Program-made: the position numbers and the translations under genes | Shown: positions 1 through 64,000 of the stretch, piece by piece | How positions within the stretch are numbered: the first letter of the stretch is position 1 | Layout: every line of letters starts with the position of its first letter | Notes under the pieces: generated by a model | The model's database searches: none | Seen by the model: the letters and a program-made list of their open reading frames with translations, nothing else | What the model was told of the DNA's origin: nothing | Origin: Escherichia coli | GTDB taxonomy: Bacteria > Pseudomonadota > Gammaproteobacteria > Enterobacterales > Enterobacteriaceae | DNA: 64,000 nucleotides | Assembly: GCF_024223415.1 (NCBI RefSeq) | Contig: NZ_CP100500.1 | Reading direction: 5' to 3' (one strand)

Positions 1-604
1 TCCGCTGGTCGGTCGTACTGCGCTGTATGCGGAAATCGAACCCACCGACCGCATGAAAAATCTGGTCTCCCGGGGTAAGAAAATTTACTCCAGTATTGAG
101 CTGGCACGAAATTTCACCCCTACGGGCACCCCGTATCTTATTGGCCTTGCCATGACAGACACCCCGGCAAGCATCGGCACGGAGCGTCTTCAGTTCGCCC
201 TGCAGCAGCGCCGTTCGGTCATGACCTTCAATAATCAGCAGACGGAAGCACCGATGTTCTCTGACGCCATTGAGGCTGAAGTGATCGAACTGACGGAGCG
301 CCGCAGCGAGGAAGGTGCGCAGTGGCTTAACCGCGTGATGAACATGATTGGGCGAGGACGCAGGGCTGACGACACCCGGTTCTCCCGCATTCATGACGCC
401 GTTGAGGGGATAGCCTCATCGCATGCCGACCTTCTCGACCGCTTCAGTGCACTGGAATCGCGCCATCAGGCAGACAGACAGAAAATCGCCACCCTGTCCA
501 CTGAGCTGGCAGAGCTGAAAAACAGACTGCGCGGACTGGACGCTGATCAGGAAAGTCGTTTTACGGCAACCGGCGGGCAGTCCAGACAACTGGCTGACTA
601 CTGA
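1..604 (+). CDS. Capsid scaffolding protein (P2 gpO-like), 5' end outside window
   Basis: Frame of ORF 53..604 is open back to base 2; position immediately upstream of major capsid gene; coiled-coil-like C-terminus. Confidence 0.55.
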   Translation, partial: PLVGRTALYAEIEPTDRMKNLVSRGKKIYSSIELARNFTPTGTPYLIGLAMTDTPASIGTERLQFALQQRRSVMTFNNQQTEAPMFSDAIEAEVIELTERRSEEGAQWLNRVMNMIGRGRRADDTRFSRIHDAVEGIASSHADLLDRFSALESRHQADRQKIATLSTELAELKNRLRGLDADQESRFTATGGQSRQLADY

Positions 605-632
605 CAGAAATAACCACAAGAGGTGATAACCG

Positions 633-1772
633 ATGAATCTGATCATGAGCGATGCCGCGCGGGCCGAGCTTTTTGCTTACCAGGCACAACAGGCGGAGAT
701 GAATAACATCACAATATCTGCGCTCTCCTCCCGCTTTTCGGTACAGCCGGCAGTGCAGCAGAGATTTGAAAACGCATCAAAGGAAAGCCATGATTTTCTT
801 CAGAAAGCCAACAGCATTGGTGTGACAGAGCAGAAAGGTGAAAAGGTACTCCTGGACACCACCGGGCCGGTTGCGCGCACGAACAGCAGTTATGACGGTA
901 CAAATCGTCGTAACCCGCTGAATGTGGTGGACATGAAAGCGCGACGCTATGAGTGCGAGCAGGTGAACTACGACACCTTCATCTCCTACCCTCAGCTTGA
1001 CATGTGGGCCGGACACCCTGACTTCCAGCTGCGTGTGAGTCGCCAGATTGCCAGACAGGTGGCACTTGATCGCATCATGACAGGTTTTAACGGTACGCAC
1101 CATGCGGAAGTCTCGGATATAAAAAAACACCCGCGACTTGAGGACGTCAATAAGGGGTGGCTGCAGGATATCAGGGACCAGGCCCCGCAACGCGTCATGA
1201 AAGACGTGATGCTGACTGCGCGCAATATGGACAATTCGGTGGCATACACAGGCAGATACGCCAATCCCGATGCACTGGTCCAGGATGCACGCTCATCCCT
1301 GCTTGACGAATGGCACAAGGACGCAGACGACCTCGTTGTCATCATGGGGCGAAACCTCTTTAACTCCCTGCGCCTGCCGGTCCTGAACAGTATCAGCATG
1401 CAGAATGCGAATGCCGAACTGCTTGCCGGACAGCTCATTGTGTCAACGCGGACCATTGGCGGCCTTGATGTGTACCTTGCGCCATTTTTCCCGGCTCAGT
1501 CAATGCTCATCACCTCATTCAGCAACCTGTCGGTTTACTGGCAGAAGGGGTCCATGCGTCGTCTCATGAAGGATGAGCCCGAATACAACCGTATCGCCAT
1601 CTATCAGTCCGTTAACGACTGCTATGTGGTTGAGGACCATGGTAAGTGCGCACTGATTGAGAATATCAGCTTTGCCACATATGACCATGACGCGCCGGAC
1701 TGGTACCGGGAGGACATAAAAGCACTGTCAGCGCAGGCTGAAGACAAGGATGCAGGGGAAGAGGAGGATTAA
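633..1772 (+). CDS. Major capsid protein (P2 gpN-like)
   Basis: 379-aa ORF in scaffold-capsid-terminase order typical of P2-family late operon; family resemblance from memory. Confidence 0.7.
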   Translation: MNLIMSDAARAELFAYQAQQAEMNNITISALSSRFSVQPAVQQRFENASKESHDFLQKANSIGVTEQKGEKVLLDTTGPVARTNSSYDGTNRRNPLNVVDMKARRYECEQVNYDTFISYPQLDMWAGHPDFQLRVSRQIARQVALDRIMTGFNGTHHAEVSDIKKHPRLEDVNKGWLQDIRDQAPQRVMKDVMLTARNMDNSVAYTGRYANPDALVQDARSSLLDEWHKDADDLVVIMGRNLFNSLRLPVLNSISMQNANAELLAGQLIVSTRTIGGLDVYLAPFFPAQSMLITSFSNLSVYWQKGSMRRLMKDEPEYNRIAIYQSVNDCYVVEDHGKCALIENISFATYDHDAPDWYREDIKALSAQAEDKDAGEEED

Positions 1773-1774
1773 CC

Positions 1775-2551
1775 ATGCTGACACCGGCACAGGCTCATTT
1801 CCAGCACGTGATGGCTTTACGGGCAGGAACGGCAGCAGAAAACGAGGATATCGTGGCCCGCACGGCTCATGAGCAGGTCCTTCACCGTCTGCGCCTGGCA
1901 CAGCAACGCATAAAGGGCGTCCAGGCAAAAGCGGCAAAGGCCGCGCTCAAGCGTGAAATGCTGCCGGGTTTTGCAGGCTGGATAGACGGCACGCTGGAAG
2001 CCGACGGCGGACAGCAGGATGAGGTGATAGCCACACTCATGGTGTGGGCCGTGGACTGTGGCGACCTGGCGCTTGCACTGCGCATCGGGGATTATGTGGT
2101 TCGCCACAACCTCACGATGCCTGACAACTTCGGGCGTACGGCAGCCACGGTACTGACCGAGGAAATCTGCAACCCTGTTCTGACACAGGCCGGAACGGAT
2201 GCACACGCCGATTTGTCCGGCTACATCGAACCGCTGGACACCCTCTGGCAAATTGTCGCGAACCGGGACATGCCCGATGAGGTCCGCGCCAAGCTGTGCA
2301 AGGCATGCGCCTTTGCCCGTCGTGGCCTGACCGATGCCGACAGCATGGCGGTGAGTCTGAAGCTGTTCCGTGAGGCAATGCACCTTAACCCGAATGCGGG
2401 GGTAAAACGTGAGATTGCCACGCTTTCACGGGCCCTGAAAAAGGCCGGACAGGATGAAGCCGCTGCCGCACAGGAGCCTGCGGCACAGAAAGATACAACC
2501 AGAGAACAGACCACGACGCCGAAGGCGAAAGCGAAGGCGAAACGTGGTTAA
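1775..2551 (+). CDS. Terminase small/endonuclease subunit (P2 gpM-like)
   Basis: 258-aa ORF directly after capsid gene; Lys/Ala-rich basic C-terminus. Confidence 0.55.
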   Translation: MLTPAQAHFQHVMALRAGTAAENEDIVARTAHEQVLHRLRLAQQRIKGVQAKAAKAALKREMLPGFAGWIDGTLEADGGQQDEVIATLMVWAVDCGDLALALRIGDYVVRHNLTMPDNFGRTAATVLTEEICNPVLTQAGTDAHADLSGYIEPLDTLWQIVANRDMPDEVRAKLCKACAFARRGLTDADSMAVSLKLFREAMHLNPNAGVKREIATLSRALKKAGQDEAAAAQEPAAQKDTTREQTTTPKAKAKAKRG

Positions 2552-2569
2552 CGGCTGACCCCGTCAGAA

Positions 2570-2639
2570 GGCGGCGTGCCGGGCGTTCCGGTTACGGTTT
2601 TCCGTTCCCCTTACACCCGGCACCCACCGCCTTTTTTTT
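2570..2639 (+). terminator. Candidate hairpin plus T9 tract between gpM-like and gpL-like genes (attenuator or terminator)
   Basis: Imperfect inverted repeat ggcggcgtgccggg / ccggcacccaccgcc followed by ttttttttt at 2632-2639. Confidence 0.25.
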
Positions 2640-2654
2640 CTGAAGGAGCGATTT

Positions 2655-3149
2655 ATGAGCATGGTCGCAAGACCGGAAGCCGCCCCTGCACGGGACGATA
2701 TCCCCGACACCGACGACGGCGACGCCACCATCACCGCCGGGGCATTCTGGCCGGAGATTGTGCTGCGGGAGCTGCGCCTTGCAGTACGCCTGCCGGGCCG
2801 CATCACCTCCACACGTCTGGCGCACGTTGCCACGGGAGCCGTGGCTCACGTCACGCGGGAGCTGGAAGAGTGGCAGAAGACGCAGTCTGCCGCAGGGTTC
2901 AGCATCCTCGCAGAAGTGCCTGCCGCCACCATCAACGGTGAGAGCGTCAACGTATGGCATTACCGCAACGCCGTCTACAGCGCCACCCGCGCCCTGATTC
3001 TGGAACGCTGGCGGGATGTGGACACCACTGATAAAGGGAACCGCCGGGCTGACGCACTGGATGAGCAGATGGAAGACTTATGGCGCGATGTGCGCTGGTC
3101 CGTGGCAGATATTCTGGGTCGCCCCCGTCTTTTTGCGGAGCTGGTGTGA
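2655..3149 (+). CDS. Head completion/stabilisation protein (P2 gpL-like)
   Basis: 164-aa ORF; position after terminase small subunit; stop overlaps next start (TGATG). Confidence 0.55.
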   Translation: MSMVARPEAAPARDDIPDTDDGDATITAGAFWPEIVLRELRLAVRLPGRITSTRLAHVATGAVAHVTRELEEWQKTQSAAGFSILAEVPAATINGESVNVWHYRNAVYSATRALILERWRDVDTTDKGNRRADALDEQMEDLWRDVRWSVADILGRPRLFAELV

Positions 3150-3346
3150 TGAAAGTGAGGGCACTCCAGGGGGATACCGTCGATTTACTCTGTTTCCGGC
3201 ACTACGGCACCACGCAGGGGGTGACCGCACAGGTACTTGATGCCAATCCCGGGCTCTGCCGCCAGGTAATTCTGGAAGCGGGACAGGAGGTGGAGATGCC
3301 GGAGCCGGAAAAGAAACAGCAACGCGAAAAGGTAAAGCTATGGTGA
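3149..3346 (+). CDS. Tail protein X (P2 gpX-like, LysM-like)
   Basis: 65-aa ORF starting MKVRALQGDTVDLLCFRHYG at ATG 3149, overlapping previous stop. Confidence 0.5.
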   Translation: MKVRALQGDTVDLLCFRHYGTTQGVTAQVLDANPGLCRQVILEAGQEVEMPEPEKKQQREKVKLW

Positions 3347-3630
3347 CGGGATTTTTTCAGCGCGTCAGTGACTGGATCACCTTCTGGGCGTCAGTGACGG
3401 CAACAACCATTGGTGTTATGACCATCAGCGAAAAAATTGCGCTGGCCGGGCTGCTTCTGGGGTCACTTTCCGCCATCCATGCCTGGTGCCACCGCAGGCG
3501 TACGGAGCAGGCAATGAAGCGCCGCAATGACCTTATCGCCCGCATCCTGGCACGTTCAGAAAACCGCGAGCTTCACGACGGTGAGAGACGGGCACTGGAC
3601 AGCGTGAGACAGGACGGAGAAGAGCGGTGA
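3340..3630 (+). CDS. Holin, two predicted transmembrane helices
   Basis: 96 aa with two hydrophobic stretches (WITFWASVTATTIGVMTI, IALAGLLLGSLSAIHAW) and charged C-tail; directly upstream of endolysin. Confidence 0.5.
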   Translation: MVTGFFQRVSDWITFWASVTATTIGVMTISEKIALAGLLLGSLSAIHAWCHRRRTEQAMKRRNDLIARILARSENRELHDGERRALDSVRQDGEER

Positions 3631-4172
3631 AACTGCCGGTAAAACGTTATGCGGTGGCGGCCATTGTGGCGCTGGGCGTCTCCATGGCACCCGGTGAACT
3701 GAGAACCTCACGGGAAGCACAGATAAAAATCGCCACCCGGGAAGAGTGCCGGGCGACACCGTACCGTGATATTGCAGGAGTAATGACCGTGGGATGTGGT
3801 TCAACAGGGGGCGTGGAGAACCGGGTTTACGGAGAAAAGGAGGTGGCCCGCCGCTGGGTGAATGACCTGCGGCACGCGGAAAACTGTATCAACCAGAACT
3901 TCAGCGGTGCCGCCATGCCCCAGTCCGCCTTTGAGGCGATGACCGACGCGGCGTTCAACGTCGGCTGTACCGGCCTGATGTGGTACCGGGACAGGAGCGG
4001 CAACCGGCAGCGCACCACCATCTGGAAGCACGCACAGGCGCACCGCTGGGTGGCGATGTGCGGGAGACTGACCGATTTTGTCAACAGTGGCGGACGCCGC
4101 TCACAGGGGCTGGTTAACCGCCGGGAGGAGTTCAGACAGTGGTGTCTTCGCGACACGGGAGGCAGCACATGA
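3627..4172 (+). CDS. SAR-type endolysin (T4/P1 Lyz-like lysozyme with N-terminal signal-anchor)
   Basis: N-terminal weakly hydrophobic Ala/Gly-rich segment MKLPVKRYAVAAIVALGVSMAPG followed by lysozyme-like motifs (EEC..TPYRD...CINQNF...AFNVGC...DFVNSGG); resembles P1 Lyz rather than P2 gpK. Confidence 0.65.
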   Translation: MKLPVKRYAVAAIVALGVSMAPGELRTSREAQIKIATREECRATPYRDIAGVMTVGCGSTGGVENRVYGEKEVARRWVNDLRHAENCINQNFSGAAMPQSAFEAMTDAAFNVGCTGLMWYRDRSGNRQRTTIWKHAQAHRWVAMCGRLTDFVNSGGRRSQGLVNRREEFRQWCLRDTGGST

Positions 4173-4576
4173 GACCGGTTTACGCCGTGATTGTTGCCCT
4201 CATGGTGACCACCCTGACGGCGGCGGCCATGTGGCAGTCATACCGGCTGGGGCGTGCCGGTGAGGCACGTGACGCCGCAGAGCAGCAGCTGGGCGAATAC
4301 AGCCGGGCGCTGCGTGAGTCCTCCGCCGTTATCAGCGATGCCTCCGCCGTACTGCATGAGGTGATGACGCAGCGACAGAAAAGGGCACAGGAAGGAGAAG
4401 TCAGACGTGAACAGCTTCGCGAAATTGCTGCGACGGATGAGTGCGCCGGCACTCTTCCTGACCACCGTTTTACTGACCGGCTGCGCGAACACACGGAACG
4501 CGCCACTGCCCGCGCCCTCCTTCCGGTTCATTCCGGCGGGACTGACGACGGGAACACGGCCCCCGCCCTTCCCTGA
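4169..4576 (+). CDS. i-spanin (Rz/LysB-like)
   Basis: ATG at 4169 with GGGAGG upstream; N-terminal TM helix then charged coiled-coil-like region; contains embedded out-of-frame lipoprotein ORF. Confidence 0.5.
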   Translation: MRPVYAVIVALMVTTLTAAAMWQSYRLGRAGEARDAAEQQLGEYSRALRESSAVISDASAVLHEVMTQRQKRAQEGEVRREQLREIAATDECAGTLPDHRFTDRLREHTERATARALLPVHSGGTDDGNTAPALP

Positions 4577-4721
4577 ACACCCCACCTGGGGAAATATCGG
4601 GATATGGAGCGACAGCCTCCTGGATGCACTGGAAACCTGCAACGCAGACAAACGGGCCATTGAGGCGATGGAGCGCCGGAGACTCAACCGACAGAACGGA
4701 GAGGCGCATGCTGAAAAGTAA
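4407..4721 (+). CDS. o-spanin lipoprotein (Rz1/LysC-like), starts inside i-spanin in another frame
   Basis: GTG 4407 preceded by AGGAG; lipobox LLTGC; Pro-rich mature part; overlaps i-spanin 3' end and tail completion gene start. Confidence 0.5.
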   Translation: MNSFAKLLRRMSAPALFLTTVLLTGCANTRNAPLPAPSFRFIPAGLTTGTRPPPFPEHPTWGNIGIWSDSLLDALETCNADKRAIEAMERRRLNRQNGEAHAEK

Positions 4722-5172
4722 ATCCCTGAGCACACACATGAGTACAGCGTGCCGGTGGTGCAGGGCCAACCCGGAAAAGTTCACCGTGTTCATTGAACGT
4801 GGCGGGATAGAGACCACCGGCGAGACGCCGACGTTCGTGTACAACTACCGGCTGGTGATGTTCGTGATGGACTACACGGGCGATCTGGACAACCTGACGC
4901 TTCCACTGATTGTCTGGCTGGCAGAGAACCAGCCGCAGTTGCTGCTTAATCCTGAGCGCAACAACGATATTCAGTTCACGGCGGCCATTAACGACGACGA
5001 CAGCGCGGACGTGCTGTTTGAGCTGCCGTTACGTGAACGCGTGCGCGTCACCCGCAGGGATGACGGCACCCTCATGACAGAACATCTACCGGAGCCGAAA
5101 TCACGCATCCCGCAGGACGGCGACTGGTCACACATTCTGGAGGATGTGACGTGGAACATTGTCACCGGATAA
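4708..5172 (+). CDS. Tail completion protein (P2 gpR-like)
   Basis: ATG 4708 with GGAGAGG upstream; 154 aa; position before gpS-like gene. Confidence 0.5.
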   Translation: MLKSKSLSTHMSTACRWCRANPEKFTVFIERGGIETTGETPTFVYNYRLVMFVMDYTGDLDNLTLPLIVWLAENQPQLLLNPERNNDIQFTAAINDDDSADVLFELPLRERVRVTRRDDGTLMTEHLPEPKSRIPQDGDWSHILEDVTWNIVTG

Positions 5173-5187
5173 CACGCGGAGAATGTT

Positions 5188-5844
5188 ATGGGGAAACTGA
5201 GATACCGTAACCTCGTTCCCGCTGAAGGAATGAGTAACATGTTTGTCAATATCCGGCTGGCAACCAGCCCGCAGGCAGTGAAGCGCATTGCCGCGCATGT
5301 GGGTAAGGAGCTGCGGCGCGTGAACCAGAGCCGGATGCGCGCCCAGAAAGCGCCGGACGGTTCGGTGTGGACACGCCGTAAACGCCGTATATCACGCCTT
5401 CAGGAGCGCATCAGCTTTATCTGGCAAAACCAGAACCGCACCCTGAAAAACTGGCATCACGGTTCAGGAAAATACGGCCAGACCATCACCGGCTGGGATG
5501 AAGACCGGAGCGGCATACGTACCTTTTACCGGAGTGATATCCTCCGTTTCCTTGAAATCAGGACACGCCGCATCAACCGTGACACCACAAAAACGGTGCC
5601 GATGTTTGCGAAGCTGCGCACGGCCCGTTATCTGAAAGTGAAGGCGGACGCATCAGGTGTGACGGTGGGCTACAGCGGCGTGGCGGCACGCATTGCCCGC
5701 GTTCACCAGTTCGGGGAGCGCGACCGGGTGGCCGCAGGGATGTATACGGATTATCCGGCCCGTGAACTTCTTGGAATAACACCGGCAGATGAACGACTTA
5801 TTCAGCGTATCATTATGGACAATATCGCGAGGGCTGTGGCATGA
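5188..5844 (+). CDS. Tail completion / virion morphogenesis protein (P2 gpS-like)
   Basis: 218-aa ORF with RBS; gene order R-S-V-W. Confidence 0.5.
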   Translation: MGKLRYRNLVPAEGMSNMFVNIRLATSPQAVKRIAAHVGKELRRVNQSRMRAQKAPDGSVWTRRKRRISRLQERISFIWQNQNRTLKNWHHGSGKYGQTITGWDEDRSGIRTFYRSDILRFLEIRTRRINRDTTKTVPMFAKLRTARYLKVKADASGVTVGYSGVAARIARVHQFGERDRVAAGMYTDYPARELLGITPADERLIQRIIMDNIARAVA

Positions 5845-6422
5845 ACGCGGAATTAATGCGCCTTATCAGCAACATCATCAGAACCGGCGTGATTTTCGAC
5901 GTGAACCCGCAGACCTGGGAGGTCCGGGTGCGCAGTGGCGGACTGGAGACAGGCTGGCTTCGCTGGAGCACCGCGCGGGCGGGCGCGTTCAGTGTCTGGG
6001 TGCCGCCAGCCACCGGTGAACAGGTGGCGTTCGTCTGTATCGGTGGTAATCCCGAAACCGCGATAATCATCGGCAGCCTCTGGAGCGATGATATCCCGGC
6101 ACCGGGCAGCACACTGAAGGAAATCATCATGACAGCACCGGACGGTGCGGTATTCCGCTACGATGCAGACGCCGGTGCACTGGAGGTTAAGGGGATTAAA
6201 ACAGCCAGCATTCAGGCCGACACGCGCATCACCCTGGACACGTCGGAGGTGGTGTGTACCCGCAAACTTATCACCGCCACCCTGGAGGTGCAGAACGGCG
6301 GCGAGATGCGCGGCAGCATATCCCACAGCGGCGGCAGCCTGACATCCAACGGTATCACCGTTCATACGCACACCCACGGTGGCGTCAGGACGGGCCCGGG
6401 CACCACGGGAGGCCCGCAATGA
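5841..6422 (+). CDS. Baseplate assembly/spike protein (P2 gpV-like)
   Basis: 193 aa; Gly-rich C-terminus HTHTHGGVRTGPGTTGGPQ; overlaps W start. Confidence 0.65.
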   Translation: MNAELMRLISNIIRTGVIFDVNPQTWEVRVRSGGLETGWLRWSTARAGAFSVWVPPATGEQVAFVCIGGNPETAIIIGSLWSDDIPAPGSTLKEIIMTAPDGAVFRYDADAGALEVKGIKTASIQADTRITLDTSEVVCTRKLITATLEVQNGGEMRGSISHSGGSLTSNGITVHTHTHGGVRTGPGTTGGPQ

Positions 6423-6769
6423 CCGCTGTTTACAGGGGGATGAACCCGCAGGGAACCGGCACGCTGAGCGACAGCGAACACCTGAAAAACAGCGTGCGGG
6501 ATATCCTGACCACACCGCCAGGCAGCCGGGTGATGCGCCGCGAATACGGCAGCCTGTTACCGGACCTCATCGACGAGCCCATGAACGACACCACGCGTTT
6601 ACAGTGCATGAGCGCCACGGTGACTGCGCTGGCGCGCCATGAACCCCGTATAGCACTGCAGAACGTCGATGTGAACTGGCGGGCTGGCGGACGCGCCGTG
6701 GTGACGTTATCCGGCATCATCACCGAAACCATGCAGAACATCACATTCAGTATCACCCTGAGGGAGTAA
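6419..6769 (+). CDS. Baseplate protein (P2 gpW / gp25-like)
   Basis: ATG 6419 overlapping V stop (ATGA); 116 aa. Confidence 0.65.
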   Translation: MTAVYRGMNPQGTGTLSDSEHLKNSVRDILTTPPGSRVMRREYGSLLPDLIDEPMNDTTRLQCMSATVTALARHEPRIALQNVDVNWRAGGRAVVTLSGIITETMQNITFSITLRE

Positions 6770-6772
6770 ATC

Positions 6773-7669
6773 ATGCCTTCCGTTGACCTGTCACAGTTAC
6801 CGGAACCGGCCATCATCGCGCAGCCGGATTTTGAGTCCATCCTGGCAGACATTAAAACCATGATGGTGAGCTCCTTCCCGGAAGAATACCGCGCCGCCGT
6901 CACCCGTGCCCTTACTCTGGAATCCGAGCCATTGAACATCATTTCCCAGGCCATGGCCTTTCGTGAAATGCTGCTTCGCCAGCGCATCAATGAAGCCGCC
7001 CGCGCCTGCATGCTCAGCCACAGCCGGGGCAGTGACCTGGACAATCTGGCCGCCAACAACAACACCCGCCGCCTGGTCATTCATCCGGCCACTGATACCA
7101 CGGAAGCAGTGATGGAAAGCGACACATCGCTGCGTCTGCGTGCCCAGTCAGCCTGGGACGGCCTGAGTGTGGCCGGACCGTCCGGCGCGTATGAGTATTT
7201 TGCCCGGAGCGCAAGCGGTCTTGTCCGTGATGCGCGCGCCATCAGCCCGTCACCGGCCACAGTCACCGTCTCCATCCTGTCAGCAGACGGTGACGGCACC
7301 GCCGGTGAGGCGTTACTGAACACGGTGCGCACCGCCCTGAATGCCGAGAACGTGCGCCCGGTTGCCGACCGCCTGACTGTGCAGAGTGCTACCATCGTGA
7401 ACTGGGTAATGGAAGCGAAGCTGTATTTTTATCCAGGGCCGGAGTCTGAACCCATGCTTGCGGCCGCTGACGCCGCTTTCCGTGCATGGCTGGCAGACCA
7501 GGGCCGTATCGGTCAGGACGTGGCCCTGTCAGCCATCACTGCAGCGCTGCATGTTCACGGTGTCCAGCGCGTTGAGGTCATAAAACCCACGCAGAACATC
7601 ACCATCAGTGACACTCAGGCAGCCAGATGTACCACATTCAGCATCAGCGAAGGAGGACGCAATGAGTGA
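6773..7669 (+). CDS. Baseplate assembly protein J (P2 gpJ-like)
   Basis: 298-aa ORF following W. Confidence 0.7.
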   Translation: MPSVDLSQLPEPAIIAQPDFESILADIKTMMVSSFPEEYRAAVTRALTLESEPLNIISQAMAFREMLLRQRINEAARACMLSHSRGSDLDNLAANNNTRRLVIHPATDTTEAVMESDTSLRLRAQSAWDGLSVAGPSGAYEYFARSASGLVRDARAISPSPATVTVSILSADGDGTAGEALLNTVRTALNAENVRPVADRLTVQSATIVNWVMEAKLYFYPGPESEPMLAAADAAFRAWLADQGRIGQDVALSAITAALHVHGVQRVEVIKPTQNITISDTQAARCTTFSISEGGRNE

Positions 7670-8225
7670 CAGGAAAAAAACAGACAGCGCACAGCACAGT
7701 ACATCACTGCTTCCACCGTCCGCAGGGCCATTCATGCGCGCCACAGAGGCGACAGGAGTACGCATCAGTACCATACCGGTGGACGCCGACACCCTGTGGT
7801 CGCCGGACCGCTGCCCTGCTCACCTCCTGCCCTACCTTGCATGGGCATGTTCCGTTGACAGCTGGGACCGCAACTGGCCGGAAGAGACCAGGCGACAGGT
7901 GATTCGGGACGCATGGATGATACATCGCCACAAAGGGACCATCAGTGCACTCCGCCGCATCGTTGAACCACTGGGCTACCTCATCCGTGTATCAGAATGG
8001 TGGGAGTTTGACGGCTCGCCCGGGACCTTCACCATTGAGATTGGCACACTTGAAACCGGAGTAAGTGAAGAGCTGCATGAAGAAATGGAGCGTCTGATTG
8101 CCGATGCGCGCCCCGTCAGCCGCCACCTCGTGGGGCTTAGTATCATCCAGGAAATACACGGTGCCATTTACGCCGCTGCCGCAGGTTACGACGGCGACAT
8201 CATCACCATTTACCCGGAAGACTGA
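7662..8225 (+). CDS. Baseplate/tail protein I (P2 gpI-like)
   Basis: ATG 7662 with AGGAGGA upstream, overlaps J stop; 187 aa. Confidence 0.65.
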   Translation: MSDRKKTDSAQHSTSLLPPSAGPFMRATEATGVRISTIPVDADTLWSPDRCPAHLLPYLAWACSVDSWDRNWPEETRRQVIRDAWMIHRHKGTISALRRIVEPLGYLIRVSEWWEFDGSPGTFTIEIGTLETGVSEELHEEMERLIADARPVSRHLVGLSIIQEIHGAIYAAAAGYDGDIITIYPED

Positions 8226-8228
8226 ACC

Positions 8229-10463
8229 ATGAGCACGAGAAAATTCAGAACCCTTATCACCGACATCGGGCTGGCAAAGCTGGCCGCAACAACGGCGCCT
8301 GGCGGTAGACCTGTACGCCTTACGCACATGGCTGTAGGGGACGGCAATGGAGAGCTTCGTCAGCCGCAGAAAAACCAGACATCGCTTTACAATGAGGTTT
8401 GGCGCCAGTCTGTCAACCGCGTCTTCACCGACCCGGAGAACCCGAACCGCCTCATCGCCGAACTGGTCATTCCTCCTGAAACCGGCGGATTCTGGGTGCG
8501 TGAAATTGGTGTGTTTGATGATACAGGTACAATGATTGCAGTAGGAAATACCGCTGAAAGTTACAAGCCCACCAGAGAGGAAGGTTCAGGGCGGGCGCAG
8601 ATATTCCGTGCAGTAATCACCGTCACCTCCGACGCCGTGGTGGAACTGGTCATGGACACAACAACAATTCTGCCGACCACGGACTACATTGATGAGAAAA
8701 TAGCGGAACACGCACGTTCCCGTAACCACCCTGACGCGACACTGACAGAAAAAGGATTCACCCAACTGAGCAGCGCCACAAACAGCACCTCTGAAACACT
8801 GGCCGCCACACCGAAGGCCGTCAAGGCTGCATATGACCTTGCAGCCGGTAAAGCACCCGCCAGCCACACCCACCCGTGGAATCAGATAACAGGTGTGCCA
8901 TCAGCCTCGCTGACGGCAAAAGGCACCGTACAGCTGAGCAGTGCCACAAACAGTGAGTCAGAGACTGAGGCCGCCACCCCCAAAGCGGTTAAAGCCTTAC
9001 ACGATATGGTGACGAGCAAGTATACAGGACAGGATGCAACCACCGGACGCAAAGGCATCGTACAGCTGAGCAGCGCCACAAACAGCAATTCCGAAACACT
9101 GGCGGCCACACCGAAGGCAGTAAGTGATGCACTGAGCATGGCGTTCGTGAAGCCAACAACATCCCTGGGGGAAACAGACCTGAACACTCTGGGGAGTAAG
9201 GAAGACGCGGGAGATTATTACCAGCAGAGTGACTCAGGTGCGAGAACAGACAGAAACTATCCTGTAGAGAAGGCAGGAGAGTTACGCATCCGTGTTGGTG
9301 CATGGGGATTCTGCCAGCATGAATACACGAGCTGGGATCCGCCACGAAAATTTATCAGGACAGTTACCGGAAACTTTAACGGTAACGGCCCATGGTCAGA
9401 GTGGGTGGAGGTGACAAACACAGATGCAACAACTGGACGCAAAGGCATCGTACAGCTGAGCAGCGATACAAACAGCAATTCCGAAACGCTGGCGGCCACA
9501 CCAAGAGCCGTCAAGGCTGCATATGACCTTGCAGCCGGTAAAGCACCCGCCAGCCACACCCACCCGTGGAATCAGATAACAGGTGTGCCATCAGCCTCGC
9601 TGACGGCAAAAGGCACCGTACAGCTGAGCAGTGCCACAAACAGTGAGTCAGAGACTGAGGCCGCCACCCCCAAAGCGGTTAAAGCCTTACACGATATGGT
9701 GACGAGCAAGTATACAGGACAGGATGCAACCACCGGACGCAAAGGCATCGTACAGCTAAGCAGCGCCACAAACAGCAATTCCGAAACGCTGGCGGCCACA
9801 CCAAAAGCTGTTAAAGCTGCGTATGACCTTGCCAACAGCAAAGCCTCGGCAGCCCACACTCATCGCTGGGCTCAGATCACAGACGCCCCTGTTTTTTCGT
9901 CTGTTGCCCGCGTCATCATGGGTAAACAAAGCATAAAAGATATTCTTGATTACCTTGGTTTAGGAGAAGGCTCGACGCTGCCAGTTGGCGTACCCGTTCC
10001 GTGGCCTTCGTCAAGACCACCTGAGGGGTGGTTACAGTGCAACGGTGCCGCATTCACGCGTACAAAATACCCAAAACTGGCGGTGGCCTACCCTGACCTC
10101 AGGCTACCAGATTTGCGCGGGGAATTTATTCGTGGATGGGATGACCTGCGAATGATTGACAGGGGACGCTTATTGTTATCCACACAGGAAGCAACATATA
10201 TTTGTACCGCCATACAGGCGTACCACGGCGTAGCGGGAGGTGCAGATATTCAGGCAGGGATTTCATTTGCATCACATGATAACGACATCATAAACATAAC
10301 CCCTGATCAACCCAGAACCGGTAACGGCATCCTGTACGGCACAAAACCAGTTGACAGATGGGCAATAGCCAGAGCCGGTAAGCTGGTGAGTAATGAAAAA
10401 GACAGATGGATAGCGATCAGACCGCGCAATATCGCTTTTAATTATATTGTGAGGGCAGTTTAA
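8229..10463 (+). CDS. Tail fibre protein (P2 gpH-like) with internal repeats
   Basis: 744 aa; three copies of motif TGRKGIVQLSSATNSNSETLAATPKAVK typical of phage tail-fibre repeats; followed by tail fibre assembly gene. Confidence 0.8.
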   Translation: MSTRKFRTLITDIGLAKLAATTAPGGRPVRLTHMAVGDGNGELRQPQKNQTSLYNEVWRQSVNRVFTDPENPNRLIAELVIPPETGGFWVREIGVFDDTGTMIAVGNTAESYKPTREEGSGRAQIFRAVITVTSDAVVELVMDTTTILPTTDYIDEKIAEHARSRNHPDATLTEKGFTQLSSATNSTSETLAATPKAVKAAYDLAAGKAPASHTHPWNQITGVPSASLTAKGTVQLSSATNSESETEAATPKAVKALHDMVTSKYTGQDATTGRKGIVQLSSATNSNSETLAATPKAVSDALSMAFVKPTTSLGETDLNTLGSKEDAGDYYQQSDSGARTDRNYPVEKAGELRIRVGAWGFCQHEYTSWDPPRKFIRTVTGNFNGNGPWSEWVEVTNTDATTGRKGIVQLSSDTNSNSETLAATPRAVKAAYDLAAGKAPASHTHPWNQITGVPSASLTAKGTVQLSSATNSESETEAATPKAVKALHDMVTSKYTGQDATTGRKGIVQLSSATNSNSETLAATPKAVKAAYDLANSKASAAHTHRWAQITDAPVFSSVARVIMGKQSIKDILDYLGLGEGSTLPVGVPVPWPSSRPPEGWLQCNGAAFTRTKYPKLAVAYPDLRLPDLRGEFIRGWDDLRMIDRGRLLLSTQEATYICTAIQAYHGVAGGADIQAGISFASHDNDIINITPDQPRTGNGILYGTKPVDRWAIARAGKLVSNEKDRWIAIRPRNIAFNYIVRAV
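8817..9067 (+). repeat. Direct repeat copy 1 inside tail fibre gene (identical to 9507-9757)
   Basis: Lines 8821-9060 are base-for-base identical to 9511-9750; offset 690 bp, in frame. Confidence 0.9.
9507..9757 (+). repeat. Direct repeat copy 2 inside tail fibre gene
   Basis: Same as above; first mismatch at about 9758. Confidence 0.9.
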
Positions 10464-11074
10464 TGAGTAACACTGCAGTTCTGGATGAAAACGGTATCGC
10501 CACTTTCGCAGGCGATATCACTGTATATCACTATGATGAGGAAACCCGGGAATACACCTCATCCTCTGTGGAGTATCTGGCCCTGGGGGTGGGTACCCCG
10601 GCACATTCATGCGCCGATGCCCCGCCAGAGGCAATGCCGGGTTACGTGATTTGCCGGACGTCCACGCTGGACGGGTGGGAGTATGTCCCCGATCATCGTG
10701 GAGAGACGGTATACAGCACAGAGAACGGTAATCCGGTCCAGATTACCCAACCAGGTGACTACCCGGAAGGGACAACGACAAAACAGCCTGCCACACCATG
10801 GGATACCTGGAACGGTGAGGCGTGGGTAACCGATACAGAACGGCAGCAAGCCGAAGAGCTGGAGGTTGCCAGACAGCAACGCAAGGAACGGGTGGATCAG
10901 GCGATGAAGTCCATCGACCTCATCAACCTTAAGTTGCGGGCAGGTCGCAGTCTGACACCAGAAGAAACGGCAAAACTGAATGCCGTGCTGGATTATATCG
11001 ACGAGCTGAACGCACTGGATATCAGCACGGAGCCTGAAATAAGCTGGCCGGAAACACCACCAGAAATGGAATGA
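10463..11074 (+). CDS. Tail fibre assembly protein (Tfa/gpG-like)
   Basis: 203 aa immediately after tail fibre gene (ATG overlaps stop). Confidence 0.65.
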   Translation: MSNTAVLDENGIATFAGDITVYHYDEETREYTSSSVEYLALGVGTPAHSCADAPPEAMPGYVICRTSTLDGWEYVPDHRGETVYSTENGNPVQITQPGDYPEGTTTKQPATPWDTWNGEAWVTDTERQQAEELEVARQQRKERVDQAMKSIDLINLKLRAGRSLTPEETAKLNAVLDYIDELNALDISTEPEISWPETPPEME

Positions 11075-11117
11075 GCGGGGAAAAGGAACGGGCATTCATA
11101 AATAATTCATCATGCAG

Positions 11118-11137
11118 GTGCCGCAAGAATGCGGCAC
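11118..11137. terminator. Hairpin between convergent G-like and U-like genes
   Basis: Perfect inverted repeat gtgccgca agaa tgcggcac in the 70-bp gap between convergent genes. Confidence 0.3.
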
Positions 11138-11144
11138 ATTACCT

Positions 11145-11633
11145 TCACATCAGATCATTTACGCCGCTTACTGTGGTATTCCAGACCGAACTTAACTTCC
11201 CTTTCATTCCCGAAAGCATATCAGACACCGGTGACGAGGCCATACTCTCCCGCAAATCCTCATCACAGCGTTCCAGACTGACAGTGAACTCAATTTTTTT
11301 GGCCTTACCGTGGCGGTCAAGTTCGCTTCGCGTTGTGCGGACAGCCGTTATCACATACATGCCGTATATCTGCCCCACACCGTCAATCAGCGGCCATGGG
11401 CGACCAGTGTAAGCCTGCGTCGTTAAAAGGCTGAGGGAAACCTCACCGCCGGTAATTTCGGGATAAAGCACACCGGACAACGTGATCTGGTCGTCACCCG
11501 CCCCGATATACTGCCAGCTGGCCGAACGATTGATGCGTTCATTTTTAACGTGGCGCCAGGTTTTATTATGTTGCAGTTGTTGATGAGGCAGCGTACGCAA
11601 CTCAAAAACAAACATGCCGTAAATCATCATCAT
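11145..11633 (-). CDS. Tail protein U (P2 gpU-like)
   Basis: 162 aa; downstream of tape measure gene on minus strand. Confidence 0.6.
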   Translation of the reverse strand: MMMIYGMFVFELRTLPHQQLQHNKTWRHVKNERINRSASWQYIGAGDDQITLSGVLYPEITGGEVSLSLLTTQAYTGRPWPLIDGVGQIYGMYVITAVRTTRSELDRHGKAKKIEFTVSLERCDEDLRESMASSPVSDMLSGMKGKLSSVWNTTVSGVNDLM

Positions 11634-11644
11634 GCGAGGTACTC

Positions 11645-14600
11645 CTAATCTCTGTCACGGAAACTACCGACTGTCTGGCGGATACGGCGTTCCATTTCCG
11701 CACGGACGGCATCACCCACCATTTTTGCCAGTTCGCGCGGGTTTTGCGTGTGAACATCATGCAGGTGAATATGCAGTTCGCCAGTTAATCCCCATGGTGC
11801 CGCCTCACTCTGGCGCGGTCGGGGCGATGCGGGGGATATGGGCTGGCGCACAGCCTCAACCACCGGACGGGATGTTGCCGCCATCACTGGTGTCATTAGC
11901 GGGGAGAACGTCGGCATGACATCGTGAGTCATAACCGGTTTGATCACCGGCGGAACCACTGGCGTAATATTACCGGACAGTACCGGACGGACGACCGGAG
12001 GAATAACCGGCACATTATTCACGGACACCACCGGCTTCACGACCGGCGACACGTTCGCCGTGGTGGATATCAGCGGCGAAACACTGACAGGCGGTGGCGC
12101 TGGCAGCGGTGGCAACGAAGGCACACTGACCGACGGCACCTGCGGCAGTCTGACAGGTGGCTCACTGACACTACCCGGTAACAGGGAAGCTGCGCGGTTA
12201 AAGCGTTCCTCCTTCCACTCACCACGAACGGCCAGCGCTTCCGGCAGGTTTTTAAAGATAATATCGCCGGGACCAGCGCGTTTTTTCGCCTGTTTCGCCT
12301 CATCCAGCAGACCACCGGTGTTATCGACGATTTTGTTCAGGCGGCGCATAGTGCCGGTATTCTCCCCCGTCAGGGGTGGTTGCCCCCCTTTGGGTTTTTC
12401 GCCGTATTTTTTATCCTCGTCCTTTTTCGGCGGATTAATGACGTTAACATCCGCCAGAAGCATGGCAGCTTTCTCGTTCAGCAACTCCTTCTGTTTTAGT
12501 TCTTCCGCTTTTTTCCGGGCGCGCTCAACCGCTGACGGAATCAGCCCGAGTTTTTCCAGCACCCGGGTTAATGAGTCAATCAGCAGCGTAACCGGACCGG
12601 TCACCAGATTGCTGATAAACTCCCCGACCTTCTGCCCGAACGTCCGCCCGGCTTCCGTGCACTTGTCCAGCTCATCCTTTGTTGTGCTTACCGGCGCGAA
12701 CAAATCCACGAACCACTGCCACACACGCCCGATTGTCTGCCCGACATACTCAAACAATGGTCCCAGTGGTGCCACAGCCTCGCGCAGTGGCGTAAGCCCC
12801 TGCCACAGGCCGGACAAGAACCCGCCCACGACAGCCTTCAGCTGGTCCCAGTGCCGCCAGATAAGCACTGCCGCACCGACCAGTGTCGCCACCACAAGGC
12901 CCACCGGACTTAACAGAAAACCCAGCGCCCCGCCAAGTGCGCCCACCGCACCACTCACCATCCCCCACAGTGCGGGCAGACCTGACAGTCTGAGCGCCAG
13001 TATTCCGATACCGCGCCCCAGTGAAATCAGTGCGCCGCCAGGTGAAGTGAACGCAGCCAGCAGACCACCACGCAGCGCGCCAAGTCCCGCCTGCACACCA
13101 CGAAGCCGCCCCGCAACTACGCCCAGCAGTGCAGCAAACCGTCCGGCACCGGAGGTGATACCGACAAACAGCACGCGCCAGCCACCGATACCGCCCAGCG
13201 GACCACCGAGTACGCCGCGCAGCTGCGTCAGTAACGGCAGCGCACGACCGAGGCCGGATGTGCCGGTCAGCAGGGCAAACCCAAGACGCAGTTTTGCCAG
13301 CGGCCCCATCAACACACCAGTGGCAAGTGACAGCGCCCCCATGGCCGCAACCGCAGCCAGCAGTACACCACCGGCAATCAGCAGTTGTTTTGTCAGTTCA
13401 GGGTGCGCCTGAGCCAGCGCGGTGACTTTCGCAATAACCCGGGTGAACGACTGCGTGACAGAACGCAGCGGCCCGTCAACGAGGTCAGCGATACGGATAC
13501 GCAGTCCTTCCCATGCGCTGTTCAGTGATTTCAGGTCACCGTCCAGGTTATCAACCATAACACGGGCAGTCTGATTAAGTTCCCCGGTGGCCAGTTCAAT
13601 CTCCTGCGTAAGACGGGGAAGATTATTTTCCCCCGCCGCAGTGACAAGATTCATCAGGGAAACATAGGACTCCTGCCCGGCAATAGCCCTGAAAAAGGAG
13701 ACCTGCGCGGCATTACCGTATTTTCGGGTGGCCTGGTACAGCTCATTCAGGATATTTTCCATCCGGCGCATGTTCCCGTAAGCATCCTGCGTCTCCACGC
13801 CAAGCTCTTTCAGTGCCATTGCAGCGGCCTTCGGCGGATCAACCAGACGTGACAGACTGGCACGCAGCGCCGTACCTGCATCACTTCCACGGATCCCCAC
13901 ACTGCCAAGGACACCCGTCATGGCTGCCGCCTGTTCAAGGGACAGGCCAAGTGAAGCTGCAACCGGCCCCGTGTACTTCATGGTTTCACCCAGCGAACGG
14001 AGATCCGTATTGGTTCGTGTGAAGGTGGCGGCCAGCGTGTCACCCACGCGATCCATCTGGTCAGCGGACAGACCAAACTGTGTGAGGATATTCGAACTGA
14101 TATCGGCAGTCTGTCCCAGGTCCATCCCTGCAGCCATTGCCAGATCAAGCACGCCGGGTAGCGCCGCCTGTATGGCCTGTGGTGTGAAGCTGGCCATGGC
14201 AAGGAACGCCTGACCGCTGGCAGCATCACCGGCGGTAAACTGCGTTTCAGAGCCCAGCTTAATGGCCTGTTCGCGCAGCGCCTTAAACTGCGGACTGTTT
14301 TTGTCAATACGGGTCAGCGCCTGGACGCGCGACATCTCCTTACCAAAACTGACCGCCGGTTGCAGGAAACGTCCGGCCGCATAGCCGCCTGCCGCCGCCG
14401 TACCAACCGCCGTAAGTCCGACCGTTTTAAGTTTTCCCGCCGTCTCCTGAGCACGGGAATATTGCTGGCGTGCCTGCGTGACACGTGCCAGCGCCTGCCG
14501 TTCGCGTTCCAGCTGGTCGTTGTATTGCTGTGTTCGCCGTATGGCCTGTTGAATGGTGTTGTCACTGCCGGAAAGCGCAATACCGTGGCGCCGCAGCTCA

Positions 14601-14992
14601 CCACCCAGTTCGCGCATTCGCTGAACTTCACGCGCACGGACCTCATTGAGACGCTCAAGTTTGAGGCTCAAATCGTTCATCAGCTTTTTCTGTTTGTCAG
14701 ACAGCACGGTTCCGGCGCGCTGAATTTGCTGAAGTGCGCTTAACTGGCGTTGCGCCCTGACAATGCCGTTTCCGGCCTTGTTTGCAGCCTCGCGGGCGCG
14801 ATCAAATGAACGGGCGTGGCGTTCCAGGTTTTTGATCGCACCCTGCGTTCTCTGTATGGAGTCGCCAAGCTGGCCCATCATGCGACGGGCGTTTTCGGTG
14901 GGACGGGTCAGCCTGTCAACAGCGCTGAAGGCGACCCGTATATCAAGCGTTTTCATGCTCTGCGTTCCCGCTGCGAAGGGCCGCCCGCTCAC
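11645..14992 (-). CDS. Tail tape measure protein (P2 gpT-like), with Pro/Val-rich C-terminal repeats
   Basis: 1115-aa ORF, long helical Ala/Gly-rich regions; alternative ATG start at 14956. Confidence 0.8.
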   Translation of the reverse strand: MSGRPFAAGTQSMKTLDIRVAFSAVDRLTRPTENARRMMGQLGDSIQRTQGAIKNLERHARSFDRAREAANKAGNGIVRAQRQLSALQQIQRAGTVLSDKQKKLMNDLSLKLERLNEVRAREVQRMRELGGELRRHGIALSGSDNTIQQAIRRTQQYNDQLERERQALARVTQARQQYSRAQETAGKLKTVGLTAVGTAAAGGYAAGRFLQPAVSFGKEMSRVQALTRIDKNSPQFKALREQAIKLGSETQFTAGDAASGQAFLAMASFTPQAIQAALPGVLDLAMAAGMDLGQTADISSNILTQFGLSADQMDRVGDTLAATFTRTNTDLRSLGETMKYTGPVAASLGLSLEQAAAMTGVLGSVGIRGSDAGTALRASLSRLVDPPKAAAMALKELGVETQDAYGNMRRMENILNELYQATRKYGNAAQVSFFRAIAGQESYVSLMNLVTAAGENNLPRLTQEIELATGELNQTARVMVDNLDGDLKSLNSAWEGLRIRIADLVDGPLRSVTQSFTRVIAKVTALAQAHPELTKQLLIAGGVLLAAVAAMGALSLATGVLMGPLAKLRLGFALLTGTSGLGRALPLLTQLRGVLGGPLGGIGGWRVLFVGITSGAGRFAALLGVVAGRLRGVQAGLGALRGGLLAAFTSPGGALISLGRGIGILALRLSGLPALWGMVSGAVGALGGALGFLLSPVGLVVATLVGAAVLIWRHWDQLKAVVGGFLSGLWQGLTPLREAVAPLGPLFEYVGQTIGRVWQWFVDLFAPVSTTKDELDKCTEAGRTFGQKVGEFISNLVTGPVTLLIDSLTRVLEKLGLIPSAVERARKKAEELKQKELLNEKAAMLLADVNVINPPKKDEDKKYGEKPKGGQPPLTGENTGTMRRLNKIVDNTGGLLDEAKQAKKRAGPGDIIFKNLPEALAVRGEWKEERFNRAASLLPGSVSEPPVRLPQVPSVSVPSLPPLPAPPPVSVSPLISTTANVSPVVKPVVSVNNVPVIPPVVRPVLSGNITPVVPPVIKPVMTHDVMPTFSPLMTPVMAATSRPVVEAVRQPISPASPRPRQSEAAPWGLTGELHIHLHDVHTQNPRELAKMVGDAVRAEMERRIRQTVGSFRDRD

Positions 14993-15469
14993 GCCAGGCG
15001 ACCACCTCGCCGGGATCCATCAGGAAGATTTCAGCGGGAGACCAGTTGAAAATAACGGCGATATCCGCCACAAAGTCTTCAATGTGCTCAAAGGGCACGA
15101 CGGTTATCAGCCTGCCGTCGCCGCCCCGCTCTTCCCGCCAGAGTCCTGACCGGCCAAAAAATTAACCGCCACCCCGCACAGCTGAATAAAATCAGCGGAC
15201 CCCATGCGCTTAAGCAGAACCTCGTCCAGTCGCGGCGAAGTGACGCGCGGGAGTAACTCAAACATCGCGTCCGTTTTCATGTTCAGCACGTCAAGCAGTG
15301 ACAGCCCGCGCAGTGAACCGGCCTGCTGTACAGCAGGCGTGATTTCCACATACGTGATTTTTTTGTTACCGAGCACAAGGGGCGTTTTCAGCGTCACGCC
15401 GCGCTCACTGGTCACGTCCGCCGCATCAGCACCGTCAGTAACAGGGGCAACAACCGGATTTTCTTTCAT
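14943..15469 (-). CDS. Tail assembly chaperone E+E' (predicted -1 frameshift product)
   Basis: After slip at T TTT TTG the -1 frame stays open for about 65 codons to TGA near 14943, overlapping tape measure start. Confidence 0.4.
15107..15469 (-). CDS. Tail assembly chaperone E (P2 gpE-like)
   Basis: 120-aa ORF between tube and tape measure genes. Confidence 0.6.
   Translation of the reverse strand: MKENPVVAPVTDGADAADVTSERGVTLKTPLVLGNKKITYVEITPAVQQAGSLRGLSLLDVLNMKTDAMFELLPRVTSPRLDEVLLKRMGSADFIQLCGVAVNFLAGQDSGGKSGAATAG
15155..15161 (-). other. Slippery heptamer T TTT TTG (programmed -1 frameshift site)
   Basis: Plus strand caaaaaa = minus ttttttg, in phase X XXY YYZ with codons N-F-L of chaperone E. 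Confidence 0.5.
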
Positions 15470-15519
15470 GCATAAAACCTCAAATCAGGGGGCGACGCCG
15501 CGCGCCGCCGTGGGAAACA

Positions 15520-16038
15520 TTAACCACCAAGACCAATCGCCGAGCGCACGCGGTCCGGGAAGACGTTTTTGCCGTCCTTGCGTTCGATGTGGTTCAGTAA
15601 ATCAATCTCCAGCACCGGACGGTCGTTAATGCTGAGTTTGTAGTAGGTACTCCTGACCGCATAGGTGTGAGACGTGACCTCACCCTGTTTTGCCTCCCCC
15701 GTATCAATTTCCGTCACGCGGCCGCGAAGCTCAATTTCATACAGGTCGCTCTGCTCTTCATCGTTGTAGTACTCACCGACAAAGCGCAGCAGCGTACCGT
15801 CGATCGTGCCGCCGTACTTAAGGAACAGTTCGCGGGTCGGCCCGCCCATGGTGAAACTCGCATCCAGCGCGCCGTCATCCAGACCAAGGTCGATATTCAC
15901 CGCGCCGGCCATACCACCACCGCGATAGGCTTCCGTTTTACGGGTCAGTTTGGGGGGCGTGAAGCCGGTCACCCTGCCAATCTGGTTCACCCCGTCAGTA
16001 AACAGCGTGAACACCCTGAGATTTTTTGGTACGGCCAT
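15520..16038 (-). CDS. Major tail tube protein (P2 gpFII-like)
   Basis: 172 aa, immediately downstream of sheath gene (TAATG overlap). Confidence 0.8.
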   Translation of the reverse strand: MAVPKNLRVFTLFTDGVNQIGRVTGFTPPKLTRKTEAYRGGGMAGAVNIDLGLDDGALDASFTMGGPTRELFLKYGGTIDGTLLRFVGEYYNDEEQSDLYEIELRGRVTEIDTGEAKQGEVTSHTYAVRSTYYKLSINDRPVLEIDLLNHIERKDGKNVFPDRVRSAIGLGG

Positions 16039-17321
16039 TAAGCACCTCCAAGCGTCGCAAATGCAGGACCAAAGAATTCATCAGTAAACGTCTGGTAAAG
16101 TTCCATATCCTCAAGCGGCGGAACGGGCGTGTACTTGTAGCGGATACGCACGCGTCCCTGACGAAGTTCCGTGGTGCTGTTATCCACCACGTCATACCAG
16201 CACTCCGCACCAATGAGACGTCCTGACGTAACCAGCGCATCCAGTTTTGCGCGAATTGCGCTTAACACGTCTTTCACATTAGCAGGGGTCAGCGGGGCAT
16301 CAATCGTTTCAAACTGCGCTTCCGCAATGGAATCAGCCAGCACCTGAGCGGTTCGCGTGTACACCTCAAAGATATACGCCTTCGTTTCCGGCGTACGGTT
16401 GCCCCAGAAGCGGAAACCGTTACGGCAAATGATGGTAGTGATTTCCTTGTTGTTGAGATTGTTGGCATCGCTGTCTTCGGACTGAAGGGACCAGAACACC
16501 GGGCTGGAAATACCCAGCACATTTGTTACCGGCACGTTGGACAGCGATTTATGCCAGCCCTGTTCGTGGTCAATACGTGCACGTAAACCGCAGGCGTACG
16601 CCGCAGCCGGGAAGACCTCATTAGCGCCGGATTTCGGGTTATAGGCGATGAAGTCAGGCCAGAGCAGCATAAGTTCGCGCTCGTTAAATCTGGCGCGGTA
16701 GCTGATTGCATCAGCGGGCTTCTTGCAGTTGTGACAGCCCGCGTAGACAAATGCGCGAAGTTTTTCTGCAATTACACACAGGGATTTTGTGACAGCTTCA
16801 GTATCCAGTCCGGGAGCTGCGATGATGCGCGGACGGTAACCGATGGCATCATCCTGTTCAGCTATCAGAAGTGCATACATACCGGTATAATTACCGTCGC
16901 CATCCGTGCCACCAATGACATACTGGTCCTGCGTTTTGTGTGGGTATACAGGATGTGCATCTTCAGACTCATCAATACCAAAAAATGCCCTGTCTTCAGG
17001 ATCCAGATGACCGAATGATGTAACTCCTGTATCCGGGGCGCCCTGAGAACTGGTATCAGGAACGCGCACCACAATCACCTTCGTGCTCACCTGGTCGGCG
17101 ACAGCCTTAAGCGATTTGTAAAGCGTCCCCTTTGTGCCGGCCTTACCCAGCACATCACTGACGCGGGTCAGCAGTGTGGGTTTGTTCAGCGGGAACAGAG
17201 TTTCATCCGCGTCATCTGCCGTAGCCACAATACCAATAACACTGGAATCCACATCATTAATGGCGGTGGCAAGGCCGGTACTTTCCCTTACGCGCGCACC
17301 ATGAAAGCGTGTTTCACTCAT
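16038..17321 (-). CDS. Tail sheath protein (P2 gpFI-like)
   Basis: 427 aa from ATG at 17321 (MSETRFHGARV...); track ORF extends further upstream without support. Confidence 0.8.
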   Translation of the reverse strand: MSETRFHGARVRESTGLATAINDVDSSVIGIVATADDADETLFPLNKPTLLTRVSDVLGKAGTKGTLYKSLKAVADQVSTKVIVVRVPDTSSQGAPDTGVTSFGHLDPEDRAFFGIDESEDAHPVYPHKTQDQYVIGGTDGDGNYTGMYALLIAEQDDAIGYRPRIIAAPGLDTEAVTKSLCVIAEKLRAFVYAGCHNCKKPADAISYRARFNERELMLLWPDFIAYNPKSGANEVFPAAAYACGLRARIDHEQGWHKSLSNVPVTNVLGISSPVFWSLQSEDSDANNLNNKEITTIICRNGFRFWGNRTPETKAYIFEVYTRTAQVLADSIAEAQFETIDAPLTPANVKDVLSAIRAKLDALVTSGRLIGAECWYDVVDNSTTELRQGRVRIRYKYTPVPPLEDMELYQTFTDEFFGPAFATLGGA

Positions 17322-17433
17322 ATGTTTCACCCTTGTCTGGCTGGTTGATTTTGCGTAATCATTACCCACACACGCGGTAATCTCACCCCTTTGATGTTGT
17401 CTCCTGACAGCGACAACAAAACAGCCATTCAAC

Positions 17434-17451
17434 GCCGCTGCGGTGCATGAA
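17434..17451 (-). promoter_or_regulatory. TGT-N12-ACA dyad, candidate Ogr-dependent late promoter element for the sheath operon
   Basis: tgtCTCCTGACAGCGaca, centre about 55 nt upstream of a transcript start that would give a roughly 65-nt leader to the sheath ATG. Confidence 0.35.
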
Positions 17452-17482
17452 ACCATTACAGAACGCACCAGGAGAGAACACC

Positions 17483-18574
17483 ATGAAAGAGCTGTCAGTT
17501 ACCGTTCCGTCACCGGATATCGACATCACCATCAACAACAACACACTGGCAAACCTCACAGAGCGACTCATGACGCTGACCCTGACGGATAACCGGGCCT
17601 TTGAGGCAGACCGCGTCACCCTCACCCTTGACGATACGGACGGGCAGTTACAGTTGCCACCACGTGGCGCACGCCTGAGAGTGATGATTGGCTGGCGAGG
17701 AGAATCACTGGTTAACAAGGGCACCTACGTCGTTGATGAGGTTGCGTGGGAAGGACCTCCAGATAAACTGATCATCACCGCCAGCAGCGCAGATTTTCGG
17801 GAAGAGTTCAACGTGAGGCGGGAGGTATCCTGGCACGACGTGACCGTAAAACAGGTTGTGTCAGCCATCGCTCACCGCTACGGCCTGAAGACACAGATAA
17901 GCGAAATCCTCATGGATATCGAAATTGACCACGCTGACCAGACCGAAGAGAGCGATATATCCTTCCTGACCCGCATGGCTGAAATGCTGGGTGCGATTGC
18001 CACCGTAAAAAACGGCAGCCTGTTATTCATTCTGCCGGGTGGCGGAACCGGGCCGGACGGAAGAGCCCTGCCTTCGTTCGCCATTACCCGCAGCAGCGGC
18101 GACAGTCACCGCTTTCGCATTGCTGACCGTGATGCGTATACGGGGGTCCGGGCGCACTGGCTCGATCTGAAGTTCGGGCAAAAGAAAAAAGTGAACGTGA
18201 AGCGACGCAGGGAAGCCGGGAAACAGAAACAGGAGAAGAGCAGCAGCCGGGAGGGTGATTACATGGAAGGCGCGGAAGGGAACGTCTACGTTCTGCGCAG
18301 GACTTACCAGAATGAAGAAACCGCACGACGTGCAGCTGCGGCAAAGTGGCAGGAGTTACAGCGGGGAGCAGCGGCATTCTCCATCACTCTGGCACGGGGT
18401 CGTGCCGACCTGTACCCCGAAATGCACGGCAGGGTAACAGGTTTTAAAAGCGAGGTGGACAATCAGGACTGGATTATTGCCAGGGTGGAGCACATCATAG
18501 ATGAAAGCGGCTTCACCACACAACTGGAGCTGGAAGCGAAAATCCCCGAATGGATAGCAGATTCAGGCGGATAA
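17483..18574 (+). CDS. Tail protein D (P2 gpD-like late control protein)
   Basis: ATG 17483 with GGAGAG upstream; 363 aa. Confidence 0.7.
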   Translation: MKELSVTVPSPDIDITINNNTLANLTERLMTLTLTDNRAFEADRVTLTLDDTDGQLQLPPRGARLRVMIGWRGESLVNKGTYVVDEVAWEGPPDKLIITASSADFREEFNVRREVSWHDVTVKQVVSAIAHRYGLKTQISEILMDIEIDHADQTEESDISFLTRMAEMLGAIATVKNGSLLFILPGGGTGPDGRALPSFAITRSSGDSHRFRIADRDAYTGVRAHWLDLKFGQKKKVNVKRRREAGKQKQEKSSSREGDYMEGAEGNVYVLRRTYQNEETARRAAAAKWQELQRGAAAFSITLARGRADLYPEMHGRVTGFKSEVDNQDWIIARVEHIIDESGFTTQLELEAKIPEWIADSGG

Positions 18575-18617
18575 AATTAAAATGAGCCATCTCCACTCAG
18601 CCAGATAAGGAGAAGCC

Positions 18618-18869
18618 ATGTTCCGTTGTCCCCTATGCGGTGCATCCGCACGTATCCGCACCAGTCGCAATGAAAATGATTCAGGCACAGTTCGCCTGAA
18701 GTACTACCAGTGCAATAACCTCGAATGCGGGATCGGCTTTACCACACTGGAGGGTTTTAACAAATTCACATCAAAACGCGCCCCGTCGCCGCAGGGTACA
18801 GAGCGGATACCGTGGGAAGATTTTCCGGGATCTCACAGGGGGAATACTCAGATTAATCTTGATATTTAA
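18618..18869 (+). CDS. ogr: Ogr/Delta-family zinc-finger late-gene activator
   Basis: 83 aa; CPLC...C(x4)C arrangement MFRCPLCGASARIRTSR...YYQCNNLECG; last gene before prophage junction. Confidence 0.75.
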   Translation: MFRCPLCGASARIRTSRNENDSGTVRLKYYQCNNLECGIGFTTLEGFNKFTSKRAPSPQGTERIPWEDFPGSHRGNTQINLDI

Positions 18870-18980
18870 GAACAATAATCAGGTTGAGAGGACATCATAA
18901 GGCAAGTAGATTAACGGCAGATACTTTCCCGCAACCACGGGCAAGTATTTAATTATCCATGATGAAATATGACCTAAATT

Positions 18981-19014
18981 GTTTTTTGCCCGCCGGAAAG
19001 CGGGCATTTTTTTA
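18981..19014 (+). terminator. Intrinsic terminator, candidate prophage attR core
   Basis: gcccgc cggaaa gcgggc hairpin flanked by T runs on both sides; same element recurs 7 more times downstream. Confidence 0.6.
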
Positions 19015-19227
19015 TTCTTTTGTGGTTATGGGGTCATCAGGAACCACGTGCAGATTATATTTTTGTTTTTTTGGCGTTCCTCCGGCAGCAACGAGTTCAT
19101 CAATAAGACACTGACACGCCTGAACATCCCGGGCATGTCTTAGTTTCACCTTTATTGATTTAACCTTATCCTCACCGGAGGAGAAATGCAGTTCAATCTC
19201 AATATCGTTTCTTCGGAACAATCTCAT
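19012..19227 (-). CDS. Hypothetical small protein (71 aa) in module M
   Basis: ATG at 19227 preceded by AGGGGG; intact only in this copy, truncated or degenerate in the other two M copies. Confidence 0.25.
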   Translation of the reverse strand: MRLFRRNDIEIELHFSSGEDKVKSIKVKLRHARDVQACQCLIDELVAAGGTPKKQKYNLHVVPDDPITTKE

Positions 19228-19398
19228 ACGCCCCCTGAATATATCAGAAATACTAGTATCGAAAAATGAGAAAACAGTTAGACAGGAGAAACATATTAAC
19301 ACAAATCATTTATACCTATAGATGAAATTATAATTTCATTCATGAATATGATAGATAACTATATTGTGAACAAAATGAAAAATGGCTAAATTAAAAAT

Positions 19399-19478
19399 GG
19401 GCATGGAGGAATGCCCGGTTATCAATATAATGTGACGTAGATCATTGTTTTGCCCGCCGGAGAGCGGGCATTTTTTTT
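19399..19478 (+). ncRNA. Candidate small RNA S1
   Basis: Promoter-like TTGTGA(19364)-N17-TAAATT(19387), about 80-nt unit with internal hairpin gggcatggaggaatgccc, ends in intrinsic terminator. Confidence 0.35.
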
Positions 19479-19678
19479 GCGCCTGCCATCGAGGCGCCTT
19501 CCCTGGCGCACACAAAGCAGCCCTGATTTTCCATGAAAACTTCAGGGTTGAGCTGCGGGCACAAAGTGAGTAGATTAGCTACGGGTACCTCCCCCTGACA
19601 ACAGGAAGGGTGTCCATTATCCATGATATACAAACGAAAAGTCTTGTTTTTTGCCCGCCGAAGCGCGGGCATTTTTTT
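19479..19678 (+). ncRNA. Candidate structured RNA U1 (about 200 nt)
   Basis: Bounded by two terminators; internal hairpins gcgcct..aggcgc, ccctga..tcaggg, ccttcc..ggaagg; 4 copies in window. Confidence 0.3.
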
Positions 19679-19723
19679 ATGCATCAGACAAGATACAGCC
19701 CACCCCAACTGACACCTGAAATA

Positions 19724-19752
19724 TTGCCGCAACAAAAAGAAACAGTTAAATT
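19724..19752 (+). promoter_or_regulatory. Sigma70-like promoter for hok1 transcript
   Basis: TTGCCG-N17-TAAATT, about 145 nt upstream of hok1 ATG. Confidence 0.4.
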
Positions 19753-19804
19753 ACGCGCGGGTGCCTTTCGGCTGATGGCCGGAGGGAAAACCTGAAGGCC
19801 GGAT

Positions 19805-20038
19805 GTGGAAAGGCCCCGGAAAACATTTCTGTTTAACCGAGGCCCTAACCGCATTACCTTGACAAGTGAAAGGTTAGCGCCTCTCCGGAAAAGGAGCAAG
19901 TGCTATGTCGCAAAAATCGCTTACGGCCATCACGTTCTGCGTGACGGCAATCCTCATCATCTGGATATTGCACGGTTCGCTGTGCGAAATACGGATGAGC
20001 TTCTGGGGAGCGGAGTTTGCGGCGTTCTTACAATGTAA
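19805..20038 (+). CDS. mok-like overlapping reading frame
   Basis: 77-codon frame overlapping hok1 in a different frame, as in hok/mok loci. Confidence 0.3.
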   Translation: MERPRKTFLFNRGPNRITLTSERLAPLRKRSKCYVAKIAYGHHVLRDGNPHHLDIARFAVRNTDELLGSGVCGVLTM

Positions 20039-20045
20039 GAAGTAA
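19905..20045 (+). CDS. Hok/Gef-family type I toxin (46 aa)
   Basis: MSQKSLTAITFCVTAILIIWILHGSLCEIRMSFWGAEFAAFLQCKK: TM helix plus SLCEI..AAFL.CK signature; AAGGAG 8 nt upstream. Confidence 0.6.
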   Translation: MSQKSLTAITFCVTAILIIWILHGSLCEIRMSFWGAEFAAFLQCKK

Positions 20046-20133
20046 GGAAACCGCGACGGGGGAGCAATCCCCCGTCAATCGGTTGCCAGGGTAAGGTCGA
20101 TAAGGCACCCTATCTCACAGACATGAACAAACA

Positions 20134-20167
20134 AACCCGCAGCATAAAAACTGCGGGTTTTCTTTTT
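20134..20167 (+). terminator. Intrinsic terminator after hok1
   Basis: cccgcag cataaaaa ctgcggg followed by ttttcttttt. Confidence 0.5.
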
Positions 20168-20571
20168 GGTGTCCTCACCGACTTGAAACAGTGATCAGAC
20201 TATAAGACAAAGCCCGCAATGTTGCGGGCTTACTCTACCTCTCGAAAATGTGGTCACTGCGTGGACATACGCTGATACAAATCCTTTATATCAATAAATT
20301 AAATCTTTGTTTTTTTCATCAACAATGATTTAACCTTATCCTCACCGGAGGAGAAATGCAGTTCAATCTCAATATCGTTTCTGTGGAACAGCCTCATAAG
20401 ACAACCTCCTGAATTCATCAGAAACACAGTCAACTGAAAACCAGAAAGCAGACAAACAGTGGACACACATTAATACAAATCATTTATACCTATAGATGAA
20501 ATTGCAGTTTCATCTATAACATGACAGGTAACAATATTGTGAAAAAACTCAAAACTCGTTAGATTAAAGAC

Positions 20572-20651
20572 GGACAGAGCAATGCTACTTTATCAATAAC
20601 ATGTAACCTGTACTTCCTTATTTTGCCCGCCGAAGCACGGGCATTTTTTTT
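20572..20651 (+). ncRNA. Candidate small RNA S2
   Basis: TTGTGA(20537)-N17-TAGATT(20560), terminator at 20625-20651; central region differs from S1. Confidence 0.3.
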
Positions 20652-20849
20652 GCGCCTGCCATCGAGGCGCCTTCCCTGGCGCACACAAAGCAGCCCTGAT
20701 TTTCCATGAAAACTTCAGGGTTGAGCCAAAAGCACAAAGACAGTAGATTAACCACGGGTGCCTTCCACCTGACAACAGGAAGGGTGTCCAGTATCAATGA
20801 CAGACAACTCACATTGCTGTTTTGCCCGCCGGAAAGCGGGCATTTTTTT
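20652..20849 (+). ncRNA. Candidate structured RNA U2
   Basis: Copy of U unit ending in terminator 20821-20849. Confidence 0.3.
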
Positions 20850-21219
20850 ATTCTTTTGTGGTTATTGGGTCATCAGGAACAACATGCAGATTATGCTTTG
20901 ATTTTTTTGGTGTTATTACAGCAGCAACGAGTTTATTAATAAGACACTGACATGCCTGAACATCCCTGACATATCATAATATCACTTTATTTTTTTAGCT
21001 TGTCCTTTCTGGAGCAGAAATATCTCAACATCGTTTCTGTGGAACAACCTCATTTGCCCTTGAATGTATCATAAATATCAGCATCGGAAAACCAACAGCA
21101 ATACAGAAGAAACATGTTAATGCAAATCACTTATACCTATAGATGAAATTACAGTTTTGTTCATAAATATGATAAGTAACTATATTGTGAATAAAATGAA
21201 AACTAGCTAAATTAAACGT

Positions 21220-21300
21220 GGGCATGGTGGAATGCCTCGTAATCAATAATACATGATCCGTACTTCCTTGTTTTGCCCGCCGGAAAGCGGGCATTTTTTT
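21220..21300 (+). ncRNA. Candidate small RNA S3
   Basis: TTGTGA(21185)-N17-TAAATT(21208), hairpin gggcatggtggaatgcc, terminator to 21300. Confidence 0.3.
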
Positions 21301-21497
21301 GGCGGTTACCATCGCCTCACCTTCCTGGTTCACATGAAGCAACCCTGATTTTCCATGAAAACTTCAGGGTTGAGACAAAAGCACAAAGACAGTAGATTAA
21401 CCACGGGTACCTTCCACCTGACAACAGGAAGGCTGTCCAGTATCAATGACAGACAACTCACATTGCTGTTTTGCCCGCCGGAAAGCGGGCTTTTTTT
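21301..21497 (+). ncRNA. Candidate structured RNA U3
   Basis: Copy of U unit, terminator 21469-21497. Confidence 0.3.
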
Positions 21498-21698
21498 GGC
21501 AGTTATCATAGCCGCACCTTCCTGGCACATATGAAGCAACCCTGATTTTCCATGAAAACTTCAGGGTTGAGACAAAAGCACAAAAACAGTAGATTAACCA
21601 CGGGTGCCTGCCACCTGACAACAGGAAGGGTGTCCATTATCCATGATATACAAACGAAAAGTCTTGTCTTTTGCCCGCCAAAGCGCGGGCATTTTTTT
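21498..21698 (+). ncRNA. Candidate structured RNA U4 (hok-associated subtype)
   Basis: Copy of U unit with the same 3' end as U1, terminator 21671-21698. Confidence 0.3.
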
Positions 21699-21909
21699 AT
21701 GCATCAGACAAGATACAGCCCACCCCAACTGACACCTGAAATATTGCCGCAACAAAAAGAAACGGGTGCCTTTCGGCTGATGGCCGGAGGGAAAACCTGA
21801 AGGCCGGATGTGGAAAGGCCCCGGAAAACATCTGTGTTTAACCGAGGCCTGACCCTTCCTACCGTGACAAGTGGAAGGTTAGCGCCTCTTTGTAAAAGGA
21901 GCAAGCGCT

Positions 21910-22050
21910 ATACCGCAAAAAACGATTATTGTTGGCATTTTATGCCTGACAATAACCCTGGTCATCTGGATGGTCCACGATTCGTTATGTGAATTCAGCT
22001 TTGATATCTGGGGAGCGCGTTTTGCGGCGTTCTTGCAGTGTAAACCGTAA
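21910..22050 (+). pseudogene. Hok-family toxin remnant: start codon ATA, promoter -10 deleted
   Basis: Frame encodes PQKTIIVGILCLTITLVIWMVHDSLCEFSFDIWGARFAAFLQCKP after AAGGAG, but first codon is ATA and an in-frame TAG lies 10 codons upstream. Confidence 0.55.
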
Positions 22051-22200
22051 GAAACCGCAGCGGGGGAGAAATTCCCCGCTATCCGGTTGTTGGGGTGGGC
22101 CGATATGGCGCCCTTTCCCTGTAGAGACAAAACAAAAAACCAGATTTGCCCGCCATTGAGAGGGCTTTTTTGTCACCCTCACCAGTGAGGGCATCATCAT

Positions 22201-22428
22201 TCAGAGGCGCGTAAGCCACCCGGCGTTAACATCCTGCCTGTCAACCCTGGCCGCAGAGTCTGAACGGCAGGTACCGGAAGGAGTACCAAAAACATCCCTG
22301 ACAAGTTCCGCCACCTTCCCGATATCATCAGGTGTCACATTCCTCACCTCGGCAGTGATCCGTGGCGTACCATCATCGTTAACAAGAGTGGCTTTAAAGC
22401 TGGTGCGAAGGGAAAACAACATCAACAT
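22201..22428 (-). CDS. Hypothetical protein (75 aa)
   Basis: ORF only; no recognisable motif. Confidence 0.2.
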   Translation of the reverse strand: MLMLFSLRTSFKATLVNDDGTPRITAEVRNVTPDDIGKVAELVRDVFGTPSGTCRSDSAARVDRQDVNAGWLTRL

Positions 22429-22626
22429 CCCCTCCCTTTGGTTCGTTGCACTGACGGCACGACACCATCAGGAAAAAGAAAAGCCCACAACGTCAGTATT
22501 GTGGACTTTTTTCTTCAAAGATGGACATTATCTGGACACATGAAAATAAAATCCATTTATTTTCATATAGTTAAGTACCATGCAAAAGCGCCCGCAGGCG
22601 CTTTTTAGATTCAGAAAAATTAGGTA

Positions 22627-23940
<1,314 letters not shown>

Positions 23941-24009
23941 TTAAATGGGAGATGTGGCCACAGCCTGCGACCACAGGGATACAGTAACAACATTACCGCA
24001 ACGATAACA

Positions 24010-25353
24010 TTAACGGTAGCGTTTTATGGGGCTATTTTGATCCTGTTCAGCCAGCCAGGCGAGCTTTTCGCCAATCTTGCCTTCAAGGCCCCTGTTTGTC
24101 GGGAAATAATAGCGTGTTTGTGCTATTTCCGGCGGGAAGTAAACCTCACCGGCAGCATAAGCGTTTGATTCATCATGAGCGTAACGATATTCCTGCCCGT
24201 AGCCCATTTCCTTCATTAATTTCGTCGGCGCATTACGCAAATGAACCGGCACGTCATAATCCGGGCGTTCGCGAGCATCGGCCAGCGCGGCTTTAAACGC
24301 AGTGTAGACAGCGTTGCTTTTTGGCGCGCAGGCCAGGTAAACAATCGCCTGAGCAATGGCGCGTTCACCTTCCGCCGGGCCAACGCGAGTAAAGCAATCC
24401 CAGGCCGCAATTGCCACCTGCATCGCCCGTGGATCGGCATTACCGACGTCTTCAGACGCTATCGCCAAACAGCGACGCGCGACATATAACGGATCGCCAC
24501 CAGCGGTAATAATTCGCGCATACCAGTAGAGCGCCGCATCGGGTGCGCTACCACGTACCGACTTATGCAGTGCGGAAATCAGATCGTAAAAGCGATCGCC
24601 TTTGTTATCAAAGCGGGCGCTACGTTCACCGGCGATTTCGGTCAGTAATTCAGGCTTCAGGACCCGCTTACCGCTATCATCGACTTCGGCCATATCCGCC
24701 ATCATTTCCAGCGTATTTAACGCCCGGCGCGCGTCGCCATTCACCAGTTCTGCAATGGCACGTCGTGTTTCATCTGGCAGAACAATATCCTGACCACCAT
24801 AGCCACGGGTTTTGTCTTCCATCGCCTGAGTTAGTACTTGCTCAATATCCTCTGTACTCAGGGATTTCAACAGATAAACACGGGCACGGGAAAGCAGTGC
24901 CGAATTAAGCTCAAACGACGGGTTTTCAGTGGTTGCGCCAATAAAAGTGATGGTGCCGTCTTCAATATGTGGCAGAAATGCATCCTGCTGGCTTTTGTTG
25001 AAACGGTGAACTTCGTCAACAAAAAGAATAGTGCGGCGACCTGCATTGCGGTTTTGCCGGGCGCGCTCGATCGCCTCGCGAATCTCTTTCACGCCAGAGG
25101 TGACGGCAGAAATACGTTCCACATCAGCGTTCGCATAGCGGGCAATCACTTCAGCGAGGGTTGTTTTGCCGGTACCCGGTGGCCCCCAGAGGATCATAGA
25201 ATGCAAATGCCCGGCTTCGATAGCGCGCGGCAGCGGCTTCCCCGCAGCCAGCAAATGTTGCTGGCCGATATACTGTGCTAAATTTTCTGGCCGCATACGC
25301 GCGGCCAGAGGTTGAAAAGTATTATCCGAAAAATCGAGCGACAGATTGCTCAC
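24010..25353 (-). CDS. rarA: Replication-associated recombination protein A (AAA+ ATPase)
   Basis: 447 aa; Walker [10 protein letters not shown]; conserved serS-rarA-lolA-ftsK synteny. Confidence 0.93.
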
Positions 25354-25363
25354 TCAGGTGCCT

Positions 25364-25975
25364 CTACTTACGTTGATCATCTACCGTGACGCCTTGCGGC
25401 GGGGTGAAGGTAAATTTCGCTGCATCCACAGCCCCATTTTGCTGGGATTTCAGCTGATAACTGCTGCGCTGATCGTCCTGCTCCACCGCGCTAAACTGAT
25501 GGATTGTGCCATCACGTCCCACGTTAATGGTGAACTGCTTCAGATTGCCATTGCTGGCTTTCGGCGTCAGGACAAAGTCATCGCCATTCTGTTTGATATT
25601 GTACTGCTGCCAGTCGCTGGACTGGTTGCGGGCAATCAGCATAAACGGCGTATTACCGGTGGCATCTTTCAGCCAGGTTGCCGTAGCTTGCTCAACGAAC
25701 GGGTTATAGAACCACAGTGTTTTACCGTCAGAAACCAGAATGCTTTCATCAGGTTGTGTCATATGCCAGTTGAATAAGTTTGGACGTTTCACCCACAGAT
25801 CGCCCTGACCTTCCTGCACCGCCGCGCCGCTACCGTCAGTCACTTTTTGTGTGAAGCTGGCGTGGAAGCTGCTGACTTTATCCAGGCGGCTTTTCAGATC
25901 GCTTGCGGCATCAGCCCAAACGCTGCTTGCTACTAAGCTTGAGAGTAATGCACAGGTGATGGCAATTTTTTTCAT
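25364..25975 (-). CDS. lolA: Outer-membrane lipoprotein carrier protein LolA
   Basis: 203 aa from [21 protein letters not shown] signal peptide. Confidence 0.93.
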
Positions 25976-26133
25976 CATTATTCCTCAAATTACGTCACTC
26001 CCGATCGGGAGTTCCCTCTACTCTCTATTCCAGGCTAATAATCAGCTTGAGGAAAGAAGAAAATACTGAATTTTCAGTTGATAGAGTGCCGGATGCGACG
26101 CTACCGCGCCTTATCCGGCATACGATGCATTAA

Positions 26134-29100
26134 TTAGTCAAACGGCGGTGGGGCCAGCACTTCACGATTACCGTTGTGCCCCTGTTCGCTGACAATCCCC
26201 TGCGCTTCCATCTGTTCGATAATACGCGCTGCACGGTTATAACCAATGCGGAACTGACGCTGTACGCCAGAAATTGACGCTTTGCGTTTTTCAGTGACAA
26301 ACTGCACCGCCTGATCGAACAACGGATCCAGTTCTTCAGCGCCATCGAAACCACCCGCACCACCTTCGCTTTCGCTGTCGGAGGTGATGCCATCAACATA
26401 CTGTGGGCGACCACGCGCTTTCCAGTCCTGCACCACGGCATGAACTTCCTGATCGCGAACAAAAGCACCATGGACACGTACCGGCAACGTGGAGTTCGGC
26501 CCAGAGTAGAGCATATCCCCCATACCCAGCAGTGATTCCGCGCCAGCCTGATCAAGAATGGTACGTGAGTCAATCTTACTGGATACGGTAAAGGCGATAC
26601 GGGTCGGAATATTCGCTTTAATCAGACCAGTAATAACATCAACCGATGGACGCTGAGTTGCCAGTACGAGGTGGATACCCGCGGCACGGGCTTTTTGCGC
26701 CAGACGTGCTATCAGCTCTTCCACTTTTTTACCTACCGTCATCATCAGGTCGGCAAATTCATCCACCAGCACCACAATGTATGGCTCTTTTTTCAGCACC
26801 GGATGCTGAGCATCCATACTGTCACCCGGCTTCCAGTACGGGTCTGGAATCGGACGCATCATGCGATCGGCTTCAGCAATTTTTTCGTTATAACCCGCCA
26901 GATTACGCACACCCAGCGCAGACATCAGTTTATACCGACGCTCCATCTCGTTAACACACCAGCGCAGCGCGTTGGCGGCATCTTTCATATCAGTAACGAC
27001 TTCCGTTAACAGATGCGGAATGCCTTCATAAACCGAAAGCTCCAGCATTTTCGGGTCGATCATGATGAAACGCACATCTTCTGGCTGCGCTTTATAAAGC
27101 ATGCTCAGGATCATCGCGTTCACACCGACAGACTTACCGGAACCGGTAGTCCCCGCAACCAACAAGTGCGGCATTTTCGCCAGATCGGCAACCACCGGCT
27201 CACCGGCGATATCTTTACCCAGCACCACGGTTAATGGCGACGGATTATCGCGGAATTTGGCGTTATCCAATACTTCGCGCAGATAAACGGTTTGTCGTTT
27301 TTTATTCGGTAACTCCAGACCTACATAGGGTTTGCCAGGAATAACTTCAACGACACGCACCGCCACCGTCGAAAGTGAACGGGCAAGGTCCCGTGACAAG
27401 TTAGAAATGCGCGCCGCTTTTACGCCCGGTGCCAGGTTAAGTTCAAAGCGAGTGATAACCGGCCCCGGAGAGTAATTGACGACATCGGCTTTAATACGGA
27501 AATCAGCCAGACGTGCTTCCACCAGACGCGCCATTTGTTCAAGCGCAAAGGTATCTACCGGCTCCACTTCGCTCGGCGGCGGTGTCAGCAAATCCAGAGA
27601 AGGCAGCGGCGTCGTCGGTTTATGCAACGGACGGCTGTCGCCATTACGCATCAACAGCGGATGAAGCAGAGTATCCTGCGGCTGTGGCGCAACTGGCTGT
27701 TGCGGCTGCTGATATTGCGGCTGTGGTGCAGCCGATTGTTGTGGCTGCTGATACTGCGGCTGCGGCGCAACTGGCTGTTGCGGCTGCTGATATTGCGGCT
27801 GCGGTGCAACCGGTTGTTGCGGCTGCTGATATTGCTGCTGCGGTGCAACCGGTTGTTGCGGCTGCTGATATTGCTGCTGTGGCGCAACCGGCTGTTGTGG
27901 CTGCTGATACTGCTGCTGCGGTGCAACCGGTTGTTGCGGCTGCTGTACAGGTTCAACAATTGGCGTAAACAACGGTTCGTGTGGACCATCATCCAGCAAC
28001 GCTTTCATTGGCGAAAATTCAAAATCATCCAGCGAGAACGGATTCGCCCCAGCCGGTTGTTCGCCGGAATAACGTTGTTGTTGAGTTTGCGCAAACTGAC
28101 GAGCCAGTTCAGCCTCTGCCGCAGCATCTGCATCTTCTGCGTTTACGGGCACATCATGTTGATACTGTTCGCCATAGCGTTGCTGCTGTGTCTGGGCGAA
28201 CTGACGTGCCAGTTCATCCTGCTGCATCGCATCGATTTCATCATCGTTATACTGATCGCCAGAATCGTACTGATTGCGCTGGGCTTCACGGGCTTTTTCT
28301 TCCGCCGCACGCTGTGAGGGCAGCTTAATACCGTAAGACGCCAATTCACGACGAGTTGGCACGCGGATACGTTTCGGTCGTGGCAACTGCGGGCCAATCC
28401 CCTCTTTGACCTGCGGACGCGGTCCACCGCTATTTGCCAGACTGAAGACTGGCGCGGCAACGGTTGCGGCAGCCCCCGTCGCCAGTGTCGCTTTTTTCAC
28501 GCCAGATGCCAGCGGAGAAACAGCGGCAGCGGCTTCTACTGGAGGTACTGCTGCAACAGAAGGTGCTTTCAGCGAAGATTTGATCGGTTCTGGTTCTTTA
28601 ACCGGTTCTGGAATCGGTTGATACCAGGCCGCAAGTTGTTCACGTTCACGGGCTCGCTTCTCTTCCACTTCTTCAAAGTAGTAAAGCGGCGGACGCGCGG
28701 GTTTTGTCTCTTCTACAACGGGTTCAGGCTCCACAATAGGCTGCTGTTCAACAGGTTGCTGCTGTTGGTACAACGGCTCCTGAGCGGCTGGCTGCTGATA
28801 AGTTTGCTCAGTCTGGTATGTAGACTGTGGAGCAAAAGTGGATTGCTGCTCTTCGGCTTGCCAGGCGTTACCTGCCACCGGTTGTTCTGGCGCAGGGGCA
28901 TAATACGGCTGTTGCGCAGGCTGTTCCGGCGCAGTTGCGTAATACGGTTGCTGAACAGGTTGTTCCGCCGCAGGAGCGTAGTAAGGTTGTTGCGCAGGTT
29001 GTTCAGCTGCAGGTGCATAATACGGCTGCTGCGGCTGTACTGGTTGTTGCAGCGGCTCATTATATTGCACTGCAGGCTGCGCATATTGTGACTGCTGTGG

Positions 29101-30240
29101 GTAACCTTCCGGTGCAGGAGCAATAACCGGCTCTCCCGTTTGTGGACCCGGTACAGGCTGCCAGGCTACTGTAGGTTGCGCAGGTGGAACATCAACAGAG
29201 GCAACAGGTGGCGTCTGAGTCACAGGTTCAACCGGTGCAGCCCAGCTTTGCGTCGCCGTGGTAGCAGCAGCTGCTACAGCGACAGGTTCGGTAATTGGCG
29301 CACCGTTTAATAATGGATCGTATTCGTCATATTCTGGCTGCGTTGCACGATTGCCCGAAAATAGGACGTCGTCCGGGTCGGCAGCCACACCGCGTGCAGT
29401 GTAGGTAATCTCTTCGTCATCATCCATCCGCTTACCGGAGAACAACGCAGCGTCTGTTTGCCGCCCCATCGGATTAATGAATTTTTCCGCCAACCGTTTA
29501 CGACGCGCTAGCGCGCCGCGAAGAATACGGGCACGGCGTGATTCATGCTGTTTGCCGTGATTTTCATCTTCATACTCTTCGTCGTCTTCATACTCATCTT
29601 CATCGACCCAGGTATCATCGCGACGGGTACGATTACTGGCGAAGGTGAGAATGTTTAAAATCCAGCCGCCGAGTTTTTCAGCAATGGTCACCCATGACCA
29701 ACCGGTGAACAACGTCAGGCCCGCTGCCCAAACGCAGAGCAGCGCAATAGTTCCCCCGCTACTGTGTAGCAGTGGTTGTAGCGTAGTGCTTAGTAAGCTG
29801 CCAATGACGCCACCGGAGGCAAAATACCAGATATCGTCAGCGTTGATTGCCGCCAGACCACAGGAGGTAAGGATGAGCGCCAAAACGCCAATGATGCGTA
29901 GCGAAACGGCAAAATAATCAATGTATTCGTCGCTGGACTGATGACGCCAGGCAAACCAACAACCGCCGACAATAATGACGGGAATGGTGTAAGCCATCAC
30001 GCCAAAAATAAAGAACAGCGTATCTGCCAACCACGCACCGGGCATCCCACCTAAATTATGGATAGGTTCATGCCAGGCCGTTTGCGACCAGCTGGGGTCC
30101 GAAGGGTTAAAGCTTAGTAAGGCAGCCATCAACCAGACGGCAAACAGGACAATAAGGATCAGCAACGCCTCCAGAAGGCGGCGGCCGCTACTTAACTTTG
30201 TCAATGTGACTTCTTTGTCTTCAGTGTATTCCTGGCTCAA
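26134..30240 (-). CDS. ftsK: DNA translocase FtsK
   Basis: 1368 aa: N-terminal membrane domain, Pro/Gln-rich linker, C-terminal motor with Walker A GTTGSGKS. Confidence 0.95.
27680..27950 (-). repeat. Tandem 42-bp repeats encoding the PQ-rich FtsK linker
   Basis: About 6 near-identical units ([14 protein letters not shown]) visible as repeated ctgcggctgctgatattgcggctg... Confidence 0.8.
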
Positions 30241-30374
30241 GAAAGGCTCTCCAGGTTACAGGCTTTTCCTGCCCGATGCTAAAACGGACAACAGTACCAG
30301 GTTACCCCAGTACTGTTGCTGTATGGATTAACAGGAGTGTAATCAAAATACGCCGATTTTGCACCTGTTCCGTG

Positions 30375-30869
30375 TTAGCGCGTCTTAATAACCAGACGAT
30401 TACTCTGCTTGACTTCTTCCATAACAACGTATGTCCGTGTGTCATTGACGCCAGGCAGACGCAGCAGGGTTTCCCCCAGCAACTTACGGTAAGCTGACAT
30501 ATCCGGCACGCGTGTTTTCAACAGGTAGTCGAAATCACCGGATACTAAATGACACTCCTGAATTTCTTCAAGTTTTTGTACAGCGGTATTGAATTGTTCA
30601 AACACATCCGGTGCGCCACGATTCAGAGTAATCTCAACGAATACCAGAAGTGATGCATCCAGATAATGGGGGTTCAGCAGCGCCGTATAGCCCTGAATAA
30701 ACCCTTGTCTTTCCAGCCGACGCACACGCTCAAGGCACGGCGTTGGGGAAAGTCCCACACGTTTAGAAAGCTCGACGTTAGAAATACGCCCATCCTTTTG
30801 CAACTCATTAAGAATGTTACGATCGATACGGTCGAGATCTTTGCCAGGGCGCTTCTTGCTATCTACCAT
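30375..30869 (-). CDS. lrp: Leucine-responsive regulatory protein
   Basis: 164 aa from MVDSKKRPGKDLDRIDRNILNELQKDGRIS; AsnC-family HTH. Confidence 0.95.
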   Translation of the reverse strand: MVDSKKRPGKDLDRIDRNILNELQKDGRISNVELSKRVGLSPTPCLERVRRLERQGFIQGYTALLNPHYLDASLLVFVEITLNRGAPDVFEQFNTAVQKLEEIQECHLVSGDFDYLLKTRVPDMSAYRKLLGETLLRLPGVNDTRTYVVMEEVKQSNRLVIKTR

Positions 30870-31296
30870 TATTATTGTCTCTCTGTATTCCTTCCCTACT
30901 CCTGTCTGACCCTGAAACATCACTGTTCAGAGTCGCTACCCGTCACGATAGACCGAAATCATGAAGATTCACGGCGCGCAATGCCTGGGTCTACGGTGAG
31001 AAGACCGTTGCCTTGTGGCAGCTATCGACATCACGAATGGCGTCTGTCCACGCCATACGTAGATTTCACTAGCACGGTAAACATGGTATTTACATGCATG
31101 GTTATGCGCATATAAGAATACTGTTTTTTTTCTTCCTCGAATGTTTTCGCAAAACACCAGGGGATTGTCAAAGCAAAACATCGATTTTTAGTACAACATG
31201 CCAGATATTCATTAACAGGGGCGTTTATTCATCATTTAATCGGCTTATAAAGCGGGAAATTTAAGTAGCAGAGGTGATAATGACGGGAGAATTTGA

Positions 31297-32379
<1,083 letters not shown>

Positions 32380-32501
32380 TTTTACAAATCAGTAACAAAA
32401 GTAAAGAAGGCGACACCATGCGACTATGGGTCGCCTTTATTTTTTCCCCGTTGTAACATTGCTCTGCAAATAATTCTGATAACTCACCTGCTAAGCGTGC
32501 A

Positions 32502-34268
32502 ATGAATAAATCTCGTCAAAAAGAGTTAACCCGCTGGTTAAAACAGCAAAGCGTCATCTCCCAACGTTGGCTGAATATTTCTCGTCTGCTGGGCTTTGTG
32601 AGCGGCATATTGATCATTGCCCAGGCATGGTTCATGGCGCGAATTCTGCAACATATGATTATGGAGAATATTCCCCGTGAAGCCCTGCTGCTTCCCTTTA
32701 CGTTACTGGTTCTGACCTTTGTACTGCGCGCATGGGTGGTCTGGTTACGCGAACGGGTGGGTTATCACGCCGGGCAGCATATCCGCTTTGCCATCCGCCG
32801 TCAGGTTCTCGACCGTCTGCAACAAGCAGGGCCAGCGTGGATTCAGGGTAAACCTGCGGGGAGCTGGGCGACGCTGGTACTCGAGCAAATTGACGATATG
32901 CATGATTACTATGCACGCTATCTGCCGCAAATGGCGCTGGCAGTGTCGGTGCCGTTGCTGATTGTGGTGGCGATCTTCCCCTCTAACTGGGCTGCGGCGC
33001 TCATTCTGCTGGGCACAGCACCGCTAATTCCGTTGTTTATGGCGCTGGTTGGAATGGGGGGTGCCGATGCTAACCGACGTAACTTTCTCGCTCTTGCTCG
33101 CTTAAGTGGGCATTTCCTCGATCGCCTGCGCGGCATGGAAACATTGCGTATTTTTGGTCGTGGTGAAGCTGAAATTGAAAGTATTCGTTCTGCTTCGGAA
33201 GATTTCCGCCAACGGACAATGGAAGTGCTACGGCTGGCGTTTTTATCCTCCGGCATTCTCGAATTTTTTACCTCGCTGTCAATTGCTCTGGTGGCGGTCT
33301 ACTTTGGTTTTTCCTATCTCGGCGAGCTGGATTTTGGTCACTACGATACTGGCGTGACGCTGGCTGCGGGTTTTCTGGCCCTGATCCTTGCGCCAGAGTT
33401 TTTCCAGCCATTACGCGATCTCGGTACGTTTTATCATGCTAAAGCCCAGGCTGTTGGCGCAGCTGACAGTCTGAAAACGTTTATGGAAACCCCGCTCGCC
33501 CATCCGCAGCGCGGTGAGGCGGAATTAGCATCGACCGATCCGGTGACCATTGAGGCCGAGGATCTGTTTATCACGTCGCCGGAAGGTAAAACGCTGGCCG
33601 GACCGCTGAACTTTACTTTGCCAGCAGGCCAACGTGCAGTGTTGGTTGGTCGCAGCGGTTCAGGTAAAAGCTCACTGCTGAACGTGCTTTCTGGTTTTCT
33701 CTCATATCAGGGATCATTACGAATCAACGGGATAGAATTACGTGATTTATCACCAGAATCATGGCGTAAACATCTCTCCTGGGTTGGGCAAAACCCACAA
33801 TTACCGGCAGCAACATTGCGGGATAACGTACTACTGGCGCGACCTGATGCCAGCGAACAAGAATTACAAGCAGCGCTGGATAACGCCTGGGTCAGCGAGT
33901 TTCTACCGCTCCTGCCACAAGGCGTTGATACACCTGTTGGCGACCAGGCTGCCCGCCTTTCCGTGGGGCAGGCGCAGCGCGTGGCGGTGGCCCGTGCGTT
34001 ACTAAATCCCTGTTCGCTATTACTGTTGGATGAACCCGCTGCCAGCCTTGATGCTCACAGTGAACAGCGCGTAATGGAGGCGCTGAATGCCGCCTCTCTG
34101 CGTCAGACAACGTTAATGGTCACCCACCAGTTAGAAGATCTTGCTGACTGGGATGTCATTTGGGTTATGCAGGATGGCCGGATTATTGAGCAAGGACGTT
34201 ACGCGGAATTAAGTGTGGCTGGTGGCCCATTCGCCACATTACTTGCCCATCGTCAGGAGGAGATTTAA
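32502..34268 (+). CDS. cydD: Cysteine/glutathione ABC exporter subunit CydD
   Basis: 588 aa; TMD plus NBD (GRSGSGKSSL). Confidence 0.92.
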   Translation: MNKSRQKELTRWLKQQSVISQRWLNISRLLGFVSGILIIAQAWFMARILQHMIMENIPREALLLPFTLLVLTFVLRAWVVWLRERVGYHAGQHIRFAIRRQVLDRLQQAGPAWIQGKPAGSWATLVLEQIDDMHDYYARYLPQMALAVSVPLLIVVAIFPSNWAAALILLGTAPLIPLFMALVGMGGADANRRNFLALARLSGHFLDRLRGMETLRIFGRGEAEIESIRSASEDFRQRTMEVLRLAFLSSGILEFFTSLSIALVAVYFGFSYLGELDFGHYDTGVTLAAGFLALILAPEFFQPLRDLGTFYHAKAQAVGAADSLKTFMETPLAHPQRGEAELASTDPVTIEAEDLFITSPEGKTLAGPLNFTLPAGQRAVLVGRSGSGKSSLLNVLSGFLSYQGSLRINGIELRDLSPESWRKHLSWVGQNPQLPAATLRDNVLLARPDASEQELQAALDNAWVSEFLPLLPQGVDTPVGDQAARLSVGQAQRVAVARALLNPCSLLLLDEPAASLDAHSEQRVMEALNAASLRQTTLMVTHQLEDLADWDVIWVMQDGRIIEQGRYAELSVAGGPFATLLAHRQEEI

Positions 34269-35990
34269 ATGCGCGCTTTGCTACCCTATCTGGCACTGTA
34301 TAAACGTCATAAATGGATGTTAAGTCTTGGTATTGTGCTGGCAATTGTGACGCTGCTCGCCAGTATCGGTCTGTTGACACTTTCCGGCTGGTTCCTCTCG
34401 GCCTCAGCGGTTGCGGGGGTTGCCGGACTGTACAGCTTCAACTATATGCTACCCGCTGCGGGCGTGCGTGGTGCAGCAATCACCCGTACTGCCGGGCGTT
34501 ATTTTGAACGTCTGGTAAGTCACGACGCGACTTTCCGCGTGTTGCAGCATCTGCGCATTTACACCTTCAGCAAATTGTTGCCCCTCTCCCCTGCCGGACT
34601 GGCGCGCTATCGTCAGGGCGAATTGCTCAACCGCGTGGTGGCGGATGTTGATACGCTCGATCATCTTTACCTGCGCGTTATCTCGCCGCTGGTGGGCGCT
34701 TTTGTGGTGATTATGGTGGTGACAATCGGGTTAAGTTTCCTTGATTTCACCCTCGCCTTTACGCTGGGCGGCATTATGTTACTGACGCTTTTCCTGATGC
34801 CACCGCTGTTTTATCGTGCGGGAAAAAGCACCGGGCAAAATCTGACTCATCTTCGCGGACAGTATCGCCAACAACTGACGGCCTGGCTGCAAGGGCAAGC
34901 TGAGCTGACCATTTTTGGTGCCAGCGATCGTTATCGCACGCAACTAGAGAATACAGAAATTCAATGGCTGGAAGCGCAACGCCGTCAATCTGAACTGACC
35001 GCATTGTCGCAAGCGATAATGCTGCTCATTGGCGCGTTAGCGGTGATCCTGATGCTGTGGATGGCGTCTGGCGGCGTTGGCGGCAATGCTCAACCCGGCG
35101 CGTTAATTGCCCTGTTTGTCTTCTGCGCGTTAGCCGCGTTTGAAGCACTGGCACCAGTAACGGGTGCATTTCAGCATCTGGGGCAAGTCATTGCCTCTGC
35201 CGTTCGGATCACTGATTTAACGGATCAAAAACCGGAGGTCACCTTCCCTGATACCCAAACTCGTGTTGCCGATCGCGTTTCGCTGACGTTACGGGATGTT
35301 CAGTTCACTTATCCGGAGCAATCTCAACAGGCACTTAAAGGGATTTCTCTTCAGGTAAACGCCGGGGAACATATAGCGATTCTCGGGCGAACCGGATGCG
35401 GCAAATCAACACTGTTACAACTGCTGACCCGCGCATGGGACCCGCAACAGGGCGAGATTTTGCTTAACGATAGCCCCATATCCAGCCTGAATGAAGCGGC
35501 TCTACGACAGACCATCAGCGTTGTTCCTCAGCGAGTGCATCTGTTTAGCGCCACGCTGCGTGATAATCTGTTACTCGCCTCGCCTGGCAGTAGTGATGAG
35601 GCTCTGTCGGAGATCTTGCGTCGCGTTGGTCTGGAGAAGCTGCTCGAGGATGCAGGTCTCAACAGTTGGTTAGGTGAAGGCGGACGCCAGCTCTCCGGTG
35701 GTGAACTGCGCCGTCTGGCTATCGCCCGTGCGCTGTTACATGATGCGCCACTGGTGTTGCTGGATGAACCTACCGAAGGCTTAGATGCCACAACCGAAAG
35801 CCAGATCCTTGAATTGCTTGCAGAAATGATGCGTGAGAAAACGGTGTTAATGGTCACCCATCGACTTCGCGGACTCTCTCGTTTCCAACAAATAATAGTG
35901 ATGGACAACGGGCAAATTATTGAGCAAGGTACTCACGCAGAACTGCTTGCCAGACAGGGGCGTTATTACCAGTTCAAGCAGGGTTTGTAA
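34269..35990 (+). CDS. cydC: Cysteine/glutathione ABC exporter subunit CydC
   Basis: 573 aa; TMD plus NBD (GRTGCGKSTL); adjacent to cydD. Confidence 0.92.
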   Translation: MRALLPYLALYKRHKWMLSLGIVLAIVTLLASIGLLTLSGWFLSASAVAGVAGLYSFNYMLPAAGVRGAAITRTAGRYFERLVSHDATFRVLQHLRIYTFSKLLPLSPAGLARYRQGELLNRVVADVDTLDHLYLRVISPLVGAFVVIMVVTIGLSFLDFTLAFTLGGIMLLTLFLMPPLFYRAGKSTGQNLTHLRGQYRQQLTAWLQGQAELTIFGASDRYRTQLENTEIQWLEAQRRQSELTALSQAIMLLIGALAVILMLWMASGGVGGNAQPGALIALFVFCALAAFEALAPVTGAFQHLGQVIASAVRITDLTDQKPEVTFPDTQTRVADRVSLTLRDVQFTYPEQSQQALKGISLQVNAGEHIAILGRTGCGKSTLLQLLTRAWDPQQGEILLNDSPISSLNEAALRQTISVVPQRVHLFSATLRDNLLLASPGSSDEALSEILRRVGLEKLLEDAGLNSWLGEGGRQLSGGELRRLAIARALLHDAPLVLLDEPTEGLDATTESQILELLAEMMREKTVLMVTHRLRGLSRFQQIIVMDNGQIIEQGTHAELLARQGRYYQFKQGL

Positions 35991-36031
35991 GCTATTATTG
36001 AACGATCCGACTTGCGTGGAGTTTTGCGGTC

Positions 36032-36736
36032 ATGCGCCTGGTTCAGCTTTCTCGCCATTCAATAGCCTTCCCTTCCCCGGAAGGCGCATTACGTGAGCCT
36101 AACGGCCTGCTGGCACTTGGGGGCGATCTTAGCCCTGCGCGCCTGTTAATGGCTTACCAGCGTGGTATTTTTCCGTGGTTTTCTCCAGGCGACCCCATCC
36201 TCTGGTGGTCGCCAGATCCCCGCGCGGTGCTATGGCCAGAATCACTGCATATCAGCCGTAGTATGAAGCGATTTCATAAACGCTCGCCCTATCGTGTCAC
36301 GATGAATTACGCTTTTGGTCAGGTCATTGAAGGCTGTGCCAGCGATCGCGAAGAAGGAACCTGGATCACGCGTGGCGTGGTCGAAGCCTACCATCGCCTT
36401 CACGAACTCGGTCATGCCCACTCCATTGAAGTCTGGCGTGAAGATGAGCTTGTCGGCGGTATGTACGGCGTGGCCCAGGGAACGCTATTTTGTGGCGAGT
36501 CCATGTTCAGCCGGATGGAAAATGCGTCTAAAACGGCGCTTCTGGTATTCTGTGAGGAATTTATCGGTCATGGCGGTAAGCTTATCGACTGCCAGGTCCT
36601 TAACGATCACACAGCATCGCTTGGTGCCTGCGAAATTCCCCGCCGGGATTACCTTAATTATCTCAATCAAATGCGCCTCGGACGATTGCCGAATAATTTC
36701 TGGGTACCACGATGCTTGTTTTCACCACAAGAATGA
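36032..36736 (+). CDS. aat: Leucyl/phenylalanyl-tRNA-protein transferase
   Basis: 234 aa, matches E. coli Aat N-terminus [20 protein letters not shown]. Confidence 0.93.
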
Positions 36737-37017
36737 ATGTTTTCGGCACATTTCTCCCCAGAGTGTTATAATTGCGGTCGCAGAGTTGGTTACGCTCATT
36801 ACCCCGCTGCCGATAAGGAATTTTTCGCGTCAGGTAACGCCCATCGTTTATCTCACCGCTCCCTTATACGTTGCGCTTTTGGTGCGGCTTAGCCGTGTGT
36901 TTTCGGAGTAATGTGCCGAACCTGTTTGTTGCGATTTAGCGCGCAAATCTTTACTTATTTACAGAACTTCGGCATTATCTTGCCGGTTCAAATTACGGTA
37001 GTGATACCCCAGAGGAT

Positions 37018-37239
<222 letters not shown>

Positions 37240-37492
37240 TTGTTTTACCGCCTGATGGGCGAAGAGAAAGAACGAGTAAAAGGTCGGTTTAACCGGCCTT
37301 TTTATTTTGTGATATGTAGGAAGTACTTTGGAAGTATAAGTCCATAACTTGTCTCGATGTAGATATACTGCACAACTTGTTTACAGTATGAGCAAACAAT
37401 AATTATCATTAAAATTCTTCTTGACCGTTTTACTCCAACTCCCTATAGTAGCGCCCCGTTGCCCCCCATGAGGTCAGGCAACAAAACAATTT

Positions 37493-37580
37493 GGTGAGGT
37501 GTCCGAGTGGCTGAAGGAGCACGCCTGGAAAGTGTGTATACGGCAACGTATCGGGGGTTCGAATCCCCCCCTCACCGCCA
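37493..37580 (+). tRNA. serW: tRNA-Ser (anticodon GGA)
   Basis: 88-nt GGTGAGGTGTCCGAGTGGCTGAAGGAGCACGCCTGGAAAGTGTG...GGTTCGAATCCCCCCCTCACCGCCA with long variable arm; downstream of infA as for serW. Confidence 0.93.
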
Positions 37581-37587
37581 GATATTG

Positions 37588-37622
37588 AGCGCATGTTATT
37601 GTTTAACATGCGCTTTTTTTAT
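37588..37622 (+). terminator. Intrinsic terminator after tRNA-Ser
   Basis: gagcgcatgtta ttg tttaacatgcgc followed by ttttttt. Confidence 0.6.
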
Positions 37623-37731
37623 TTTTCCTTCCAGGCAGTATGCCACAGGGTATGCCATCTGAAACCGGTTTGTATGAGCCTCGATCACATCTTATCAGAC
37701 AATTTCCGATCTTTGAGCATACAGGGCAAAG

Positions 37732-38574
37732 CTATACTGCCAGCATGTCAGGATAGTGTCTGACGATAATATCATTCAGTCTGTCAACCAGTTCCGGTTT
37801 CCTGAACGTGATATGCGCGGAGCCTTTCCTGAAGTATCTGATGCTGAACATCTCATCCTCATAGCATGCTTCACCCTGAACGGACCGGATGTGCTCATCC
37901 AGACGAATGAGGATATTGTCCCGGTCAGTGGGTATGGGTTTACCGCTGAACAGATACAGTATCCTTTCCAGGTCGGCAAGCCGCCCGGCCTGCGGACCAT
38001 GGTTCAGACCAAATACCCACCAGTCCCATTTCACCAGGTTGTTGAGGATAATCTTACTGCCGAATTTACAGGGTGACCCGCTGTTGTGCGTCCGGCTCAG
38101 TCCTCTGAAGAGGTTGATGACGCCCCGTTCAGCCATTTCATCCCTGTTACGGTGCAGTTGTTCAGACGTACTCAGGATATTCGCTTCGCTGATTTCCGGA
38201 AAATTATCCTCCTCCAGTGAACGGTACCATTCATCACGCGCCTGTGCATCCATCAGACTCAGCATCCCGGAGCGTTGCATCAGGTCACGCCAGATTTCAC
38301 GGTCAAGGTTCCGGGTGATGGCTTTCATTGCGGTTTCCGGTTTTTCCATCAGCCAGCAGCCACAGCGAAAATCCTGTTTCACGGCCCAGTCCCGGGCCGT
38401 TTTACCTCCGATGCTTTCTGTCATTACTGAGATTTCTGCCAGTTGCCGGATAAGCCTTTCGGTTTGTTGCAGTGCTTCATTCCGTACCGTCACAACGTGC
38501 CGGATACTGGTTGAGCAGATAACGTCCGTATGTCCGTTAAGCGTTTCCGGACGGGAGACTGTGATATCAGACAT
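37732..38574 (-). CDS. Hypothetical island protein (280 aa), possibly DUF4942-type
   Basis: Long ORF at the tRNA-proximal end of the island; family assignment from memory only. Confidence 0.4.
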   Translation of the reverse strand: MSDITVSRPETLNGHTDVICSTSIRHVVTVRNEALQQTERLIRQLAEISVMTESIGGKTARDWAVKQDFRCGCWLMEKPETAMKAITRNLDREIWRDLMQRSGMLSLMDAQARDEWYRSLEEDNFPEISEANILSTSEQLHRNRDEMAERGVINLFRGLSRTHNSGSPCKFGSKIILNNLVKWDWWVFGLNHGPQAGRLADLERILYLFSGKPIPTDRDNILIRLDEHIRSVQGEACYEDEMFSIRYFRKGSAHITFRKPELVDRLNDIIVRHYPDMLAV

Positions 38575-38670
38575 AACCGATATTCCTTTTTGCAGATAAA
38601 TGAAAACGCCAGCCGTATTCGGACTGGCGTCAGTGGAATGAATCGTGGTGAGTGAGATGATGAGTGAGAC

Positions 38671-38868
38671 TCACAGGTTCTGGTGCTGAAGCTGCAGCTG
38701 GCGCAGGGTGCGGATATCCTCCCTGGCCTGTTCGATACAGGGCAACAGTGCTGCCGAATCCGTTTTATCCTCATCGTTGTCGAAGATAATGCAGGAGCCG
38801 CAGTCGATATTGTCCTGCAGCCACGCAATCAGAATATCCGGTGCTGTTTCTGTGGTTAATGATTTCAT
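38671..38868 (-). CDS. Hypothetical small protein (65 aa)
   Basis: ATG at 38868; Cys-containing acidic protein MKSLTTETAPDILIAWLQDNIDCGSCIIFDNDEDK. Confidence 0.3.
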   Translation of the reverse strand: MKSLTTETAPDILIAWLQDNIDCGSCIIFDNDEDKTDSAALLPCIEQAREDIRTLRQLQLQHQNL

Positions 38869-38887
38869 ACGGTGTCTTTTGTCCCGG

Positions 38888-39376
38888 TTACCAGTCGAAA
38901 GTGGGAAAACCCGGCAGACATTCAGCGCCGGCATCCAGATGAATGAGACTGACGCCATAACGCCGGATGAGAGTGACAACCAGACGACGAAACGTTTTTG
39001 ACAGACCCAGGCGTTTAAGCCGCAGAGCCGGGTACGACCACGCATCAGTACGTAACAGATATCCGCTGCCTGTAAAATGAATCCATTCTGATTCGCCGTT
39101 GTCATTCGTCTGATGCGACAGCGAGTACAGCCAGGCATTGTCCTGCTCCGTGATATGTGCGGTACTGCAGCGTATGCCGGTAAGGGCCGCAAATGGTGGC
39201 ATGCAGTCTGCTGAGGTCCGGTCAGATTCATCAGCAACACGAAGGGAACAGCCATTATCGCAGACCACGTTAATCAGTTCAGCGAGATTAACACCATCGA
39301 CGTCAGCGACAATGCGCCCCATGTTCAGTGCCTGTACGTTAACGCTGTCGGCTTCCAGTGTCAGGGACAGTTTCAT
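38888..39376 (-). CDS. Hypothetical protein (162 aa) translationally coupled to cbtA (YeeW-position)
   Basis: Start overlaps cbtA stop (ATGA). Confidence 0.35.
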
Positions 39377-39750
39377 GGTTTCACCTCACAGTGTTTACCC
39401 AGGGTGATGTTGTTCACCATTCTGTAGTGGCTGCGGGTCATCAGGCCGGTCGCCCGGCGGGCCCGGAGAATATCAATGCTGCTGATTAACTGCGATGAAG
39501 CTCCTGCGCTGAATCCCGGCTGGTCGGTACGCACCAGCGCGTATTTTTCCACAAGAAAGTTCACCGCATCACACAGTGAAATACCCGCCTCAATATGCTG
39601 CTCAATCACACGTTCATCGGCGAACGGTGTGTCATTCAGCGTGAGGCCGTAGTGCTGGTCCAGCAGCCGGGTGAGCAGTGTCTGCCAGATTTCAACCGGA
39701 GACGGGCAGCGCGATGTTGCCCGTACGTGTGTGTCGGGGAATGTTTTCAT
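39373..39750 (-). CDS. cbtA: CbtA/YeeV-family cytoskeleton-binding toxin
   Basis: 125 aa from ATG 39750; [66 protein letters not shown] matches YeeV/CbtA family. Confidence 0.75.
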
Positions 39751-39808
39751 CTTAAGTACTCTGTAACAGGTGATGATAAAGAAGTGCTGTCCGGGGTTAT
39801 GCGGTGGT

Positions 39809-40174
39809 TCAGGGTGTTGCCGGTGTCGGATAAATGGCGATATACACGTAACCACAACTGCCGAGGGTGTCGGCATCGCAGGTCAGCCCTTTCGCATACA
39901 GTGTCACGGTATGCTGATGGCGGGGACTGAGTTCACCGCTGGTGAGCATGAGTTCCAGCTGTTTCATCAGCAGCGGAAAGGCCTGGTCCAGGTGGTACGC
40001 ATCTGCGTCGCTGAACCGGCCTCTGATACCGGCGCGGTCTGCAAGGTAATGCAGGCGGTTACCCTCCTGCACCAGACGGGCACCAAAACAGGGTGTCACG
40101 GTGCAGGGCAGTCCCCACTAGGGGCGGTCGCTGTTGTCGTCAGGATGCGTTGTCCCGGTGAGTGTGTCTGACAT
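39809..40174 (-). pseudogene. cbeA: CbeA/YeeU-family antitoxin interrupted by in-frame amber codon
   Basis: ATG 40174 (GAGGA upstream) reads MSDTLTGTTHPDDNSDRP then TAG (plus 40118-40120) where family has W; remainder GLPCTVTPCFGARLVQEGNRLHYLADRAG... is intact. Confidence 0.55.
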
Positions 40175-40224
40175 GATAAAGTCCTCACTGATAATCGGTT
40201 AAGAATGGTTTTAACAATGACGGG

Positions 40225-40881
40225 TCAGCCGGTGCGCAGACCGGCTTCGGTGAAGGTGTATCCGTTGATGAGAAGGGCCTCATCCACGGCGTCGTCTGAG
40301 GTCAGCCAGTCGTACTCGTTTTCCAGTTGACTGTATAACCAGAAGGCAAGGTCCCGCAGGGCGTCACAGACAACGGTTTCCGCGCTGGCTGTCATTGCCT
40401 GTCCGGTCGGACTGTCCCGGGTGACGGTGATATCCATGCTGTACGGATGGCAGTAGTGTCCCCGGTGGCGGATTTCAGCCTGAAGCTGCCGGAAGTTACG
40501 CTTCTGCACCGCCTGCAGGGCATCCGCGATACGATGAAGCTCACGGTCCTGCGGGGCATATTCCCTGATTTTCCGGGGTGCCGCTGGCTGCCAGCGCCAG
40601 CGTCCTTCAAAACAGGCTCCGTCCCCCTGGCTGCAGAATCCGCTGAACCAGATGCACGGCTCTTCCATAAACCTGCCGTTGCTGAGCCGGATAACACGCT
40701 GGCGGAGGGCAATCCCGACAATCTCACAGACCGTCCTGAAGTCCTCATACACGTTTTCATACCAGTTGCTGTCAGCATGATGCTGACGGTACCATTCACG
40801 GGCCTTCTCCCGTGCTGTGGCGGAAAGTTCATCCGGCGTATACACGGTGGTGATGATAATTCTGCTCATCCGCATCTCCAC
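40225..40881 (-). CDS. Hypothetical Cys/His-rich protein (218 aa) between yeeT-like and cbeA-like genes
   Basis: Intact ORF, ATG 5 bp after yeeT-like stop; motifs CIWFSGFCSQGDGACFEG and HRGHYCHPYSM. Confidence 0.45.
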   Translation of the reverse strand: MEMRMSRIIITTVYTPDELSATAREKAREWYRQHHADSNWYENVYEDFRTVCEIVGIALRQRVIRLSNGRFMEEPCIWFSGFCSQGDGACFEGRWRWQPAAPRKIREYAPQDRELHRIADALQAVQKRNFRQLQAEIRHRGHYCHPYSMDITVTRDSPTGQAMTASAETVVCDALRDLAFWLYSQLENEYDWLTSDDAVDEALLINGYTFTEAGLRTG

Positions 40882-40885
40882 TGAC

Positions 40886-41107
40886 TCAGTTCAGGGTGAC
40901 GCTCATCAGCCGGACATACGGGCCAAAACTGTCCTTCCGGCGTTCGGCAAACACGGCAAGCACACCGGGGATATCCTGCACTTCACGACCGGTATACGCT
41001 TCAGCACTGCCGTGCCAGCGGTATTTACCGGTACAGAACGGAAAAAGACGGGATGACGGATACTGACGGTGAACGCGCATGGCTTCACCACGGGTGATGA
41101 TTTTCAT
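40886..41107 (-). CDS. yeeT: YeeT/YpjJ-family protein (DUF987)
   Basis: 73 aa MKIITRGEAMRVHRQYPSSRLFPFCTGKYRWHGSAEAYTGREVQDIPGVLAVFAERRKDSFGPYVRLMSVTLN. Confidence 0.75.
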   Translation of the reverse strand: MKIITRGEAMRVHRQYPSSRLFPFCTGKYRWHGSAEAYTGREVQDIPGVLAVFAERRKDSFGPYVRLMSVTLN

Positions 41108-41196
41108 GAGAACAGTCCTCCTGAATGTGAAAGTGAGAAACAGCTGAGAAAGAGAAACTGAAGTGACAATATGAAGGTGGCTGTGACGGTGACGGA

Positions 41197-41673
41197 TTAA
41201 AGCAGACCGTGTTCCGCAAAGGAGAACACCCGGCTGCCACCGACTATCAGATGGTCCGGTACCCGGATATCCACCAGGGCCAGTGCCTGTACCAGACGTT
41301 CAGTGATAAGGCGGTCTGCCTTACCGGGTGTGACCTCACCGGACGGATGATTGTGCGCCAGCACCACGGCAGCGGCATTGTGGTACAGGGCGCGTTTAAC
41401 CACCTCCCGGGGATGCACTTCCGTGCGGTTGATGGTACCGGTGAAGAGGGTTTCACCGGCAATCAGCTGATTCTGGTTGTTCAGGTACAGCACCCGGAAC
41501 TCTTCCCGCTCCAGTCCCGCCATGTGCAGAATCAGCCATTCCCGTGCCGCATGCGTGGAGGTGAAGGCCACGCCGGGTTCATGAAGATGGCGGTCCAGGG
41601 TTTTCAGGGCCCGCTGAATGAGGCTGCGCTCGCCGGGCGTCATCGCGCCGGGCAGAAAGGAAATCTGTTGCAT
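41197..41673 (-). CDS. yeeS: RadC-like JAB/MPN domain protein (YeeS/YfjY family)
   Basis: JAMM motif HNHPSGEVTPGKADR; start ATG 41673 (MQQISF) with GAGG upstream. Confidence 0.7.
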   Translation of the reverse strand: MQQISFLPGAMTPGERSLIQRALKTLDRHLHEPGVAFTSTHAAREWLILHMAGLEREEFRVLYLNNQNQLIAGETLFTGTINRTEVHPREVVKRALYHNAAAVVLAHNHPSGEVTPGKADRLITERLVQALALVDIRVPDHLIVGGSRVFSFAEHGLL

Positions 41674-41684
41674 AACCTCACCCC

Positions 41685-42158
41685 TCAGTCGATGATGCGC
41701 ATAATGGCGCTGCATTCCGGATGCTGCAGGGCGTAATCCCGCAGCCGGTAATAATGGACCGTCATGGCATAATGCTCCGTACGGCAGGCGTGATGACTGT
41801 AGGCCATCAGGCAGGCGGCAATGCCGGCGGCTTCAGGGCTCATTTCCGCGCGGTTGCCGTTCATGGTGTTAAACAGTGCCCATGTTTCGTCATCATCGTC
41901 ACCCGGTTCGGGAGCCATAAATGCGCCGCCGTTGTTCAGGGTGTACATATTCCAGATACCCCCACTGTAGTCTTCACACAGACGGTCCATCCAGCCGAAG
42001 ATTCGGGGCTCAAGGGTCACCCACTGCGGAATGAGGCCAAAGTGCTGCGGCCAGAAGCTGATGCGCTGTTCGTCAGGCACTGGGCTGGCAACCAGCTGAG
42101 GTGGATTATTCCCGGATGCAGTGGTTGCGGAAACAGAGTCATGCGAAACCGTTTTCAT
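41685..42158 (-). CDS. Antirestriction-like protein (YfjX/YafX/KlcA family)
   Basis: 157 aa acidic protein in the conserved CP4-island position upstream of radC-like gene. Confidence 0.5.
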   Translation of the reverse strand: MKTVSHDSVSATTASGNNPPQLVASPVPDEQRISFWPQHFGLIPQWVTLEPRIFGWMDRLCEDYSGGIWNMYTLNNGGAFMAPEPGDDDDETWALFNTMNGNRAEMSPEAAGIAACLMAYSHHACRTEHYAMTVHYYRLRDYALQHPECSAIMRIID

Positions 42159-42262
42159 AAGTGAAATCCTTAAGTGAATAAGTGAACAAGTGAATTAAGG
42201 AAATAAGTGAATGAATAAGTGAATAAGAGAGAAAAGACAGGGCACTGACAGCGTCGCGTTAA

Positions 42263-43081
42263 TCAGCGCATGCTCTCCAGCAGCGTTTCTGCCATCACCC
42301 ACAATGCGCGGTTGAGTTTTATATCGGTATCAATGCTGTGAATGGCCCGGGTATGGATACGTTTTCCTTTTGCACTGCGACCGGAAATCCCGCCTTTCAG
42401 CATATTCTCCTGGATGGTCTGATAAGCACTCCACAGGTCCTTACCGTAATCCTCCCGGCGTCGTGGTGTCAGAATGTCGGCGGTGGTGACGGGCTGATGT
42501 TCGTCACCATAACGGTAAGTCAGTGCCGCCTGTGCCAGCGCCTGGCGTGCCGGTGGCGGCAGGACCAGCGACTGCATGGCATCACGCTTCTCCTCTATCC
42601 GGTCAAACACGCCCACCACCTCGTAAGCCCCTTCAATGACTCTGTCCACCACATTTCCCCGGTGCGGAACACGCACTTCCCCCAGAGACTGACCGCAGAC
42701 GCATCCGTTCTGGCAGACGAACCTGAAGTAACCCGGCAGCATCTGGTAGCTGGAGGTACCGTCATGAGAGTTGAGCAGAATAATTTCAGGGACATGTTGT
42801 CCGTTTATCTCCCCGTCACGGCGCAGACGCAGCATGTGTTTGGTATACCCCCGGCGGCCCGGGTCCCGCACGCGGGTCTGGCAGGCAAAGAAGGGCTGAA
42901 AGCCTTCCCGCTGCAGGCTTTCCAGCACGGTAATGGTGGGGATGTATGTATAGTTCCGGCTCCGGGAGGTGTGCTTATCTTCCCCGAAAATCCCGGGCAC
43001 ATGGTGCATCAGTTCTTCATGTGTCAGCGGACGGTCACGGCGTATCTGGTTCGCATAACCAAAACGACTGGCTAATCGCAT
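42263..43081 (-). CDS. DUF932-family protein (YfjQ-like)
   Basis: 272 aa; N-terminus MRLASRFG...PLTHEELMHHVP and overall pattern recalled for YfjQ family. Confidence 0.5.
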   Translation of the reverse strand: MRLASRFGYANQIRRDRPLTHEELMHHVPGIFGEDKHTSRSRNYTYIPTITVLESLQREGFQPFFACQTRVRDPGRRGYTKHMLRLRRDGEINGQHVPEIILLNSHDGTSSYQMLPGYFRFVCQNGCVCGQSLGEVRVPHRGNVVDRVIEGAYEVVGVFDRIEEKRDAMQSLVLPPPARQALAQAALTYRYGDEHQPVTTADILTPRRREDYGKDLWSAYQTIQENMLKGGISGRSAKGKRIHTRAIHSIDTDIKLNRALWVMAETLLESMR

Positions 43082-43124
43082 ACTTTGCTCCTTATCAGTG
43101 GTTAAGACTGACTGACGTAATCAA

Positions 43125-43157
43125 TGAAAAAGCCGCGTCTCCCGGAGAAGACGCGGC
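43125..43157 (-). terminator. Intrinsic terminator upstream of DUF932 gene
   Basis: Minus strand gccgcgtct tctccggg agacgcggc followed by ttttt. Confidence 0.4.
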
Positions 43158-43605
43158 CTGATGGATGAAATGAATGAGGGTTTACCGAAGTCCTTCAGCA
43201 TTGAGGTGAAGCCGCCGGAAATGTGTTCCCGGGTCATCTTCGATAAATACATTGCGGTAAGCTGTTATGGCAGAAACCGCCTGCACGTGTGAGAAAGGTC
43301 TTCGCTTAAGACGTACTCTGTGTGATCCGGTATTTCTGGTTTCTCCTGATTAATAGCCTCTGCCACAAAGTGTGGAAGAGGCTGAATCATGGTATTTACT
43401 TCTTTCATCATGGTGGTATTCCGGTGTATTAACCGGGATCTGATTCCGGAAAATAAGGAATAAACGTAAAGGAGCAGAATGCTCGTTATGCCAGACACGC
43501 AGGGGGTAATGCCTCTTCCGGGTGGTTAACCATATTGCCGGGATGTGATGCTTCATATTCCATAACAGAGCGTTGCCTGATGATACTGACTACCAGTGGT
43601 TTGAT

Positions 43606-44060
43606 TCACATATTGGTCGCTGCCCGTTGCTGTACGCCGGCGGCGAAAATGATCTCCAGAGCATTCTGATCGATAACACGGGCCAGATTCGCGTTCAGAT
43701 TTTCAGTTTCATTTTCGGTCAGCAGGAAACTGACGGCAAGCCACGTCACCTGCTCCTGAATCATGGCAGGAATTTTGATGCGCTCCTCTTCAGCCAGAGT
43801 ACCGGCAATTTTTCCTGATACCACTGCAATCATTCCTCCCGGAACGCCGCCCGCCAGCGAATATGAAATAACCGGGGTATGCGTTCAGTGATACAGCCAG
43901 CCAGTAAAGCCGGACCGGACAGACACAGCAATATGAGTCCTGCCAGCACAGACGCTGTGCTGGTTAATGCTCTGAACAAAAAGCGAAGAATGGCAAATCC
44001 TGCGATAAGCAGGATCAGCACGCCGACTATCTGTAACATAGTCCCCCTGATAAATATCAT
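43606..44060 (-). pseudogene. YeeR-like membrane protein remnant split into two overlapping ORFs
   Basis: Two 75-aa ORFs in different frames overlapping by 4 nt downstream of antigen 43. Confidence 0.3.
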
Positions 44061-44159
44061 GTTATTGTTAATGCCAGCGAATGTGGCGTTGAATATCCGT
44101 TGCGCCGGTCCGGGTCCCGATCATGATGACCGGGACCACAAAGAGGCAATGCAGAATTG

Positions 44160-47100
44160 TCAGAAAGTCACATTCAGCGTGGCCTGACCGTTATAACCTT
44201 CAGCGCTGCTGCCGCTGACGCTGCGGGCATAACCGGCCTGAACACCCAGGGTGATATTTTCCCGGACACGGGCTTCCAGTCCGGCCTGCAGGTCCAGTGA
44301 TGTGCCATTCTGTGACGGTGAGAACATCATGTTACTGCCGGCTGCGGCTGTACCCATGCTCATGTCTCCCCGGGAGCTGAAGGTGCGGATAACAGAAGGC
44401 TGTACCCACCCGTTCACCGGCAGTTCACTCACACTGTGTCTGGCACTGCCGCGCAGGGTGTCACGGGATGAGCTGCCTTCACCAAAGCTCATATCGTTGT
44501 GGCTGCCCAGACGGAAACCGGCACGCACATGTTGTGCACTGCCATGCCCGAACTTCACATAACCGGCGTTATCCTGGCCGTCATCCAGGGAGAGTCCCTG
44601 CCAGGTGTACTGCAGTTGTGGCTCCAGCATCAGATGGTCAGTGATACTGAAGGGCAGACCGGTTTCCAGTGAGCCCAGCCAGCCCCGGCCCCGGGCGCGG
44701 AAGTCGTTACTGTCCGATGACGCTTTCATGCTGTGGCGGGTTTCCTGTGCCACAAGGTCAGCCCACAGGCCGGAGGACGTGTGTACCAGATTCAGGTATC
44801 CGCCCAGGCTGCCGGCATCATCCCGGACCGTGCCGGCGCGGGAGCCGTTATCATCCCTGACATCAACGGCAGAATGACCCGCAGCACCATATACCCCTGC
44901 GGTCACAGACATACCGGCAACCTCTGTTCTCAGCAGGTCCCCCTCCAGACGGACGAAGCCATAGCTGCCGCTGCTTTCCGGCGTGGCCCCACGGACAATA
45001 CCGCCGTTGTTACCGTGACCGAGATGACCGCCCTGAATGCTGAGGCGGACGCTGTTATTTTCACCGTTCACATCGCTCTGATGGCTGCGGGAGCCTGCCA
45101 GAATCCGGTCGTAGTCCATCCCCTGCGTCAGCATGGAGGCGTACAGGGGGACTTCCGCGCGATAACGCGTTTCACTGCGCAGATACCAGCTCTGGTCACC
45201 GTCACGGGTCAGGGTGTAGTCATACACCCCGGCCTGCAGCGGGTTGCCCTGAACAAAAGCGCCTTCCTCCGTGGTGGCACCATTAATGGCCTCCACCACC
45301 TGAATGCCCTTACCGGTGGTCGCCAGCCCCGACGCACTGTTGCCGGCGTTCACCAGGTTCAGGGTGGTTTTCCCGGTGGCACTGCCACCGTCAATCACCA
45401 GCCTGTCGGCATTGTGCTGTGCCAGGTCAGGGCGGACACGCAGGGTGATGCTGCCGTTCTGTCCCCGGAGATTTTTCACCGTCAGGGTGGCCGGCGTGAA
45501 GGCTCCGCTGCGGGTGCTGACGAAGTTAATCTTCCCGGCATGACGGAGTTCATCCACCACCGATTTCACCGTGGCGTTGTCCGGAATGTTCCAGGTGGCA
45601 CCGGAGGTGAGGGTGACATCCGTGGGGTCAATGGCACCGGTCAGCACGGTGCTGCCGGTCAGGCTCAGGGTGGTACCGCGCCGGGCAATGATATCCGTGG
45701 TGACGGTACTGTCGGCCAGCGTCAGTGCGCCTTCGTTAAGGCTGACGGCGTTCCGGGTGAGAGTGGTGTTGCTGACAGTGAGTGTGCCGCTTCCTGATTT
45801 TTCCACCCTGCCGTTACCGGTGAGTACGCCCCCCTGCAGAAGCGCATCGCCTTCACGGGTGACCAGGGTGCCGTCATTCACCGTCTTCCCGGAGAGGGTC
45901 AGCGTGGCACCGTTATTCAGCGTGGTGGTGCCGGTCAGGGTTCCGCCCTGCGCGGTGAGCTGCCCGCCGTTCACGGTGGTGTCACGGGCGCTGTCGCCGG
46001 CCTTCAGGGTAAAGGCGCTTCCCTTGCCCAGCGCGAGTCCTGAGGCGTGTCCGCTGCCGATACTGAAGGCACCGCCACCGTCATACTGACCGCTGACAGT
46101 GGCACCGGAATCGGCCAGCAGCATACCGCCTCTGCCCATGGATACCGTGGTGGCTGTACCACCGGTCAGGACTGCCAGCGTGCCCCCGTCATCCACCCGG
46201 GTGTCAGTGGCCGTGTGACCGTTCAGTACATCAAGACGACCGCCTGACTCCAGCAGCACGCCGTCAGCCTTTCCGTCTGCCACGGAAAAGTGGCCCGCAC
46301 GGTTTGTGCCGGAGACGGTGGCTGCCGTACCGGTAACCAGCGCACCGCCCGTATTCTGGGTGACGGCGGTGGCCTTACCACCGGCATTCACCTGCAGCTT
46401 TCCTTTCTGATTGATGGTGGTATTCTCAGCCACCGCTCCCGTCTTCACCACCTGCCAGCCACCGTCGTTAATCACCGTGTTCTGTGCCACACCGCCCTGA
46501 TGAACATACTGGTTGCCGCCGTTAAGGGTGGTGGACAGAGCGTGACCATGTACCGACTGGTCGCCACCGGCCTGTATGGTGGTTTCTCCTGCCATACCTT
46601 CGCCCGCAATGACCTGCCGCCCGTTTCTGTTCACGGTGGTGGAGAGTGCCATCCCTGCCACGAGCTGACCGGTGGCATCGTTATCAGAGTCCGGCCCGCC
46701 TTCAGCGCCGGTATTCACAACGGTGTCGGTTGCCACTGCGCCGGGTTTAACGGTCTGATAACCGTCGCGGTTAATGACAGTACCGACAGCCCTGCCTCCC
46801 TGATGTACCCACTGCTCACCACCGTTCAGGGTGGTGTTCACCGACTGCCCCCGGAGGCTCTGCCCCCCGCCGGCATGGATAACGGTGTCAGTGGCTGTAC
46901 CGCCCGTCATCACAACCTGACGACCATTTGCGGTGACCGTGGTGTTGCTGGCTGTCCCGCCATTATCTATCCACTGCCCACCGTTGTTTTCCTCACTGTC
47001 CGGCCCCAGCTCCAGCCCGGTACTAATGGTCATGCCACTGGCCGTACCGAAGACAATCTGGTTGTCGTGATTTGTCAGCGTACCGCCATTCACTGTATCT

Positions 47101-47279
47101 CCTGCCTGTACAGCGCTGTCAGCAGCCGGCGCGGGCGCTGACATGACTGCAGCAAGGGACAGTGCGGCAGCCACGCCCGCACGCTTCCCCCGCGTGCGGG
47201 CCAGTTCAGAGGCCACCGCGAAGGTGCCCGTGACGTGATTCCATACCAGCCGGTAACTGGTGTTCAGATGTCGCTTCAT
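44160..47279 (-). CDS. flu: Antigen 43 (Flu/Cah) self-associating autotransporter
   Basis: 1039 aa; signal peptide, Thr/Gly-rich beta-helix repeats, C-terminal beta-barrel ending QATLNVTF. Confidence 0.9.
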   Translation of the reverse strand: MKRHLNTSYRLVWNHVTGTFAVASELARTRGKRAGVAAALSLAAVMSAPAPAADSAVQAGDTVNGGTLTNHDNQIVFGTASGMTISTGLELGPDSEENNGGQWIDNGGTASNTTVTANGRQVVMTGGTATDTVIHAGGGQSLRGQSVNTTLNGGEQWVHQGGRAVGTVINRDGYQTVKPGAVATDTVVNTGAEGGPDSDNDATGQLVAGMALSTTVNRNGRQVIAGEGMAGETTIQAGGDQSVHGHALSTTLNGGNQYVHQGGVAQNTVINDGGWQVVKTGAVAENTTINQKGKLQVNAGGKATAVTQNTGGALVTGTAATVSGTNRAGHFSVADGKADGVLLESGGRLDVLNGHTATDTRVDDGGTLAVLTGGTATTVSMGRGGMLLADSGATVSGQYDGGGAFSIGSGHASGLALGKGSAFTLKAGDSARDTTVNGGQLTAQGGTLTGTTTLNNGATLTLSGKTVNDGTLVTREGDALLQGGVLTGNGRVEKSGSGTLTVSNTTLTRNAVSLNEGALTLADSTVTTDIIARRGTTLSLTGSTVLTGAIDPTDVTLTSGATWNIPDNATVKSVVDELRHAGKINFVSTRSGAFTPATLTVKNLRGQNGSITLRVRPDLAQHNADRLVIDGGSATGKTTLNLVNAGNSASGLATTGKGIQVVEAINGATTEEGAFVQGNPLQAGVYDYTLTRDGDQSWYLRSETRYRAEVPLYASMLTQGMDYDRILAGSRSHQSDVNGENNSVRLSIQGGHLGHGNNGGIVRGATPESSGSYGFVRLEGDLLRTEVAGMSVTAGVYGAAGHSAVDVRDDNGSRAGTVRDDAGSLGGYLNLVHTSSGLWADLVAQETRHSMKASSDSNDFRARGRGWLGSLETGLPFSITDHLMLEPQLQYTWQGLSLDDGQDNAGYVKFGHGSAQHVRAGFRLGSHNDMSFGEGSSSRDTLRGSARHSVSELPVNGWVQPSVIRTFSSRGDMSMGTAAAGSNMMFSPSQNGTSLDLQAGLEARVRENITLGVQAGYARSVSGSSAEGYNGQATLNVTF

Positions 47280-47281
47280 TA
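47274..47281. repeat. Target-site duplication CTTCATTA (copy at antigen 43 start codon)
   Basis: Identical 8 bp flank both IS ends (also 49724-49731). Confidence 0.8.
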
Positions 47282-47318
47282 GTAAGCGTACAGCGAGAGC
47301 CGTATTGACGGGGATGTG

Positions 47319-48857
47319 TTATTCAGCTGGCAGTGCTATGCGCCACGGAAGCAGTTCGCTGACCCGGTTGACCGGCCAGTCTGCTATGACGCCAAGCACA
47401 TGGCGAAGGTAGCTTTCTGGATCCACGTCATTCAGTTTGCACGTCCCTATCAGGCTGTACAGTAGCGCTCCCCGCTCACCACCATGGCCAGAGCCGAAGA
47501 ACAGGAAGTTTTTACGACCCAGACTTACCGCCCGCAGGGCATTTTCAGCGATGTTGTTGTCGATTTCCACCCAGCCATCGTTCGCATAGTACGTCAGTGC
47601 CGGCCACTGGTTAAGTGCGTACGCGAACGCCTTCGCCAACTCTGAGTGTCGCGACAGGGTCTTCATCTTTTCACGCAACCAGCTTTCCAGGGATTTCAAC
47701 AGCGGTTTCGTTTTTCGCTGACGTTCAGCAAGCCGCTGCTCTGCCGGCATTCCCCTTATATCCGCCTCTATGGCGTACAACTGACCGATCTGCTCCAGGG
47801 CTTCTTCCGTCAGTGCTGACGGGATGCGGACGTGCACATCGTGGATCTTTCGGCGGGCATGAGCCCAGCAGGCAGCTTCCGTTATCCCACCATTGCGATA
47901 CAGCTCGTTGAACCCGGCGTACGCATCCGCTTGCAGCACACCGCTGAAGCAAGCAAGATGAGTCTGCGGATGGATGCCTTTTCTGTCCGGGCTGTAAGCG
48001 AACCACACTGCAGGTGCCAACGCTGACCCGGCATTGCGGTCATCACGAACATACGCCCACAACCGCCCGGTCTTCGTCTTCTTATTACCCGGCATCAGTA
48101 CCTGGACCGGGGTATCATCGGCATGGAGTTTGCCGTCAGTCATGACATAGCCATGAAGCGCCTCTTCCAGCGGAGACAGCAGCCGGCAGCATGCATCCAC
48201 CCAGCCCGACAGCAGTGAACGGCTCAGCTCCACACCTTGCCGGCCGTATATTTCTGACTGGCGATACAGCGGGGTGTGCTCTGCATACTTCGAGGTCAGC
48301 ACGCGGGCCAGCAGCCCCGGTCCGGCGATACCCCGCTCGATGGGCCGCGAAGGTGCAGGTGCCTGCACGATGGCATCGCACTGAGTACAGGCATGTTTTT
48401 CCCGTACCGTCCGGATAACCCGGAAGGCGCTACGCATCAACTCCAGCTGTTCGGCGGTATCCTCGCCCAGATAGCTCAGTGAACCGCCGCAGTTCGGGCA
48501 GCACGGCGCCGCAGGCAACAGTCGCTTTTCGTCACGGGGTAGTGATTCAGGGAACGGCTTACGGATGCGGGTCTGACGCAACGGACGCTGTACTGCCGGG
48601 TCATACACCCTACCAGTCAGCGTATCGCTCTCTTTCTGAAGCTGGTTCAGATCGGCTTCCATTTGTGCGATACGGCGGGAGACTTTTTCGGAACGACTGC
48701 CGAAGTTCATCCGGCGGAGTTTATCCAGCTGCGCCTGCAGATGGTCTATTTCGCGCTCCCGGTTGCTCAGCTTTTCCTGCAGGGCGTGGATCAGCGCTTC
48801 CTGTTCGGCCAGGCGCTGTTTCAGCAGGAAGATGTCGTCAGAAGAGATGTCGTTCAT
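47319..48857 (-). CDS. IS66-family transposase (TnpC/orfC)
   Basis: 512 aa with leucine zipper N-terminus, CxxC zinc motif and conserved DDE-like core. Confidence 0.9.
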
Positions 48858-48906
48858 AAGCCCGTATTTTACCGGGCTTATTCTGTGACAACCAGGATAA
48901 AGAGAT

Positions 48907-49254
48907 TTACAGCATGGTCAGGGAGGTCAGCAGCCGCTTAGGCTGTCGCCAGTCGATACCTTCCAGCAGCATCGCCAGCTGCGCCTGTGTAAGGAACACT
49001 TTGCCATCACGGGCTGACGGCCAGGCGAAGCGCCCACGCTCCAGCCGTTTGGTCAGGAGGCACAGTCCGTCACCGGTGGACCACAGCAGTTTAACCTGAC
49101 TGCCGCTGCGGCCCCGGAAAATGAAAACATGGCCGGACATGGGATCGTCTTTCAGCGCCGTCTGTACTTTCGCAGCCAGGCCGTTGAAGCCATTTCTCAT
49201 ATCGGTGATACCGGCAACCAGCCAAATTTTGGTCCCGGAAGGTAAAGGGATCAT
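48907..49254 (-). CDS. IS66 Orf2 (TnpB) accessory protein
   Basis: 115 aa [31 protein letters not shown]... Confidence 0.85.
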
Positions 49255-49652
49255 CGCTTCAGTTCCTGTATCAGCAGAGTCAGGAGCTTTTCGCTGACAT
49301 TGCCATTGAAGCGGAGCGTCCCGTGCCGGAACGTTACCTCACAGCTGATACTGAGGGTTTCCGGGTCCTCTGCGAGCGATTCTGGCTGTTCGGCAGCTGC
49401 ATCGAGAGTCACAGGAAGTAGCTGGGGGCTCTCTGAAGAAGGTAATAGCAGCTTTCCCTCGCGCCATTGTTGTCGCCATTTGAACAACAGATTGGCGTTA
49501 ATGCCATTTTCAAGAGCAAGTTTTGAGATGGATATCCCGGGTTCACAGGAGGCAGCAACGAGCTGCTGTTTAAATTCGGGAGGATAATTAGGGCAGCCTT
49601 TTCGCCTGCCGGGAGTCACATTTTTCTGCATATCTGACACTTTGGTTCCCAC
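49251..49652 (-). CDS. IS66 Orf1 (TnpA) HTH accessory protein
   Basis: 133 aa; overlaps orf2 start (ATGA). Confidence 0.8.
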   Translation of the reverse strand: MGTKVSDMQKNVTPGRRKGCPNYPPEFKQQLVAASCEPGISISKLALENGINANLLFKWRQQWREGKLLLPSSESPQLLPVTLDAAAEQPESLAEDPETLSISCEVTFRHGTLRFNGNVSEKLLTLLIQELKR

Positions 49653-49723
49653 TACTTATTTGGTGGACACCACTTTGTCTAATTCGTCAGATTCTGACCA
49701 GACGGTTCAGGCTGTACGCTTAC

Positions 49724-64000: not shown

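Follow-up and report, generated by a model that had tools for sequence, protein, structure and literature searches.

Why does a short minus-strand open reading frame (ORF), lying just to the right of ogr and recurring twice nearby in damaged form, look like a gene, and is it one? The original prediction for this locus, in a 64,000-nt stretch of Escherichia coli DNA (hereafter the window), described a 71-aa minus-strand ORF in a repeated module (M), together with a short plus-strand ORF, and left open which of the two, if either, was real. The minus-strand ORF is present as described, with ATG 19227 and a stop codon at 19012-19014, and AGGGGG (19231-19236) lies 3 nt upstream of its ATG. Its first codons do recur, at ATG 20397 (MRLFHRNDIEIELHFSSGEDKVKS..., 32 aa) and in a degenerate copy at ATG 21053. 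Both of these copies are more decayed than the first, as had been proposed, since the 3' part of M2 has been replaced at ~20310 by the end of a hok/sok cassette (H1), and M3 carries deletions and a stop codon. The evidence assembled below makes it probable, though well short of certain, that the 71-aa ORF descends from a 128-aa accessory ("moron") gene, a member of the family phrog_14142, and is what is left of it after 5' truncation, multiplication and continuing decay. The positions of the features under discussion are collected in Table 1.

Table 1. Positions and strands of the features discussed, in window coordinates.
Feature	Position	Strand	Remarks
gpD (P2-type tail gene)	17447-18574		Left of the 71-aa ORF
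ogr (Ogr/Delta zinc-finger gene)	18618-18869	+	71-aa ORF just to its right
Unit u0	18884-19013	+	Promoter-like TTGAGA-17-TAGATT (18884-18912), stem-loop, intrinsic terminator O1
71-aa ORF of module M1	19012-19227	-	RefSeq (PGAP) WP_001236182.1, hypothetical protein
27-aa SD-led ORF (MQFNLNIVS..., GGAGGAGAAATG)	19186-19269	+	Preceded by GGAGGAGAA
In-frame upstream extension of the 71-aa ORF	19228-19302	-	To GTG 19302 (96 aa total); contains AGGGGG
Conserved centre of module M (GGTATAAATGATTTGT...)	19262-19350	-	Palindrome ATGAAATTATAATTTCAT at 19322-19339; aligns with true attR P arms
sRNA-like unit uM1	19364-19477	+	Divergent from the ORF; TTGTGA-17-TAAATT, stem-loop 19399-19416, AU-rich linker, terminator O2
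Fossil P arm	20243-20295	-	Closes hok/sok cassette H1, next to the M2 breakpoint; E 3e-4
M2 copy	20299-20397	-	32 aa; homologous only to ~codon 26
M3 copy, degenerate	20896-21053	-	8-nt deletion, two 1-nt deletions, AGA>TGA stop
75-aa ORF	22201-22428		First gene inside attR here; unrelated to phrog_14142
Active P arm of attR	22508-22575	-	E 4.6e-10, P-arm profile search
True att core AAAAGCGCCCGCAGG	22584-22598	+	Inside the serS terminator; right prophage boundary
serS	22627-23919	-	rarA, lolA and ftsK come next in the complete genomes that match
K-12 empty site			...gacaaaaaaagcgcccgcaggcgctttttagattcag
attL beside the integrase, strain LH10-b-1			...gacaaaaaaagcgcccgcagg, then agatttaacgg
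attR	Window right end		...taccatgcaaaagcgcccgcaggcgctttttag

The comparison with protein families settled the strand. Positions 72-127 of the 128-position phrog_14142 profile (PHROGs v4) match residues 1-56 of the ORF with an E-value of 4.9e-12, and a local C-terminal HMM matches 19227-19066 with an E-value of 8e-17, so that the 71-aa ORF is a real coding sequence, far beyond chance. Judged by this homology, the minus-strand frame descends from a true coding sequence, and the ORF is the C-terminal 45% of a 128-aa family without its N-terminal half; the undecided choice between the strands thus falls to the minus strand, and the plus-strand ORF does not stand as a gene. Among 1.84 billion representatives, phmmer matches comprised E. 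coli fragments of the ORF, the proteins P0009 and P0011 (128 and 133 aa), which are 46-47% identical to it through their residues 72-125 only, and a 57-aa protein, P0010. A search with P0009, which matches the phrog_14142 profile end to end, returned ~40 clusters, nearly all of 126-130 aa and every one annotated "hypothetical". The family, with a consistent length of 126-133 aa, extends over Salmonella, Citrobacter, Enterobacter, Yokenella, Pectobacterium, Yersinia, Klebsiella/Raoultella and Kosakonia. The C-terminal 55 residues of its 128-aa members (P0009, P0040, P0046; Salmonella, Citrobacter, Enterobacter, Klebsiella) are homologous to the ORF, which differs from them in lacking the N-terminal ~60 residues, in ending with a foreign tail of ~15 aa that has no homology to the family, and in replacements at nearly invariant residues (G73R, E110Q, R111C). 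All nine positions at which this half of the family is invariant (M72, L74, D79, E81, E83, L100, R101, C109 and L112) are kept in the window.

Beyond PHROGs, neither the ORF nor the full-length family was matched by Pfam, by NCBIfam or by the defence-system models of PADLOC, and literature searches on this protein, its family and the locus returned nothing. Neither module M nor the 96-aa frame nor P0009 was matched when 50,697 GenBank phage records were searched with blastn and tblastn; as no sequenced GenBank phage isolate carries the family, its membership in phages is read from prophage contexts only. With hok/sok loci adjacent, we also considered both small ORFs as type I toxins of the Hok/Gef kind and rejected this, given that the 71-aa ORF has no Pfam match whereas the neighbouring 46-aa ORF (19905-20045) matches HOK_GEF with an E-value of 8e-7, and that the 27-aa peptide is polar. 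When AF2 was run on the C-terminal alignment, it predicted a beta-hairpin (residues 9-15 and 23-29) and a helix (32-47) with a pLDDT of 70-73, followed by a disordered tail, and the model of full-length P0009 was poor (pLDDT 56). The sequence-profile search of the PDB produced nothing below an E-value of 0.3, Foldseek with the 71-aa model nothing at an E-value below 0.2, and the fold searches yielded no credible match.

The view that one copy of the ORF is intact has to be abandoned, because M1 spans only profile positions ~62/72-127 of the 128-aa family. In alignments to the full HMM, M1 begins at position 62 (and runs to 126), M2 covers positions 68-100 and M3 positions 92-127, and an HMM of family positions 1-71 had no match on the coding strand within 18801-22700. 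All three copies have the same upstream sequence junction, which implies that the truncation predates the copying of M; consequently, the supposedly intact copy is itself a 5'-truncated fragment. The in-frame upstream extension retains weak residual homology to family positions ~62-71, and in sister prophages a 1-nt indel interrupts its frame. A further in-frame likeness upstream of M1 to positions 45-60 (CFS, LTVF), seen with tblastn and MAFFT, was discarded as not significant and unsupported by the N-terminal HMM. As for the start signals, ATG 19227 corresponds to the invariant internal Met72 of the family. The sequence at this site is gcaGGGGttattATG or gcaGAGGttattATG in the full-length genes (codons Ala-Gly/Glu-Val-Ile-Met), tcAGGAGGttgtcttATG in M2 and cAGGGGGcgtATG in M1. 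On this alignment, the SD-like run of M1 descends from the purine-rich Ala-Gly-Val codons that precede Met72 in the parent gene.

Two other short database proteins, P0010 (57 aa) and P0049 (76 aa), resemble the ORF in that their called starts fall at or near the same internal Met and their open frames cover the same domain. They lie in P4-like satellites, beside P4-type primase, integrase and delta-like genes, whereas the ORF lies in a P2-like prophage. Upstream of P0010, in frame and through stop codons, FIVTTQTRKPMRSGM corresponds to FEVATQARKLAGVIM (FIVTTQTRK versus FEVATQARK), and at the P0049 locus a stretch reading KIR, a stop codon and then SCFSANSPDMLSVMFELL (SCFSANSPD) corresponds to family positions 40-60. 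Since in-frame family codons upstream run through stops at both loci, P0010 and P0049 are pseudogenes rescued by gene callers at the internal Met, and the case for a stand-alone domain as a class is weakened accordingly. Their upstream halves are still recognisable, whereas M has lost this part by deletion.

The array region around module M is part of a P2-like prophage inserted at the serS terminator. Its DNA is carried by 30 of 5,426 complete E. coli genomes, and what it has in common with most E. coli genomes is only the last 57 nt before serS. The att core AAAAGCGCCCGCAGG is duplicated, once in attL next to int and once at 22584-22598, which places the whole interval 18870-22583, module M included, inside the prophage as phage cargo. 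An identical 71-aa ORF occurs in sister prophages located upstream of copA (L021, L022) or at the ihfA terminator (L024). There the cassette is simpler, consisting of ogr, u0, one copy of M and a pair of N units, with a terminal cargo gene (a 73-75-aa ORF or hicAB), a hairpin, a P arm and the core behind them, and these prophages stay homologous to the window as far as the last P arm, inside which the homology ends. What the window carries is an expanded version of the cassette, with three M, four N and two hok/sok cassettes, of which one hok is intact (19905-20045) and one decayed. Rfam models returned only sub-threshold sok matches in both hok loci and terminator-driven noise. The likeness of the N-unit promoter and 5' end to those of hok was dropped, being a visual resemblance for which BLAST gave no support.

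At the end of u0, beside the stop codon of the ORF, lies a hairpin (18987-19006) that had been called an att-like terminator of the ORF, and this description fails in both of its parts. It does not correspond to the att core, which in this prophage is the duplicated AAAAGCGCCCGCAGG at the serS terminator. Nor does it terminate the ORF: hairpin and T-run together form O1, the T-run stands on the plus strand only and closes the plus-strand unit, and on the minus strand it is AAAAAACAA (A's) that comes after the hairpin. The stop codon of the ORF overlaps the end of the T-run. On the minus strand beyond the ORF, a consensus scan, which is weak evidence, detected no terminator. The GCCCGCCGGAAAGCGGGC hairpin is absent from K-12-type genomes and present only in the 30 genomes with this prophage type, and one hairpin occurs in nine copies over 3.2 kb.

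Traces of attachment-site DNA were nevertheless detected within the array. A P-arm profile, for which exclusively arms from other loci were used, found three sites in the 64-kb window, namely the active P arm of attR, the fossil P arm at the end of H1 and, weakly, the centre of M2 (E 0.6). Together with the alignment of the conserved centre to true P arms, this is suggestive of the M centre being a fossil P arm that abuts the truncated gene.

The location of the full-length family provides the frame in which the ORF can be read. In every context retrieved, the full-length gene occupies the extreme edge of a P2-like prophage and reads inward, whether it is flanked by fabF and ogr (L004/L005), by raiA and phage tail genes, in which case hok lies alongside (L002, L013-15), or by yegQ/cyaR and ogr (L016-19), or follows dsbB (L012). 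As the host locus varies and the gene stays, it is phage cargo placed between ogr and attP. The order in L016 is the cyaR terminator (the classical P2 core), an A/T-rich P arm (ATAAATGGATTT plus repeated GTCCAC), a hairpin, the AAGGAGG-ATG of the gene and the converging ogr; among known systems, P2 integration at the cyaR 3' end and the ogrK remnant of K-12 come close to the present case. The window follows the same plan in that its att core is a host-gene terminator reading toward the ogr end, as for P2 at the cyaR 3' end, and a P arm with ATAAATGGATTT and repeated GTCCAC motifs is common to both sites. The cargo differs, however, since at cyaR the cargo gene comes first inside the prophage, whereas here, with the serS terminator as core, the first gene is the 75-aa ORF, which is not a phrog_14142 derivative. 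The 71-aa ORF keeps the family's orientation relative to ogr and its place toward the att-proximal end but, unlike the full-length genes, which come first inside attR and converge with ogr or hok, it is buried in the cargo 3.3 kb from the active attR. The lysogenic-conversion or moron loci of P2 (old, tin, Z/fun) are non-essential cargo whose position varies within a P2-type genome that is conserved in other respects; they occupy the old/tin or Z/fun hotspots, whereas here the cargo lies between ogr and attP. The fixed place as first gene inside attR is the sole functional clue to the parent family.

How far selection has acted on the ORF was assessed between lineages, between copies and among alleles. 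M1 is 98-100% identical between lineages and the non-coding flank equally so, and selection therefore cannot be read from between-lineage identity. Over the last 45 codons, M1 and M3 differ by 9 synonymous and 12 non-synonymous changes (dN/dS 0.40), and over the last 14 codons by three synonymous and no non-synonymous changes; with P = 0.07 in a test that randomised the placement of changes, this ratio hints at past constraint and does not prove it. The exact 71-aa protein is found on at least 998 contigs of a large protein collection, and one open 71-aa copy is present in all four lineages seen. E. coli alleles include D8N, at the family-invariant Asp79, on 256 contigs, as well as E10D at the invariant Glu81, several tail substitutions and one truncation to 49 aa. 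Slippage in an A7 run has recurred on different sequence backgrounds and gives products of 55-57 aa, and these frameshifts remove only the non-homologous tail, restoring a family-like length of 57 aa. Taken together, the changes at invariant positions and the frequent disruptive alleles suggest relaxed constraint. Regarding expression, a consensus scan of the minus strand between 19228 and 19400, again weak evidence, found no promoter-like site, and a terminator-like hairpin (19416-19399), which is the uM1 stem-loop read in reverse complement, stands upstream of the ORF on that strand. A metagenomic and IMG/VR variant (L025/L031) has AGGAGG-N7-ATG in front of the full 71 codons.

These data bear most directly on the possibility that the 71-aa ORF is a functional stand-alone protein, reduced to the C-terminal beta-beta-alpha domain of phrog_14142, translated from the former internal Met72 with the help of the SD-like run it inherited, and maintained among the prophage cargo by selection, perhaps modulating what the full-length protein of related phages does. 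We regard this as rather unlikely, although it has a substantial list of observations in its favour. All nine invariant residues are retained, Met72 is itself invariant and preceded by SD-like codons in the full-length genes, and AF2 predicts an autonomous fold with moderate confidence in the core; but D8N is common at an invariant Asp, E10D also occurs, and the two comparable short forms are demonstrable pseudogenes. The ideally spaced AGGAGG of the L025/L031 variant would suit translation from this start, and yet in M1 the SD-like run stands merely 3 nt from the ATG, behind a terminator-like hairpin and with no predicted promoter. The presence of one open copy in all four lineages, on so many contigs, is offset by a near-identity that extends equally into the non-coding flanks, and the low dN/dS, with only synonymous changes in the tail, by a test that was not significant. 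Frameshift variants do spare the homologous domain, whereas the sister copies in the same array have been left to decay. A related proposal, in which Met72 and the SD-like Ala-Gly-Val codons would be a native internal start for a short C-terminal isoform and the 71-aa ORF would have been exapted, with one working copy kept, seems to us improbable; if it were true, the short forms of the P4-like satellites would reflect the same tendency and not mere decay.

Two further readings fare worse. The plus-strand ORF with a strong SD does exist, being 27 aa long and preceded by GGAGGAGAA, and it could be argued that module M has its real gene here, the minus frame being incidental, considering that its SD is ideally spaced from the ATG and that M1 and M2 do not differ in either element. 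The SD and ATG, however, are accounted for by the opposite strand: GGAGGAGAAATGCAG is the reverse complement of the family-homologous codons CTG CAT TTC TCC TCC (LHFSS), which directly follow the conserved RNDIEIEL motif. The frame shrinks from 27 aa in M1 to 18 aa in M2 and is lost from M3 through the 8-nt deletion, no SD-led antisense ORF exists at the homologous position in five family members, and the polar 27-aa peptide has no PHROGs or NCBIfam match and is not conserved in the diverged relatives among the available sequences. On this comparison, the plus-strand ORF results from reading the conserved RNDIEIELHFSS codons on the opposite strand and is not a gene, and its standing as the true gene of the module is barely conceivable. 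It could also be held that successive prophages at the host att site left module M and its neighbours behind, with the hairpins as old att cores and the ORF as host-side or fossil-integrase-side DNA outside the present prophage. The nine hairpin copies and the P-arm-like pieces inside the array would agree with such a history, but the duplicated core together with the attL beside int puts the array inside the prophage, sister prophages have taken the same ogr-M-N-N cassette, identical ORF included, to copA and ihfA, and the hairpins are plus-strand terminators of promoter-bearing units. Hairpins as att cores of prophages stacked at the host site are ruled out by the att mapping, which leaves the host-site history very improbable; an accretion history inside the phage genome is a different matter from host-site remnants, and is possible.

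The truncated-relic reading, which we prefer, can be put as a sequence of events. The parent of M would have been an intact full-length gene ending in ...NLHVVPDDPITTKE, placed first inside attR, reading inward and converging on ogr or a hok/sok locus, as its present relatives are. In the M lineage a deletion would then have removed the gene's own RBS, the upstream hairpin and approximately the first 45-60 codons, and the same event may have fused P-arm-like DNA to mid-gene codons, a step for which the M centres are only suggestive. What remained still has a gene-like look because the invariant Met72 offers an ATG and the Ala-Gly-Val codons an SD look-alike. The truncated module was subsequently multiplied, being found once in the sister prophages and three times here, with recombination among the repeated terminators and sRNA-like units of the ogr-attR cargo as the likely cause, and the extra M copies have decayed further. 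As far as sequence can tell, the 71-aa ORF most likely makes no functional product, and any peptide made from it would be a bare beta-beta-alpha domain with a disordered tail.

Taken alone, the 71-aa ORF matters little, being one more decaying fragment at the fast-changing cargo end of a prophage. It does have a value for annotation, as WP_001236182.1, now listed as an ordinary hypothetical protein, would be better flagged as a partial phrog_14142 member, and automatic gene calling will place the start of truncated family members at this internal Met time and again. The interval between ogr and attR in these P2-like phages emerges as a variable cargo zone that holds phrog_14142 genes, hok/sok, hicAB and sRNA-like units, and that moves as a whole, with an exchange of the terminal P arm and core among the serS, copA and ihfA sites. 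The parent family, Enterobacterales-wide, always the first gene inside attR and uncharacterised, is a better experimental target than the relic, and this family and the architecture of the ogr-attR cargo are more interesting leads than the 71-aa ORF.

The cargo array carries eight plus-strand sRNA-like units of ~95-130 nt each in the window. In all eight, a promoter-like site (TTGAGA/TTGAGC/TTGTGA-N17-TAGATT/TAAATT) precedes a 5' stem-loop, and an AU-rich linker, either TATCAATGA or TATCCATGA, leads to one common intrinsic terminator, GCCCGCCGGAAAGCGGGC followed by a T-run. It is these terminators that the original prediction had labeled "att-like". The units matched no family in Rfam and were confined to the 30 E. 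coli genomes harboring this prophage type.

Features of the cargo zone and the integration sites compared
Feature	Coordinates	Strand	Remark
sRNA-like unit	18884-19013	+	promoter-like site to terminator
sRNA-like unit	19364-19477	+	promoter-like site to terminator
sRNA-like unit	~19549-19678	+	promoter-like site to terminator
sRNA-like unit	~20537-20650	+	promoter-like site to terminator
sRNA-like unit	20722-20849	+	promoter-like site to terminator
sRNA-like unit	~21186-21300	+	promoter-like site to terminator
sRNA-like unit	21370-21498	+	promoter-like site to terminator
sRNA-like unit	21567-21698	+	promoter-like site to terminator
First hok/sok cassette	19759-20170		intact hok inside
Second hok/sok cassette	21764-22172		decayed hok inside
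75-aa ORF	22201-22428	-	
Integration site, window	22584-22598		
Integration site, L023 (LH10-b-1)	~22097-22113		
Integration site, L021 (same-type prophage)	5780-5870		
Integration site, L024 (same-type prophage)	3540-3640		

The same zone contains two hok/sok cassettes, the first encoding an intact Hok of 46 aa (19905-20045; Pfam HOK_GEF, E 8e-7) and the second a decayed hok (21970-22050), closed by a terminator hairpin of the same type as in the sRNA-like units (22145-22172). In both cassettes, the Rfam sok model scored 46-48 bits, below its gathering score of 59. By eye only, the N units, the four-fold repeated units of the array, resemble in their promoter and initial ~12 nt (TAGATTAACCACGGGTGCCTTCC, 20722-20775) the promoter and 5' end of the hok mRNA of the neighboring hok/sok locus (TAAATTACGCGCGGGTGCCTTTCGG, 19727-19790), a similarity left unsupported by BLAST. 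These units may have arisen from hok loci by internal deletion.

At the end of the first cassette, a statistically supported fossil P arm, i.e., att-side DNA of a prophage right end, was detected (20243-20295, E 3e-4). As it directly adjoins the breakpoint (~20310) that truncates the phrog_14142 ORF copy of repeat module M2, the cargo zone is suggested to have grown through the joining of former prophage right ends. Among full-length proteins of this accessory family, Met72 is invariant, and in most members examined (L016, 8200-8230; L002; L012) SD-like codons (GGGG, GAGG or GGGA) lie 6-7 nt ahead of it, the L004 gene being the exception; Met72 is therefore a possible native internal start of these genes.

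In the window, the slot of phrog_14142 in other P2-like prophages, the first gene inside attR, is taken by a 75-aa ORF, preceded by a hairpin (22479-22510) of the kind found before phrog_14142 genes. This ORF had no match in Pfam, PHROG or PADLOC, is left unannotated in serS-site genomes, and is ~90% identical to WP_029490443.1, a 73-aa RefSeq hypothetical protein of copA-site prophages; in the ihfA-site prophage, hicAB takes its place.

Judged by gene content, the prophage of strain LH10-b-1 (NZ_CP100530.1, 22197-40001) is defective, since replication and head genes are missing and the tape-measure gene is frameshifted, whereas the left part of the window (1-17000) holds more structural genes. 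One phage lineage occupies three integration sites, namely the terminators of serS and ihfA and a position upstream of copA. Because the differences between these sites are limited to the last P arm, the core and the terminal cargo gene, the comparison points to integration specificity being swapped as a module at the prophage right end.

Follow-up and report, generated by a model that had tools for sequence, protein, structure and literature searches.

We identified an array of eight short paralogous units, all of one architecture, in the cargo region of a P2-like prophage of Escherichia coli, within the 64,000-nucleotide stretch of chromosome that was analyzed as a whole (hereafter, the window). 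The reading that we favor is that these units are most likely relics of hok cassettes which have lost the toxin, and not purpose-built regulators with diversified seeds. Since the promoters and terminators of the units look intact, lysogens probably still make stable unit RNAs of 80-98 nt, as far as can be judged from sequence, and an acquired small-RNA function of the units is possible.

Prophage setting and anatomy of the units

The prophage is complete, from int through ogr, and the array occupies the interval between ogr (18618-18869, + strand; RefSeq annotation of an identical region), which encodes the P2 late activator and is the last core phage gene ahead of the cargo, and attR (22515-22599). 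Comparison of attR with attL and with the empty K-12 site identified the serS terminator as the integration site. The att core (GCGCCCGCAGG) lies within this terminator at 22589-22599, and the P' arm of attR (22515-22575) is marked by TGGACA repeats in direct orientation and by an A/T-rich stretch. The same array is present in related prophages integrated at the copA, zapB and ihfA sites. Every variant seen keeps a minimal set composed of U1, an S unit and two L-type units (described below); one variant carries an IS1 insertion, and the arrays at the copA and ihfA sites contain no hok gene at all. The basal phage layout (ogr, ORF133 and attP; locus L040) has none of the units, which are therefore dispensable for integration and excision.

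An earlier note on this DNA had described a three-member family, corresponding to S1-S3. The family in fact comprises eight units (U1, S1-S3 and L1-L4), all encoded on the + strand between positions 18884 and 21699. The pattern TTGWG-N18-TARATTA has exactly eight matches in the 64-kb window, all on the + strand, where 0.03 would be expected, and all eight units can be aligned from the -35 element through the terminator. A covariance model of the units matched only these eight in the window, with E-values near 1e-20, which together with their assignment to the repeat families D5 and D9 indicates that the units are paralogous repeats and not chance similarities.

The anatomy first described for the three S units was confirmed. 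S1 (19364-19478, + strand), S2 (20537-20651, + strand) and S3 (21185-21300, + strand) each begin with a TTGTGA -35 element (19364-19369, 20537-20542 and 21185-21190, respectively), followed by a 17-nt spacer and a -10 element (TAAATT at 19387-19392, TAGATT at 20560-20565 and TAAATT at 21208-21213). The predicted RNAs, of approximately 80 nt (19399-19478, 20572-20651 and 21220-21300), end in a common terminator formed by TGCCCGC-loop-GCGGGCA and a run of 7-8 T (stem at 19451-19470 in S1). S1 and S3 share the hairpin GGGCAUGG(A/U)GGAAUGCC, located at the predicted +1 (19399-19416 in S1); S2 has no comparable stable 5' hairpin. Each S unit has a sigma-70-like promoter and a middle part without structure, which is followed by U-rich sequence and then by an intrinsic terminator, and in this it has the anatomy of an independent small-RNA gene, as the earlier note had proposed.

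U1 (18884-19013, + strand) has a TTGAGA -35 element (18884-18889) and a TAGATT -10 element (18907-18912), and its predicted RNA (approximately 18919-19013) consists of a 5' hairpin, UAUCCAUGA and the terminator. This unit is 100% identical in the copA-site prophage (L004) and gave the same score of 126 bits across all prophage variants searched. The L class, also on the + strand, includes L1 (19548-19679; -35 element TTGAGC, -10 element TAGATT), L2 (20721-20850), L3 (21370-21498) and L4 (21567-21699), with predicted RNAs at approximately 19583-19679, 20756-20850, 21405-21497 and 21602-21699, respectively. The L RNAs open with GGGUGCCUU, which is identical to the tac element of the hok1 gene discussed below, and a complementary GGAAGGGUGUCC pairs with it locally to form a stable hairpin. 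The three types of 5' hairpin (U1, S1/S3 and L) are unrelated in sequence and are all located at the predicted +1. In the L class, 96.5% of the cells were paired and zero double-sided changes were present, so that covariation had no statistical power. Palindromes are found upstream of the S and L promoters, and the interval between ogr and attR contains nine + strand copies of the terminator (repeat family D2; eight of them were also recovered by a terminator scan).

Regarding its distribution, the array was detected in 30 of 5426 complete E. coli genomes and in a few prophage and metagenome contigs of the same phage, and a permissive blastn search of E. coli recovered the same 30 genomes again. 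No family member was found among the INPHARED phages, a search of 100,044 species-representative genomes gave only five matches, which are unrelated and belong to other phyla, and the JGI metagenomes and IMG/VR yielded nothing beyond the same E. coli phage. The search for the family in other genomes, suggested in the earlier note, thus returned no members outside one phage lineage in these collections.

Homology of the units to hok/sok cassettes

Two hok/sok loci are located among the units, with L1 directly upstream of the first and L4 directly upstream of the second. The first, hok1 (19724-20160, + strand; sok model 46 bits; phrog_251, E = 8.5e-22), is an apparently intact cassette with a TTGCCG-N17-TAAATT promoter (19724-19752), the tac element GGGTGCCTT at the 5' end of the mRNA (19759-19767), a hok ORF (19905-20045), the fbi element AAGGCACCC (20102-20110), which forms a perfect 9-bp pair with tac, and a terminator (20133-20160). 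The second, hok2 (21744-22171, + strand; sok model 48 bits), is a pseudogene in which the -10 element is deleted and the ORF remnant (21910-22050) has ATA as start codon (21910); its terminator (22148-22171) is of the unit type.

Several comparisons relate the units to cassettes of this kind. A prophage end located at the same serS site (L152) carries two full-length tandem hok cassettes, and its terminator-spacer-promoter-5' junction aligns to the S-to-L and L-to-L junctions of our array with z values of 9-12 and approximately 75% identity over 123-136 nt. Apart from the units themselves, nhmmer searches of the window with the 5' halves matched the hok1 5' end best (E = 0.046) and those with the 3' halves the hok2 3' end (E = 1.7e-4), and the unit promoters align in register with the hok1 promoter. 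When compared with 54 hok 5' ends, the L 5' half gave a z of 7.3; the 5' halves of S (z = 1.5-1.7) and U1 (z = 0.2) showed no significant similarity to this set, so that it is the 3' half that speaks for a hok ancestry of S and U1. Accordingly, a derivation of the S promoter half from hok promoters was not retained, given the lack of statistical support in these values. The common hok 3' tails read GGCACCC-TATC(C/T)CA(T/C)GGACACAAAC and those of the units ...TATCCATGATATACAAAC; by eye, the conserved UAUC(A/C)AUGA of the units looks like the sequence found just after fbi in the common hok tails. Altogether, every unit is homologous to hok/sok cassette ends in its 3' tail and its terminator, and the L units are so in their promoter and 5' end as well. 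Cassettes of the hok type are frequent among prophage contigs, with matches in at least 120 of them (a hok ORF in 107 of 120), and many of these matches lie about 300 nt from the end of a contig of about 36 kb.

The interior of the cassette is missing from the units. No hok ORF (about 50 aa, with the LCE(I/V)R motif) and no overlapping mok ORF is present inside any of them, the only hok ORFs of the window being those of hok1 and the hok2 remnant. Likewise, no unit was matched by the Rfam sok model (RF01794) even at E <= 10, and the only matches of this model in the window, at 19759-19918 and 21764-21921, scored 46-48 bits (gathering score 59). The earlier note had itself named descent of the units as fragments of larger decayed genes as an outcome that would speak against its interpretation, and this outcome largely describes what we found.

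The surroundings of the units carry signs of decay and rearrangement, including the hok2 pseudogene, two dead copies of ORF71, relic att arms, a composite of the array types A and B and, in one variant, the IS1 insertion. ORF71 (19012-19227, - strand) corresponds to the C-terminal domain of a protein of approximately 130 aa, whose gene adjoins ogr in P2-like phages and is also found alongside P4-type satellite genes; the N-terminal domain has been lost, but a trace of it is still present at 19228-19290. This ORF had no Pfam, NCBIfam or PADLOC match, and its AlphaFold model has a pLDDT of 58. A truncated copy (20299-20397, - strand) is joined mid-gene to a relic attP P' arm (20235-20304), which is recognized by a hairpin (20210-20231) followed by TGTGGTCA/CGTGGACA direct repeats, and this joint is the junction of array types A and B. 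A third copy (20853-21055, - strand) has decayed and has stop codons within. In addition, a relic att-arm-like repeat (family D8) is located upstream of S1 (19285-19328), with other copies at 20459-20502 and 21106-21149; a visual comparison with the true P' arm of attR and with the attP arm in L040 underlies this assignment. We also considered ORF71 as a functional partner of the S units, which was not supported: the second and third ORF71 copies are dead and S2 and S3 are intact, indicating that the S units are independent of ORF71 in cis.

Under our favored reading of the units as relics, hok/sok type I toxin-antitoxin cassettes were the ancestors of these mini-cassettes, or at least of their 3' halves, and related P2-like prophages carry full-length tandem copies of such cassettes at the same place and at the same att site. 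With known hok/sok systems (plasmid R1, chromosomal loci and prophage loci of the hokW type), all units share the 3' tail (UAUC...), the terminator and the spacer between cassettes, and the L class has in addition the promoter and about 28 nt from the start of the mRNA, the tac GGGUGCCUU included. In S and U1, only the 3' tail and the terminator are demonstrably derived from hok; their promoter halves have the same layout but are not detectably hok-like. The units lack what renders a hok locus toxic or subject to Sok, namely the reading frames of mok and hok and the region recognized by the Rfam sok model, and the long-range tac-fbi pairing would have shrunk to a local hairpin at the 5' end, in which a fbi-like complement pairs with the tac end of the L class. 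The relics were most likely amplified and shuffled through recombination between related phages. The RNAs predicted from them would have a 5' hairpin, an open middle of about 30 nt and a U-rich intrinsic terminator of the Hfq-bound kind.

Regulatory and other readings of the array

The earlier note had seen, in conserved flanks around a variable core, the pattern expected for regulatory RNAs with diversified targets. S1, S2 and S3 are 76-78% identical over the 140 nt upstream; the corresponding values are 76-90% for the promoter, 67-83% for the hairpin, 69-81% for the core and 87-90% for the terminator. The contrast between flanks and core is thus weak, and the promoter hexamers and the terminator are the only parts with notable conservation. 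In all eight units, the hexamers, their separation by exactly 17 nt and the stems of the terminators are conserved above spacers and loops (9 of 12 hexamer columns are invariant among the eight paralogues versus 2 of 17 in the spacer; Fisher p = 0.0013). The identity of the core compared with that of the upstream region indicates that the core has diverged about as fast as the duplicated blocks in general. Within these same blocks, the ORF71 copies and hok2 have decayed, and conservation of the signals alongside such decay would also fit selection for expression. The minimal set kept by every array variant and the maintenance of three unrelated 5' hairpins at the predicted +1 likewise speak against the relic reading.

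The predictions of targets were also negative. A 10-mer complementarity search of the window gave, apart from the units themselves, only scattered chance matches of approximately 10-12 nt, and RNAduplex predictions against the ORF71 mRNA, the hok1 mRNA, the Sok region, ORF75 and ogr were no better than shuffles, with one exception (S3 against the Sok region, an isolated z of -2.9). The target prediction that had been proposed for each core therefore found no target within the window or in GcvB. With cores at background divergence, no above-chance complementarity in the window and a distribution in one phage lineage, the claim of diversified targeting cores found no support. Rfam searches at the gathering and E-value thresholds assigned no family to any unit; the sub-threshold scores were 23.2 bits for AgvB (RF02702; gathering threshold 56), 24.4 bits for RyhB (RF00057; 55) and 26.1 bits for RseX (RF01401; 50), and these matches come mostly from the terminator.

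The alternative that survives best, which we regard as unlikely but tenable, is that the units were co-opted as a lysogen-expressed phage family of Hfq-dependent base-pairing sRNAs or host-sRNA sponges, in which the former hok 3' tail would be the seed and the copies would act on different host or competitor-phage transcripts. Hfq binds 3' ends composed of a U-rich stretch, a GC-rich stem and a U run, and, on sequence evidence, every unit comes with a promoter of its own and with an intrinsic terminator in which a U-rich stretch (UUGUUUU) is followed by the GC-rich stem and a long tail of 7-8 U. The conservation of hexamers and terminators, the minimal array kept by all variants and the predicted single-stranded middles of the units are consistent with such a family. 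The hexamer conservation, however, may be an inheritance from functional hok promoters that had diverged before the interior was lost. The nearest Rfam architectures are those of phage and Hfq sRNAs (AgvB, RyhB and RseX), but their scores are all far under the gathering thresholds. Similarly, L2 has a C/A-rich stretch for which pairing with the R1 region of GcvB is predicted (-22.8 kcal/mol, z = -2.1), but an anti-GcvB role, prompted by AgvB, was rejected, as neither this value nor that of S1 (z = -2.7) is significant after seven tests. Moreover, the cores are neither conserved nor over-diverged relative to background, S2 lacks the hairpin, and the members of the family all belong to a single, recent phage lineage.

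We consider it doubtful that the toxin cassette has spawned a new small-RNA family, be it of lysogen riboregulators, host-sRNA sponges or modulators of hok activation. Loss of the mok/hok/sok interior would in that case have turned the hok mRNA into an RNA of 80-98 nt, the long-range pairing of tac with fbi would have become a protective 5' hairpin, the former 3' tail and terminator would have become an Hfq-binding seed module, and the resulting mini-gene would have been amplified in a P2-like phage until eight copies were present.

It is improbable that the unit RNAs modulate hok itself, either by competing for the 3' exonucleolytic processing by which hok mRNA is activated or by pairing in trans with the ends of the hok1 mRNA; either effect would tune hok1 toxicity. 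Both tac/fbi pairing and 3' processing of hok mRNA have been described (PMC9841398), the L units carry the hok1-identical tac GGGUGCCUU together with the complementary GGAAGGGUGUCC, and L1 and L4 adjoin hok1 and hok2. However, the tac-like and fbi-like elements of a unit RNA are already paired to each other in a stable hairpin, the duplexes with the hok1 mRNA or the Sok region were, the one isolated value aside, indistinguishable from shuffles, and the arrays at the copA and ihfA sites are free of hok.

Highly improbable, in our view, is a role of the repeats as DNA, whether as att-proximal modules for Int/IHF/Cox binding and bending or as stacked terminators shielding hok and the host flank from read-through of ogr and the late operon. 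Relic att arms are interleaved with the units, nine + strand terminators stand between ogr and attR, and palindromes precede the S and L promoters, all of which such a role could accommodate; yet insulation needs no promoters, which are the best-conserved part of the units after the terminator, and the basal phage (ogr, ORF133 and attP) does without the units. Finally, a 10-codon peptide encoded by S1 and S3 (MEECPVINIM and MVECLVINNT) is barely credible, because the ATG-to-TGA frame, although of equal length in S1, S3 and the S unit of the copA-site prophage, has no Shine-Dalgarno sequence, starts within the 5' hairpin at 4 nt from the predicted RNA start, has no equivalent in S2 and is represented by too few variants for a test of coding constraint.

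Related systems and further features of the cargo region

The chromosomal hok loci of E. coli K-12 are reportedly inactivated (Pedersen and Gerdes, 1999), with the hok sequence still recognizable. In these loci toxicity was lost by mutation or rearrangement, and hok2 is such a case; the units, in contrast, lost the whole interior, kept the promoter and terminator, and reached eight copies. As for small RNAs, the genes of OmrA/OmrB and of PrrF1/PrrF2 are also paralogues that lie side by side, have separate promoters and terminators and differ in part of their bodies. These pairs belong to the core genome and regulate known regulons through conserved seeds, whereas the units have no conserved seed and are confined to one phage lineage. 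AgvB/AsxR, the anti-sRNAs of EHEC prophages (RF02702), are likewise short RNAs in which an open C/A-rich stretch precedes a GCCCG...CGGGCA terminator and a U run. These come from lambdoid and not P2-like phages, and the units differ from AgvB in their score (23 bits for a gathering threshold of 56) and in the weakness of the predicted GcvB pairing. By description, the units can also be likened to PasA-D of EPEC and EHEC, prophage-borne sRNA genes with strain-variable sequence and copy number, which were traced mainly to Stx-converting phages (bioRxiv 10.64898/2026.05.13.724894).

If expressed and functional, the units would constitute a clear and datable case of a trans-acting sRNA gene arising from a toxin mRNA, and the interval from ogr to attR would be an added site of lysogenic-conversion cargo in P2-like phages, different from the cargo hotspot located between gpA and gpQ (Rousset et al., 2022; PMC9122126). 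If they are relics only, tandem hok/sok cargo at prophage ends would decay in such a way that the toxin disappears and the signals for expression are kept, and att-proximal regions would accrete sequence through recombination between related phages. In either case, where a conserved promoter and terminator flank a divergent middle, ancestry should be checked before the pattern is annotated as diversified targets.

Two further features of the region deserve mention. By analogy with P2 and cyaR, we considered whether the unit terminators could be former att cores of an integration that targets sRNA genes; this idea was rejected, given that the core lies in the serS terminator and that the orientation of the units does not fit. 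Beside attR, ORF75 (22201-22428, - strand) encodes a small protein, and the prophage integrated at the ihfA site carries hicAB in its place.

A family of eight related units in the prophage

The region studied is E. coli chromosome in which P2-type tail genes, gpD and ogr (18618-18869) precede an array of small predicted transcription units, with serS (22627-23919, minus strand) beyond it. Comparison of attR, attL and the empty K-12 site places the att core GCGCCCGCAGG at 22589-22599, within the serS terminator, so that 18870-22588 is phage DNA between ogr and attP. In an identical genome the prophage continues to cox, C and int, adjoining dmsA.

The earlier note had proposed three small-RNA units (S1-S3) with shared expression signals, and these were found as described: TTGTGA at 19364, 20537 and 21185 is followed after 17 nt by TAAATT, TAGATT and TAAATT, respectively, all three finish with a TGCCCGC/GCGGGCA terminator stem and 7-8 T, and a hairpin, GGGCAUGG(A/U)GGAAUGCC, stands at the predicted RNA start of S1 and S3 and is missing from S2. 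The predicted RNAs (19399-19478, 20572-20651 and 21220-21300) are about 80 nt long and start about 7 nt 3' of the -10 element. The three S units stand, but not the count of three members, as the window holds eight: the motif TTGWG-N18-TARATTA occurs 8 times in the 64 kb, against 0.03 expected, always on the plus strand, and an alignment from -35 to terminator takes in all eight sites. Promoter motif and alignment together add U1 (18884-19013), L1 (19548-19679), L2 (20721-20850), L3 (21370-21498) and L4 (21567-21699), all on the plus strand. Repeat-family analysis and covariance-model E-values of ~1e-20 indicate that the units are paralogous repeats rather than chance resemblances. The core was also described as variable, yet it is not unusually so: core identity among S1-S3 is 69-81%, compared with 76-78% in the 140 nt upstream (terminator, 87-90%).

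In every unit 17 nt separate a -35 element, TTG(A/T)G(A/C), from a -10 element, TA(G/A)ATT. All units but S2 then have a hairpin beginning at the predicted +1; its sequence falls into three types, U1, S1/S3 and L, that are unrelated to one another. A single-stranded UAUC(A/C)AUGA-like motif is common to all, and between it and the terminator come ~20-25 nt that diverge among the units and a run rich in U. Columns invariant over the eight units make up 9/12 hexamer positions versus 2/17 in the spacer (Fisher p=0.0013), and further invariant columns fall in the terminator stem; the hexamer conservation could reflect selection on mini-genes or, equally, descent from hok promoters that were functional and had diverged by the time the interiors were lost. 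A palindrome, ATGAAATTATAATTTCAT, lies between ORF71, a small minus-strand ORF, and S1 (19322-19339; also 20487-20504), just 5' of unit promoters, and another, GATTTTCCATGAAAAC, lies 5' of every L -35 element (e.g. 20690-20712); these might be operator sites. S1 and S3 also contain 10-codon ATG-to-TGA frames of equal length (19403-19435, MEECPVINIM; 21224-21256, MVECLVINNT). These start within the 5' hairpin, lack a Shine-Dalgarno sequence and are probably meaningless; that they encode a peptide is very hard to credit.

Relationship of the units to hok cassettes

Two hok/sok cassettes lie inside the array. The apparently intact hok1 has its promoter at 19724-19752, ORF at 19905-20045, terminator at 20133-20160, and the complementary mRNA elements tac (5') and fbi (3') at 19759-19767 and 20102-20110. 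The second, hok2 (21744-22171), is dead, with an ATG-to-ATA change at 21910 and a deleted -10 element, as read from 19740-19758 of hok1 against 21744-21763. Tac, fbi and 3' processing play roles in hok regulation (PMC9841398).

A profile of the unit 5' halves has the hok1 promoter and 5' end as its best non-unit match in the window (E 0.046), and a 3'-half profile finds the hok2 3' end (E 1.7e-4), both in the right orientation. The hok1 and unit promoters align without gaps, with TTG, N17, TA.ATTA and GGG equally spaced, and the hok1 tac sequence GGGUGCCUU is also the start of the L units. In IMG/VR, the hok1-type promoter/5'-end pattern occurs in at least 120 contigs, with a hok ORF next in 107 of 120 matches, and many of the matches are near-terminal, with ~300 nt left before a contig of ~36 kb ends. 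One of these contigs, L152, is the end of a prophage that occupies the serS site too, and it carries two full-length hok cassettes in tandem; their junction runs terminator, spacer, promoter, 5' end and matches the S-to-L and L-to-L junctions of the window (z 9-12, ~75% identity, 123-136 nt). Against 54 distinct hok 5' ends, the L 5' half scores z 7.3, and the S and U1 5' halves show no match (z 1.5-1.7 and 0.2). The 3' end of common hok loci has the form fbi-TATC(C/T)CA(T/C)GGACACAAAC...terminator, a tail that the conserved unit sequence UAUCCAUGAUAUACAAAC resembles by eye.

With moderate confidence, we consider the S units part of an eight-copy, toxin-less mini-hok family in prophage cargo. 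The L units would be hok cassettes that lost a ~340-nt interior and retained the promoter, first ~28 nt, a fbi-like complement, tail and terminator; S and U1 would carry a hok-type tail and terminator, the proposed hok origin stopping short of their promoter halves. Judged from their sequence signals, the units probably still give rise to stable RNAs of 80-98 nt. To our knowledge, no hok derivative has been described that lacks the entire interior and yet has a competent promoter and terminator, and a full-text literature search for the unit terminator sequence gave no match.

Tests for present-day function

The units work like hok/sok cassettes and in part descend from them, but they have neither a hok or mok frame nor a match to the Rfam sok model, and so fall outside that family by its defining tests. 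They are most likely evolutionary leftovers, multiplied and shuffled by recombination between related phages. Co-option as Hfq-type riboregulators or sponges is a tentative alternative, and the birth of an sRNA from a toxin mRNA is marginally more doubtful. In structure the units come close to prophage Hfq sRNAs, AgvB for example, without belonging to that family: no unit reached any Rfam family, and the scores with the AgvB, RyhB and RseX models, 23-26 bits, lie below thresholds of 50-56. The diversified targets suggested earlier found no support within the window, there being no extended complementarity to the rest of it. In duplex prediction, L2 pairs weakly with the R1 region of GcvB (z -2.1), a signal that is not significant once multiple testing is allowed for. 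The L-class helices are 96.5% paired with 0 double-sided changes, which makes their covariation uninformative. Pairing with the ORF71, hok1, Sok, ORF75 and ogr RNAs did not exceed shuffles, one isolated value excepted. Modulation of hok1 in trans is improbable.

Composite structure and distribution of the array

Att-arm-like sequence, in which direct repeats of (T)GGACA lead into an A/T-rich AAATC-ATTTAT stretch, occurs five times (19285-19328, 20235-20304, 20459-20502, 21106-21149 and 22515-22575). Of these, the 22515-22575 copy alone borders the real att core, and the other four are relics. That the units themselves act as DNA, as att or insulator elements, is improbable, slightly more so than action on hok1. 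The copy at 20235-20304, 3' of hok1, runs directly into the middle of one of the ORF71 copies and looks like a scar of one phage end recombined into another.

ORF71 (19012-19227, minus strand) has two further copies in the region, both decayed. It corresponds to a C-terminal domain alone; the full protein, of ~130 aa, is encoded between ogr and attP in other P2-like phages (L040:1405-1806), where RNA units are lacking. In the window an N-terminal remnant at 19228-19290 halts at a relic arm. ORF71 had no match in Pfam, NCBIfam or PADLOC, and its AlphaFold model is poor (pLDDT 58). Short homologues adjoin P4-type satellite genes (Derepression, Toprim primase). ORF75 (75 aa, 22201-22428, minus strand) adjoins attR, and a hicAB toxin-antitoxin pair takes its position in the ihfA-site prophage (L033:2902-3502); the ogr-attR interval thus behaves like a site of variable cargo, one other than the gpA-gpQ hotspot of P2-like phages (PMC9122126).

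The array is a composite of type A (U1, ORF71, S1, L1, hok1, arm relic), which runs into the middle of the type B ORF71, and type B (S2, L2, dead ORF71 copy, S3, L3, L4, dead hok2). Type B stands alone, with intact ORF71, in metagenome contigs, and one metagenome variant has an IS1 insertion within a truncated ORF71 copy (L045:13750-13981); together these mark the region as a recombination-prone accretion zone. hok2 ends in a unit-type terminator, and an L4-like unit of the copA-site prophage stops exactly at the position of that terminator, which suggests that the two terminators recombined with each other.

The array was absent from INPHARED phage records and from 100,044 species-representative genomes, and IMG/VR and JGI metagenomes yielded copies from the same phage only. 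It is carried by 30 of 5426 complete E. coli genomes, and related prophages at the copA, zapB/glpF and ihfA sites have shorter versions. The prophage is ~37 kb long, larger than the P2 genome. RefSeq calls its tail tape-measure gene (L001:5962-8157; window ~12760-14960) an incomplete pseudogene in all four copies inspected (serS, zapB and copA sites); the prophage may be defective, or the call may be an annotation artefact. The window also contains, unrelated to the S units, an Rfam IS102 RNA match (88 bits, 49751-49947, minus strand) and an 85-nt tRNA gene (37493-37577, plus strand).

Follow-up and report, generated by a model that had tools for sequence, protein, structure and literature searches.

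Toxin-antitoxin modules of the hok/Sok family are understood through the paradigm of plasmid R1 (hok/Sok, or parB), in which an unstable Sok RNA represses hok through RNase III (PMC9841398), as is also documented for sokW of prophage Sp5 (PMC8621323). Among prophage-borne modules of this kind, only hokW-sokW of the Stx2 prophage Sp5 has had a role in its prophage tested experimentally (Takada et al., 2021; PMC8621323). The family has been catalogued by Escalera-Maurer et al. (2026 preprint; bioRxiv 10.1101/2025.08.07.668861), in which cluster 72 comprises 46-aa peptides that also occur in P2-like and Stx prophages; this cluster is treated here as equivalent to PHROG 251 ('MokW-like host killing') and to WP_000078913.1. 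Because the catalogue analysed the coding sequence only, the available portions of the preprint say nothing about Sok, leader or clamp in cluster 72.

The locus considered here lies in a window of 64,000 nt from Escherichia coli (contig NZ_CP100500.1, assembly GCF_024223415.1), the window being the whole stretch of DNA that was analysed and the source of all coordinates below. We consider it probable, at roughly 0.8, that this locus represents a complete hok/Sok-family type I toxin-antitoxin module of the mostly phage-borne 46-aa group (cluster 72, PHROG 251), carried as prophage cargo at serS. Like R1 hok/Sok, it encodes a small putative membrane toxin with the same conserved residues, has a leader that matches the Rfam model of such loci, a 5′-3′ clamp of the tac/fbi type and a hairpin sequestering the Shine-Dalgarno (SD) sequence, and possesses a candidate antisense promoter that is equivalently placed and likewise has a 17-nt spacer, as well as an overlapping frame in the mok register. 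It differs from R1 in its peptide, which is 6 aa shorter and 39% identical over 31 residues in pairwise alignment, in its leader, which is ∼27 nt shorter and places the hok AUG at +147 compared with ∼+174 in R1, in an Rfam score under the gathering threshold, and in residing on a prophage whereas R1 is a plasmid. Furthermore, its leader frame begins ∼40 nt further upstream, before the Sok hairpin, whereas mok of R1 begins after it.

In the window, the hok locus is flanked by ogr and attR of a P2-like prophage that has inserted at serS. Simple lysogens share the order gpD-ogr-hok-attR-serS, phages Chuche, P88 and P884B11 carry the same module between ogr and int, and in active P2-like phages the module occupies a cargo slot beside other accessory genes. 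At the equivalent site K-12 contains only a 238-bp serS-dmsA spacer, with K-12 homology stopping at ∼22584 of the window, in agreement with the initial annotation, which had set the locus apart from the K-12 hok loci by position. Relatives are present in 1751 of 5426 E. coli genomes and also in P2-like phages, Stx phages and plasmids; in 933W-type Stx phages the 46-aa homolog is a separate ORF directly after lom. A literature search on hok in P2-like phages returned nothing specific. Loci of this type are widespread, have been annotated and catalogued, and are hence already known, so that the novelty implied by the initial annotation does not hold: the copy is intact but ordinary, and the hok/Sok-type module that it represents, carried here as prophage accessory cargo, is well catalogued. 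For comparative purposes, locus relatives were gathered by DNA similarity searches, giving a set of 17 loci of which 15 are intact, the decayed members being an Escherichia albertii plasmid copy (L016) and a second copy neighbouring the locus in the window. All 14 of the other intact relatives, including those of the active phages Chuche, P88 and 933W, keep the ORF, the SD, the promoter hexamers, the clamp and the antisense elements.

The coding part of the locus consists of the following.

19905-20045, plus strand: hok CDS, a 46-aa putative membrane toxin with the peptide MSQKSLTAITFCVTAILIIWILHGSLCEIRMSFWGAEFAAFLQCKK, assigned from profile matches and alignment.
19891-19896, plus strand: hok Shine-Dalgarno AAGGAG, 8 nt upstream of the ATG, read from the sequence.

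By its profile matches, the 46-aa peptide belongs to the Hok/Gef family, as the initial annotation had proposed. Pfam PF01848 (HOK_GEF) matches residues 7-44 (E 9.8e-7), PHROG 251 covers residues 1-46 (E 8.5e-22), and the matching CDS is labelled 'Hok/Gef family protein' in RefSeq (WP_000078913.1). The top-scoring curated Hok model is NCBIfam NF007290 (HokA), yet this and NF007279 (Hok) score 30.7 and 21.3 bits against curated cut-offs of 89 and 73. A value of 30.7 bits is far under the equivalog cut-off of 89 and indicates that the peptide is no HokA orthologue; on these scores it falls outside both the K-12 HokA orthologues and the R1-type Hok subfamily, and HokA of K-12 also occupies a different chromosomal position. 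In alignment with R1 Hok, residues C12, T14, L26, C27, E28 and E37 correspond to C16, T18, L30, C31, E32 and E41, thereby matching all of the conserved Hok residues listed in the available part of the catalogue preprint (10.1101/2025.08.07.668861). The single transmembrane helix that had been proposed corresponds to a hydrophobic segment at residues ∼6-23, with a hydropathy peak of 2.73 over residues 8-22. Values of pN/pS are mostly 0.4-0.5 in the hok frame compared with ∼1 in the overlapping register, and the Hok frame is under purifying selection. The SD, found where the initial annotation had it, is kept in every aligned locus except the decayed E. albertii copy.

Toxicity of the window peptide would be expected by analogy with R1 hok/Sok, with hokW-sokW of Sp5 and with near-identical peptides reported to be toxic. 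Catalogue peptide 72_1621 is identical to it at 44/46 positions (differences I21M and K46Q) and 72_1589 is identical to the 933W copy; both are included in the toxicity-assay table of the preprint, the available portions of which report just three sequences as non-toxic, neither of these two among them (10.1101/2025.08.07.668861). The exact window peptide was not found in the catalogue supplementary tables searched, the largest of which was covered in part.

Signals for transcription and folding of the hok mRNA are arranged around this gene as follows.

19724-19752, plus strand: hok mRNA promoter, -35 TTGCCG (19724-19729), 17-nt spacer, -10 TAAATT (19747-19752).
19759-20167, plus strand: predicted full-length hok mRNA (409 nt), beginning with the invariant GGGUGCC and ending in the U-run of the terminator.
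19759-19773, plus strand: tac-like 5′ clamp arm GGGUGCCUUUCGGCU, paired with 20095-20110 in the minimum free energy (MFE) structure.
19857-19869, plus strand: 5′ arm of a second long-range helix, paired with 20079-20091 in the 3′ UTR.
19876-19904, plus strand: local SD-sequestering hairpin (AGCGC-CUCU ... GGAG-CAA-GUGCU) with conserved helices.
20054-20077, plus strand: 3′-UTR hairpin CGACGGGGGAGCAAUCCCCCGUCA, directly after the hok stop and seen also in the minus-strand view.
20095-20110, plus strand: fbi-like 3′ clamp arm GGUCGAUAAGGCACCC, in which GGCACCC is conserved and the flanks vary.
20133-20167, plus strand: Rho-independent terminator of the hok mRNA, hairpin 20133-20160 and T-run to 20167.

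The promoter lies where the initial annotation had placed TTGCCG-N17-TAAATT and is supported by an alignment of 16 loci, in which the hexamers are conserved and the spacer between them is free to vary: the -35 reads TTGCCG, TTGCCC, TTGCGG or TTGAAA and the -10 reads TAAATT, TAGATT, TACATT, TAGAAT or TACAGT. It fits the consensus at only 8/12 positions and was missed for this reason by a generic promoter scan of 19300-20700, which reported neither the hok promoter nor the Sok-like promoter described below; comparative conservation is the sole basis of both promoter calls. The predicted 5′ end of the mRNA coincides with an invariant alignment block and with position 1 of a match to Rfam RF01794 (19759-19918; 46.2 bits, E 7.9e-9), a model named 'sok' that in practice represents the sense-strand hok leader. 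This match, like that of the neighbouring copy, is significant but under the gathering score of 59, which points to a divergent leader. The hairpin and U-run reported earlier also proved to be present, in the form of a 10-pair stem followed by UUUUCUUUUU, and the same terminator is found in nine aligned homologs. The core of the initial annotation, that this is an intact type I toxin locus of the Hok family equipped with a promoter and a terminator, is therefore supported.

Folding of the 409-nt transcript yields -181.2 kcal/mol compared with -129.6 ± 5.8 in shuffles (z -8.95). In the consensus structure 96.7% of cells are paired, and 17 pairs have changed on both sides, compared with 9.7 ± 1.8 in shuffles (0/500) and 0-4 in slid controls, the structure having been derived from the same alignment that was used to count the compensatory pairs. 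The tac/fbi-like clamp amounts to 15 bp in the window MFE structure; the 13 pairs of clamp helices 1-2 are 97-100% paired in 15 sequences, and their changes are one-sided wobbles only. Compensatory double changes are seen in 4 of the 10 pairs of helix 8, formed by 19857-19869 with 20079-20091, and in 4 of the 9 pairs of helix 18, the 3′-UTR hairpin, which is 99% paired. In 15 sequences, pairing of helices 10-11, which make up the SD hairpin, is 100%. When 11 loci were folded thermodynamically as full-length, truncated or Sok-masked RNA, the SD was unpaired with a probability of only 0.07-0.24, and neither 3′ truncation nor Sok masking exposed it. An RNA-only switch, in which 3′ truncation or Sok binding would re-pair GCCUC and thereby expose or hide the SD, was considered and rejected, the SD being ∼80% paired throughout in the 11 loci.

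The initial annotation had found no evident antisense partner. A Sok-like antisense gene can nevertheless be placed opposite the leader, where a conserved promoter and hairpin are predicted on the minus strand between 19899 and ∼19802.

19899-19871, minus strand: predicted Sok-like promoter, -35 TTGCTC (19899-19894), 17 nt, -10 TAACCT (19876-19871).
19863 to ∼19802-19805, minus strand: predicted Sok-like RNA of ∼55-62 nt, with a variable 5′ tail, a GC-rich hairpin (19846-19810) and UUUCC; both ends are predicted.

All 17 loci share an identical -10, TAACCT, and differ in the spacer. Thirteen of them have TTGCTC as the -35, three Stx-phage loci have TTGACT with an 18-nt spacer, and the decayed E. 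albertii copy has TTTCTC. In alignment, the -10 corresponds to the AGGATA/TATCCT site of the R1-type locus, likewise 17 nt from TTGCGC, which we take to be the mapped sok promoter of R1. Because only 6/12 consensus positions are matched, the promoter is one that we infer, and since its hexamers coincide in part with the hok SD and with structured stretches of the mRNA, sense-strand constraints alone could account for their conservation. The predicted RNA folds at -27.6 kcal/mol (z -4.43); its hairpin is kept in 14 variants, with the upper stem occurring in two fully paired versions, and is followed only by UUUCC, a poor U-tract. It is complementary to the hok mRNA from ∼+44 to +105, a stretch that includes the leader start AUGUG.

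If the locus is a complete module, expression would probably proceed as follows. The constitutive promoter at 19724-19752 would yield an mRNA of ∼409 nt, which the clamp (19759-19773 with 20095-20110) and the RBS-burying local hairpin would keep inert until slow 3′ trimming releases the clamp. An antisense RNA, short and unstable, would be made from TTGCTC-17-TAACCT on the minus strand (∼19863 to 19805) and would pair with the leader from +44 to +105; the duplex would include AUGUG, and it is proposed on that account to block leader translation and to mark the RNA for RNase III. Once the antisense RNA is gone, whether because the element has been lost, transcription has been shut off or the prophage has been induced, ribosomes that start at GTG 19805 and translate the leader frame would open the SD hairpin, and the 46-aa Hok would then be made, insert into the inner membrane and collapse the membrane potential. 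It is by analogy with R1 hok/Sok and hokW-sokW of Sp5 that both RNAs are proposed to be transcribed, the mRNA to be processed at its 3′ end, RNase III to cleave and Hok translation to be coupled to the leader; the same holds for the biological role.

The same analogies suggest retention of the prophage, assistance of lysis at induction and exclusion of other phages as candidate roles, between which the present evidence does not discriminate. That the module serves as a lysis or release aid at induction, as for hokW-sokW, or as abortive protection against other phages, with no prophage addiction involved, comes somewhat short of an even chance. Such a role would accord with the place of the module in the phage cargo slot with accessory genes adjacent, with reports that R1 hok/sok acts against T4, and with the behaviour of the Sp5 system, where RecA-dependent induction is reported to bring about the disappearance of sokW and the production of HokW, and phage release to fall by half when the locus is missing (PMC8621323). 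The Hok tested in the latter case is a different one, however, since HokW has 51 aa and, as encoded by primer YO-357, begins MKQQKAM. The identity of the window locus with hokW-sokW of Takada et al. (2021) was rejected on these grounds, and as both the locus and the Hok subgroup differ, the hokW results are not simply transferable to the window peptide. 'MokW-like' is the label that phage annotation pipelines put on the 46-aa peptide, and it should not be equated with the hokW that was studied experimentally. Against a protective function, no PADLOC defence-system model matches the 46-aa peptide, and a section heading of the catalogue preprint states that hok is not enriched near defence systems (10.1101/2025.08.07.668861).

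One further element lies on the sense strand.

19794-20038, plus strand: leader 'mok-like' frame, GAAGG (19794-19798), 6 nt, GTG 19805, 77 codons, stop at 20036-20038.

The 77-codon frame from GTG 19805 (19805-20038) had been called mok-like, and in the window it does exist and has the register of R1 mok relative to hok. As a conserved feature of this Hok subfamily it does not stand, since only 5/15 intact loci have a frame that opens at +45/+47 and runs without interruption through the start of hok; the alleles of Chuche and 933W lack such a through-frame. Its register shows a pN/pS of ∼1, the position of the R1 mok ATG holds no start codon in the window locus when aligned with the R1-type locus, and a search of every frame for a conserved leader ORF found none conserved in frame, length or end point. 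With so few through-frames and no R1 mok ATG, leader-coupled translation may not operate in the subfamily.

An active locus lacking coupling of the mok type, with Hok translated directly from its strong AAGGAG and the antisense RNA acting mainly via RNase III decay or by blocking a leader standby site, is on balance unlikely. A near-consensus SD at 8-nt spacing would suit it, as would the 10/15 intact relatives that have no start-to-hok leader frame but keep all else, the missing R1 mok start, and the difficulty that the catalogue authors, in the part of the preprint available, express in recognising Mok in homologs (10.1101/2025.08.07.668861). However, the SD hairpin forms in every modelled state and must be opened by some agent, and several leader features speak against this reading: GAAGG-N6-AUGUG is conserved in 14/15 intact loci, in 12/15 loci an ORF opening at +45/+47 extends to +112 or beyond, beside the 5′ arm of the hairpin, and Sok-hairpin variants differ in length by 1 nt, which decides which of the two overlapping starts (ATG 19803 and GTG 19805 in the window) has the mok register, this being GTG in the window and in L012 and ATG in L014 and L017.

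A more general conjecture, which we regard as doubtful, is that the 46-aa phage-borne Hok group (clusters 72 and 82) has no fixed mok gene. In a dual-start version, the conserved AUGUG at +45/+47 could initiate a leader ORF of any length, its register being flipped by 1-nt indels in a swappable Sok-target hairpin; in a direct version, Hok could be translated from the strong SD with Sok acting only via decay or a standby-site block. Either would represent a regulatory variant of the R1 scheme, in which the Sok-target hairpin could be exchanged between loci, altering antitoxin specificity, free of the constraint of an overlapping frame. By itself the locus matters little, as one more intact module of a family that is found in all analysed Escherichia genomes and is enriched in prophages; a subgroup with clear clamp and Sok elements but no conserved mok is relevant to the annotation of type I toxin-antitoxin loci and to the transfer of the R1 mechanism.

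The second hok copy lies downstream of the first.

21744-22184, plus strand: second, decayed hok copy, ∼78% identical overall to the first copy.

A deletion has removed the -10 box of this copy together with the sequence from there to the start site, the ATG has become ATA at 21910, with the Hok frame otherwise open to 22050, and the native terminator has been replaced; its Sok-like promoter and hairpin are intact, and RF01794 matches it at 21764-21921 (48.1 bits, under the gathering score of 59). The state of this paralogue, that of the E. albertii plasmid copy, the SD pairing in all modelled states and the unconserved leader frame might suggest that the first copy is likewise a silent relic, comparable with many chromosomal hok loci, its SD always sequestered, no mok dependable and its mRNA locked, neutral baggage heading for decay, but purifying selection on the Hok frame, retention of all elements in 14/14 other intact relatives, some of them in active phages, the reported toxicity of near-identical peptides and the uninterrupted leader frame from GTG 19805 make this very improbable.

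Alongside the two hok copies is a rare, unannotated array of ∼8 sRNA-like genes (U and V units, 18880-21700), whose units share the conserved signature GGTTGAG-N17-TAGATTA...CCTGACAACAGGAAGG. These flanking repeats gave no Rfam match at E ≤ 0.1 and no match in phage records, and their terminator string was absent from the literature searched and from the Pas sRNA supplement. The array is more unusual than the hok locus itself; the ogr-attR cargo slot holds, in addition to the intact module, a hok paralogue that has decayed but retains its predicted antitoxin and a set of sRNA-like genes that merits its own study.

The locus at 19724-20167 (copy 1) had been described in the initial annotation as an intact Hok-family type I toxin locus, and this core interpretation is supported. 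All elements claimed for it were recovered where described:

19724-19729 and 19747-19752, plus strand: hok promoter hexamers TTGCCG and TAAATT, 17 nt apart
19805-20038, plus strand: 77-codon GTG frame (mok-like), overlapping hok
19891-19896, plus strand: AAGGAG, 8 nt upstream of the hok ATG
19905-20045, plus strand: 46-codon hok ORF
20133-20160, plus strand: hairpin, followed by a U-run to 20167

A Hok/Gef profile search of the peptide returned Pfam HOK_GEF (E 9.8e-7). As had been noted, the locus does not occupy a K-12 hok position; K-12 has only the 238-bp serS-dmsA spacer there. Loci of this kind are already known, annotated and catalogued. The 46-aa peptide matches PHROG 251 ("MokW-like host killing") over its full length (E 8.5e-22) and the NCBIfam HokA and Hok models with scores well below their cut-offs. 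Its hydrophobic core comprises residues 8-22, and pN/pS is ∼0.4-0.5 in the hok frame vs ∼1 in the overlapping mok register. Identity to Hok of plasmid R1 is 39% over 31 residues; C12, T14, L26, C27, E28, and E37 align with R1 C16, T18, L30, C31, E32, and E41, which are conserved in >80% of 1264 Hok peptides (10.1101/2025.08.07.668861). In that 2026 Hok catalogue, peptide 72_1621 (MSQKSLTAITFCVTAILIIWMLHGSLCEIRMSFWGAEFAAFLQCKQ) is identical to the window peptide at 44/46 residues, and 72_1589 and 82_1289 are identical to the copies of phage 933W and of the related locus L010, respectively; all three are tabulated among the peptides it tested by experiment, and 42 of the 45 homologs tested are given there as toxic, the three named exceptions including none from clusters 72 or 82 (10.1101/2025.08.07.668861).

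The label "MokW-like" is generic, and phage pipelines apply it to both Hok loci of 933W/Sp5-type phages. Copy 1 is not the hokW-sokW of the Stx2 prophage Sp5, as HokW has 51 aa, starts MKQQKAM (primer YO-357) and belongs to a separate Sp5 locus (Takada et al., PMC8621323). Stx phages of the 933W/Sp5 type carry two different Hok loci, hokW and a 46-aa Hok directly after lom, the latter unannotated or "hypothetical" (2662-2802 of L005, the 933W locus compared).

The window is from E. coli, and the 24 kb surrounding copy 1 are 99% identical to strains B771 and DG342-2, where P2-type tail genes, gpD, ogr, and hok (annotated "Hok/Gef family protein", WP_000078913.1) precede ∼2.6 kb without annotation and then serS-rarA-lolA-ftsK. 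Homology to K-12 ends at ∼22584. Two simpler lysogens, L012 and L014, have the order gpD-ogr-hok-(∼300 bp)-serS, and their final ∼110 nt 5′ of serS match window positions 22473-22584; hok therefore lies inside the prophage, in a cargo slot between ogr and attR. The same module fills that slot in the isolated P2-like phages Chuche (ogr, hok, com/methyltransferase, int), P88, and P884B11. Outside it, relatives with 74-81% identity occur in four settings: behind lom in Stx phages of the 933W type, between gpJ and the tail-fibre gene of a lambdoid prophage, adjoining a ykgM-type L31 paralogue, and on IncI1 and IncF plasmids. Among 5426 complete E. coli genomes, 1751 contain a match to the locus (most of it in 1677), essentially always annotated Hok/Gef; 198 phage records match as well. 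Three terminators separate ogr from the hok promoter, so the hok locus is probably a transcription unit of its own. Two small minus-strand ORFs were also seen in the cargo region, one at 19012-19227, which corresponds to a "hypothetical protein" annotated in the related locus L001, and an unannotated 75-aa frame at 22201-22428, directly before the prophage right end.

Across 17 aligned loci the hok promoter hexamers are kept while the spacer diverges freely, and the first 19 nt of the transcript (GGGUGCCUUUCGGCUGAUG; +1 at 19759) are nearly invariant. Rfam RF01794 matches the plus strand at 19759-19918 (46.2 bits, E 7.9e-9, below the gathering score of 59) and at 21764-21921, in the leader of a second, decayed hok locus (copy 2). 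Although named "sok antitoxin", this family has a consensus in sense orientation that spans the mRNA from its 5′ end as far as the hok AUG, and its matches therefore mark hok mRNA leaders rather than the extent or strand of Sok. Folding of the predicted 409-nt transcript gives -181.2 kcal/mol (z -8.95), with the 5′ 15 nt paired to GGUCGAUAAGGCACCC at 20095-20110; this clamp is kept in all sequences of a 15-sequence alignment (13 pairs, 97-100% paired, wobble-only changes). The predicted mRNA of copy 1 has the tac/fbi clamp and closed full-length form by which hok mRNAs are defined in the R1 literature (PMC9841398). In the consensus structure 96.7% of cells are paired, and both-side pair changes number 17 vs 9.7 ± 1.8 in column shuffles (0/500 reach 17); with partners slid they number 0-4, a contrast inflated by the derivation of the structure from the same alignment. 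Compensatory changes cluster in:

19857-19869 with 20079-20091: second long-range helix
coding region: helices
20054-20077: 3′-UTR hairpin

The hairpin that buries the hok Shine-Dalgarno (SD) sequence, 19876-19904, is 100% paired in 15/15 sequences. A switch operated by RNA alone is not supported, as partition-function folds of full-length, 3′-truncated, and Sok-masked RNAs from 11 loci leave this hairpin closed in all states (SD unpaired probability 0.07-0.24); some agent, such as a translating ribosome, must therefore open it.

An antisense partner had been reported as not evident; comparison of the 17 loci, however, located conserved minus-strand promoter hexamers and a hairpin:

19899-19894 and 19876-19871, minus strand: predicted Sok-like promoter hexamers TTGCTC and TAACCT, 17 nt apart
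near 19863, minus strand: predicted antisense RNA start, followed by a ∼17-nt 5′ tail
19846-19810, minus strand: GC-rich hairpin, then a UUUCC tail

The -10 hexamer is invariant (17/17). At the -35, 13 loci have TTGCTC, the three Stx-phage loci have TTGACT and an 18-nt spacer, and a decayed E. albertii plasmid locus (L016) has TTTCTC; the spacer sequence varies throughout. In alignment with an R1-type locus, AGGTTA lies opposite R1 AGGATA, also 17 nt from GCGCAA; TTGCGC-17-TATCCT is the mapped sok promoter of R1. The predicted antisense RNA folds at -27.6 kcal/mol (z -4.43), its 5′ tail is the most variable stretch of the entire locus, and its hairpin is kept in 14 variants, with two fully paired versions of the upper stem (AAACA/UGUUU and GGUUAAC/GUUGACU). 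The hexamers are weak (6/12 consensus positions), the U-tract is poor, and the conserved promoter bases also serve the SD and the folding of the sense strand; an antisense gene opposite the hok leader is therefore a well-supported prediction rather than a demonstration. The two compensated versions of the Sok-target hairpin (29 and 30 nt) are spread mosaically among otherwise close or near-identical loci, e.g., L012 vs L014, a pattern that suggests recombinational swapping of antitoxin specificity.

The mok-like frame, which begins 6 nt after GAAGG (19794-19798), is present in copy 1 in the same register to hok as R1 mok, but across the loci compared its conservation as a gene is not supported: a start codon connects to hok in that register in only 5/15 intact loci (both window copies, L012, L014, and the related locus L017), whereas stops between +104 and +135 end the frame in the others. 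At the position of R1 GAGGCAUCCCAUAUG, the loci aligned here carry GAGGCCCUAAC, which lacks a start. Leader translation is nevertheless suggested by some features. In 14/15 intact loci the motif GAAGG-N6-AUGUGG is kept, which offers overlapping starts, AUG (+45) and GUG (+47); the 1-nt length difference between hairpin versions decides which is in mok register, and in 12/15 loci the ORF from one or the other extends to at least +112, adjoining the SD-burying hairpin.

For the mechanism of copy 1, the best-supported account is the R1 scheme, modified as described above. A stable hok mRNA would be locked by the clamp until 3′ trimming made the leader accessible; a labile antisense RNA would pair with positions +44 to +105, the leader start among them, and the resulting duplex would be cleaved. 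Upon loss of the antisense RNA, leader translation would open the SD hairpin and Hok would be made. The module may serve to retain the prophage, to assist lysis at induction, by analogy with hokW-sokW (PMC8621323), or to exclude other phages, as R1 hok/sok reportedly excludes T4 (cited in PMC8621323).

Copy 2 (21744-22184, plus strand) is ∼78% identical to copy 1. A deletion extending up to the transcription start has removed its -10 box, the ATG start codon is mutated to ATA (21910), and an array-type terminator stands in place of the native one. Copy 2 retains an intact Sok-like promoter and hairpin, with an antisense 5′ tail differing from that of copy 1 at ∼10 positions, and may represent an orphan antitoxin.

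Around and between both hok copies, a single terminator (TTTGCCCGCCGGAAAGCGGGCATTTTTTT) occurs nine times, in two kinds of unit. The array (18880-22190, plus strand) consists of about eight sRNA-like genes, none annotated, which fall into two types and share this terminator. Each has conserved hexamers at -35 and -10, a 5′ hairpin, and a conserved core that is single-stranded:

∼18882-19013, 19546-19678, 20719-20849, 21368-21498, 21565-21698, plus strand: five U units
∼19399-19477, 20572-20650, 21220-21300, plus strand: predicted RNAs of three V units

In U units the promoter, TTGAGN-17-TAGATT, is invariant and the 5′ hairpin has five compensated pairs; V units have TTGTGA-17-TAAATT. Neither matches an Rfam family. 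They occur in only 30/5426 complete E. coli genomes, at 2-8 places each and annotated in none, and are absent from 50,697 phage records; the terminator string was found in three IMG/VR contigs. Palindromic motifs TATAGATGAAAT...ATTTCATCTATA recur 5′ of V units (∼19317-19356, 20479-20518, 21138-21170) and could be operator-like sites.

Farther along the window, a match to the Rfam IS102 RNA (RF00124; 49751-49947, minus strand; 88 bits, above the gathering score) indicates an IS-associated element. A tRNA gene of 85 nt (37493-37577, plus strand; 53.8 bits), whose variable arm is long, lies in conserved chromosomal DNA beyond cydD; from its GGA anticodon it is probably tRNA-Ser.

Follow-up and report, generated by a model that had tools for sequence, protein, structure and literature searches.

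The second hok gene (hok2) of a P2/P88-like prophage in Escherichia coli is, with a probability that we put at roughly 0.8, a toxin pseudogene, recently inactivated and still decaying, of a hok/sok-type module. Two derived lesions, a 15-bp deletion that removed the promoter -10 box and a change of the start codon from ATG to ATA, are fixed at the locus, and further lesions have been added in individual lineages. The window referred to throughout is the whole stretch of DNA analysed, 64,000 nt of E. coli sequence (NCBI RefSeq assembly GCF_024223415.1, contig NZ_CP100500.1).

Prophage context of the two hok modules

P2-like tail sheath, gpD and ogr genes are found at 16038-18869, and the prophage end is flanked in the window by serS (22627-23919, minus strand), followed by rarA and lolA. 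The 3.7 kb between ogr and serS contains two hok-type modules and five copies of a repeat of 175-200 nt, an arrangement that is present in full in 25 of 5,426 complete E. coli genomes. The prophages at copA (L004-L011) and at zapB-glpF (strain SCU-115, L015) are homologous to the window past hok2 as far as 22549-22606; both modules, lying as they do in the interval from ogr to the attachment site, are therefore cargo of the P2/P88-like prophage adjoining serS. Similar modules are annotated as 'MokW-like host killing' in isolates of P88-like peduoviruses and Stx phages. The coding sequences of hok1 and hok2 are about 70% identical in a pairwise alignment, and on this comparison the two are divergent modules with a common conserved promoter and 5' leader rather than a simple duplicate pair.

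The repeat occurs on the plus strand at 18840-19030, 19478-19690, 20651-20863, 21300-21512 and 21497-21710, two of the copies standing directly 5' of the hok promoters. Each copy has three conserved hairpins, with a few compensatory pairs, and ends in a strong terminator (GCCCGCC-N4-6-GCGGGC followed by T7). A search of the repeats against Rfam returned only weak matches driven by the terminator (RyhB and AgvB, about 24 bits). The repeats may be sRNA genes or phage regulatory repeats; they do act as recombination substrates (see below), and hok1 and hok2 are placed between them in the prophage cargo. Two small open reading frames on the minus strand, at 22201-22428 (75 aa) and 19087-19302 (71 aa), are conserved features of these P2-like prophage ends, and neither matches a Pfam family; the 71-aa frame is repeated in truncated form at 20299-20466.

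The promoter deletion

The module upstream of hok2 is intact and was used for comparison:

19724-20160, plus strand: hok1/sok1, intact comparison module, with promoter TTGCCG-17-TAAATT, +1 at 19759, mok1 at 19805-20038, hok1 at 19905-20045, fbi at 20103-20111 and terminator at 20133-20160

Its hok1 gene has a 46-codon frame beginning at ATG 19905 and is annotated in RefSeq as a Hok/Gef family protein. A working module of this kind has a weak promoter, TTGCxx-17-TAAATT, giving an mRNA of about 400 nt in which the 5' tac is locked to the 3' fbi; after trimming of the 3' end, translation of mok opens the hok ribosome-binding site unless Sok RNA has bound first.

The corresponding region 5' of hok2 contains the following features:

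21672-21698, plus strand: terminator hairpin TGCCCGCC-AAAG-CGCGGGCA followed by T7 (scan site 21672-21691 and the T run), ending the repeat element 5' of hok2 and kept in all five repeat copies
21744-21749, plus strand: retained hok2 -35 TTGCCG, aligned to TTGCCG 19724-19729 of hok1; TTGCxx is kept in the divergent modules of L009 and strain 154
21763-21764, plus strand: junction of the 15-bp deletion, which took AGTTAAATTACGCGC, that is the -10 hexamer TAAATT and the six bases preceding +1; the junction now reads GCAACAAAAAGAAACGGGTGCC

The first-pass annotation had reported that a 15-bp stretch with the -10 TAAATT is absent near 21763 and had proposed a pairwise alignment of the two copies. 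The alignment bears this out, the stretch AGTTAAATTACGCGC, at 19744-19758 in hok1, being missing between 21763 and 21764 as a single gap. The sequences flanking the gap are identical in the two modules for about 125 bases upstream (2 mismatches in about 190) and for 69 bases downstream, and by this count the agreement far exceeds chance. The Rfam model RF01794 (sok/hok leader) gave full-length matches at 19759-19918 (46.2 bits) and 21764-21921 (48.1 bits, E 7e-9), with E values of about 1e-8 and scores that do not reach the gathering score of 59. As the alignment to the model starts directly after the gap, the deleted bases would be positions -15 to -1 of the hok mRNA.

A relaxed sigma-70 scan upstream of hok1 gave exactly one candidate, TTGCCG at 19724-19729 and TAAATT at 19747-19752 with a 17-nt spacer (8/12 matches), and this TAAATT ends 6 nt 5' of +1. 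The same scan upstream of hok2 gave no promoter candidate and no substitute. With a stricter threshold (9/12) the hok promoter was called in neither copy, because the match in hok1 is only 8/12. Loss of the -10 box would leave almost no hok2 mRNA. This agrees with the plasmid R1 hok gene, in which single changes in the -10 box gave no transcription (PMC9841398), but the hok1-type promoter matches the consensus at only 8 of 12 positions and the predicted loss of transcription comes from sequence. The terminator upstream of hok2 should limit read-through into the gene.

The strongest support for the promoter assignment is its conservation across modules. TTGCxx-17-TAAATT in register and the ATG are kept in all eight modules of the copA-site prophages (L004-L011) and in all three tandem modules of strain 154; both hexamers and the 17-nt spacing are unchanged even in L009 and strain 154, whose spacer and upstream sequences are divergent. 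As all intact relatives carry the 15 bp and the ATG, both hok2 lesions are derived.

Start codon and reading frame

The features that bear on translation of hok2 are:

21880-21882, plus strand: in-frame TAG 5' of the hok2 frame, which excludes an N-terminally extended start
21896-21901, plus strand: retained hok2 Shine-Dalgarno AAGGAG, 8 nt 5' of the ATA
21910-22050, plus strand: hok2 frame, 46 codons and stop, with ATA and not ATG as codon 1 (G>A at 21912)

In the pairwise alignment ATA 21910-21912 is opposite ATG 19905-19907 of hok1. The 46-codon frame, IPQKTIIVGILCLTITLVIWMVHDSLCEFSFDIWGARFAAFLQCKP, ends at TAA 22048-22050, and the first in-frame ATG, GTG or TTG downstream is ATG 21970, codon 21. 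Both frames encode Hok/Gef-family toxin peptides: against Pfam HOK_GEF (PF01848, cut-off 22 bits) hok2 scored 22.6 bits with M substituted for I1, and hok1 29.0 bits. The earlier description of hok2 as a Hok-like frame with its Shine-Dalgarno kept, ATA as first codon and a TAG upstream is thus confirmed by the sequence and the alignment.

A dinucleotide change from ATGTCG to ATACCG was considered and rejected, ATG CCG being a natural N-terminus in the strain 154 modules. These have the closest N-termini and begin ATG CCG CAA AAA ACG, so that a single G>A transition would give the ATA CCG of hok2. The transition and the 15-bp deletion are 147 bp apart and are separate lesions, as the first-pass annotation had proposed in describing two independent lesions in one hok gene; both are derived.

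On any RNA still made, ATA would allow initiation at no more than about 1-2% of the normal level. In E. coli reporters the yield with AUA is 0.02-3% of that with AUG (bioRxiv 10.1101/063800), and mutations in the second or third position of the R1 hok start codon abolish toxicity (PMC9841398). The two hok2 lesions, in the -10 box and in the third position of the start codon, match both of these R1 loss-of-toxicity classes. Taken together they would turn the toxin effectively off at transcription and at translation.

What remains of the module

Apart from the two lesions, the architecture of the module is preserved:

21764-22113, plus strand: body of the former hok2 mRNA, with an RF01794 match, a predicted fold that joins its ends, and tac/fbi that co-vary between modules
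21764-21770 and 22107-22113, plus strand: hok2 tac GGGUGCC, which pairs with fbi GGCGCCC
21810-21992, plus strand: mok2, the overlapping leader frame, GTG start, 60 codons, intact; position and start as in mok1 19805-20038
21806-21870, minus strand: predicted Sok2 antisense RNA, with a single-stranded 5' tail, a long hairpin and a CCUUUCC tail; ends inferred
21876-21904, minus strand: sok2 promoter, -35 TTGCTC at 21904-21899, 17-nt spacer, -10 TAACCT at 21881-21876; hexamers identical to those of hok1 and of the intact outgroup modules

Minimum-free-energy folds of the predicted mRNAs join the 5' and 3' ends (z = -8.1 for hok1 and -5.7 for hok2), and the tac-fbi fold-back pairing is further borne out by co-variation: GGGUGCCUU/AAGGCACCC in hok1, GGGCGCC/GGCGCCC in L009, and a G.U wobble in hok2 and L004. 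The idea that the G.U pair of this chimeric tac/fbi makes hok2 intrinsically leaky was rejected, as intact L004-type modules pair identically. In both modules a GTG-initiated mok frame overlaps the hok Shine-Dalgarno and start. An antisense Sok gene with its own promoter is also predicted in each, TTGCTC-17-TAACCT being found on the minus strand in all modules. The sok2 promoter is in a position which we take to correspond to that of the R1 sok promoter. The predicted Sok2 fold (-23.4 kcal/mol) has the architecture of Sok1 and of L004 Sok, and the apparently intact promoter suggests that Sok2 would still be expressed. The 5' recognition tails of the two Sok RNAs are unlike at 8 positions, and Sok1 and Sok2 probably differ in specificity.

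The mok frame, Shine-Dalgarno, tac/fbi and sok2 promoter are all retained, and inactivation is therefore recent when set against the age of divergence within the module family.

Distribution of the doubly damaged allele

hok2 is present in 26 of 5,426 complete E. coli genomes (about 0.5%). All 26 match at least 99.4% over 21735-21965 and 21900-22135 (at least 99.6% over 21735-21965), and the next best matches are below 90% identity, except for one record at 90-95%. The comparison across strains that the first-pass annotation had called for found both lesions in every one of the 26 genomes; indeed ATA and the deletion are seen together in every hok2-type locus read as DNA, in complete genomes, several drafts and one metagenome contig.

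No allele with a single lesion was found among the 26 complete genomes. Of two scans of viral contigs for one, the first gave only a hok1-type match and the second no match, and metagenomes yielded one hok2 contig, which has both lesions and W34*. The sole ATG-bearing hok2 allele (L029, a gene-conversion mosaic) retains the deletion and gives no order of events. An apparent ATG allele adjacent to serS (P0001) proved to be ATA at the DNA level, the annotator having translated ATA as M, and a call of an ATT start for hok2 was due only to truncation at a contig end.

Secondary lesions and recombinants

The doubly damaged allele has probably spread with the prophage and is now decaying separately in different lineages. 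Two nonsense mutations segregate at the locus: 21941 T>G (TTA to TGA, L11*) in DG341-type genomes, F374 and 23 draft contigs, and 22011 G>A (TGG to TGA, W34*) in 24A16CRGN010, GF4, the metagenome contig and 176 draft contigs. In addition, 21766 G>A, at mRNA position +3, is found in NRZ14408 (two independent assemblies), and 21803 G>A, in the mok Shine-Dalgarno, in 24A16CRGN010. Strain GF4 (L033 2677-4015) has, besides the deletion, ATA and W34*, an IS421 element (IS4 family) in the hok2 3' UTR hairpin, with a 13-bp target duplication at 22064-22076. This insertion is reminiscent of the IS elements downstream of K-12 hok genes.

The SCU-115 prophage at zapB-glpF has no hok1, and the dead hok2 is its single hok module. 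Comparison of L015 2540-3200 with window positions 19100-19760 and 20270-20930 showed that one hybrid repeat replaces the series repeat-hok1-repeat; its left part is like the copy before hok1 and its right part like the copy after hok1, with the crossover in an identical stretch of about 90 nt. This clean hybrid indicates that hok1/sok1 was gained or lost by homologous recombination between repeats. A different exchange is seen in L029 (GCA_020594835.1, 1130-1620), where a hok1-type conversion tract of about 70 nt (window 21855-21925) restores ATG TCG and alters the Sok tail region, and the 15-bp promoter deletion is kept.

Strain 154 (E. coli O22:H8; L018 1706-2791) has, next to serS, three tandem and apparently intact hok modules with a period of 472 nt. 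All three carry a TAAATT promoter of their own and differ in their Sok-target regions, which suggests that hok modules of differing antisense specificity accumulate beside serS.

Comparison with known systems

The reference type I system, hok/sok (parB) of plasmid R1, shares with the modules described here a Hok/Gef peptide of about 50 aa, an overlapping mok, a weak hok promoter, tac-fbi pairing and an antisense Sok promoter that overlaps the hok Shine-Dalgarno region; the Rfam leader match here runs from +1. In contrast to R1, the modules are on a P2-like prophage and not on a plasmid, the peptide has 46 aa against 52 and shows only distant similarity, the Rfam scores are 46-48 bits against a gathering score of 59, and hok2 is without the -10 box and ATG. 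An expressible toxin, with promoter and canonical start, is predicted for hok1 but not for hok2, which is therefore best classed as a pseudogene relic of the family and not as a working member.

Pedersen and Gerdes reportedly described in 1999 that the chromosomal hok loci of E. coli K-12 (hokA-E) are inactivated by IS elements, point mutations and rearrangement. hok2 resembles these loci in being chromosomal, with a dead toxin side and much of the regulatory architecture left, and in GF4 an IS lies just 3' of the hok frame. It differs in being another locus and allele, in having a promoter microdeletion and loss of the start codon as its primary lesions, and in travelling with a prophage in about 0.5% of complete genomes.

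Cargo of this kind is also carried by the P88-like peduoviruses (P88, 500465-2 and Chuche) and Stx phages, at 79-84% nucleotide identity and, in the P2-like genomes, just 3' of an ogr-type late regulator. hok1 and L004-L011 are intact members of this 'MokW-like' class and hok2 is a defective version; unlike the phage modules, the present prophage has two modules separated by the 175-200-nt repeats. hok2 thus adds a well-documented case to the known inactivated hok loci and no new mechanism.

Drift, selection and other explanations

Whether drift or selection fixed the two lesions has to be judged indirectly. The first-pass annotation had taken the pair as a sign of selection against expression of this copy beside an intact paralogue. 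The two lesions are real, but in SCU-115 hok2 is damaged in the absence of hok1, so that an intact neighbour is not required. A screen of R1 identified 162 loss-of-function single substitutions at 117 positions (PMC9841398), or by our calculation about 13% of the substitutions that a hok module could undergo. The divergence of hok2 from the intact modules nearest to it is about 12%. At this rate and divergence a second lesion in a module that is already dead is expected under drift, and neutral decay accounts for the two lesions as well as selection does.

Silencing driven by selection would require that Hok2 was harmful, that each leaky lesion was fixed because it lowered the amount of toxin, and that the later nonsense codons were still advantageous. 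We consider this possible but rather unlikely. Promoter and start-codon mutations are indeed what survives removal of Sok in R1 (PMC9841398), and the 0.02-3% of initiation retained by AUA (bioRxiv 10.1101/063800) would leave something for further lesions to remove. In the complete genomes every variant within the module is potentially damaging (two nonsense mutations, one IS, mRNA +3 and the mok Shine-Dalgarno). Nonsense mutations make up 2 of the 6 known non-synonymous hok2 variants against an expected 6% (p = 0.046), a marginal value from a small test on a list of variants that is biased by the annotators' calls. Each nonsense allele is found in many contigs (176 and 23) and each missense allele in one only, but these frequencies reflect clonal expansion. 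Given the 13% share, extra lesions would build up under drift in any case. Intact L004-type modules with the same chimeric tac/fbi persist (119 contigs), so that hok2 is not marked out as over-toxic, and the dead allele of SCU-115 has no hok1 beside it.

A related proposal, which we regard as unlikely, is that hok2 is still not fully silent: read-through or cryptic transcripts, translated with about 1% initiation at AUA, would be costly, hence the repeated independent knock-outs, or, as a variant, Sok2 would be retained as an orphan antitoxin that acts on incoming modules of a related kind. Initiation at ATA is low but not nil, and some mRNA could come from read-through or from a cryptic promoter; the damaging variants that segregate could likewise mean that the allele has yet to become fully silent. 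These points count against the pseudogene assignment.

The fuller form of the antitoxin proposal, in which the locus is kept because orphan Sok2 neutralises hok mRNAs of the same class from competing phages or plasmids (anti-addiction), seems to us quite improbable. The sok2 promoter hexamers and spacing are as in intact modules, Sok2 is predicted to fold like Sok1, its tail region resembles that of the intact strain 154 modules, and no variant was seen in 21806-21905 in any ATA allele read. With so few SNPs, however, zero variants in 100 nt would be expected by chance (estimated p about 0.2), and the Sok2 RNA itself is a prediction. Chromosomal Sok RNAs show no cross-talk to R1 hok (Le Rhun et al., PMC9841398), and the 8 differences between the recognition tails of Sok2 and Sok1 argue in the same direction.

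It is very improbable that hok2 is a working but attenuated toxin gene, translated from AUA or an internal start on a transcript from another promoter. In most carriers no stop interrupts the 46-codon frame, the Shine-Dalgarno is preserved, and GenBank records annotated by PGAP (e.g. CP033635.1 and CP080260.1) call a 46-aa Hok/Gef family protein starting at ATA, or at CTG after L11*. These calls weigh against the pseudogene assignment, but the RefSeq versions of the same records leave the locus unannotated, with no pseudogene flag. With M as its first residue, the hok2 protein (P0004) has entries in 1,668 assembly blocks, and in the contigs read this M rests on an ATA start in GenBank. Named members of the hok2 cluster come from NCBI sources only (the source of P0004 is unlisted), whereas Logan, ENA and JGI data include calls of hok1 relatives as well; we read this source bias as reflecting a requirement of de novo gene callers for a canonical start codon. 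There is no promoter candidate and a terminator lies upstream, third-position start mutants of R1 hok lose toxicity (PMC9841398), nonsense and IS alleles are common, and a start at the ATG of codon 21 would remove the transmembrane helix.

That ATA or the deletion junction is a sequencing or assembly artefact, such as the error at 21912 against which the first-pass annotation had cautioned, has a negligible probability, the sequences being identical in 26/26 complete genomes from independent projects, in drafts and in the metagenome contig.

Conclusions

hok2 is mainly a clean case for annotation: a pseudogene label is warranted, with sok apparently intact. It is also a natural example of how chromosomal and prophage hok toxins are repeatedly disabled, with two fixed lesions followed by lineage-specific nonsense mutations and an IS, and of how the hok modules at the ends of P2-like prophages are shuffled by recombination between short repeats. 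If hok2 were instead still leaky, its lesions would document how selection acted step by step against a type I toxin in nature, and if the excess of knock-outs holds in a phylogenetic count, the locus could serve to quantify how strongly leaky type I toxins are selected against in natural populations.

Follow-up and report, generated by a model that had tools for sequence, protein, structure and literature searches.

Two in-frame 39-bp tandem arrays in the linker of Escherichia coli FtsK account for its length relative to K-12

The ftsK locus and its repeat arrays

The window, a stretch of 64,000 nucleotides from the Escherichia coli contig NZ_CP100500.1 (assembly GCF_024223415.1), carries ftsK between lrp and lolA, in the gene order lrp - ftsK - lolA - rarA - serS that is also found in K-12 and in strain SCU-316 (Table 1). 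Pfam matches were obtained in the order FtsK_4TM (aa 20-191, E 5e-42), FtsK_alpha (aa 879-979), FtsK_SpoIIIE (aa 987-1200, E 9e-88) and FtsK_gamma (aa 1303-1363). The N-terminal four-helix membrane domain is therefore present (FtsK_4TM match), and the C-terminal alpha, P-loop motor and gamma (KOPS/XerD) domains all follow in order, with a Walker A motif, GTTGSGKS, in the translation. The gene matched the RefSeq ftsK of SCU-316 base for base (100% over 4107 bp), and its TTG start codon is the same as that of K-12 NP_415410.1. The initial annotation, made from the sequence alone, had called this gene ftsK, and the domain order, the lrp and lolA neighbors and the match to the RefSeq coding sequence including its TTG start all bear that assignment out: the gene encodes the E. 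coli-type septal DNA translocase FtsK. In the wider alignment with SCU-316, positions 22584-37583 were 99.98% identical and collinearity was confined to that interval, which is flanked by mobile elements.

The stretch that separates the membrane domain from the alpha domain contains two tandem arrays, A and B, each made of in-frame 39-bp units. Array B directly precedes the DTLLHP start of the FtsK C-terminal region. Together the arrays comprise 143 residues of the linker of approximately 650 residues; the earlier description of a Pro/Gln-rich linker built from repeats was thus correct in placing the arrays inside the linker but not in their extent. A third repeat within the linker encodes the same 14-residue peptide twice, and it is fixed in copy number, as judged by the constant distance of 300 aa between the two arrays in 16 alleles.

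Table 1 Features of the ftsK region, in positions of the whole 64,000-nucleotide stretch
Feature	Position	Strand	Description
ftsK CDS	26134-30240	-	Single ORF, 1368 aa, TTG start; product DNA translocase FtsK
Array B	27673-27945	-	7 in-frame 39-bp units, aa 766-856; unit of ten residues followed by (Q/P)QY; VNTR ms07 / CVN001
Array A	28876-29031	-	4 in-frame 39-bp units, aa 404-455; unit QQPYYAPA(A/P)EQP(A/V); VNTR ms06
Third linker repeat	28069-28220	-	Two 47-nt copies (28069-28115 and 28174-28220), 81% identical, 105 bp apart
ms06 amplicon	28763-29141	-	379 bp; primer sites 29122-29141 (forward, minus) and 28763-28782 (reverse, plus)
ms07 amplicon	27580-28205	-	626 bp; primer sites 28186-28205 (minus) and 27580-27599 (plus)
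CVN001 amplicon	27584-28060	-	477 bp; primer sites 28040-28060 (minus) and 27584-27605 (plus)
Antisense ORF over array B	27513-27968	+	151 aa; ORF list
Antisense ORF over array B	27535-28317	+	260 aa; ORF list
Off-frame sense ORF over array B	27651-27992	-	113 aa; ORF list
Antisense ORF over array A	28618-29091	+	157 aa; ORF list
Antisense ORF over array A	28827-29126	+	99 aa; ORF list
Off-frame sense ORF over array A	28713-29123	-	136 aa; ORF list

The period of both arrays was established in several ways. Tandem Repeats Finder, the check that had been proposed for this locus, confirmed two arrays with a period of 39 in each, calling array B at 27677-27945 (6.9 copies, 87% matches, score 398) and array A at 28880-29033 (3.9 copies, 77% matches, score 175), with a second call on array A at period 78 and 1.9 copies. 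An independent repeat search returned a start-to-start spacing of 39 across arrays A and B. When the self-match of the bases was scanned over lags of 33-51, the values at lags 39, 42 and 45 were 0.87, 0.53 and 0.43 for array B and 0.76, 0.42 and 0.25 for array A. The periodicity of both arrays is far above chance, since none of 2000 codon shuffles per array reached the observed self-match (0.91 for B and 0.80 for A, compared to null maxima of 0.63 and 0.64, respectively). The initial annotation had located both arrays correctly but had assigned them units of 42 bp and 45 bp, which are ruled out by Tandem Repeats Finder and by the self-match peak at lag 39. It had also counted about six units in array B, where the in-frame parse gives seven, and its description of the repeats as near-perfect was overstated, the mean pairwise DNA identity of units being 88% in array B (range 79-97%) and 78% in array A (range 74-82%).

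Allele lengths among E. coli genomes

FtsK of K-12 MG1655 has two units in array A and six in array B and is 1329 aa long, compared to four and seven units and 1368 aa in the window. The three additional units of 13 aa add 39 aa, which is exactly the difference between the two proteins, and the segment between the arrays is constant. The proposal that the repeats explain the length relative to the 1329-aa K-12 protein was therefore exact: the 4 + 7 combination, which is a common one, accounts fully for the 39 residues beyond K-12. We extended the comparison across strains, as had also been suggested, to a set of 16 intact ftsK alleles consisting of the window and 15 other genomes. The inter-array segment was 300 aa in 16 of 16 alleles, and the whole-unit alleles in the set all had an FtsK length of 1329 + 13 x ((A-2)+(B-6)). 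In two alleles, array B carried an in-frame partial-unit deletion, 18 aa long in one and 8 aa in the other. All intact alleles, the window and the 15 others alike, had lengths that were multiples of 3 bp, and among the alleles examined the shortest FtsK was 1290 aa (B=2) and the longest 1407 aa (B=11).

Of 5,426 complete E. coli genomes, a single one lacked the ftsK gene. Population samples were taken as rows at even steps down the ranked matches from these genomes, and the array figures that follow rest on samples of 57-59 usable rows, not on a full census. Most rows had an array B region of 869 bp (7 units; 28 rows) or 830 bp (6 units; 21 rows); the others measured 908 bp (8 units; four rows), 752 bp (4 units; one row), 1025 bp (11 units; one row) and 845 bp (-24 bp; two rows). 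For the array A region, 20 rows gave 754 bp (4 units), 20 gave 676 bp (2 units) and 19 gave 715 bp (3 units), which divides the 59 sampled genomes into nearly equal thirds. Array B mainly had six or seven units, and from two to 11 were seen among the E. coli genomes examined. Over the whole gene, the window form of 4107 bp was the commonest size in the sample (12 of 36 rows), while the K-12 form of 3990 bp and a form of 4068 bp were each seen in 8 of 36. Two whole-gene matches had the appearance of truncated or insertion-bearing genes, a reading that was rejected: the annotated genes were intact at 4068 bp, and the matches seemed partial because BLAST pieces had been joined across the repeats. 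The sole frameshifted ftsK was that of strain EC15, in whose assembly lrp and lolA were flagged as frameshifted too.

All K-12 derivatives sampled had B and A regions of 830 and 676 bp, and all O157:H7 strains sampled had 869 and 676 bp; in published data, CVN001, a typing locus that corresponds to array B (see below), is monomorphic within ST131. Array alleles thus look stable within lineages, as judged from a qualitative sample. This behavior differs from the high mutability expected of a contingency locus, with a single allele each in the sampled K-12 derivatives and O157:H7 strains and a constant CVN001 in ST131. Nor do the arrays resemble a phase-variable switch, in which changes in the repeat alter reading frame or promoter spacing and so turn the gene on and off: 39 bp is 13 codons, and 16 of 16 intact alleles remained in frame.

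Origin of the copy-number variation and its effect on the linker

Taken together, these results indicate that arrays A and B are very probably in-frame 39-bp minisatellites in a disordered linker, which change by misalignment of whole units, produce a tolerated variation in tether length and serve as lineage markers. The linker joins FtsK-N, the membrane and divisome anchor, to FtsK-C, the DNA-pumping motor. The allele structures suggest that units misalign during replication or recombination, by slipped-strand mispairing or unequal crossing-over, and that the copy number changes as a result. Most such events would add or remove whole units, singly or several at a time; more rarely, the change would be a different multiple of 3 bp. 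Because the changes are multiples of 3 bp, neither the reading frame nor the motor downstream is disrupted, and the expected effect on the protein is a tether that is slightly longer or shorter, by 13 aa per unit. If the cell tolerates such a change, alleles can persist as markers of their lineages. Direct evidence for a multi-unit event came from strain E70, where the 11-unit array B contains a 195-bp block of five units twice, with 194 of 195 positions identical, and otherwise resembles the six-unit allele of strain D2. The E70 allele is a recent in-register duplication of several units. In-frame indels of 195 bp and 84 bp reported in Salmonella ftsK fit the same picture as this block duplication.

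We examined how the units differ from one another. Inside each array the differences were chiefly at synonymous sites: pooled pS and pN between units were 0.40 and 0.046 in array B (pN/pS 0.11) and 0.74 and 0.061 in array A (pN/pS 0.08), a pattern which argues that the unit peptide is under purifying selection. In a degenerate-codon scan of one genome per bacterial species, the array-B unit was found only in Escherichia, Salmonella enterica subsp. arizonae and Citrobacter, where it occupies the same position, before the conserved C-terminal start, in differing copy numbers. In ftsK of S. enterica subsp. arizonae the 13-aa unit stands directly before the alpha domain. A simple pattern search did not find the array-A pattern in the Salmonella and Citrobacter loci, two of which comprised only part of the gene. 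The occurrence of the array-B unit in three genera, combined with the mostly synonymous differences between units, indicates that the array is old and that its units are not rapidly homogenized. The low pN/pS and the retention of the unit peptide across genera further imply that the unit sequence is constrained and might do more than act as a spacer. In view of this constraint, the near-neutral role of the tether is our own tentative inference.

The constraint raises the question of whether the repeats have a more specific function. In the literature the FtsK linker is described as unstructured, Pro/Gln-rich, about 650 aa long and variable in length between species, and FtsK depends on it for normal activity and for its contacts with the divisome. 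Parts of it are reported to contact FtsQ, FtsL, FtsI and FtsZ, and linker mutations lead to filamentation. Given their purifying selection and their presence in Escherichia, Salmonella and Citrobacter, one could imagine the 13-residue units as conserved short linear motifs whose copy number sets the valency or reach of the septal contacts of FtsK. We consider this unlikely; were it true, the coupling of chromosome clearing to division would vary measurably between lineages. A further reading, that the arrays are an adaptive tuning device in which the unit is a functional motif (a multivalent divisome contact or a polyproline-II rod) and selection on copy number tunes tether length or valency, would draw on the strong purifying selection apparent on the unit peptide (pN/pS near 0.1 in spite of the high pS in both arrays), on the conservation of unit and position across Escherichia, Salmonella and Citrobacter, and on the reported linker contacts and filamenting mutants. 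It is nonetheless quite improbable in view of the wide span of copy numbers (2-4 in A, 2-11 in B) with no sign of lost function and the division of array A into roughly equal thirds. Moreover, a swap of Salmonella Enteritidis ftsK alleles differing by the 84-bp, two-repeat indel had no effect in the single assay used, egg-white survival, and we found no evidence placing the interacting parts of the linker in the array segments.

Tolerated minisatellite variation remains the preferred reading. Repeat tracts are classic sites of misassembly, and the sample included one clearly error-ridden ftsK, that of EC15, so we considered whether the tract in the window had been collapsed or expanded during assembly. 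This is very improbable, and we rejected assembly error on the basis of identical alleles in independent complete genomes and of common sizes. The full 4107-bp gene recurs without a mismatch in SCU-316, an independent complete genome, strain 88-3493 matches the array-B region at 100% identity, and in 21-22 records identity is 99% or higher. Both array lengths of the window rank with the commonest sizes in the population, and its ftsK is in frame with intact downstream domains. At just 273 and 156 bp, and with diverged units, the arrays are also easy to assemble.

The initial annotation had further remarked that the repeats generate spurious ORFs on both strands, and six ORFs of 99-260 aa do cover the arrays (Table 1). 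Five of the six frames of array B are free of stop codons; in array A four of the six are, and a fifth contains a single stop. Off-frame stops per 300-bp window numbered nine and 13 over the arrays, the fewest in the gene, compared to 15-24 elsewhere. A Pfam search of the six ORFs gave no match at E<=0.01, and RefSeq annotation over the arrays in K-12 and SCU-316 shows ftsK alone and none of the six. The remark was thus well founded; the off-frame ORFs stay open because the units lack stop codons in the other frames, and judged by their composition the six are by-products of the repeats and not genes. That these long opposite-strand and other-frame ORFs are real overlapping genes is scarcely credible, since they are open solely through stop-free units in the part of ftsK poorest in off-frame stops, have neither Pfam match nor annotation, and would shift in length with copy number in every strain.

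For annotators, the practical consequence is that E. coli ftsK should be expected to encode about 1290-1407 aa and that repeat-derived ORFs over the arrays should be disregarded. Alleles of ms06, ms07 and CVN001 can be read straight from genome sequence for strain comparison. Beyond such bookkeeping the variation is of little importance. It is mildly interesting that the synonymous bias of the unit differences and the conservation across genera hint at a constrained repeat peptide, which poses a testable question about the role of the linker.

Comparison with known repeat loci

Both arrays are already established strain-typing loci, and the variation described here is an ordinary, known polymorphism of ftsK. 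The primers of ms06 and ms07 (sequences from PMC8215070) and of CVN001 (given as 'CNV001 (ftsK)' in PMC11773471) each had one exact match in the window, bracketing the respective array; for the CVN001 primers, 0 chance matches were expected in the window. Array A is ms06 of the Shigella/E. coli MLVA scheme, published with a 39-bp unit and alleles 2, 3 and 4 in amplicons of 301-379 bp (PMC8215070). The published range converts exactly to alleles 2-4, the window amplicon lies at the top of it, and the published alleles are the same as those in the genomes examined, so there is no difference between the two. Array B is both ms07 of the same scheme and CVN001 of generic E. coli MLVA (GECM-7/10), with no substantive difference. 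For ms07 a 39-bp unit and alleles 1-12 in amplicons of 392-821 bp have been published (PMC8215070), and the 353 bp of flank in the window turns this range into alleles 1-12 exactly. The genotype of the window is ms06 allele 4 / ms07 allele 7. CVN001 repeat numbers in the literature are mostly 5 and 6, and these published counts appear to be one below our unit count, an offset that we infer.

The K-12 FtsK linker (FtsK-L) shares with the window the protein itself, the order of domains, the unstructured PQ-rich linker, identical flanks and the positions of both arrays. It differs in copy number (2 + 6 units against 4 + 7) and also in how the unit variants of array B are arranged. The latter difference implies that the two alleles are more than one simple event apart and that common alleles have compound histories.

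In Salmonella enterica, a 39-bp VNTR in ftsK, STTR7 / SENTR2, is used for MLVA, and one Salmonella report equates the 84-bp indel with two repeats, implying a 42-bp unit there. STTR7 / SENTR2 resembles array B in its 39-bp unit, in being in frame and in its location in the PQ-rich linker of ftsK, whereas the species and the copy numbers differ (9.3 in S. Enteritidis). Judged by the arizonae unit and by the 39-bp period in the literature, STTR7 / SENTR2 is the putative Salmonella counterpart of array B.

Periodicity and minor repeats in the ftsK linker

In both arrays of 39-bp tandem repeats that encode part of the FtsK linker, the sequence matched itself slightly better at a lag of 78 than at a lag of 39 (0.91 versus 0.87 in array B and 0.80 versus 0.76 in array A), which suggests a weak two-unit super-period in each. 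The 11-unit array B allele of strain E70 (locus L015, 1045-5268) consists of a 5-unit block that has been duplicated, with 194/195 identity between the copies. A third linker repeat, whose copies lie 105 bp apart and encode a 14-residue peptide twice, was constant in copy number in 16/16 ftsK alleles compared. Two short-period tracts were also present in the gene, and the one with the 6-bp period lies in the acidic Asp/Glu-rich patch after the FtsK membrane domain.

Features of the window and of the EC15 ftsK locus
Feature	Position	Description
P2-family prophage-like segment	1-22583	End adjoins serS
Candidate sok antitoxin RNA family match 1	19759-19918	Rfam, sub-gathering score
Tandem duplication, 197 bp	21269-21653	1.9 copies, 91% matches
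Candidate sok antitoxin RNA family match 2	21764-21921	Rfam, sub-gathering score
Third ftsK linker repeat	28069-28115 and 28174-28220	Two 47-nt copies, 81% identical
Short-period tract in ftsK	28592-28619	12-bp period, 2.3 copies; PEPVKEPEP
Short-period tract in ftsK	29563-29604	6-bp period, 7 copies
tRNA-Ser(GGA)	37493-37580	
Genomic island	37584-64000	Starts directly at 3' end of tRNA-Ser(GGA)
EC15 ftsK	L012 201-4305	4105 bp; annotated frameshifted

ftsK across E. coli genomes

A sequence search of the collection, which holds 5,426 complete genomes of E. coli, gave an ftsK match in all but one. Between 8 and 13 of the ftsK-matching places in this collection sit on records labelled as plasmids. 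The neighbouring lrp and lolA genes of strain EC15 are flagged as frameshifted along with its ftsK, which points to sequencing errors in the EC15 ftsK rather than a true pseudogene.

Regions flanking the stretch collinear with SCU-316

The prophage-like segment carries genes for capsid, lysis, baseplate, tail fibre, sheath, tube, tape measure and Ogr/Delta proteins. At least 80% of it was covered in only 18 of the 5,426 genomes, and the matches listed come from chicken isolates such as DG341-1. The two candidate sok matches, spaced by approximately 2 kb, scored 46-48 bits against an Rfam gathering score of 59 (E about 1e-8). Match 1 adjoins a 46-aa ORF (19905-20045) placed where a matching genome has an annotated Hok/Gef gene; no obvious intact hok was found alongside match 2. 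From the hok gene to serS, approximately 2.5 kb (20045-22583) is without annotation in the matching genome, and the 197-bp tandem duplication within this stretch includes a hairpin resembling a terminator, GCCCGCCGGAAAGCGGGC, with a run of T residues directly after it. The equivalent region of the complete genome SCU-316 differs in lacking the prophage-like segment, with dmsA next after serS.

At the other end of the window, the genomic island combines CbtA/YeeU-type toxin-antitoxin genes, RadC and an antirestriction gene with Ag43/Cah autotransporter, ISEc8, ABC transporter and 5-oxoprolinase/biotin carboxylase genes, and at least 80% of it was covered in only 8 genomes of the same collection. 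The island appears to use either copy of tRNA-Ser(GGA), since in strain LR-31 it was found at a different tRNA-Ser gene, adjoining ghrA.

Follow-up and report, generated by a model that had tools for sequence, protein, structure and literature searches.

The antitoxin gene cbeA of an otherwise ordinary CbtA/CbeA type IV module, carried on a serW island in the stretch of Escherichia coli DNA analysed here (64,000 nucleotides, referred to as the window), has very probably suffered a recent, spontaneous loss-of-function mutation of Dcm-site origin. The mutation is an amber codon at position 19 of cbeA, and the adjacent toxin gene cbtA is intact. The features of the module are as follows.

39809..40174, minus strand: cbeA/yeeU-family type IV antitoxin gene, a pseudogene of 121 codons plus stop with an amber at codon 19
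40118..40120, minus strand: the in-frame amber TAG, codon 19 of cbeA
40121..40174, minus strand: residual N-terminal ORF of 18 codons, which retains its original ATG and Shine-Dalgarno sequence
39809..40099, minus strand: possible restart ORF of 96 aa from a GTG (codon 26), taken from the ORF list
40118..40122, plus strand: mutated Dcm site, CTAGG here and CCAGG in relatives, by direct reading of the window and of related locus L008
39763..39840, minus strand: C-rich, G-poor stretch covering the cbeA 3' end and the spacer, with a C/G ratio of 2.3-3.1 by composition count
39373..39750, minus strand: intact cbtA/yeeV-family toxin gene of 125 aa, with F65 and C15 present

An interrupted antitoxin beside an intact toxin

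Translation of the minus strand from 40174 to 39809 gives MSDTLTGTTHPDDNSDRP, which is the whole of the residual ORF, followed by the stop, by WGLPCTVTPCFGARL and onward to a C-terminal ATP and the natural stop, bearing out the TAG that the earlier note had placed at 40118-40120 in the antitoxin frame. The remainder of the frame is undisturbed, as that note had also held, with 102 sense codons past the stop where it had counted about 100. When the TAG is read as Trp, the repaired antitoxin matches Pfam PF06154 CbeA_antitoxin over residues 18-117 (E 1.3e-54) and aligns along its entire length with the crystal-structure sequences of YeeU, 2INW and 2H28 (E 6.5e-78 and 1.1e-74), and the equivalent 366-bp gene in relatives is annotated as WP_032289760.1. 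The locus is therefore, with a TAG at codon 19, a member of the CbtA/CbeA system by descent whose antitoxin gene is a pseudogene. Ribosomes would halt after 18 codons, so that full-length CbeA would not be made from this copy, and no second copy of cbeA or cbtA was found within the 64-kb window.

The substitution had been described as TGG to TAG at a conserved Trp. Relatives support TGG as the ancestral codon, but W19, the first Trp of a WW pair, is the variable one: R, T, Q or a gap takes its place in 5 of the 26 aligned family members, whereas W20 hardly varies and G21 and L22 do not vary at all in the same alignment.

The downstream toxin is full length, as previously claimed, its 125-aa ORF matching Pfam PF06755 CbtA_toxin completely (1-112 of 112, E 1.9e-59). 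It is 100% identical to the toxin adjoining intact antitoxins in relatives. In K-12 CbtA, F65 is a determinant of the interaction with FtsZ and R15 is needed for MreB binding; an R15C variant loses MreB binding and is still toxic via FtsZ (PMC5624674). The toxin in the window has Cys at position 15, a residue it shares with YpjF and YkfI, paralogues that are toxic. A hidden inactivating change in cbtA was considered and ruled out, the allele being the one paired with intact antitoxins and F65 being kept. Comparison with near-identical relatives revealed no compensating change in the toxin, in its ribosome-binding region or in the upstream genes.

The in-frame GTG at 40099 had been put forward as a site of translational restart, and it does open a 96-aa ORF. 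That the module is still functional in this way, with termination at UAG, reinitiation 18 nt downstream at the GTG and an active 96-aa antitoxin, is in our judgement distinctly unlikely. The sole Shine-Dalgarno-like element available to this GTG, GGGGA at 40116-40112, forms a duplex of -5.5 kcal/mol, as against an anti-Shine-Dalgarno duplex of -6.5 kcal/mol at the native cbeA start, and lacI provides an established case of reinitiation after early amber codons. The shorter natural paralogues, for example YfjZ with just 105 aa, lack the first ~14 residues, and in an AlphaFold model of the repaired antitoxin residues 1-30 are unstructured and the first strand begins at residue 31; this model, of low confidence (mean pLDDT 60.8) and used cautiously for its secondary-structure outline only, is too weak to lean on. 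The restart is nevertheless weaker than had been implied. The 12-nt spacing between GGGGA and GTG lies at the limit of spacings that function, the predicted local fold (-30.6 kcal/mol) pairs both elements, and the product would lack W20, G21 and L22, a WGL motif kept even in the short YfjZ. GTG restart yields are usually a small fraction of normal, and a look-up of the 96-aa product found that exact sequence not on record.

The nonsense codon might instead silence cbtA in cis, since about 370 nt of untranslated RNA could lead to Rho termination before or within cbtA, in which case antitoxin and toxin would be lost together. This outcome is possible, although we think it unlikely. E. coli operons are generally subject to nonsense polarity, and the C-rich stretch at 39763..39840, just upstream of cbtA, has a composition that might allow Rho to load there if translation does not cover the region. 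The toxin gene starts 58 nt past the cbeA stop, on the same strand and with the antitoxin upstream, and its own Shine-Dalgarno match is weak (-2.4 kcal/mol). However, any rut site or terminator here is putative, and the promoter and terminator scan was set aside because it performed near the shuffled-control level. Reinitiation at codon 26 would also counter polarity, and an internal cbtA promoter is possible.

Full-length CbeA could in principle still arise by amber readthrough, with a suppressor tRNA or a naturally high readthrough rate, but this is extremely unlikely. A UAG followed by U is an efficient terminator context. A check for amber suppressor tRNAs in the 64-kb window gave no candidate, its sole tRNA being a tRNA-Ser(GGA) and not a suppressor (ARAGORN, Rfam), and the DNA, with its P2-like prophage and large island, comes from a wild-type-like E. 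coli rather than a laboratory suppressor strain.

Origin, age and distribution of the amber codon

The changed base, 40119 on the plus strand, is the internal cytosine of CCAGG, the one that Dcm methylates, and the change is a C-to-T transition. When C(5me)CWGG is deaminated, the resulting T:G mismatches lie in CTWGG, and Vsr very-short-patch repair acts on them (PMC2715241). As read from the bases involved, the conversion of CCAGG to CTAGG bears the classic signature of 5-methylcytosine deamination yielding an amber codon: the cytosine at 40119, presumed to be Dcm-methylated, would have deaminated to thymine and escaped very-short-patch repair, turning codon 19 from TGG to TAG. The strain is presumed to carry dcm and vsr, both of which would lie beyond the window. 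W19 is one of just two cbeA positions at which Dcm-site deamination gives amber, the other being Q64, and cbtA has zero such sites. Over 5.6 kb, stop-creating changes account for 2.7% of all possible single-base changes (0.2% in cbeA), and a single amber event carries no statistical weight because it was picked out after the fact. The Dcm-site position of the mutation, absent from the earlier note, is its most informative feature.

Coulondre and Miller reportedly described, in 1978, amber hotspots in lacI at Dcm (CCAGG) sites that arise from 5-methylcytosine deamination escaping Vsr repair. Like the cbeA mutation, these hotspots convert CCAGG to CTAGG at the internal C and make TAG. They were found in a selected laboratory reporter, whereas cbeA is a prophage gene of a natural isolate in which methylation of the site is presumed. 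The locus is a clean natural example of a Dcm-site amber mutation.

The same motif bears on the alternative that the true base is C (TGG) and that T is a consensus error of nanopore basecallers at Dcm-methylated CCWGG. The change falls exactly in a CCAGG motif, neither complete genomes nor metagenomes otherwise show the TAG allele, and with older ONT basecallers ~70% of consensus errors lay in Dcm motifs (PMC6591954). Such an error is very unlikely here. CCWGG sites are conserved with respect to related locus L034 at 24 of 25 positions over 10 kb, and 144 are kept in the window (2.25 per kb); with one site in 25 differing, the motif shows no systematic error. Reading frames of the window's core genes are full length, and TAG is also carried by a separate, independent-looking draft, GCA_900482235.1, whose contig ends inside an IS element, as is typical of short-read assemblies.

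Deamination in a natural lineage remains our preferred reading, and near-identical relatives suggest that the mutation is recent. L008 differs from the window at a single base, 40119, over 6,384 bp and reads TGG, while L034 differs over 10,016 bp by the 40119 base and a 1-nt length difference in a G run. One mismatch in the first comparison, one mismatch and a 1-nt indel in the second, and no compensating change all point to a young allele. Codon 19 is TGG in every other related locus in which its position could be identified, and antitoxin and toxin are intact in all other related loci covering both genes. The draft GCA_900482235.1 (L038) is 100% identical to the window over 11,242 bp, TAG included, its contig breaking at the IS element. 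It possibly represents the same isolate as the window, or even the same read set.

In 5,426 complete E. coli genomes, none of the 286 copies of this sequence context carried the TAG allele. This count used 30-nt queries, each seed word of which includes the mutated base; they replaced 41-nt BLAST queries, for which one and two mismatches share an identity band and TAG and TGG are inseparable. Exact-pattern scans found the TAG allele in 0 metagenome contigs, compared with 14 for the TGG control, and in none of the species-representative genomes. A literature search for cbeA pseudogenes, or for a nonsense antitoxin beside an intact toxin, returned nothing useful. Locus L041, reached via a 100-aa CTG-start product, was considered as a second amber allele and rejected as a contig-edge artefact carrying TGG. 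Gene callers treat the gene differently, one collection having annotated a 100-aa product that begins at a CTG codon, and this serves as an annotation warning.

The dN/dS ratio of cbeA among divergent copies (0.13-0.28) points to long-term purifying selection, under which loss of the antitoxin would not be neutral in the long run. It is very improbable, then, that antitoxin loss was itself selected because low-level CbtA activity or altered cytoskeleton bundling is beneficial, for instance by increasing biofilm. K-12 antitoxin deletions do raise early biofilm 2-4-fold (PMC5371832), the amber is the sole change in more than 6 kb, and the two Dcm-to-amber sites lie in cbeA and none in cbtA. Against these points, there is one event in one lineage, with no recurrence in the 286 same-context copies or in metagenomes. 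More speculatively still, the Dcm sites at codon 19 and Q64 could form a built-in weak point that knocks out the antitoxin and never the toxin, a toxin-only adaptive switch selected in some niche; we consider this highly doubtful. Were it true, low-level CbtA activity or lost FtsZ/MreB bundling would alter cell shape, biofilm or tolerance.

The serW island

The module belongs to a CP4/P4-like genomic island whose insertion site is tRNA-Ser (serW). Its surroundings comprise the following features.

37493..37580, plus strand: tRNA-Ser(GGA), serW, adjoining infA at the island/chromosome junction (ARAGORN, Rfam)
37732..38574, minus strand: DUF4942 gene, the last of the island before the tRNA (annotation in relatives)
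38888..39376, minus strand: DUF5983 (yeeW-like) gene, its ATG overlapping the cbtA stop (ATGA) (Pfam DUF5983 on an identical product)
40225..40869, minus strand: 214-aa ORF upstream of cbeA, 218 aa if read from an upstream GTG (phrog_5162, unknown function, E 1.1e-34)
40886..41107, minus strand: DUF987 (yeeT-like) gene (annotation in relatives)
41197..41673, minus strand: RadC-family (yeeS-like) gene (NCBIfam TIGR00608, E 8.8e-43)
41685..42158, minus strand: antirestriction-family gene (PF03230 on a product of identical length)

The gene order (antirestriction, RadC, DUF987, 214-aa ORF, CbeA, CbtA, DUF5983, DUF957, DUF4942, tRNA-Ser) matches that of annotated relatives. Similarity to the islands of these relatives, which adjoin ghrA, stops at 37486. 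NCBIfam searches with the antitoxin, the toxin and the neighbouring ORFs gave no match except RadC, and the tRNA was the sole Rfam match. The 214-aa ORF is variously labelled in annotations as hypothetical, as 'antitoxin of toxin-antitoxin stability system' or as DUF8835. It has no Pfam or NCBIfam match and thus no evidence for an antitoxin role, and PHROGs gave families of unknown function only.

P4-like integrative islands at serW/serX of E. coli include OI-43/OI-48 and SpLE1 of O157:H7, which carry tellurite and urease genes. The island in the window seems to resemble these in its tRNA-Ser(GGA) junction, its Ag43/Cah-family autotransporter and its CbeA/CbtA block. It differs in cargo, having an ABC transporter and an oxoprolinase/carboxylase cluster in place of the tellurite and urease genes.

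Expected tolerance of antitoxin loss and known CbtA/CbeA modules

The earlier note had treated an intact toxin with a nonsense-interrupted antitoxin as unusual. That the state is biologically paradoxical is not supported by K-12, where cbeA, yafW and yfjZ can be deleted singly (Keio strains) or all three together with growth and viability unaffected (PMC5371832). Toxin and antitoxin mRNAs in K-12 are low, toxin mRNA is unchanged in antitoxin deletions, the CbtA-family chromosomal toxins are toxic only if over-produced, and CbeA-family antitoxins do not autoregulate their operon (PMC5371832). CbtA inhibits polymerisation of FtsZ and MreB, as established with the K-12 proteins. CbeA does not bind CbtA and promotes FtsZ and MreB bundling, and the paralogous antitoxins cross-neutralise, YafW and YfjZ both blocking CbtA (PMC5371832). 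The amber allele is expected to be tolerated, because in K-12 the paralogous antitoxins neutralise CbtA as well and can be dispensed with. Of the three escape routes that had been suggested, neutralisation by another factor and low toxin expression match the data on the K-12 homologues (PMC5371832), while restart is possible but weaker. The tolerance data were obtained in the laboratory with the K-12 homologues, and with another toxin allele (R15 vs. C15).

Extrapolating from these homologues, the strain would survive with a toxin that is weakly transcribed and toxic only when over-produced. Since the antitoxin does not repress the operon, its loss would by analogy leave toxin expression unraised. 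Since CbeA-type antitoxins act on FtsZ/MreB and not on the toxin, any paralogous copy elsewhere should be able to substitute, and paralogous antitoxins presumed to be encoded elsewhere in the genome would stand in for the lost CbeA. The premature stop may in addition lower toxin expression via transcriptional polarity, and low-level reinitiation at GTG 40099 may add to the effect. Matches to the region occur in 4,925 of the 5,426 complete E. coli genomes, at a median of 3 places per genome, and genomes with this island have 2-11 matching places each; the identical antitoxin protein is also present in a second island of strain 23CRST013.

The importance of the finding is small, the module being a textbook CbtA/CbeA pair whose apparent paradox is explained by published deletions. 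The locus is the natural equivalent of antitoxin knockouts made in the laboratory and fits a view of CbtA-family toxins as non-addictive at native expression.

Like the CbtA/CbeA (YeeV/YeeU) module of CP4-44 in K-12, the module in the window combines PF06154 with PF06755, has the antitoxin upstream, contains F65 in the toxin and lies within the same antirestriction, RadC, DUF987 ... DUF5983 block. It differs from the CP4-44 module in the amber at codon 19, in C15 as opposed to the R15 of K-12 CbtA, in the extra 214-aa ORF between the DUF987 gene and the antitoxin, and in the location of its island at serW. The YpjF/YfjZ (CP4-57) and YkfI/YafW (CP4-6) pairs belong to the same families, and their toxins likewise have Cys at position 15. 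Their antitoxins YfjZ and YafW, of 105 aa, start near residue 15 of the window protein and keep WGL, whereas the product of a restart at codon 26 would not.

The interrupted antitoxin and its toxin

The features on which the analysis rests are as follows.

Antitoxin locus and its surroundings (window coordinates)
40174-39809, minus strand: cbeA, a 121-codon antitoxin frame beginning at the ATG at 40174, with TAG at codon 19 (40120-40118)
39750-39373, minus strand: cbtA, an intact toxin ORF of 125 aa, with its ATG at 39750, 58 bases downstream of cbeA
40225-40869: ORF of 214 aa, flanked by the DUF987 gene and cbeA, with no counterpart in the K-12 modules
37493-37580: tRNA-Ser(GGA), the only tRNA in the window

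Translation of the cbeA frame, MSDTLTGTTHPDDNSDRP*WGLPCTVTPCFGARL..., confirmed the claim of an earlier note that an amber codon interrupts the antitoxin frame beside an intact toxin gene. With codon 19 read as Trp, the product matches Pfam CbeA_antitoxin at residues 18-117 (E 1.3e-54), and the YeeU structures 2INW and 2H28 match the repaired antitoxin over the full-length sequence. The cbtA product matches Pfam CbtA_toxin across the entire model (1-112 of 112, E 1.9e-59), and the DUF5983 gene begins in overlap with the cbtA stop codon. No second copy of cbeA or cbtA is present in the 64-kb window. The mutated codon had also been described as a conserved Trp; W19 in fact varies (R, T or Q in four aligned members and a gap in a fifth), and it is the neighbouring W20 that is conserved. 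Upstream of the annotated start, the cbtA frame contains no stop as far as an ATG at 39876, which lies within the 3′ end of cbeA and gives a mechanical ORF of 167 aa (39373-39876); relatives are annotated with the 125-aa form.

Origin and distribution of the amber allele

Over a 1-kb region, the window and five complete genomes differ at two positions, 40119 and 40233, the latter polymorphic (Thr/Ala) and located within the 214-aa ORF, whose version in the window is found in many other assemblies. Position 40119 is the sole difference over 6,384 bp from one related locus (L008, GCA_012248885.1), and is accompanied only by a 1-nt difference in the length of a G-run over 10,016 bp from another (L034). 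Every related locus in which the site could be located has TGG, and antitoxin and toxin are both intact in every related locus covering the genes. Searching with a 30-mer, each 28-base seed word of which spans the mutated base, gave zero matches for TAG in 5,426 complete E. coli genomes, vs. 286 copies of TGG in 273 of them. The TAG pattern was likewise absent from metagenome contigs (14 for the TGG control) and from species-representative genomes.

The one exception is a draft contig, L038 (UDHK01000029.1 of GCA_900482235.1), which carries TAG, matches the window at 100.000% identity across 11,242 bp, shares its serW/infA context, and presumably derives from the same strain. This 43.6-kb contig begins inside an IS66 element, as is typical of short-read drafts, whereas the window reads through the IS, indicating two different assemblies. 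Taken together, these sequence comparisons point to a single, recent and private mutation. In L038 (7291-7593, equivalent to window 40111-39809), the amber allele is called as a 100-aa CbeA from a CTG codon (L22). L041, an unrelated contig-edge fragment, has TGG yet carries the same 100-aa product, so look-ups of the truncated product can mislead.

At 40118-40122 on the plus strand, the window has CTAGG and its relatives CCAGG, so that 40119 falls on the internal cytosine of this Dcm site, which is where Dcm methylates. Deamination of C(5me)CWGG generates a T:G mismatch in CTWGG, which is normally corrected by Vsr very-short-patch repair (PMC2715241). Deamination at 40119 escaping this repair would yield exactly the observed transition. 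The classical lacI amber hotspots arise by the same route, and the mutation studied here appears to match this known Dcm/5-methylcytosine mechanism. The repaired cbeA contains three CCWGG sites, and of the six deaminations that these allow, two produce an amber codon (at W19 and at Q64); for the one CCWGG site in cbtA, both outcomes are synonymous. Such a distribution of Dcm sites gives the gene pair a built-in asymmetry in mutational vulnerability.

Dcm motifs are also where nanopore consensus errors concentrate (PMC6591954), and the T at 40119 might on that account be a sequencing artefact. However, 24 of 25 CCWGG sites are unchanged relative to L034 over the shared 10 kb (144 in the whole window), which speaks against systematic errors at the motif; L038 has the same base, and the core genes of the window contain full-length ORFs, making an artefact very improbable.

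Toxicity, possible restart and tolerance of antitoxin loss

We found no sign of a hidden inactivating change in cbtA, the toxin being identical to the allele found beside intact antitoxins. It retains F65, which is required for FtsZ binding (PMC5624674). Its codon 15 (39706-39708) encodes Cys, as in the toxic paralogues YpjF and YkfI, whereas K-12 CbtA has Arg at this position; in K-12 CbtA, R15C abolishes MreB binding, and the R15C/F65S double mutant is the only non-toxic form (PMC5624674).

The in-frame GTG proposed as a restart site is present at 40099 and opens a 96-aa ORF. It lies 18 nt downstream of the UAG and 12 nt downstream of a GGGGA (anti-Shine-Dalgarno duplex –5.5 vs. –6.5 kcal/mol at the native start), natural paralogues have a shorter N-terminus, and residues 1-30 are unstructured in a low-confidence model whose first strand spans 31-37. 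However, the restart product would lack the nearly invariant W20 and the invariant G21 and L22, kept even by the 105-aa YfjZ, the 12-nt spacing is long, and local folding is predicted to pair both the GGGG element and the GTG (–30.6 kcal/mol, z –1.8). A functional product from this start is unlikely, and viability can be explained without one.

The combination of an intact toxin with a broken antitoxin poses no paradox, given the properties of the three K-12 homologues studied by Wen et al. 2017 (PMC5371832). Growth and viability are unaffected by Keio single deletions or by triple deletion of cbeA, yafW and yfjZ, toxins and antitoxins are transcribed at low levels relative to relBE, and antitoxin deletion leaves toxin mRNA unchanged, indicating no autoregulation in these homologues (PMC5371832). 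CbtA is blocked by YafW and YfjZ, and YkfI and YpjF by CbeA; CbeA does not bind CbtA and instead promotes FtsZ and MreB bundling, which makes protection generic (PMC5371832). The CP4-6 antitoxin is preceded by three genes that have no toxin-neutralising effect (PMC5371832), and in all these studies toxicity resulted from over-production (PMC5624674, PMC5371832). The module is widespread: the region is matched in 4,925 of 5,426 genomes, the median genome having three such places and genomes with this island 2-11; in strain 23CRST013, a second island encodes the very same antitoxin protein.

The amber codon would leave ~370 nt downstream of it untranslated. Part of this is a stretch just preceding the toxin gene (39840-39763) that is C-rich and G-poor (C/G ratio 2.3-3.1), and the cbtA Shine-Dalgarno match is weak, from which we infer that Rho-dependent polarity could lower toxin expression.

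In divergent copies of cbeA and cbtA, dN/dS is 0.13-0.28, and neither the related loci nor the 286 copies in the same context yielded a further disrupted one. Over evolutionary time, the antitoxin frame is kept. The likeliest reading of the amber allele is that of a young, possibly transient lesion and not a stable state. Early biofilm rises 2-4-fold on antitoxin deletion in K-12 (PMC5371832), which leaves a slim chance that antitoxin loss is advantageous.

Island context and relation to known systems

The window is E. coli DNA. A P2-like prophage adjoining serS occupies positions 1 to ~22,000 (tail fibre, tape measure, tail sheath and P2-family capsid genes; 99.8% identity to prophages of several E. 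coli isolates from chickens and humans), and is followed by the core genes serS to infA. The genomic island extends from ~37.6 kb to the window end, with 99.76% identity over 26.5 kb to the island of strain TUM1886. At 37486-37600 it is joined to the tRNA-Ser beside infA (serW), whereas 99.98%-identical copies in other strains lie at the tRNA-Ser beside ghrA, presumably serX. Similarity to the latter passes through the tRNA and ends at 37486, so that this one island is seen to use two alternative tRNA-Ser genes.

The Ag43/Cah-family autotransporter gene (44160-47279) is intact here (1,039 aa) and an annotated pseudogene with an internal stop in the TUM1886 island; decay strikes different genes in different island copies. 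Directly beside it lies an ISEc8-like IS66-family element (47319-49700; 512-aa transposase, tnpB, tnpA), the one in which contig L038 breaks. The G-run at 44048, one base shorter than in L034 and the same in L038, lies between the DUF905 gene and Ag43, a region of fragmentary pseudogenes in the TUM1886 annotation.

The CP4-like block (DUF932, antirestriction, RadC, DUF987, 214-aa ORF, CbeA, CbtA, DUF5983, DUF957, DUF4942, tRNA) has exactly the order of annotated relatives. The 214-aa ORF has no match in Pfam or NCBIfam, its sole match being phrog_5162, of unknown function; its RefSeq names are inconsistent (hypothetical, "antitoxin of toxin-antitoxin stability system", DUF8835).

The locus has the domains, the gene order and the island context of the CbtA/CbeA (YeeV/YeeU) type IV family, but the uninterrupted antitoxin frame of that family is missing, leaving a toxin gene whose neighbouring antitoxin is a pseudogene. 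Judged by these features, the locus is a CbtA/CbeA member by descent and nothing new in kind.

Follow-up and report, generated by a model that had tools for sequence, protein, structure and literature searches.

The minus-strand gene at 40225-40869 of the window (the whole 64,000-nucleotide stretch of Escherichia coli DNA that was analyzed) is close to certain to be a member of DUF8835 / phrog_5162, a very large family of mobile-element proteins that is already catalogued, and to lie in the usual place of that family. The enterobacterial tRNA-island module around it is organized as DUF932 - antirestriction - RadC - DUF987 - DUF8835 gene - YeeU - CbtA, and sequence comparison makes it nearly certain both that the DUF8835 gene is an ancestral member of this module and that the familiar K-12 CP4-44 order, with cbeA next to yeeT, is a 633-bp deletion derivative of the gene-bearing array. 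As to role, DUF8835 proteins are read here, with a probability of roughly 0.45, as early-acting establishment factors of mobile elements, plausibly with an anti-defence or a nucleic-acid- or nucleotide-modifying action. For the window itself the gene is of little significance, and the remaining interest is at the level of the family.

An earlier note, made from the letters of this DNA, had described an intact 218-aa open reading frame (ORF) between the yeeT-like and cbeA-like genes, and this ORF is present, uninterrupted on the minus strand at 40225-40881 and 218 aa long if read from a GTG codon 4 nt past the yeeT-like stop codon; both peptides quoted from it, CIWFSGFCSQGDGACFEG and HRGHYCHPYSM, are found in its translation. 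The likelier start is the ATG at 40869, giving a protein of 214 aa that begins MSRIIITT, because a GGAG lies 6 nt 5' of this ATG and RefSeq uses the same start for the identical protein. Homologues with E-values from 1e-154 to 1e-80 mark the ORF as a genuine gene rather than a chance reading frame, as does an alignment to phrog_5162 over its full length, which has E=1.1e-34 and pairs residues 3-212 with positions 3-197 of the 201-position profile. The features of the gene and of the island module are as follows, with the basis of each in brackets.

40225..40869, minus strand: DUF8835 / PHROG 5162 family coding sequence, 214 aa from the ATG (ORF, identical RefSeq protein, full-length phrog_5162 match, 3121 homologous clusters, exact sequence in NCBI)
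Start at 40881, minus strand: GTG-start 218-aa version of the same gene, as first read (ORF list)
40870..40885, minus strand: 16-nt spacer past the DUF987 stop, with GGAG at 40876-40879, 6 nt before the ATG (read off the sequence; the same ribosome-binding site and first 8 codons are left in the K-12 yeeT-cbeA spacer)
40886..41107, minus strand: DUF987 (yeeT-like) gene, upstream neighbour (ORF and annotation; the DUF987-to-gene junction recurs in 1648 genomes)
41197..41673, minus strand: RadC/JAB family gene of the same co-directional module (ORF and annotation)
41685..42158, minus strand: antirestriction protein gene of the module (ORF and annotation)
42263..43081, minus strand: DUF932 gene, first of the conserved module (ORF and annotation; DUF932-RadC-...-DUF8835 synteny also on an alphaproteobacterial plasmid)
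39809..40174, minus strand: cbeA/yeeU-like antitoxin gene, downstream neighbour after 50 nt, with TGG changed to TAG at codon 19 (40118-40120) (compared with intact WP_032289760.1)
39373..39750, minus strand: cbtA-like toxin gene, intact, 125 aa (ORF and annotation)
37493..37580, plus strand: tRNA-Ser(GGA), the integration site at the island end (tRNA call; infA and aat to the left)

The downstream antitoxin is defective, as the earlier note had said: codon 19, TGG for Trp, has become a TAG stop through one G>A substitution in a gene that otherwise equals the WP_032289760.1 allele, which is intact in strains 23CRST013 and TUM1886. A scan of 37600-44200 for promoters and terminators returned no more candidates than expected by chance, and none between yeeT and cbeA.

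The gene had been taken for an orphan inserted into a conserved yeeT-cbeA junction, and comparison with other genomes overturns both parts of that description. By megablast, the DUF8835 gene is carried by 1967 of 5426 complete E. coli genomes at a total of 2832 places, almost all of them chromosomal and with no more than 8 in any one genome, and the exact 214-aa protein is encoded on 45 public NCBI contigs. DUF987 genes are found at 12912 E. coli places as against these 2832, and about 1 in 5 E. coli DUF987 arrays keeps the DUF8835 gene, a rough figure in that megablast thresholds differ between the two queries; where kept, the gene occupies exactly the position seen in the window and is thus part of the canonical arrays. 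A 216-nt query spanning the DUF987-to-DUF8835 junction is covered to at least 80% in 1648 genomes, and the junction from DUF8835 to YeeU is covered in 1397.

The arrangement cited for K-12, with the antitoxin directly after yeeT (DUF987), is accurate for all three arrays, those of CP4-44, CP4-57 and CP4-6, and the DUF8835 gene is missing from each. K-12 has the derived state, because the 73-bp yeeT-cbeA spacer of CP4-44 starts with the ribosome-binding region and first 8 codons of the DUF8835 gene (ATGAGCAGAATTATCGCCACTACCG, MSRIIATT), a remnant left by deletion rather than a site into which a gene was later inserted. The spacer agrees with a gene-bearing allele at 32 of 35 nt and then resumes 14 nt beyond the DUF8835 stop, and alignment with the window and with other arrays puts the missing segment of the K-12 region at the 633 bp given above. 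The K-12-type deletion junction is itself widespread, being covered to at least 80% in 3499 genomes. Because the textbook K-12 arrays are deletion derivatives, K-12 represents the ancestral island module poorly.

In the immobile island the DUF8835 copy is probably a relic under relaxed constraint, given a dN/dS of about 0.4-0.5 among E. coli copies, the internal stop codons that some of these copies carry, and the frequent loss of the gene. A stronger version, that it has no present function in this island and is carried along, intact but in decay, by a cryptic, immobile element, would concern current use in this strain and not the activity of the protein. It draws on the same dN/dS values and stop-bearing copies, on the loss of the gene from about 4 in 5 E. 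coli DUF987 arrays and on the already broken neighbouring antitoxin; it is nevertheless judged distinctly unlikely, in view of a frame that is intact, and identical or nearly so, in at least 9 genomes, and of an identity of about 62% to alphaproteobacterial copies with strongly kept motifs, which indicates that the family as such is functional.

The size of the family is evident from several searches. A word-indexed search returned 3121 homologous clusters at 90% identity, and an exhaustive search with the family profile returned 6133 clusters at 50% identity, with E<=1e-30 for 1037. Relatives occur at 545 places in species-representative genomes, on 108 plasmids that are mostly alphaproteobacterial, in 59 phage records and on at least 503 IMG/VR viral contigs. 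PHROGs annotates phrog_5162 as 'unknown function', and RefSeq variously names its members 'DUF8835 domain-containing', 'antitoxin of toxin-antitoxin stability system' and 'hypothetical protein', with the protein identical to that of the window, WP_077473181.1, carrying the DUF8835 name. Pfam-A gave no match to the protein even at E<=10, the copy of Pfam-A searched being apparently older than the DUF8835 entry; NCBIfam gave no match, PADLOC 0 families, and a PDB sequence search only chance matches. A hit to a cyclic-nucleotide phosphodiesterase model was set aside as noise (12.6 bits against a cut-off of 400).

None of the profile or structure searches that were run reproduces the 'antitoxin' label, and a literature search on DUF8835 and on the 'stability system' wording found no paper on the family. 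That wording is a generic literature label for unrelated antitoxins, and the name 'YeeU-like antitoxin' given to a phage homologue derives from a BLAST match to an E. coli entry that was itself mislabelled. The antitoxin name is attached to thousands of database entries and to some annotated phage genes without a sequence, structural or contextual basis, and DUF8835 mislabelling may have led to too many 'orphan antitoxins' being counted on mobile elements.

Such names imply an antitoxin role, and the setting of the gene in Enterobacteriaceae lends itself to the same idea, which the earlier note had framed as an accessory or replacement toxin-antitoxin component: the protein would be part of the CbtA/CbeA module, whether as an additional antitoxin, an adaptor or a regulatory protein, and in the window might compensate for the nonsense-mutated cbeA, where the antitoxin stops at codon 19 and the toxin is intact. 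The DUF8835 gene always adjoins YeeU in Enterobacteriaceae and in E. coli lies directly 5' of it, across the junction covered in 1397 genomes; in Salmonella diarizonae and Mixta it is flanked by YeeU and CbtA and overlaps the YeeU stop in an ATGA; and in-frame DUF8835::YeeU fused ORFs of 342-343 aa are found in several E. coli assemblies. These fusions were rejected as Rosetta-stone evidence, in that YeeU is also found fused to DUF987 and to DUF5983, so that fused neighbours here signify decay and no functional link. In other species the association largely dissolves, neither YeeU nor CbtA being present at 78 of the 80 loci nearest in sequence (the 2 exceptions being those of Salmonella diarizonae and Mixta) and phage homologues likewise lacking them. 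The protein has no match to PF06154 or to any other Pfam family, an hhalign probability of 0.15% against CbeA, and no likeness in sequence or fold to solved antitoxins; all three K-12 arrays do without the gene, and the deletion allele is the one found in 3499 genomes. A part in the CbtA/CbeA module is therefore regarded as improbable, and we infer that the DUF8835 protein acts independently of that pair.

When 126 diverse full-length members are aligned, the motifs SGFxSQGDGAxFEG, YxH, RD and a C-terminal NxYxFxxxG form a signature that is at least 90% conserved, and all are present in the window protein. Phage homologues with 26-38% identity keep SGFxSQGDGA, Leu-His112, Tyr139-x-His141, Arg172-Asp173, Phe206 and Gly210. 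The conserved polar residues are Glu14, Gln81, Asp83, Asp108, Tyr139, His141, Arg172 and Asn202, and the invariant set made up of the SQGDG loop, Tyr139-x-His141, Arg172-Asp173 and Asn202 suggests a candidate catalytic or ligand site rather than a passive DNA mimic.

Metal binding had also been proposed, from clustered cysteines and histidines, and the E. coli protein does have 6 Cys and 6 His, including CxxxxxxCxxxxxxC and HxxHxCH stretches that would suit a zinc protein. Conservation does not follow these clusters: of the 126 members, 37 retain Cys72, 20 retain Cys79 and 25 retain Cys140, position 86 has Cys in 81 members and Ser in 36, and in the phage homologues the Cys positions are Ala, Val, Glu or Ser. 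Only two histidines are well kept, His141 (116 members) and His112 (96), with His135 retained in 65 and His138 in 48, and no zinc-binding fold appears among the structural matches. A Cys/His metal-binding protein is thus a highly improbable reading.

Profile searching and structure prediction, which the earlier note had put forward as checks, were fruitful to the extent that they yielded the phrog_5162 family and a confident model, and unproductive in that no characterised family or solved fold was matched. The AlphaFold2 model built with the 126-sequence alignment has a pLDDT of 96.1 and a pTM of 0.89, and it superimposes on family members in the AlphaFold database with TM-scores of 0.96-0.99. 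In fold comparison with the PDB, no solved antitoxin, zinc-binding fold or anti-defence structure resembles the model. The protein is predicted to be soluble, with a single alpha/beta domain whose fold is absent from solved structures.

Outside E. coli the closest relatives are about 60-64% identical and overwhelmingly alphaproteobacterial, and genomic context was counted over the 80 nearest loci from other species, with denominators limited to loci with enough flanking sequence. The alphaproteobacterial genes form a co-directional block, ArdC - DUF2958 - RadC - ParB_N - 138-aa ORF - DUF8835 gene - AAA_34/SNF2-like helicase - DUF7146/Toprim - YAcAr. The 138-aa ORF lies directly upstream at 69 of 76 loci, with a median overlap of 4 nt, and ArdC is present at 39 of 48; the 138-aa ORF was considered as a relative of YeeU, DUF987 or DUF8835 and rejected, with hhalign probabilities of <=0.65%. 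On an alphaproteobacterial plasmid of the MOBP type the order is SSB ... DUF932 - RadC - RadC - ... - DUF8835 gene, with the same DUF932-RadC core as in E. coli; no relaxase or oriT was found within 26 kb of this plasmid copy.

Among phages, the Caulobacter jumbo phages carry the gene inside their annotated terminal repeats, with 2 copies in each genome; Klebsiella phage Muenster likewise has it within the terminal repeat, where it is sixth counting from the genome end, and in Klebsiella phage fENko-Kae01 it is in the direct terminal repeat. Phage homologues sit among small genes of no assigned role, and neither CbtA nor CbeA is nearby. On viral contigs the gene is weakly skewed towards the ends (KS p=0.002), the ends of metagenomic contigs being arbitrary. 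Neighbours at 80 viral loci are very diverse, the ten commonest families being of 'unknown function' or without a match, and guilt by association at these loci was rejected on account of this diversity, which is too great to point to a specific role. The commonest adjacent viral family (12 loci) has a PFxGFYxS motif and no detectable relation to DUF8835, YeeU or DUF987.

The DUF8835 gene thus sits among early or establishment genes in conjugative elements, islands and phage terminal repeats. One account (PMC5512222) counts ArdC-N, ParB-like DNases, RadC and methylase-helicase genes among the conflict effectors that conjugative elements deploy in an early phase, and plasmid leading regions cluster anti-defence, SSB and toxin-antitoxin genes (PMC11541004). 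In the establishment reading introduced at the outset, DUF8835 would be among the genes switched on by conjugative elements and phages as soon as they have entered a new cell, and the protein would most likely assist the newly arrived element in establishing itself. Its SQGDG / YxH / RD site would plausibly serve to counter a host defence or to modify a nucleic-acid or nucleotide substrate. Of the functional classes that the earlier note had entertained, an anti-defence cargo gene is, on genomic context, the most plausible. No described antirestriction, anti-defence or enzyme family, and no solved anti-defence structure, was matched in Pfam, NCBIfam, PADLOC, PHROG annotation or the PDB.

The same alphaproteobacterial flanks could be taken to say that the protein serves the element's own DNA handling, in replication start, partition or the processing of transferred DNA, with ParB-like, helicase and primase partners and with no anti-defence role. 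ParB_N is found at 50 of 59 loci, the AAA_34/SNF2-like helicase downstream at 54 of 72 and the DUF7146-Toprim protein at 43 of 50; SSB and RadC are nearby on a plasmid, and the conserved polar residues fit an enzyme. Such a role is considered unlikely, however, since lytic phages of very different replication types carry DUF8835 among small early genes without such partners, E. coli islands have kept it although they lack ParB, helicase and primase genes, and the flanking helicase and ParB-like genes are themselves read as conflict effectors in the account cited above.

The establishment reading can be carried a step further, to a tentative and on balance doubtful proposal in which DUF8835 would be a class of enzyme, so far unrecognised, that acts early in establishment or against defence, has a fold missing from the PDB, and is common to conjugative elements, plasmids and jumbo phages, in the last of these within the first-entering terminal repeats; E. 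coli CP4-type islands would keep a relic of it, hidden in databases by a false 'antitoxin' label. Being highly conserved, confidently modelled, structurally unmatched and common to integrative elements, plasmids and early regions of phages, the family is a cheap and well-defined candidate for anti-defence and establishment screens.

Among known systems, the CbeA/YeeU type IV antitoxins (PF06154) resemble DUF8835 in being encoded next to it in Enterobacteriaceae, sometimes fused or translationally coupled, but the sequences are unrelated, the lengths differ (214 aa for DUF8835 against about 120 aa for CbeA/YeeU), and most DUF8835 members occur without CbtA or CbeA. Antitoxins of the RelB/Phd/YefM type have no sequence or fold similarity to the DUF8835 protein, and DNA-mimic antirestriction proteins differ from it in that its pI of 5.55 makes it only mildly acidic. 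The uncharacterised LPD domains of polyvalent proteins (Iyer et al. 2017, PMC5512222) are closer in character, with conserved, enzyme-like polar residues, a distribution over plasmids, conjugative elements and phages, and solo forms beside ArdC, ParB, RadC and helicase genes, although no Pfam LPD family matches DUF8835, which occurs almost only as a stand-alone protein of about 210 aa. Antirestriction and establishment proteins (ArdB/KlcA-type, ArdC, RadC, SSB and ParB-like nucleases) have no sequence or fold similarity to DUF8835, but their genes lie with it in the same co-directional clusters, in the islands of E. coli as well as in alphaproteobacterial integrative elements and in plasmids, and DUF8835, like several of them, is also common to phages.

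The island in the window adjoins a tRNA-Ser(GGA) gene beside infA and aat, and the features of the region are arranged as follows.

37493-37580, tRNA-Ser(GGA)
39373-39750 (-), cbtA-like toxin gene
39809-40174 (-), cbeA-like antitoxin gene
40225-40869 (-), DUF8835 gene
44160-47279 (-), Ag43-type autotransporter ORF
47319-49631 (-), IS66-family element ISEc8
50067-50978, GTPase-family gene
52404-63883, stretch past the island core

The eight closest copies of the island are 99.4-99.6% identical across 14.5 kb, with the similarity ending just short of the tRNA in all of them. The island of strain TUM1886 is located at the other tRNA-Ser(GGA) copy (1509-1596 of locus L019), beside ghrA and ycdX, and thus the same island seems to use either of two identical tRNA genes, depending on the strain. 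The window's Ag43-type autotransporter ORF (1039 aa) is uninterrupted, whereas that of the near-identical TUM1886 island has an internal stop. ISEc8 codes for tnpA, tnpB, and a 512-aa transposase, and is positioned between the autotransporter and the GTPase-family gene. The stretch past the island core, which may or may not be island cargo, codes for an ABC transporter solute-binding protein and a fused permease. Farther along are PxpA- and PxpC-like subunits of the 5-oxoprolinase or urea-amidolyase type, accompanied by a biotin carboxylase, and two regulators, one LysR and the other MocR-type.

The cbeA-like antitoxin gene carries a nonsense change at codon 19 (TGG to TAG, at 40118-40120), and an intact cbtA-like toxin gene lies downstream of it. 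Translation could restart at the GTG of codon 26 and yield a 96-aa product; the toxin is possibly tolerated through a truncated antitoxin, paralogous antitoxins, or lack of expression.

Several E. coli assemblies contain in-frame fusions of adjacent island genes, namely DUF8835::YeeU, DUF987::YeeU, and DUF5983::YeeU (proteins P0025, P0006, P0011, and others, of 342-343 aa; P0269, P0281, and P0303; P0324 and P0325), which suggests that small deletions or stop-codon losses are frequent in the island arrays. In CP4-57 of K-12 (L010, 4920-5869), the antirestriction-like and RadC-like module genes are now annotated lfgA and lfgB ("CP4-57 prophage protease"), so that at least one RadC paralogue of the arrays is credited with an activity outside DNA repair. 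Three RefSeq records (NZ_AP045773.1, NZ_CP135671.1, and NZ_CM176589.1) have the product string "DUF8835 domain-containing pootine", the last word being an apparent typographical error.

In the alphaproteobacterial locus L003, a 138-aa ORF (9592-10008) shares 4 nt with the start of the DUF8835 gene, and it is conserved at the same position in 69 of the 76 alphaproteobacterial loci among the nearest loci in other species. Its product has no Pfam match, is not detectably related to YeeU, DUF987, or DUF8835, and is likely a partner protein. Among the 80 viral loci, 12 code for a family of about 200 aa with a PFxGFYxS motif (phrog_37559, function unassigned; for example, ORF 9 of L148), and in several of these the gene is only a few bases from the DUF8835 gene; the two families have no significant relation by hhalign.

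In Salmonella diarizonae (L029, 9260-11086) and Mixta tenebrionis (L098), the genes are ordered YeeU-like, YeeU, DUF8835, and CbtA, with the DUF8835 start overlapping the YeeU stop (ATGA). The DUF8835 gene is thus situated between antitoxin and toxin in these two loci, whereas in E. coli it is upstream of the antitoxin.
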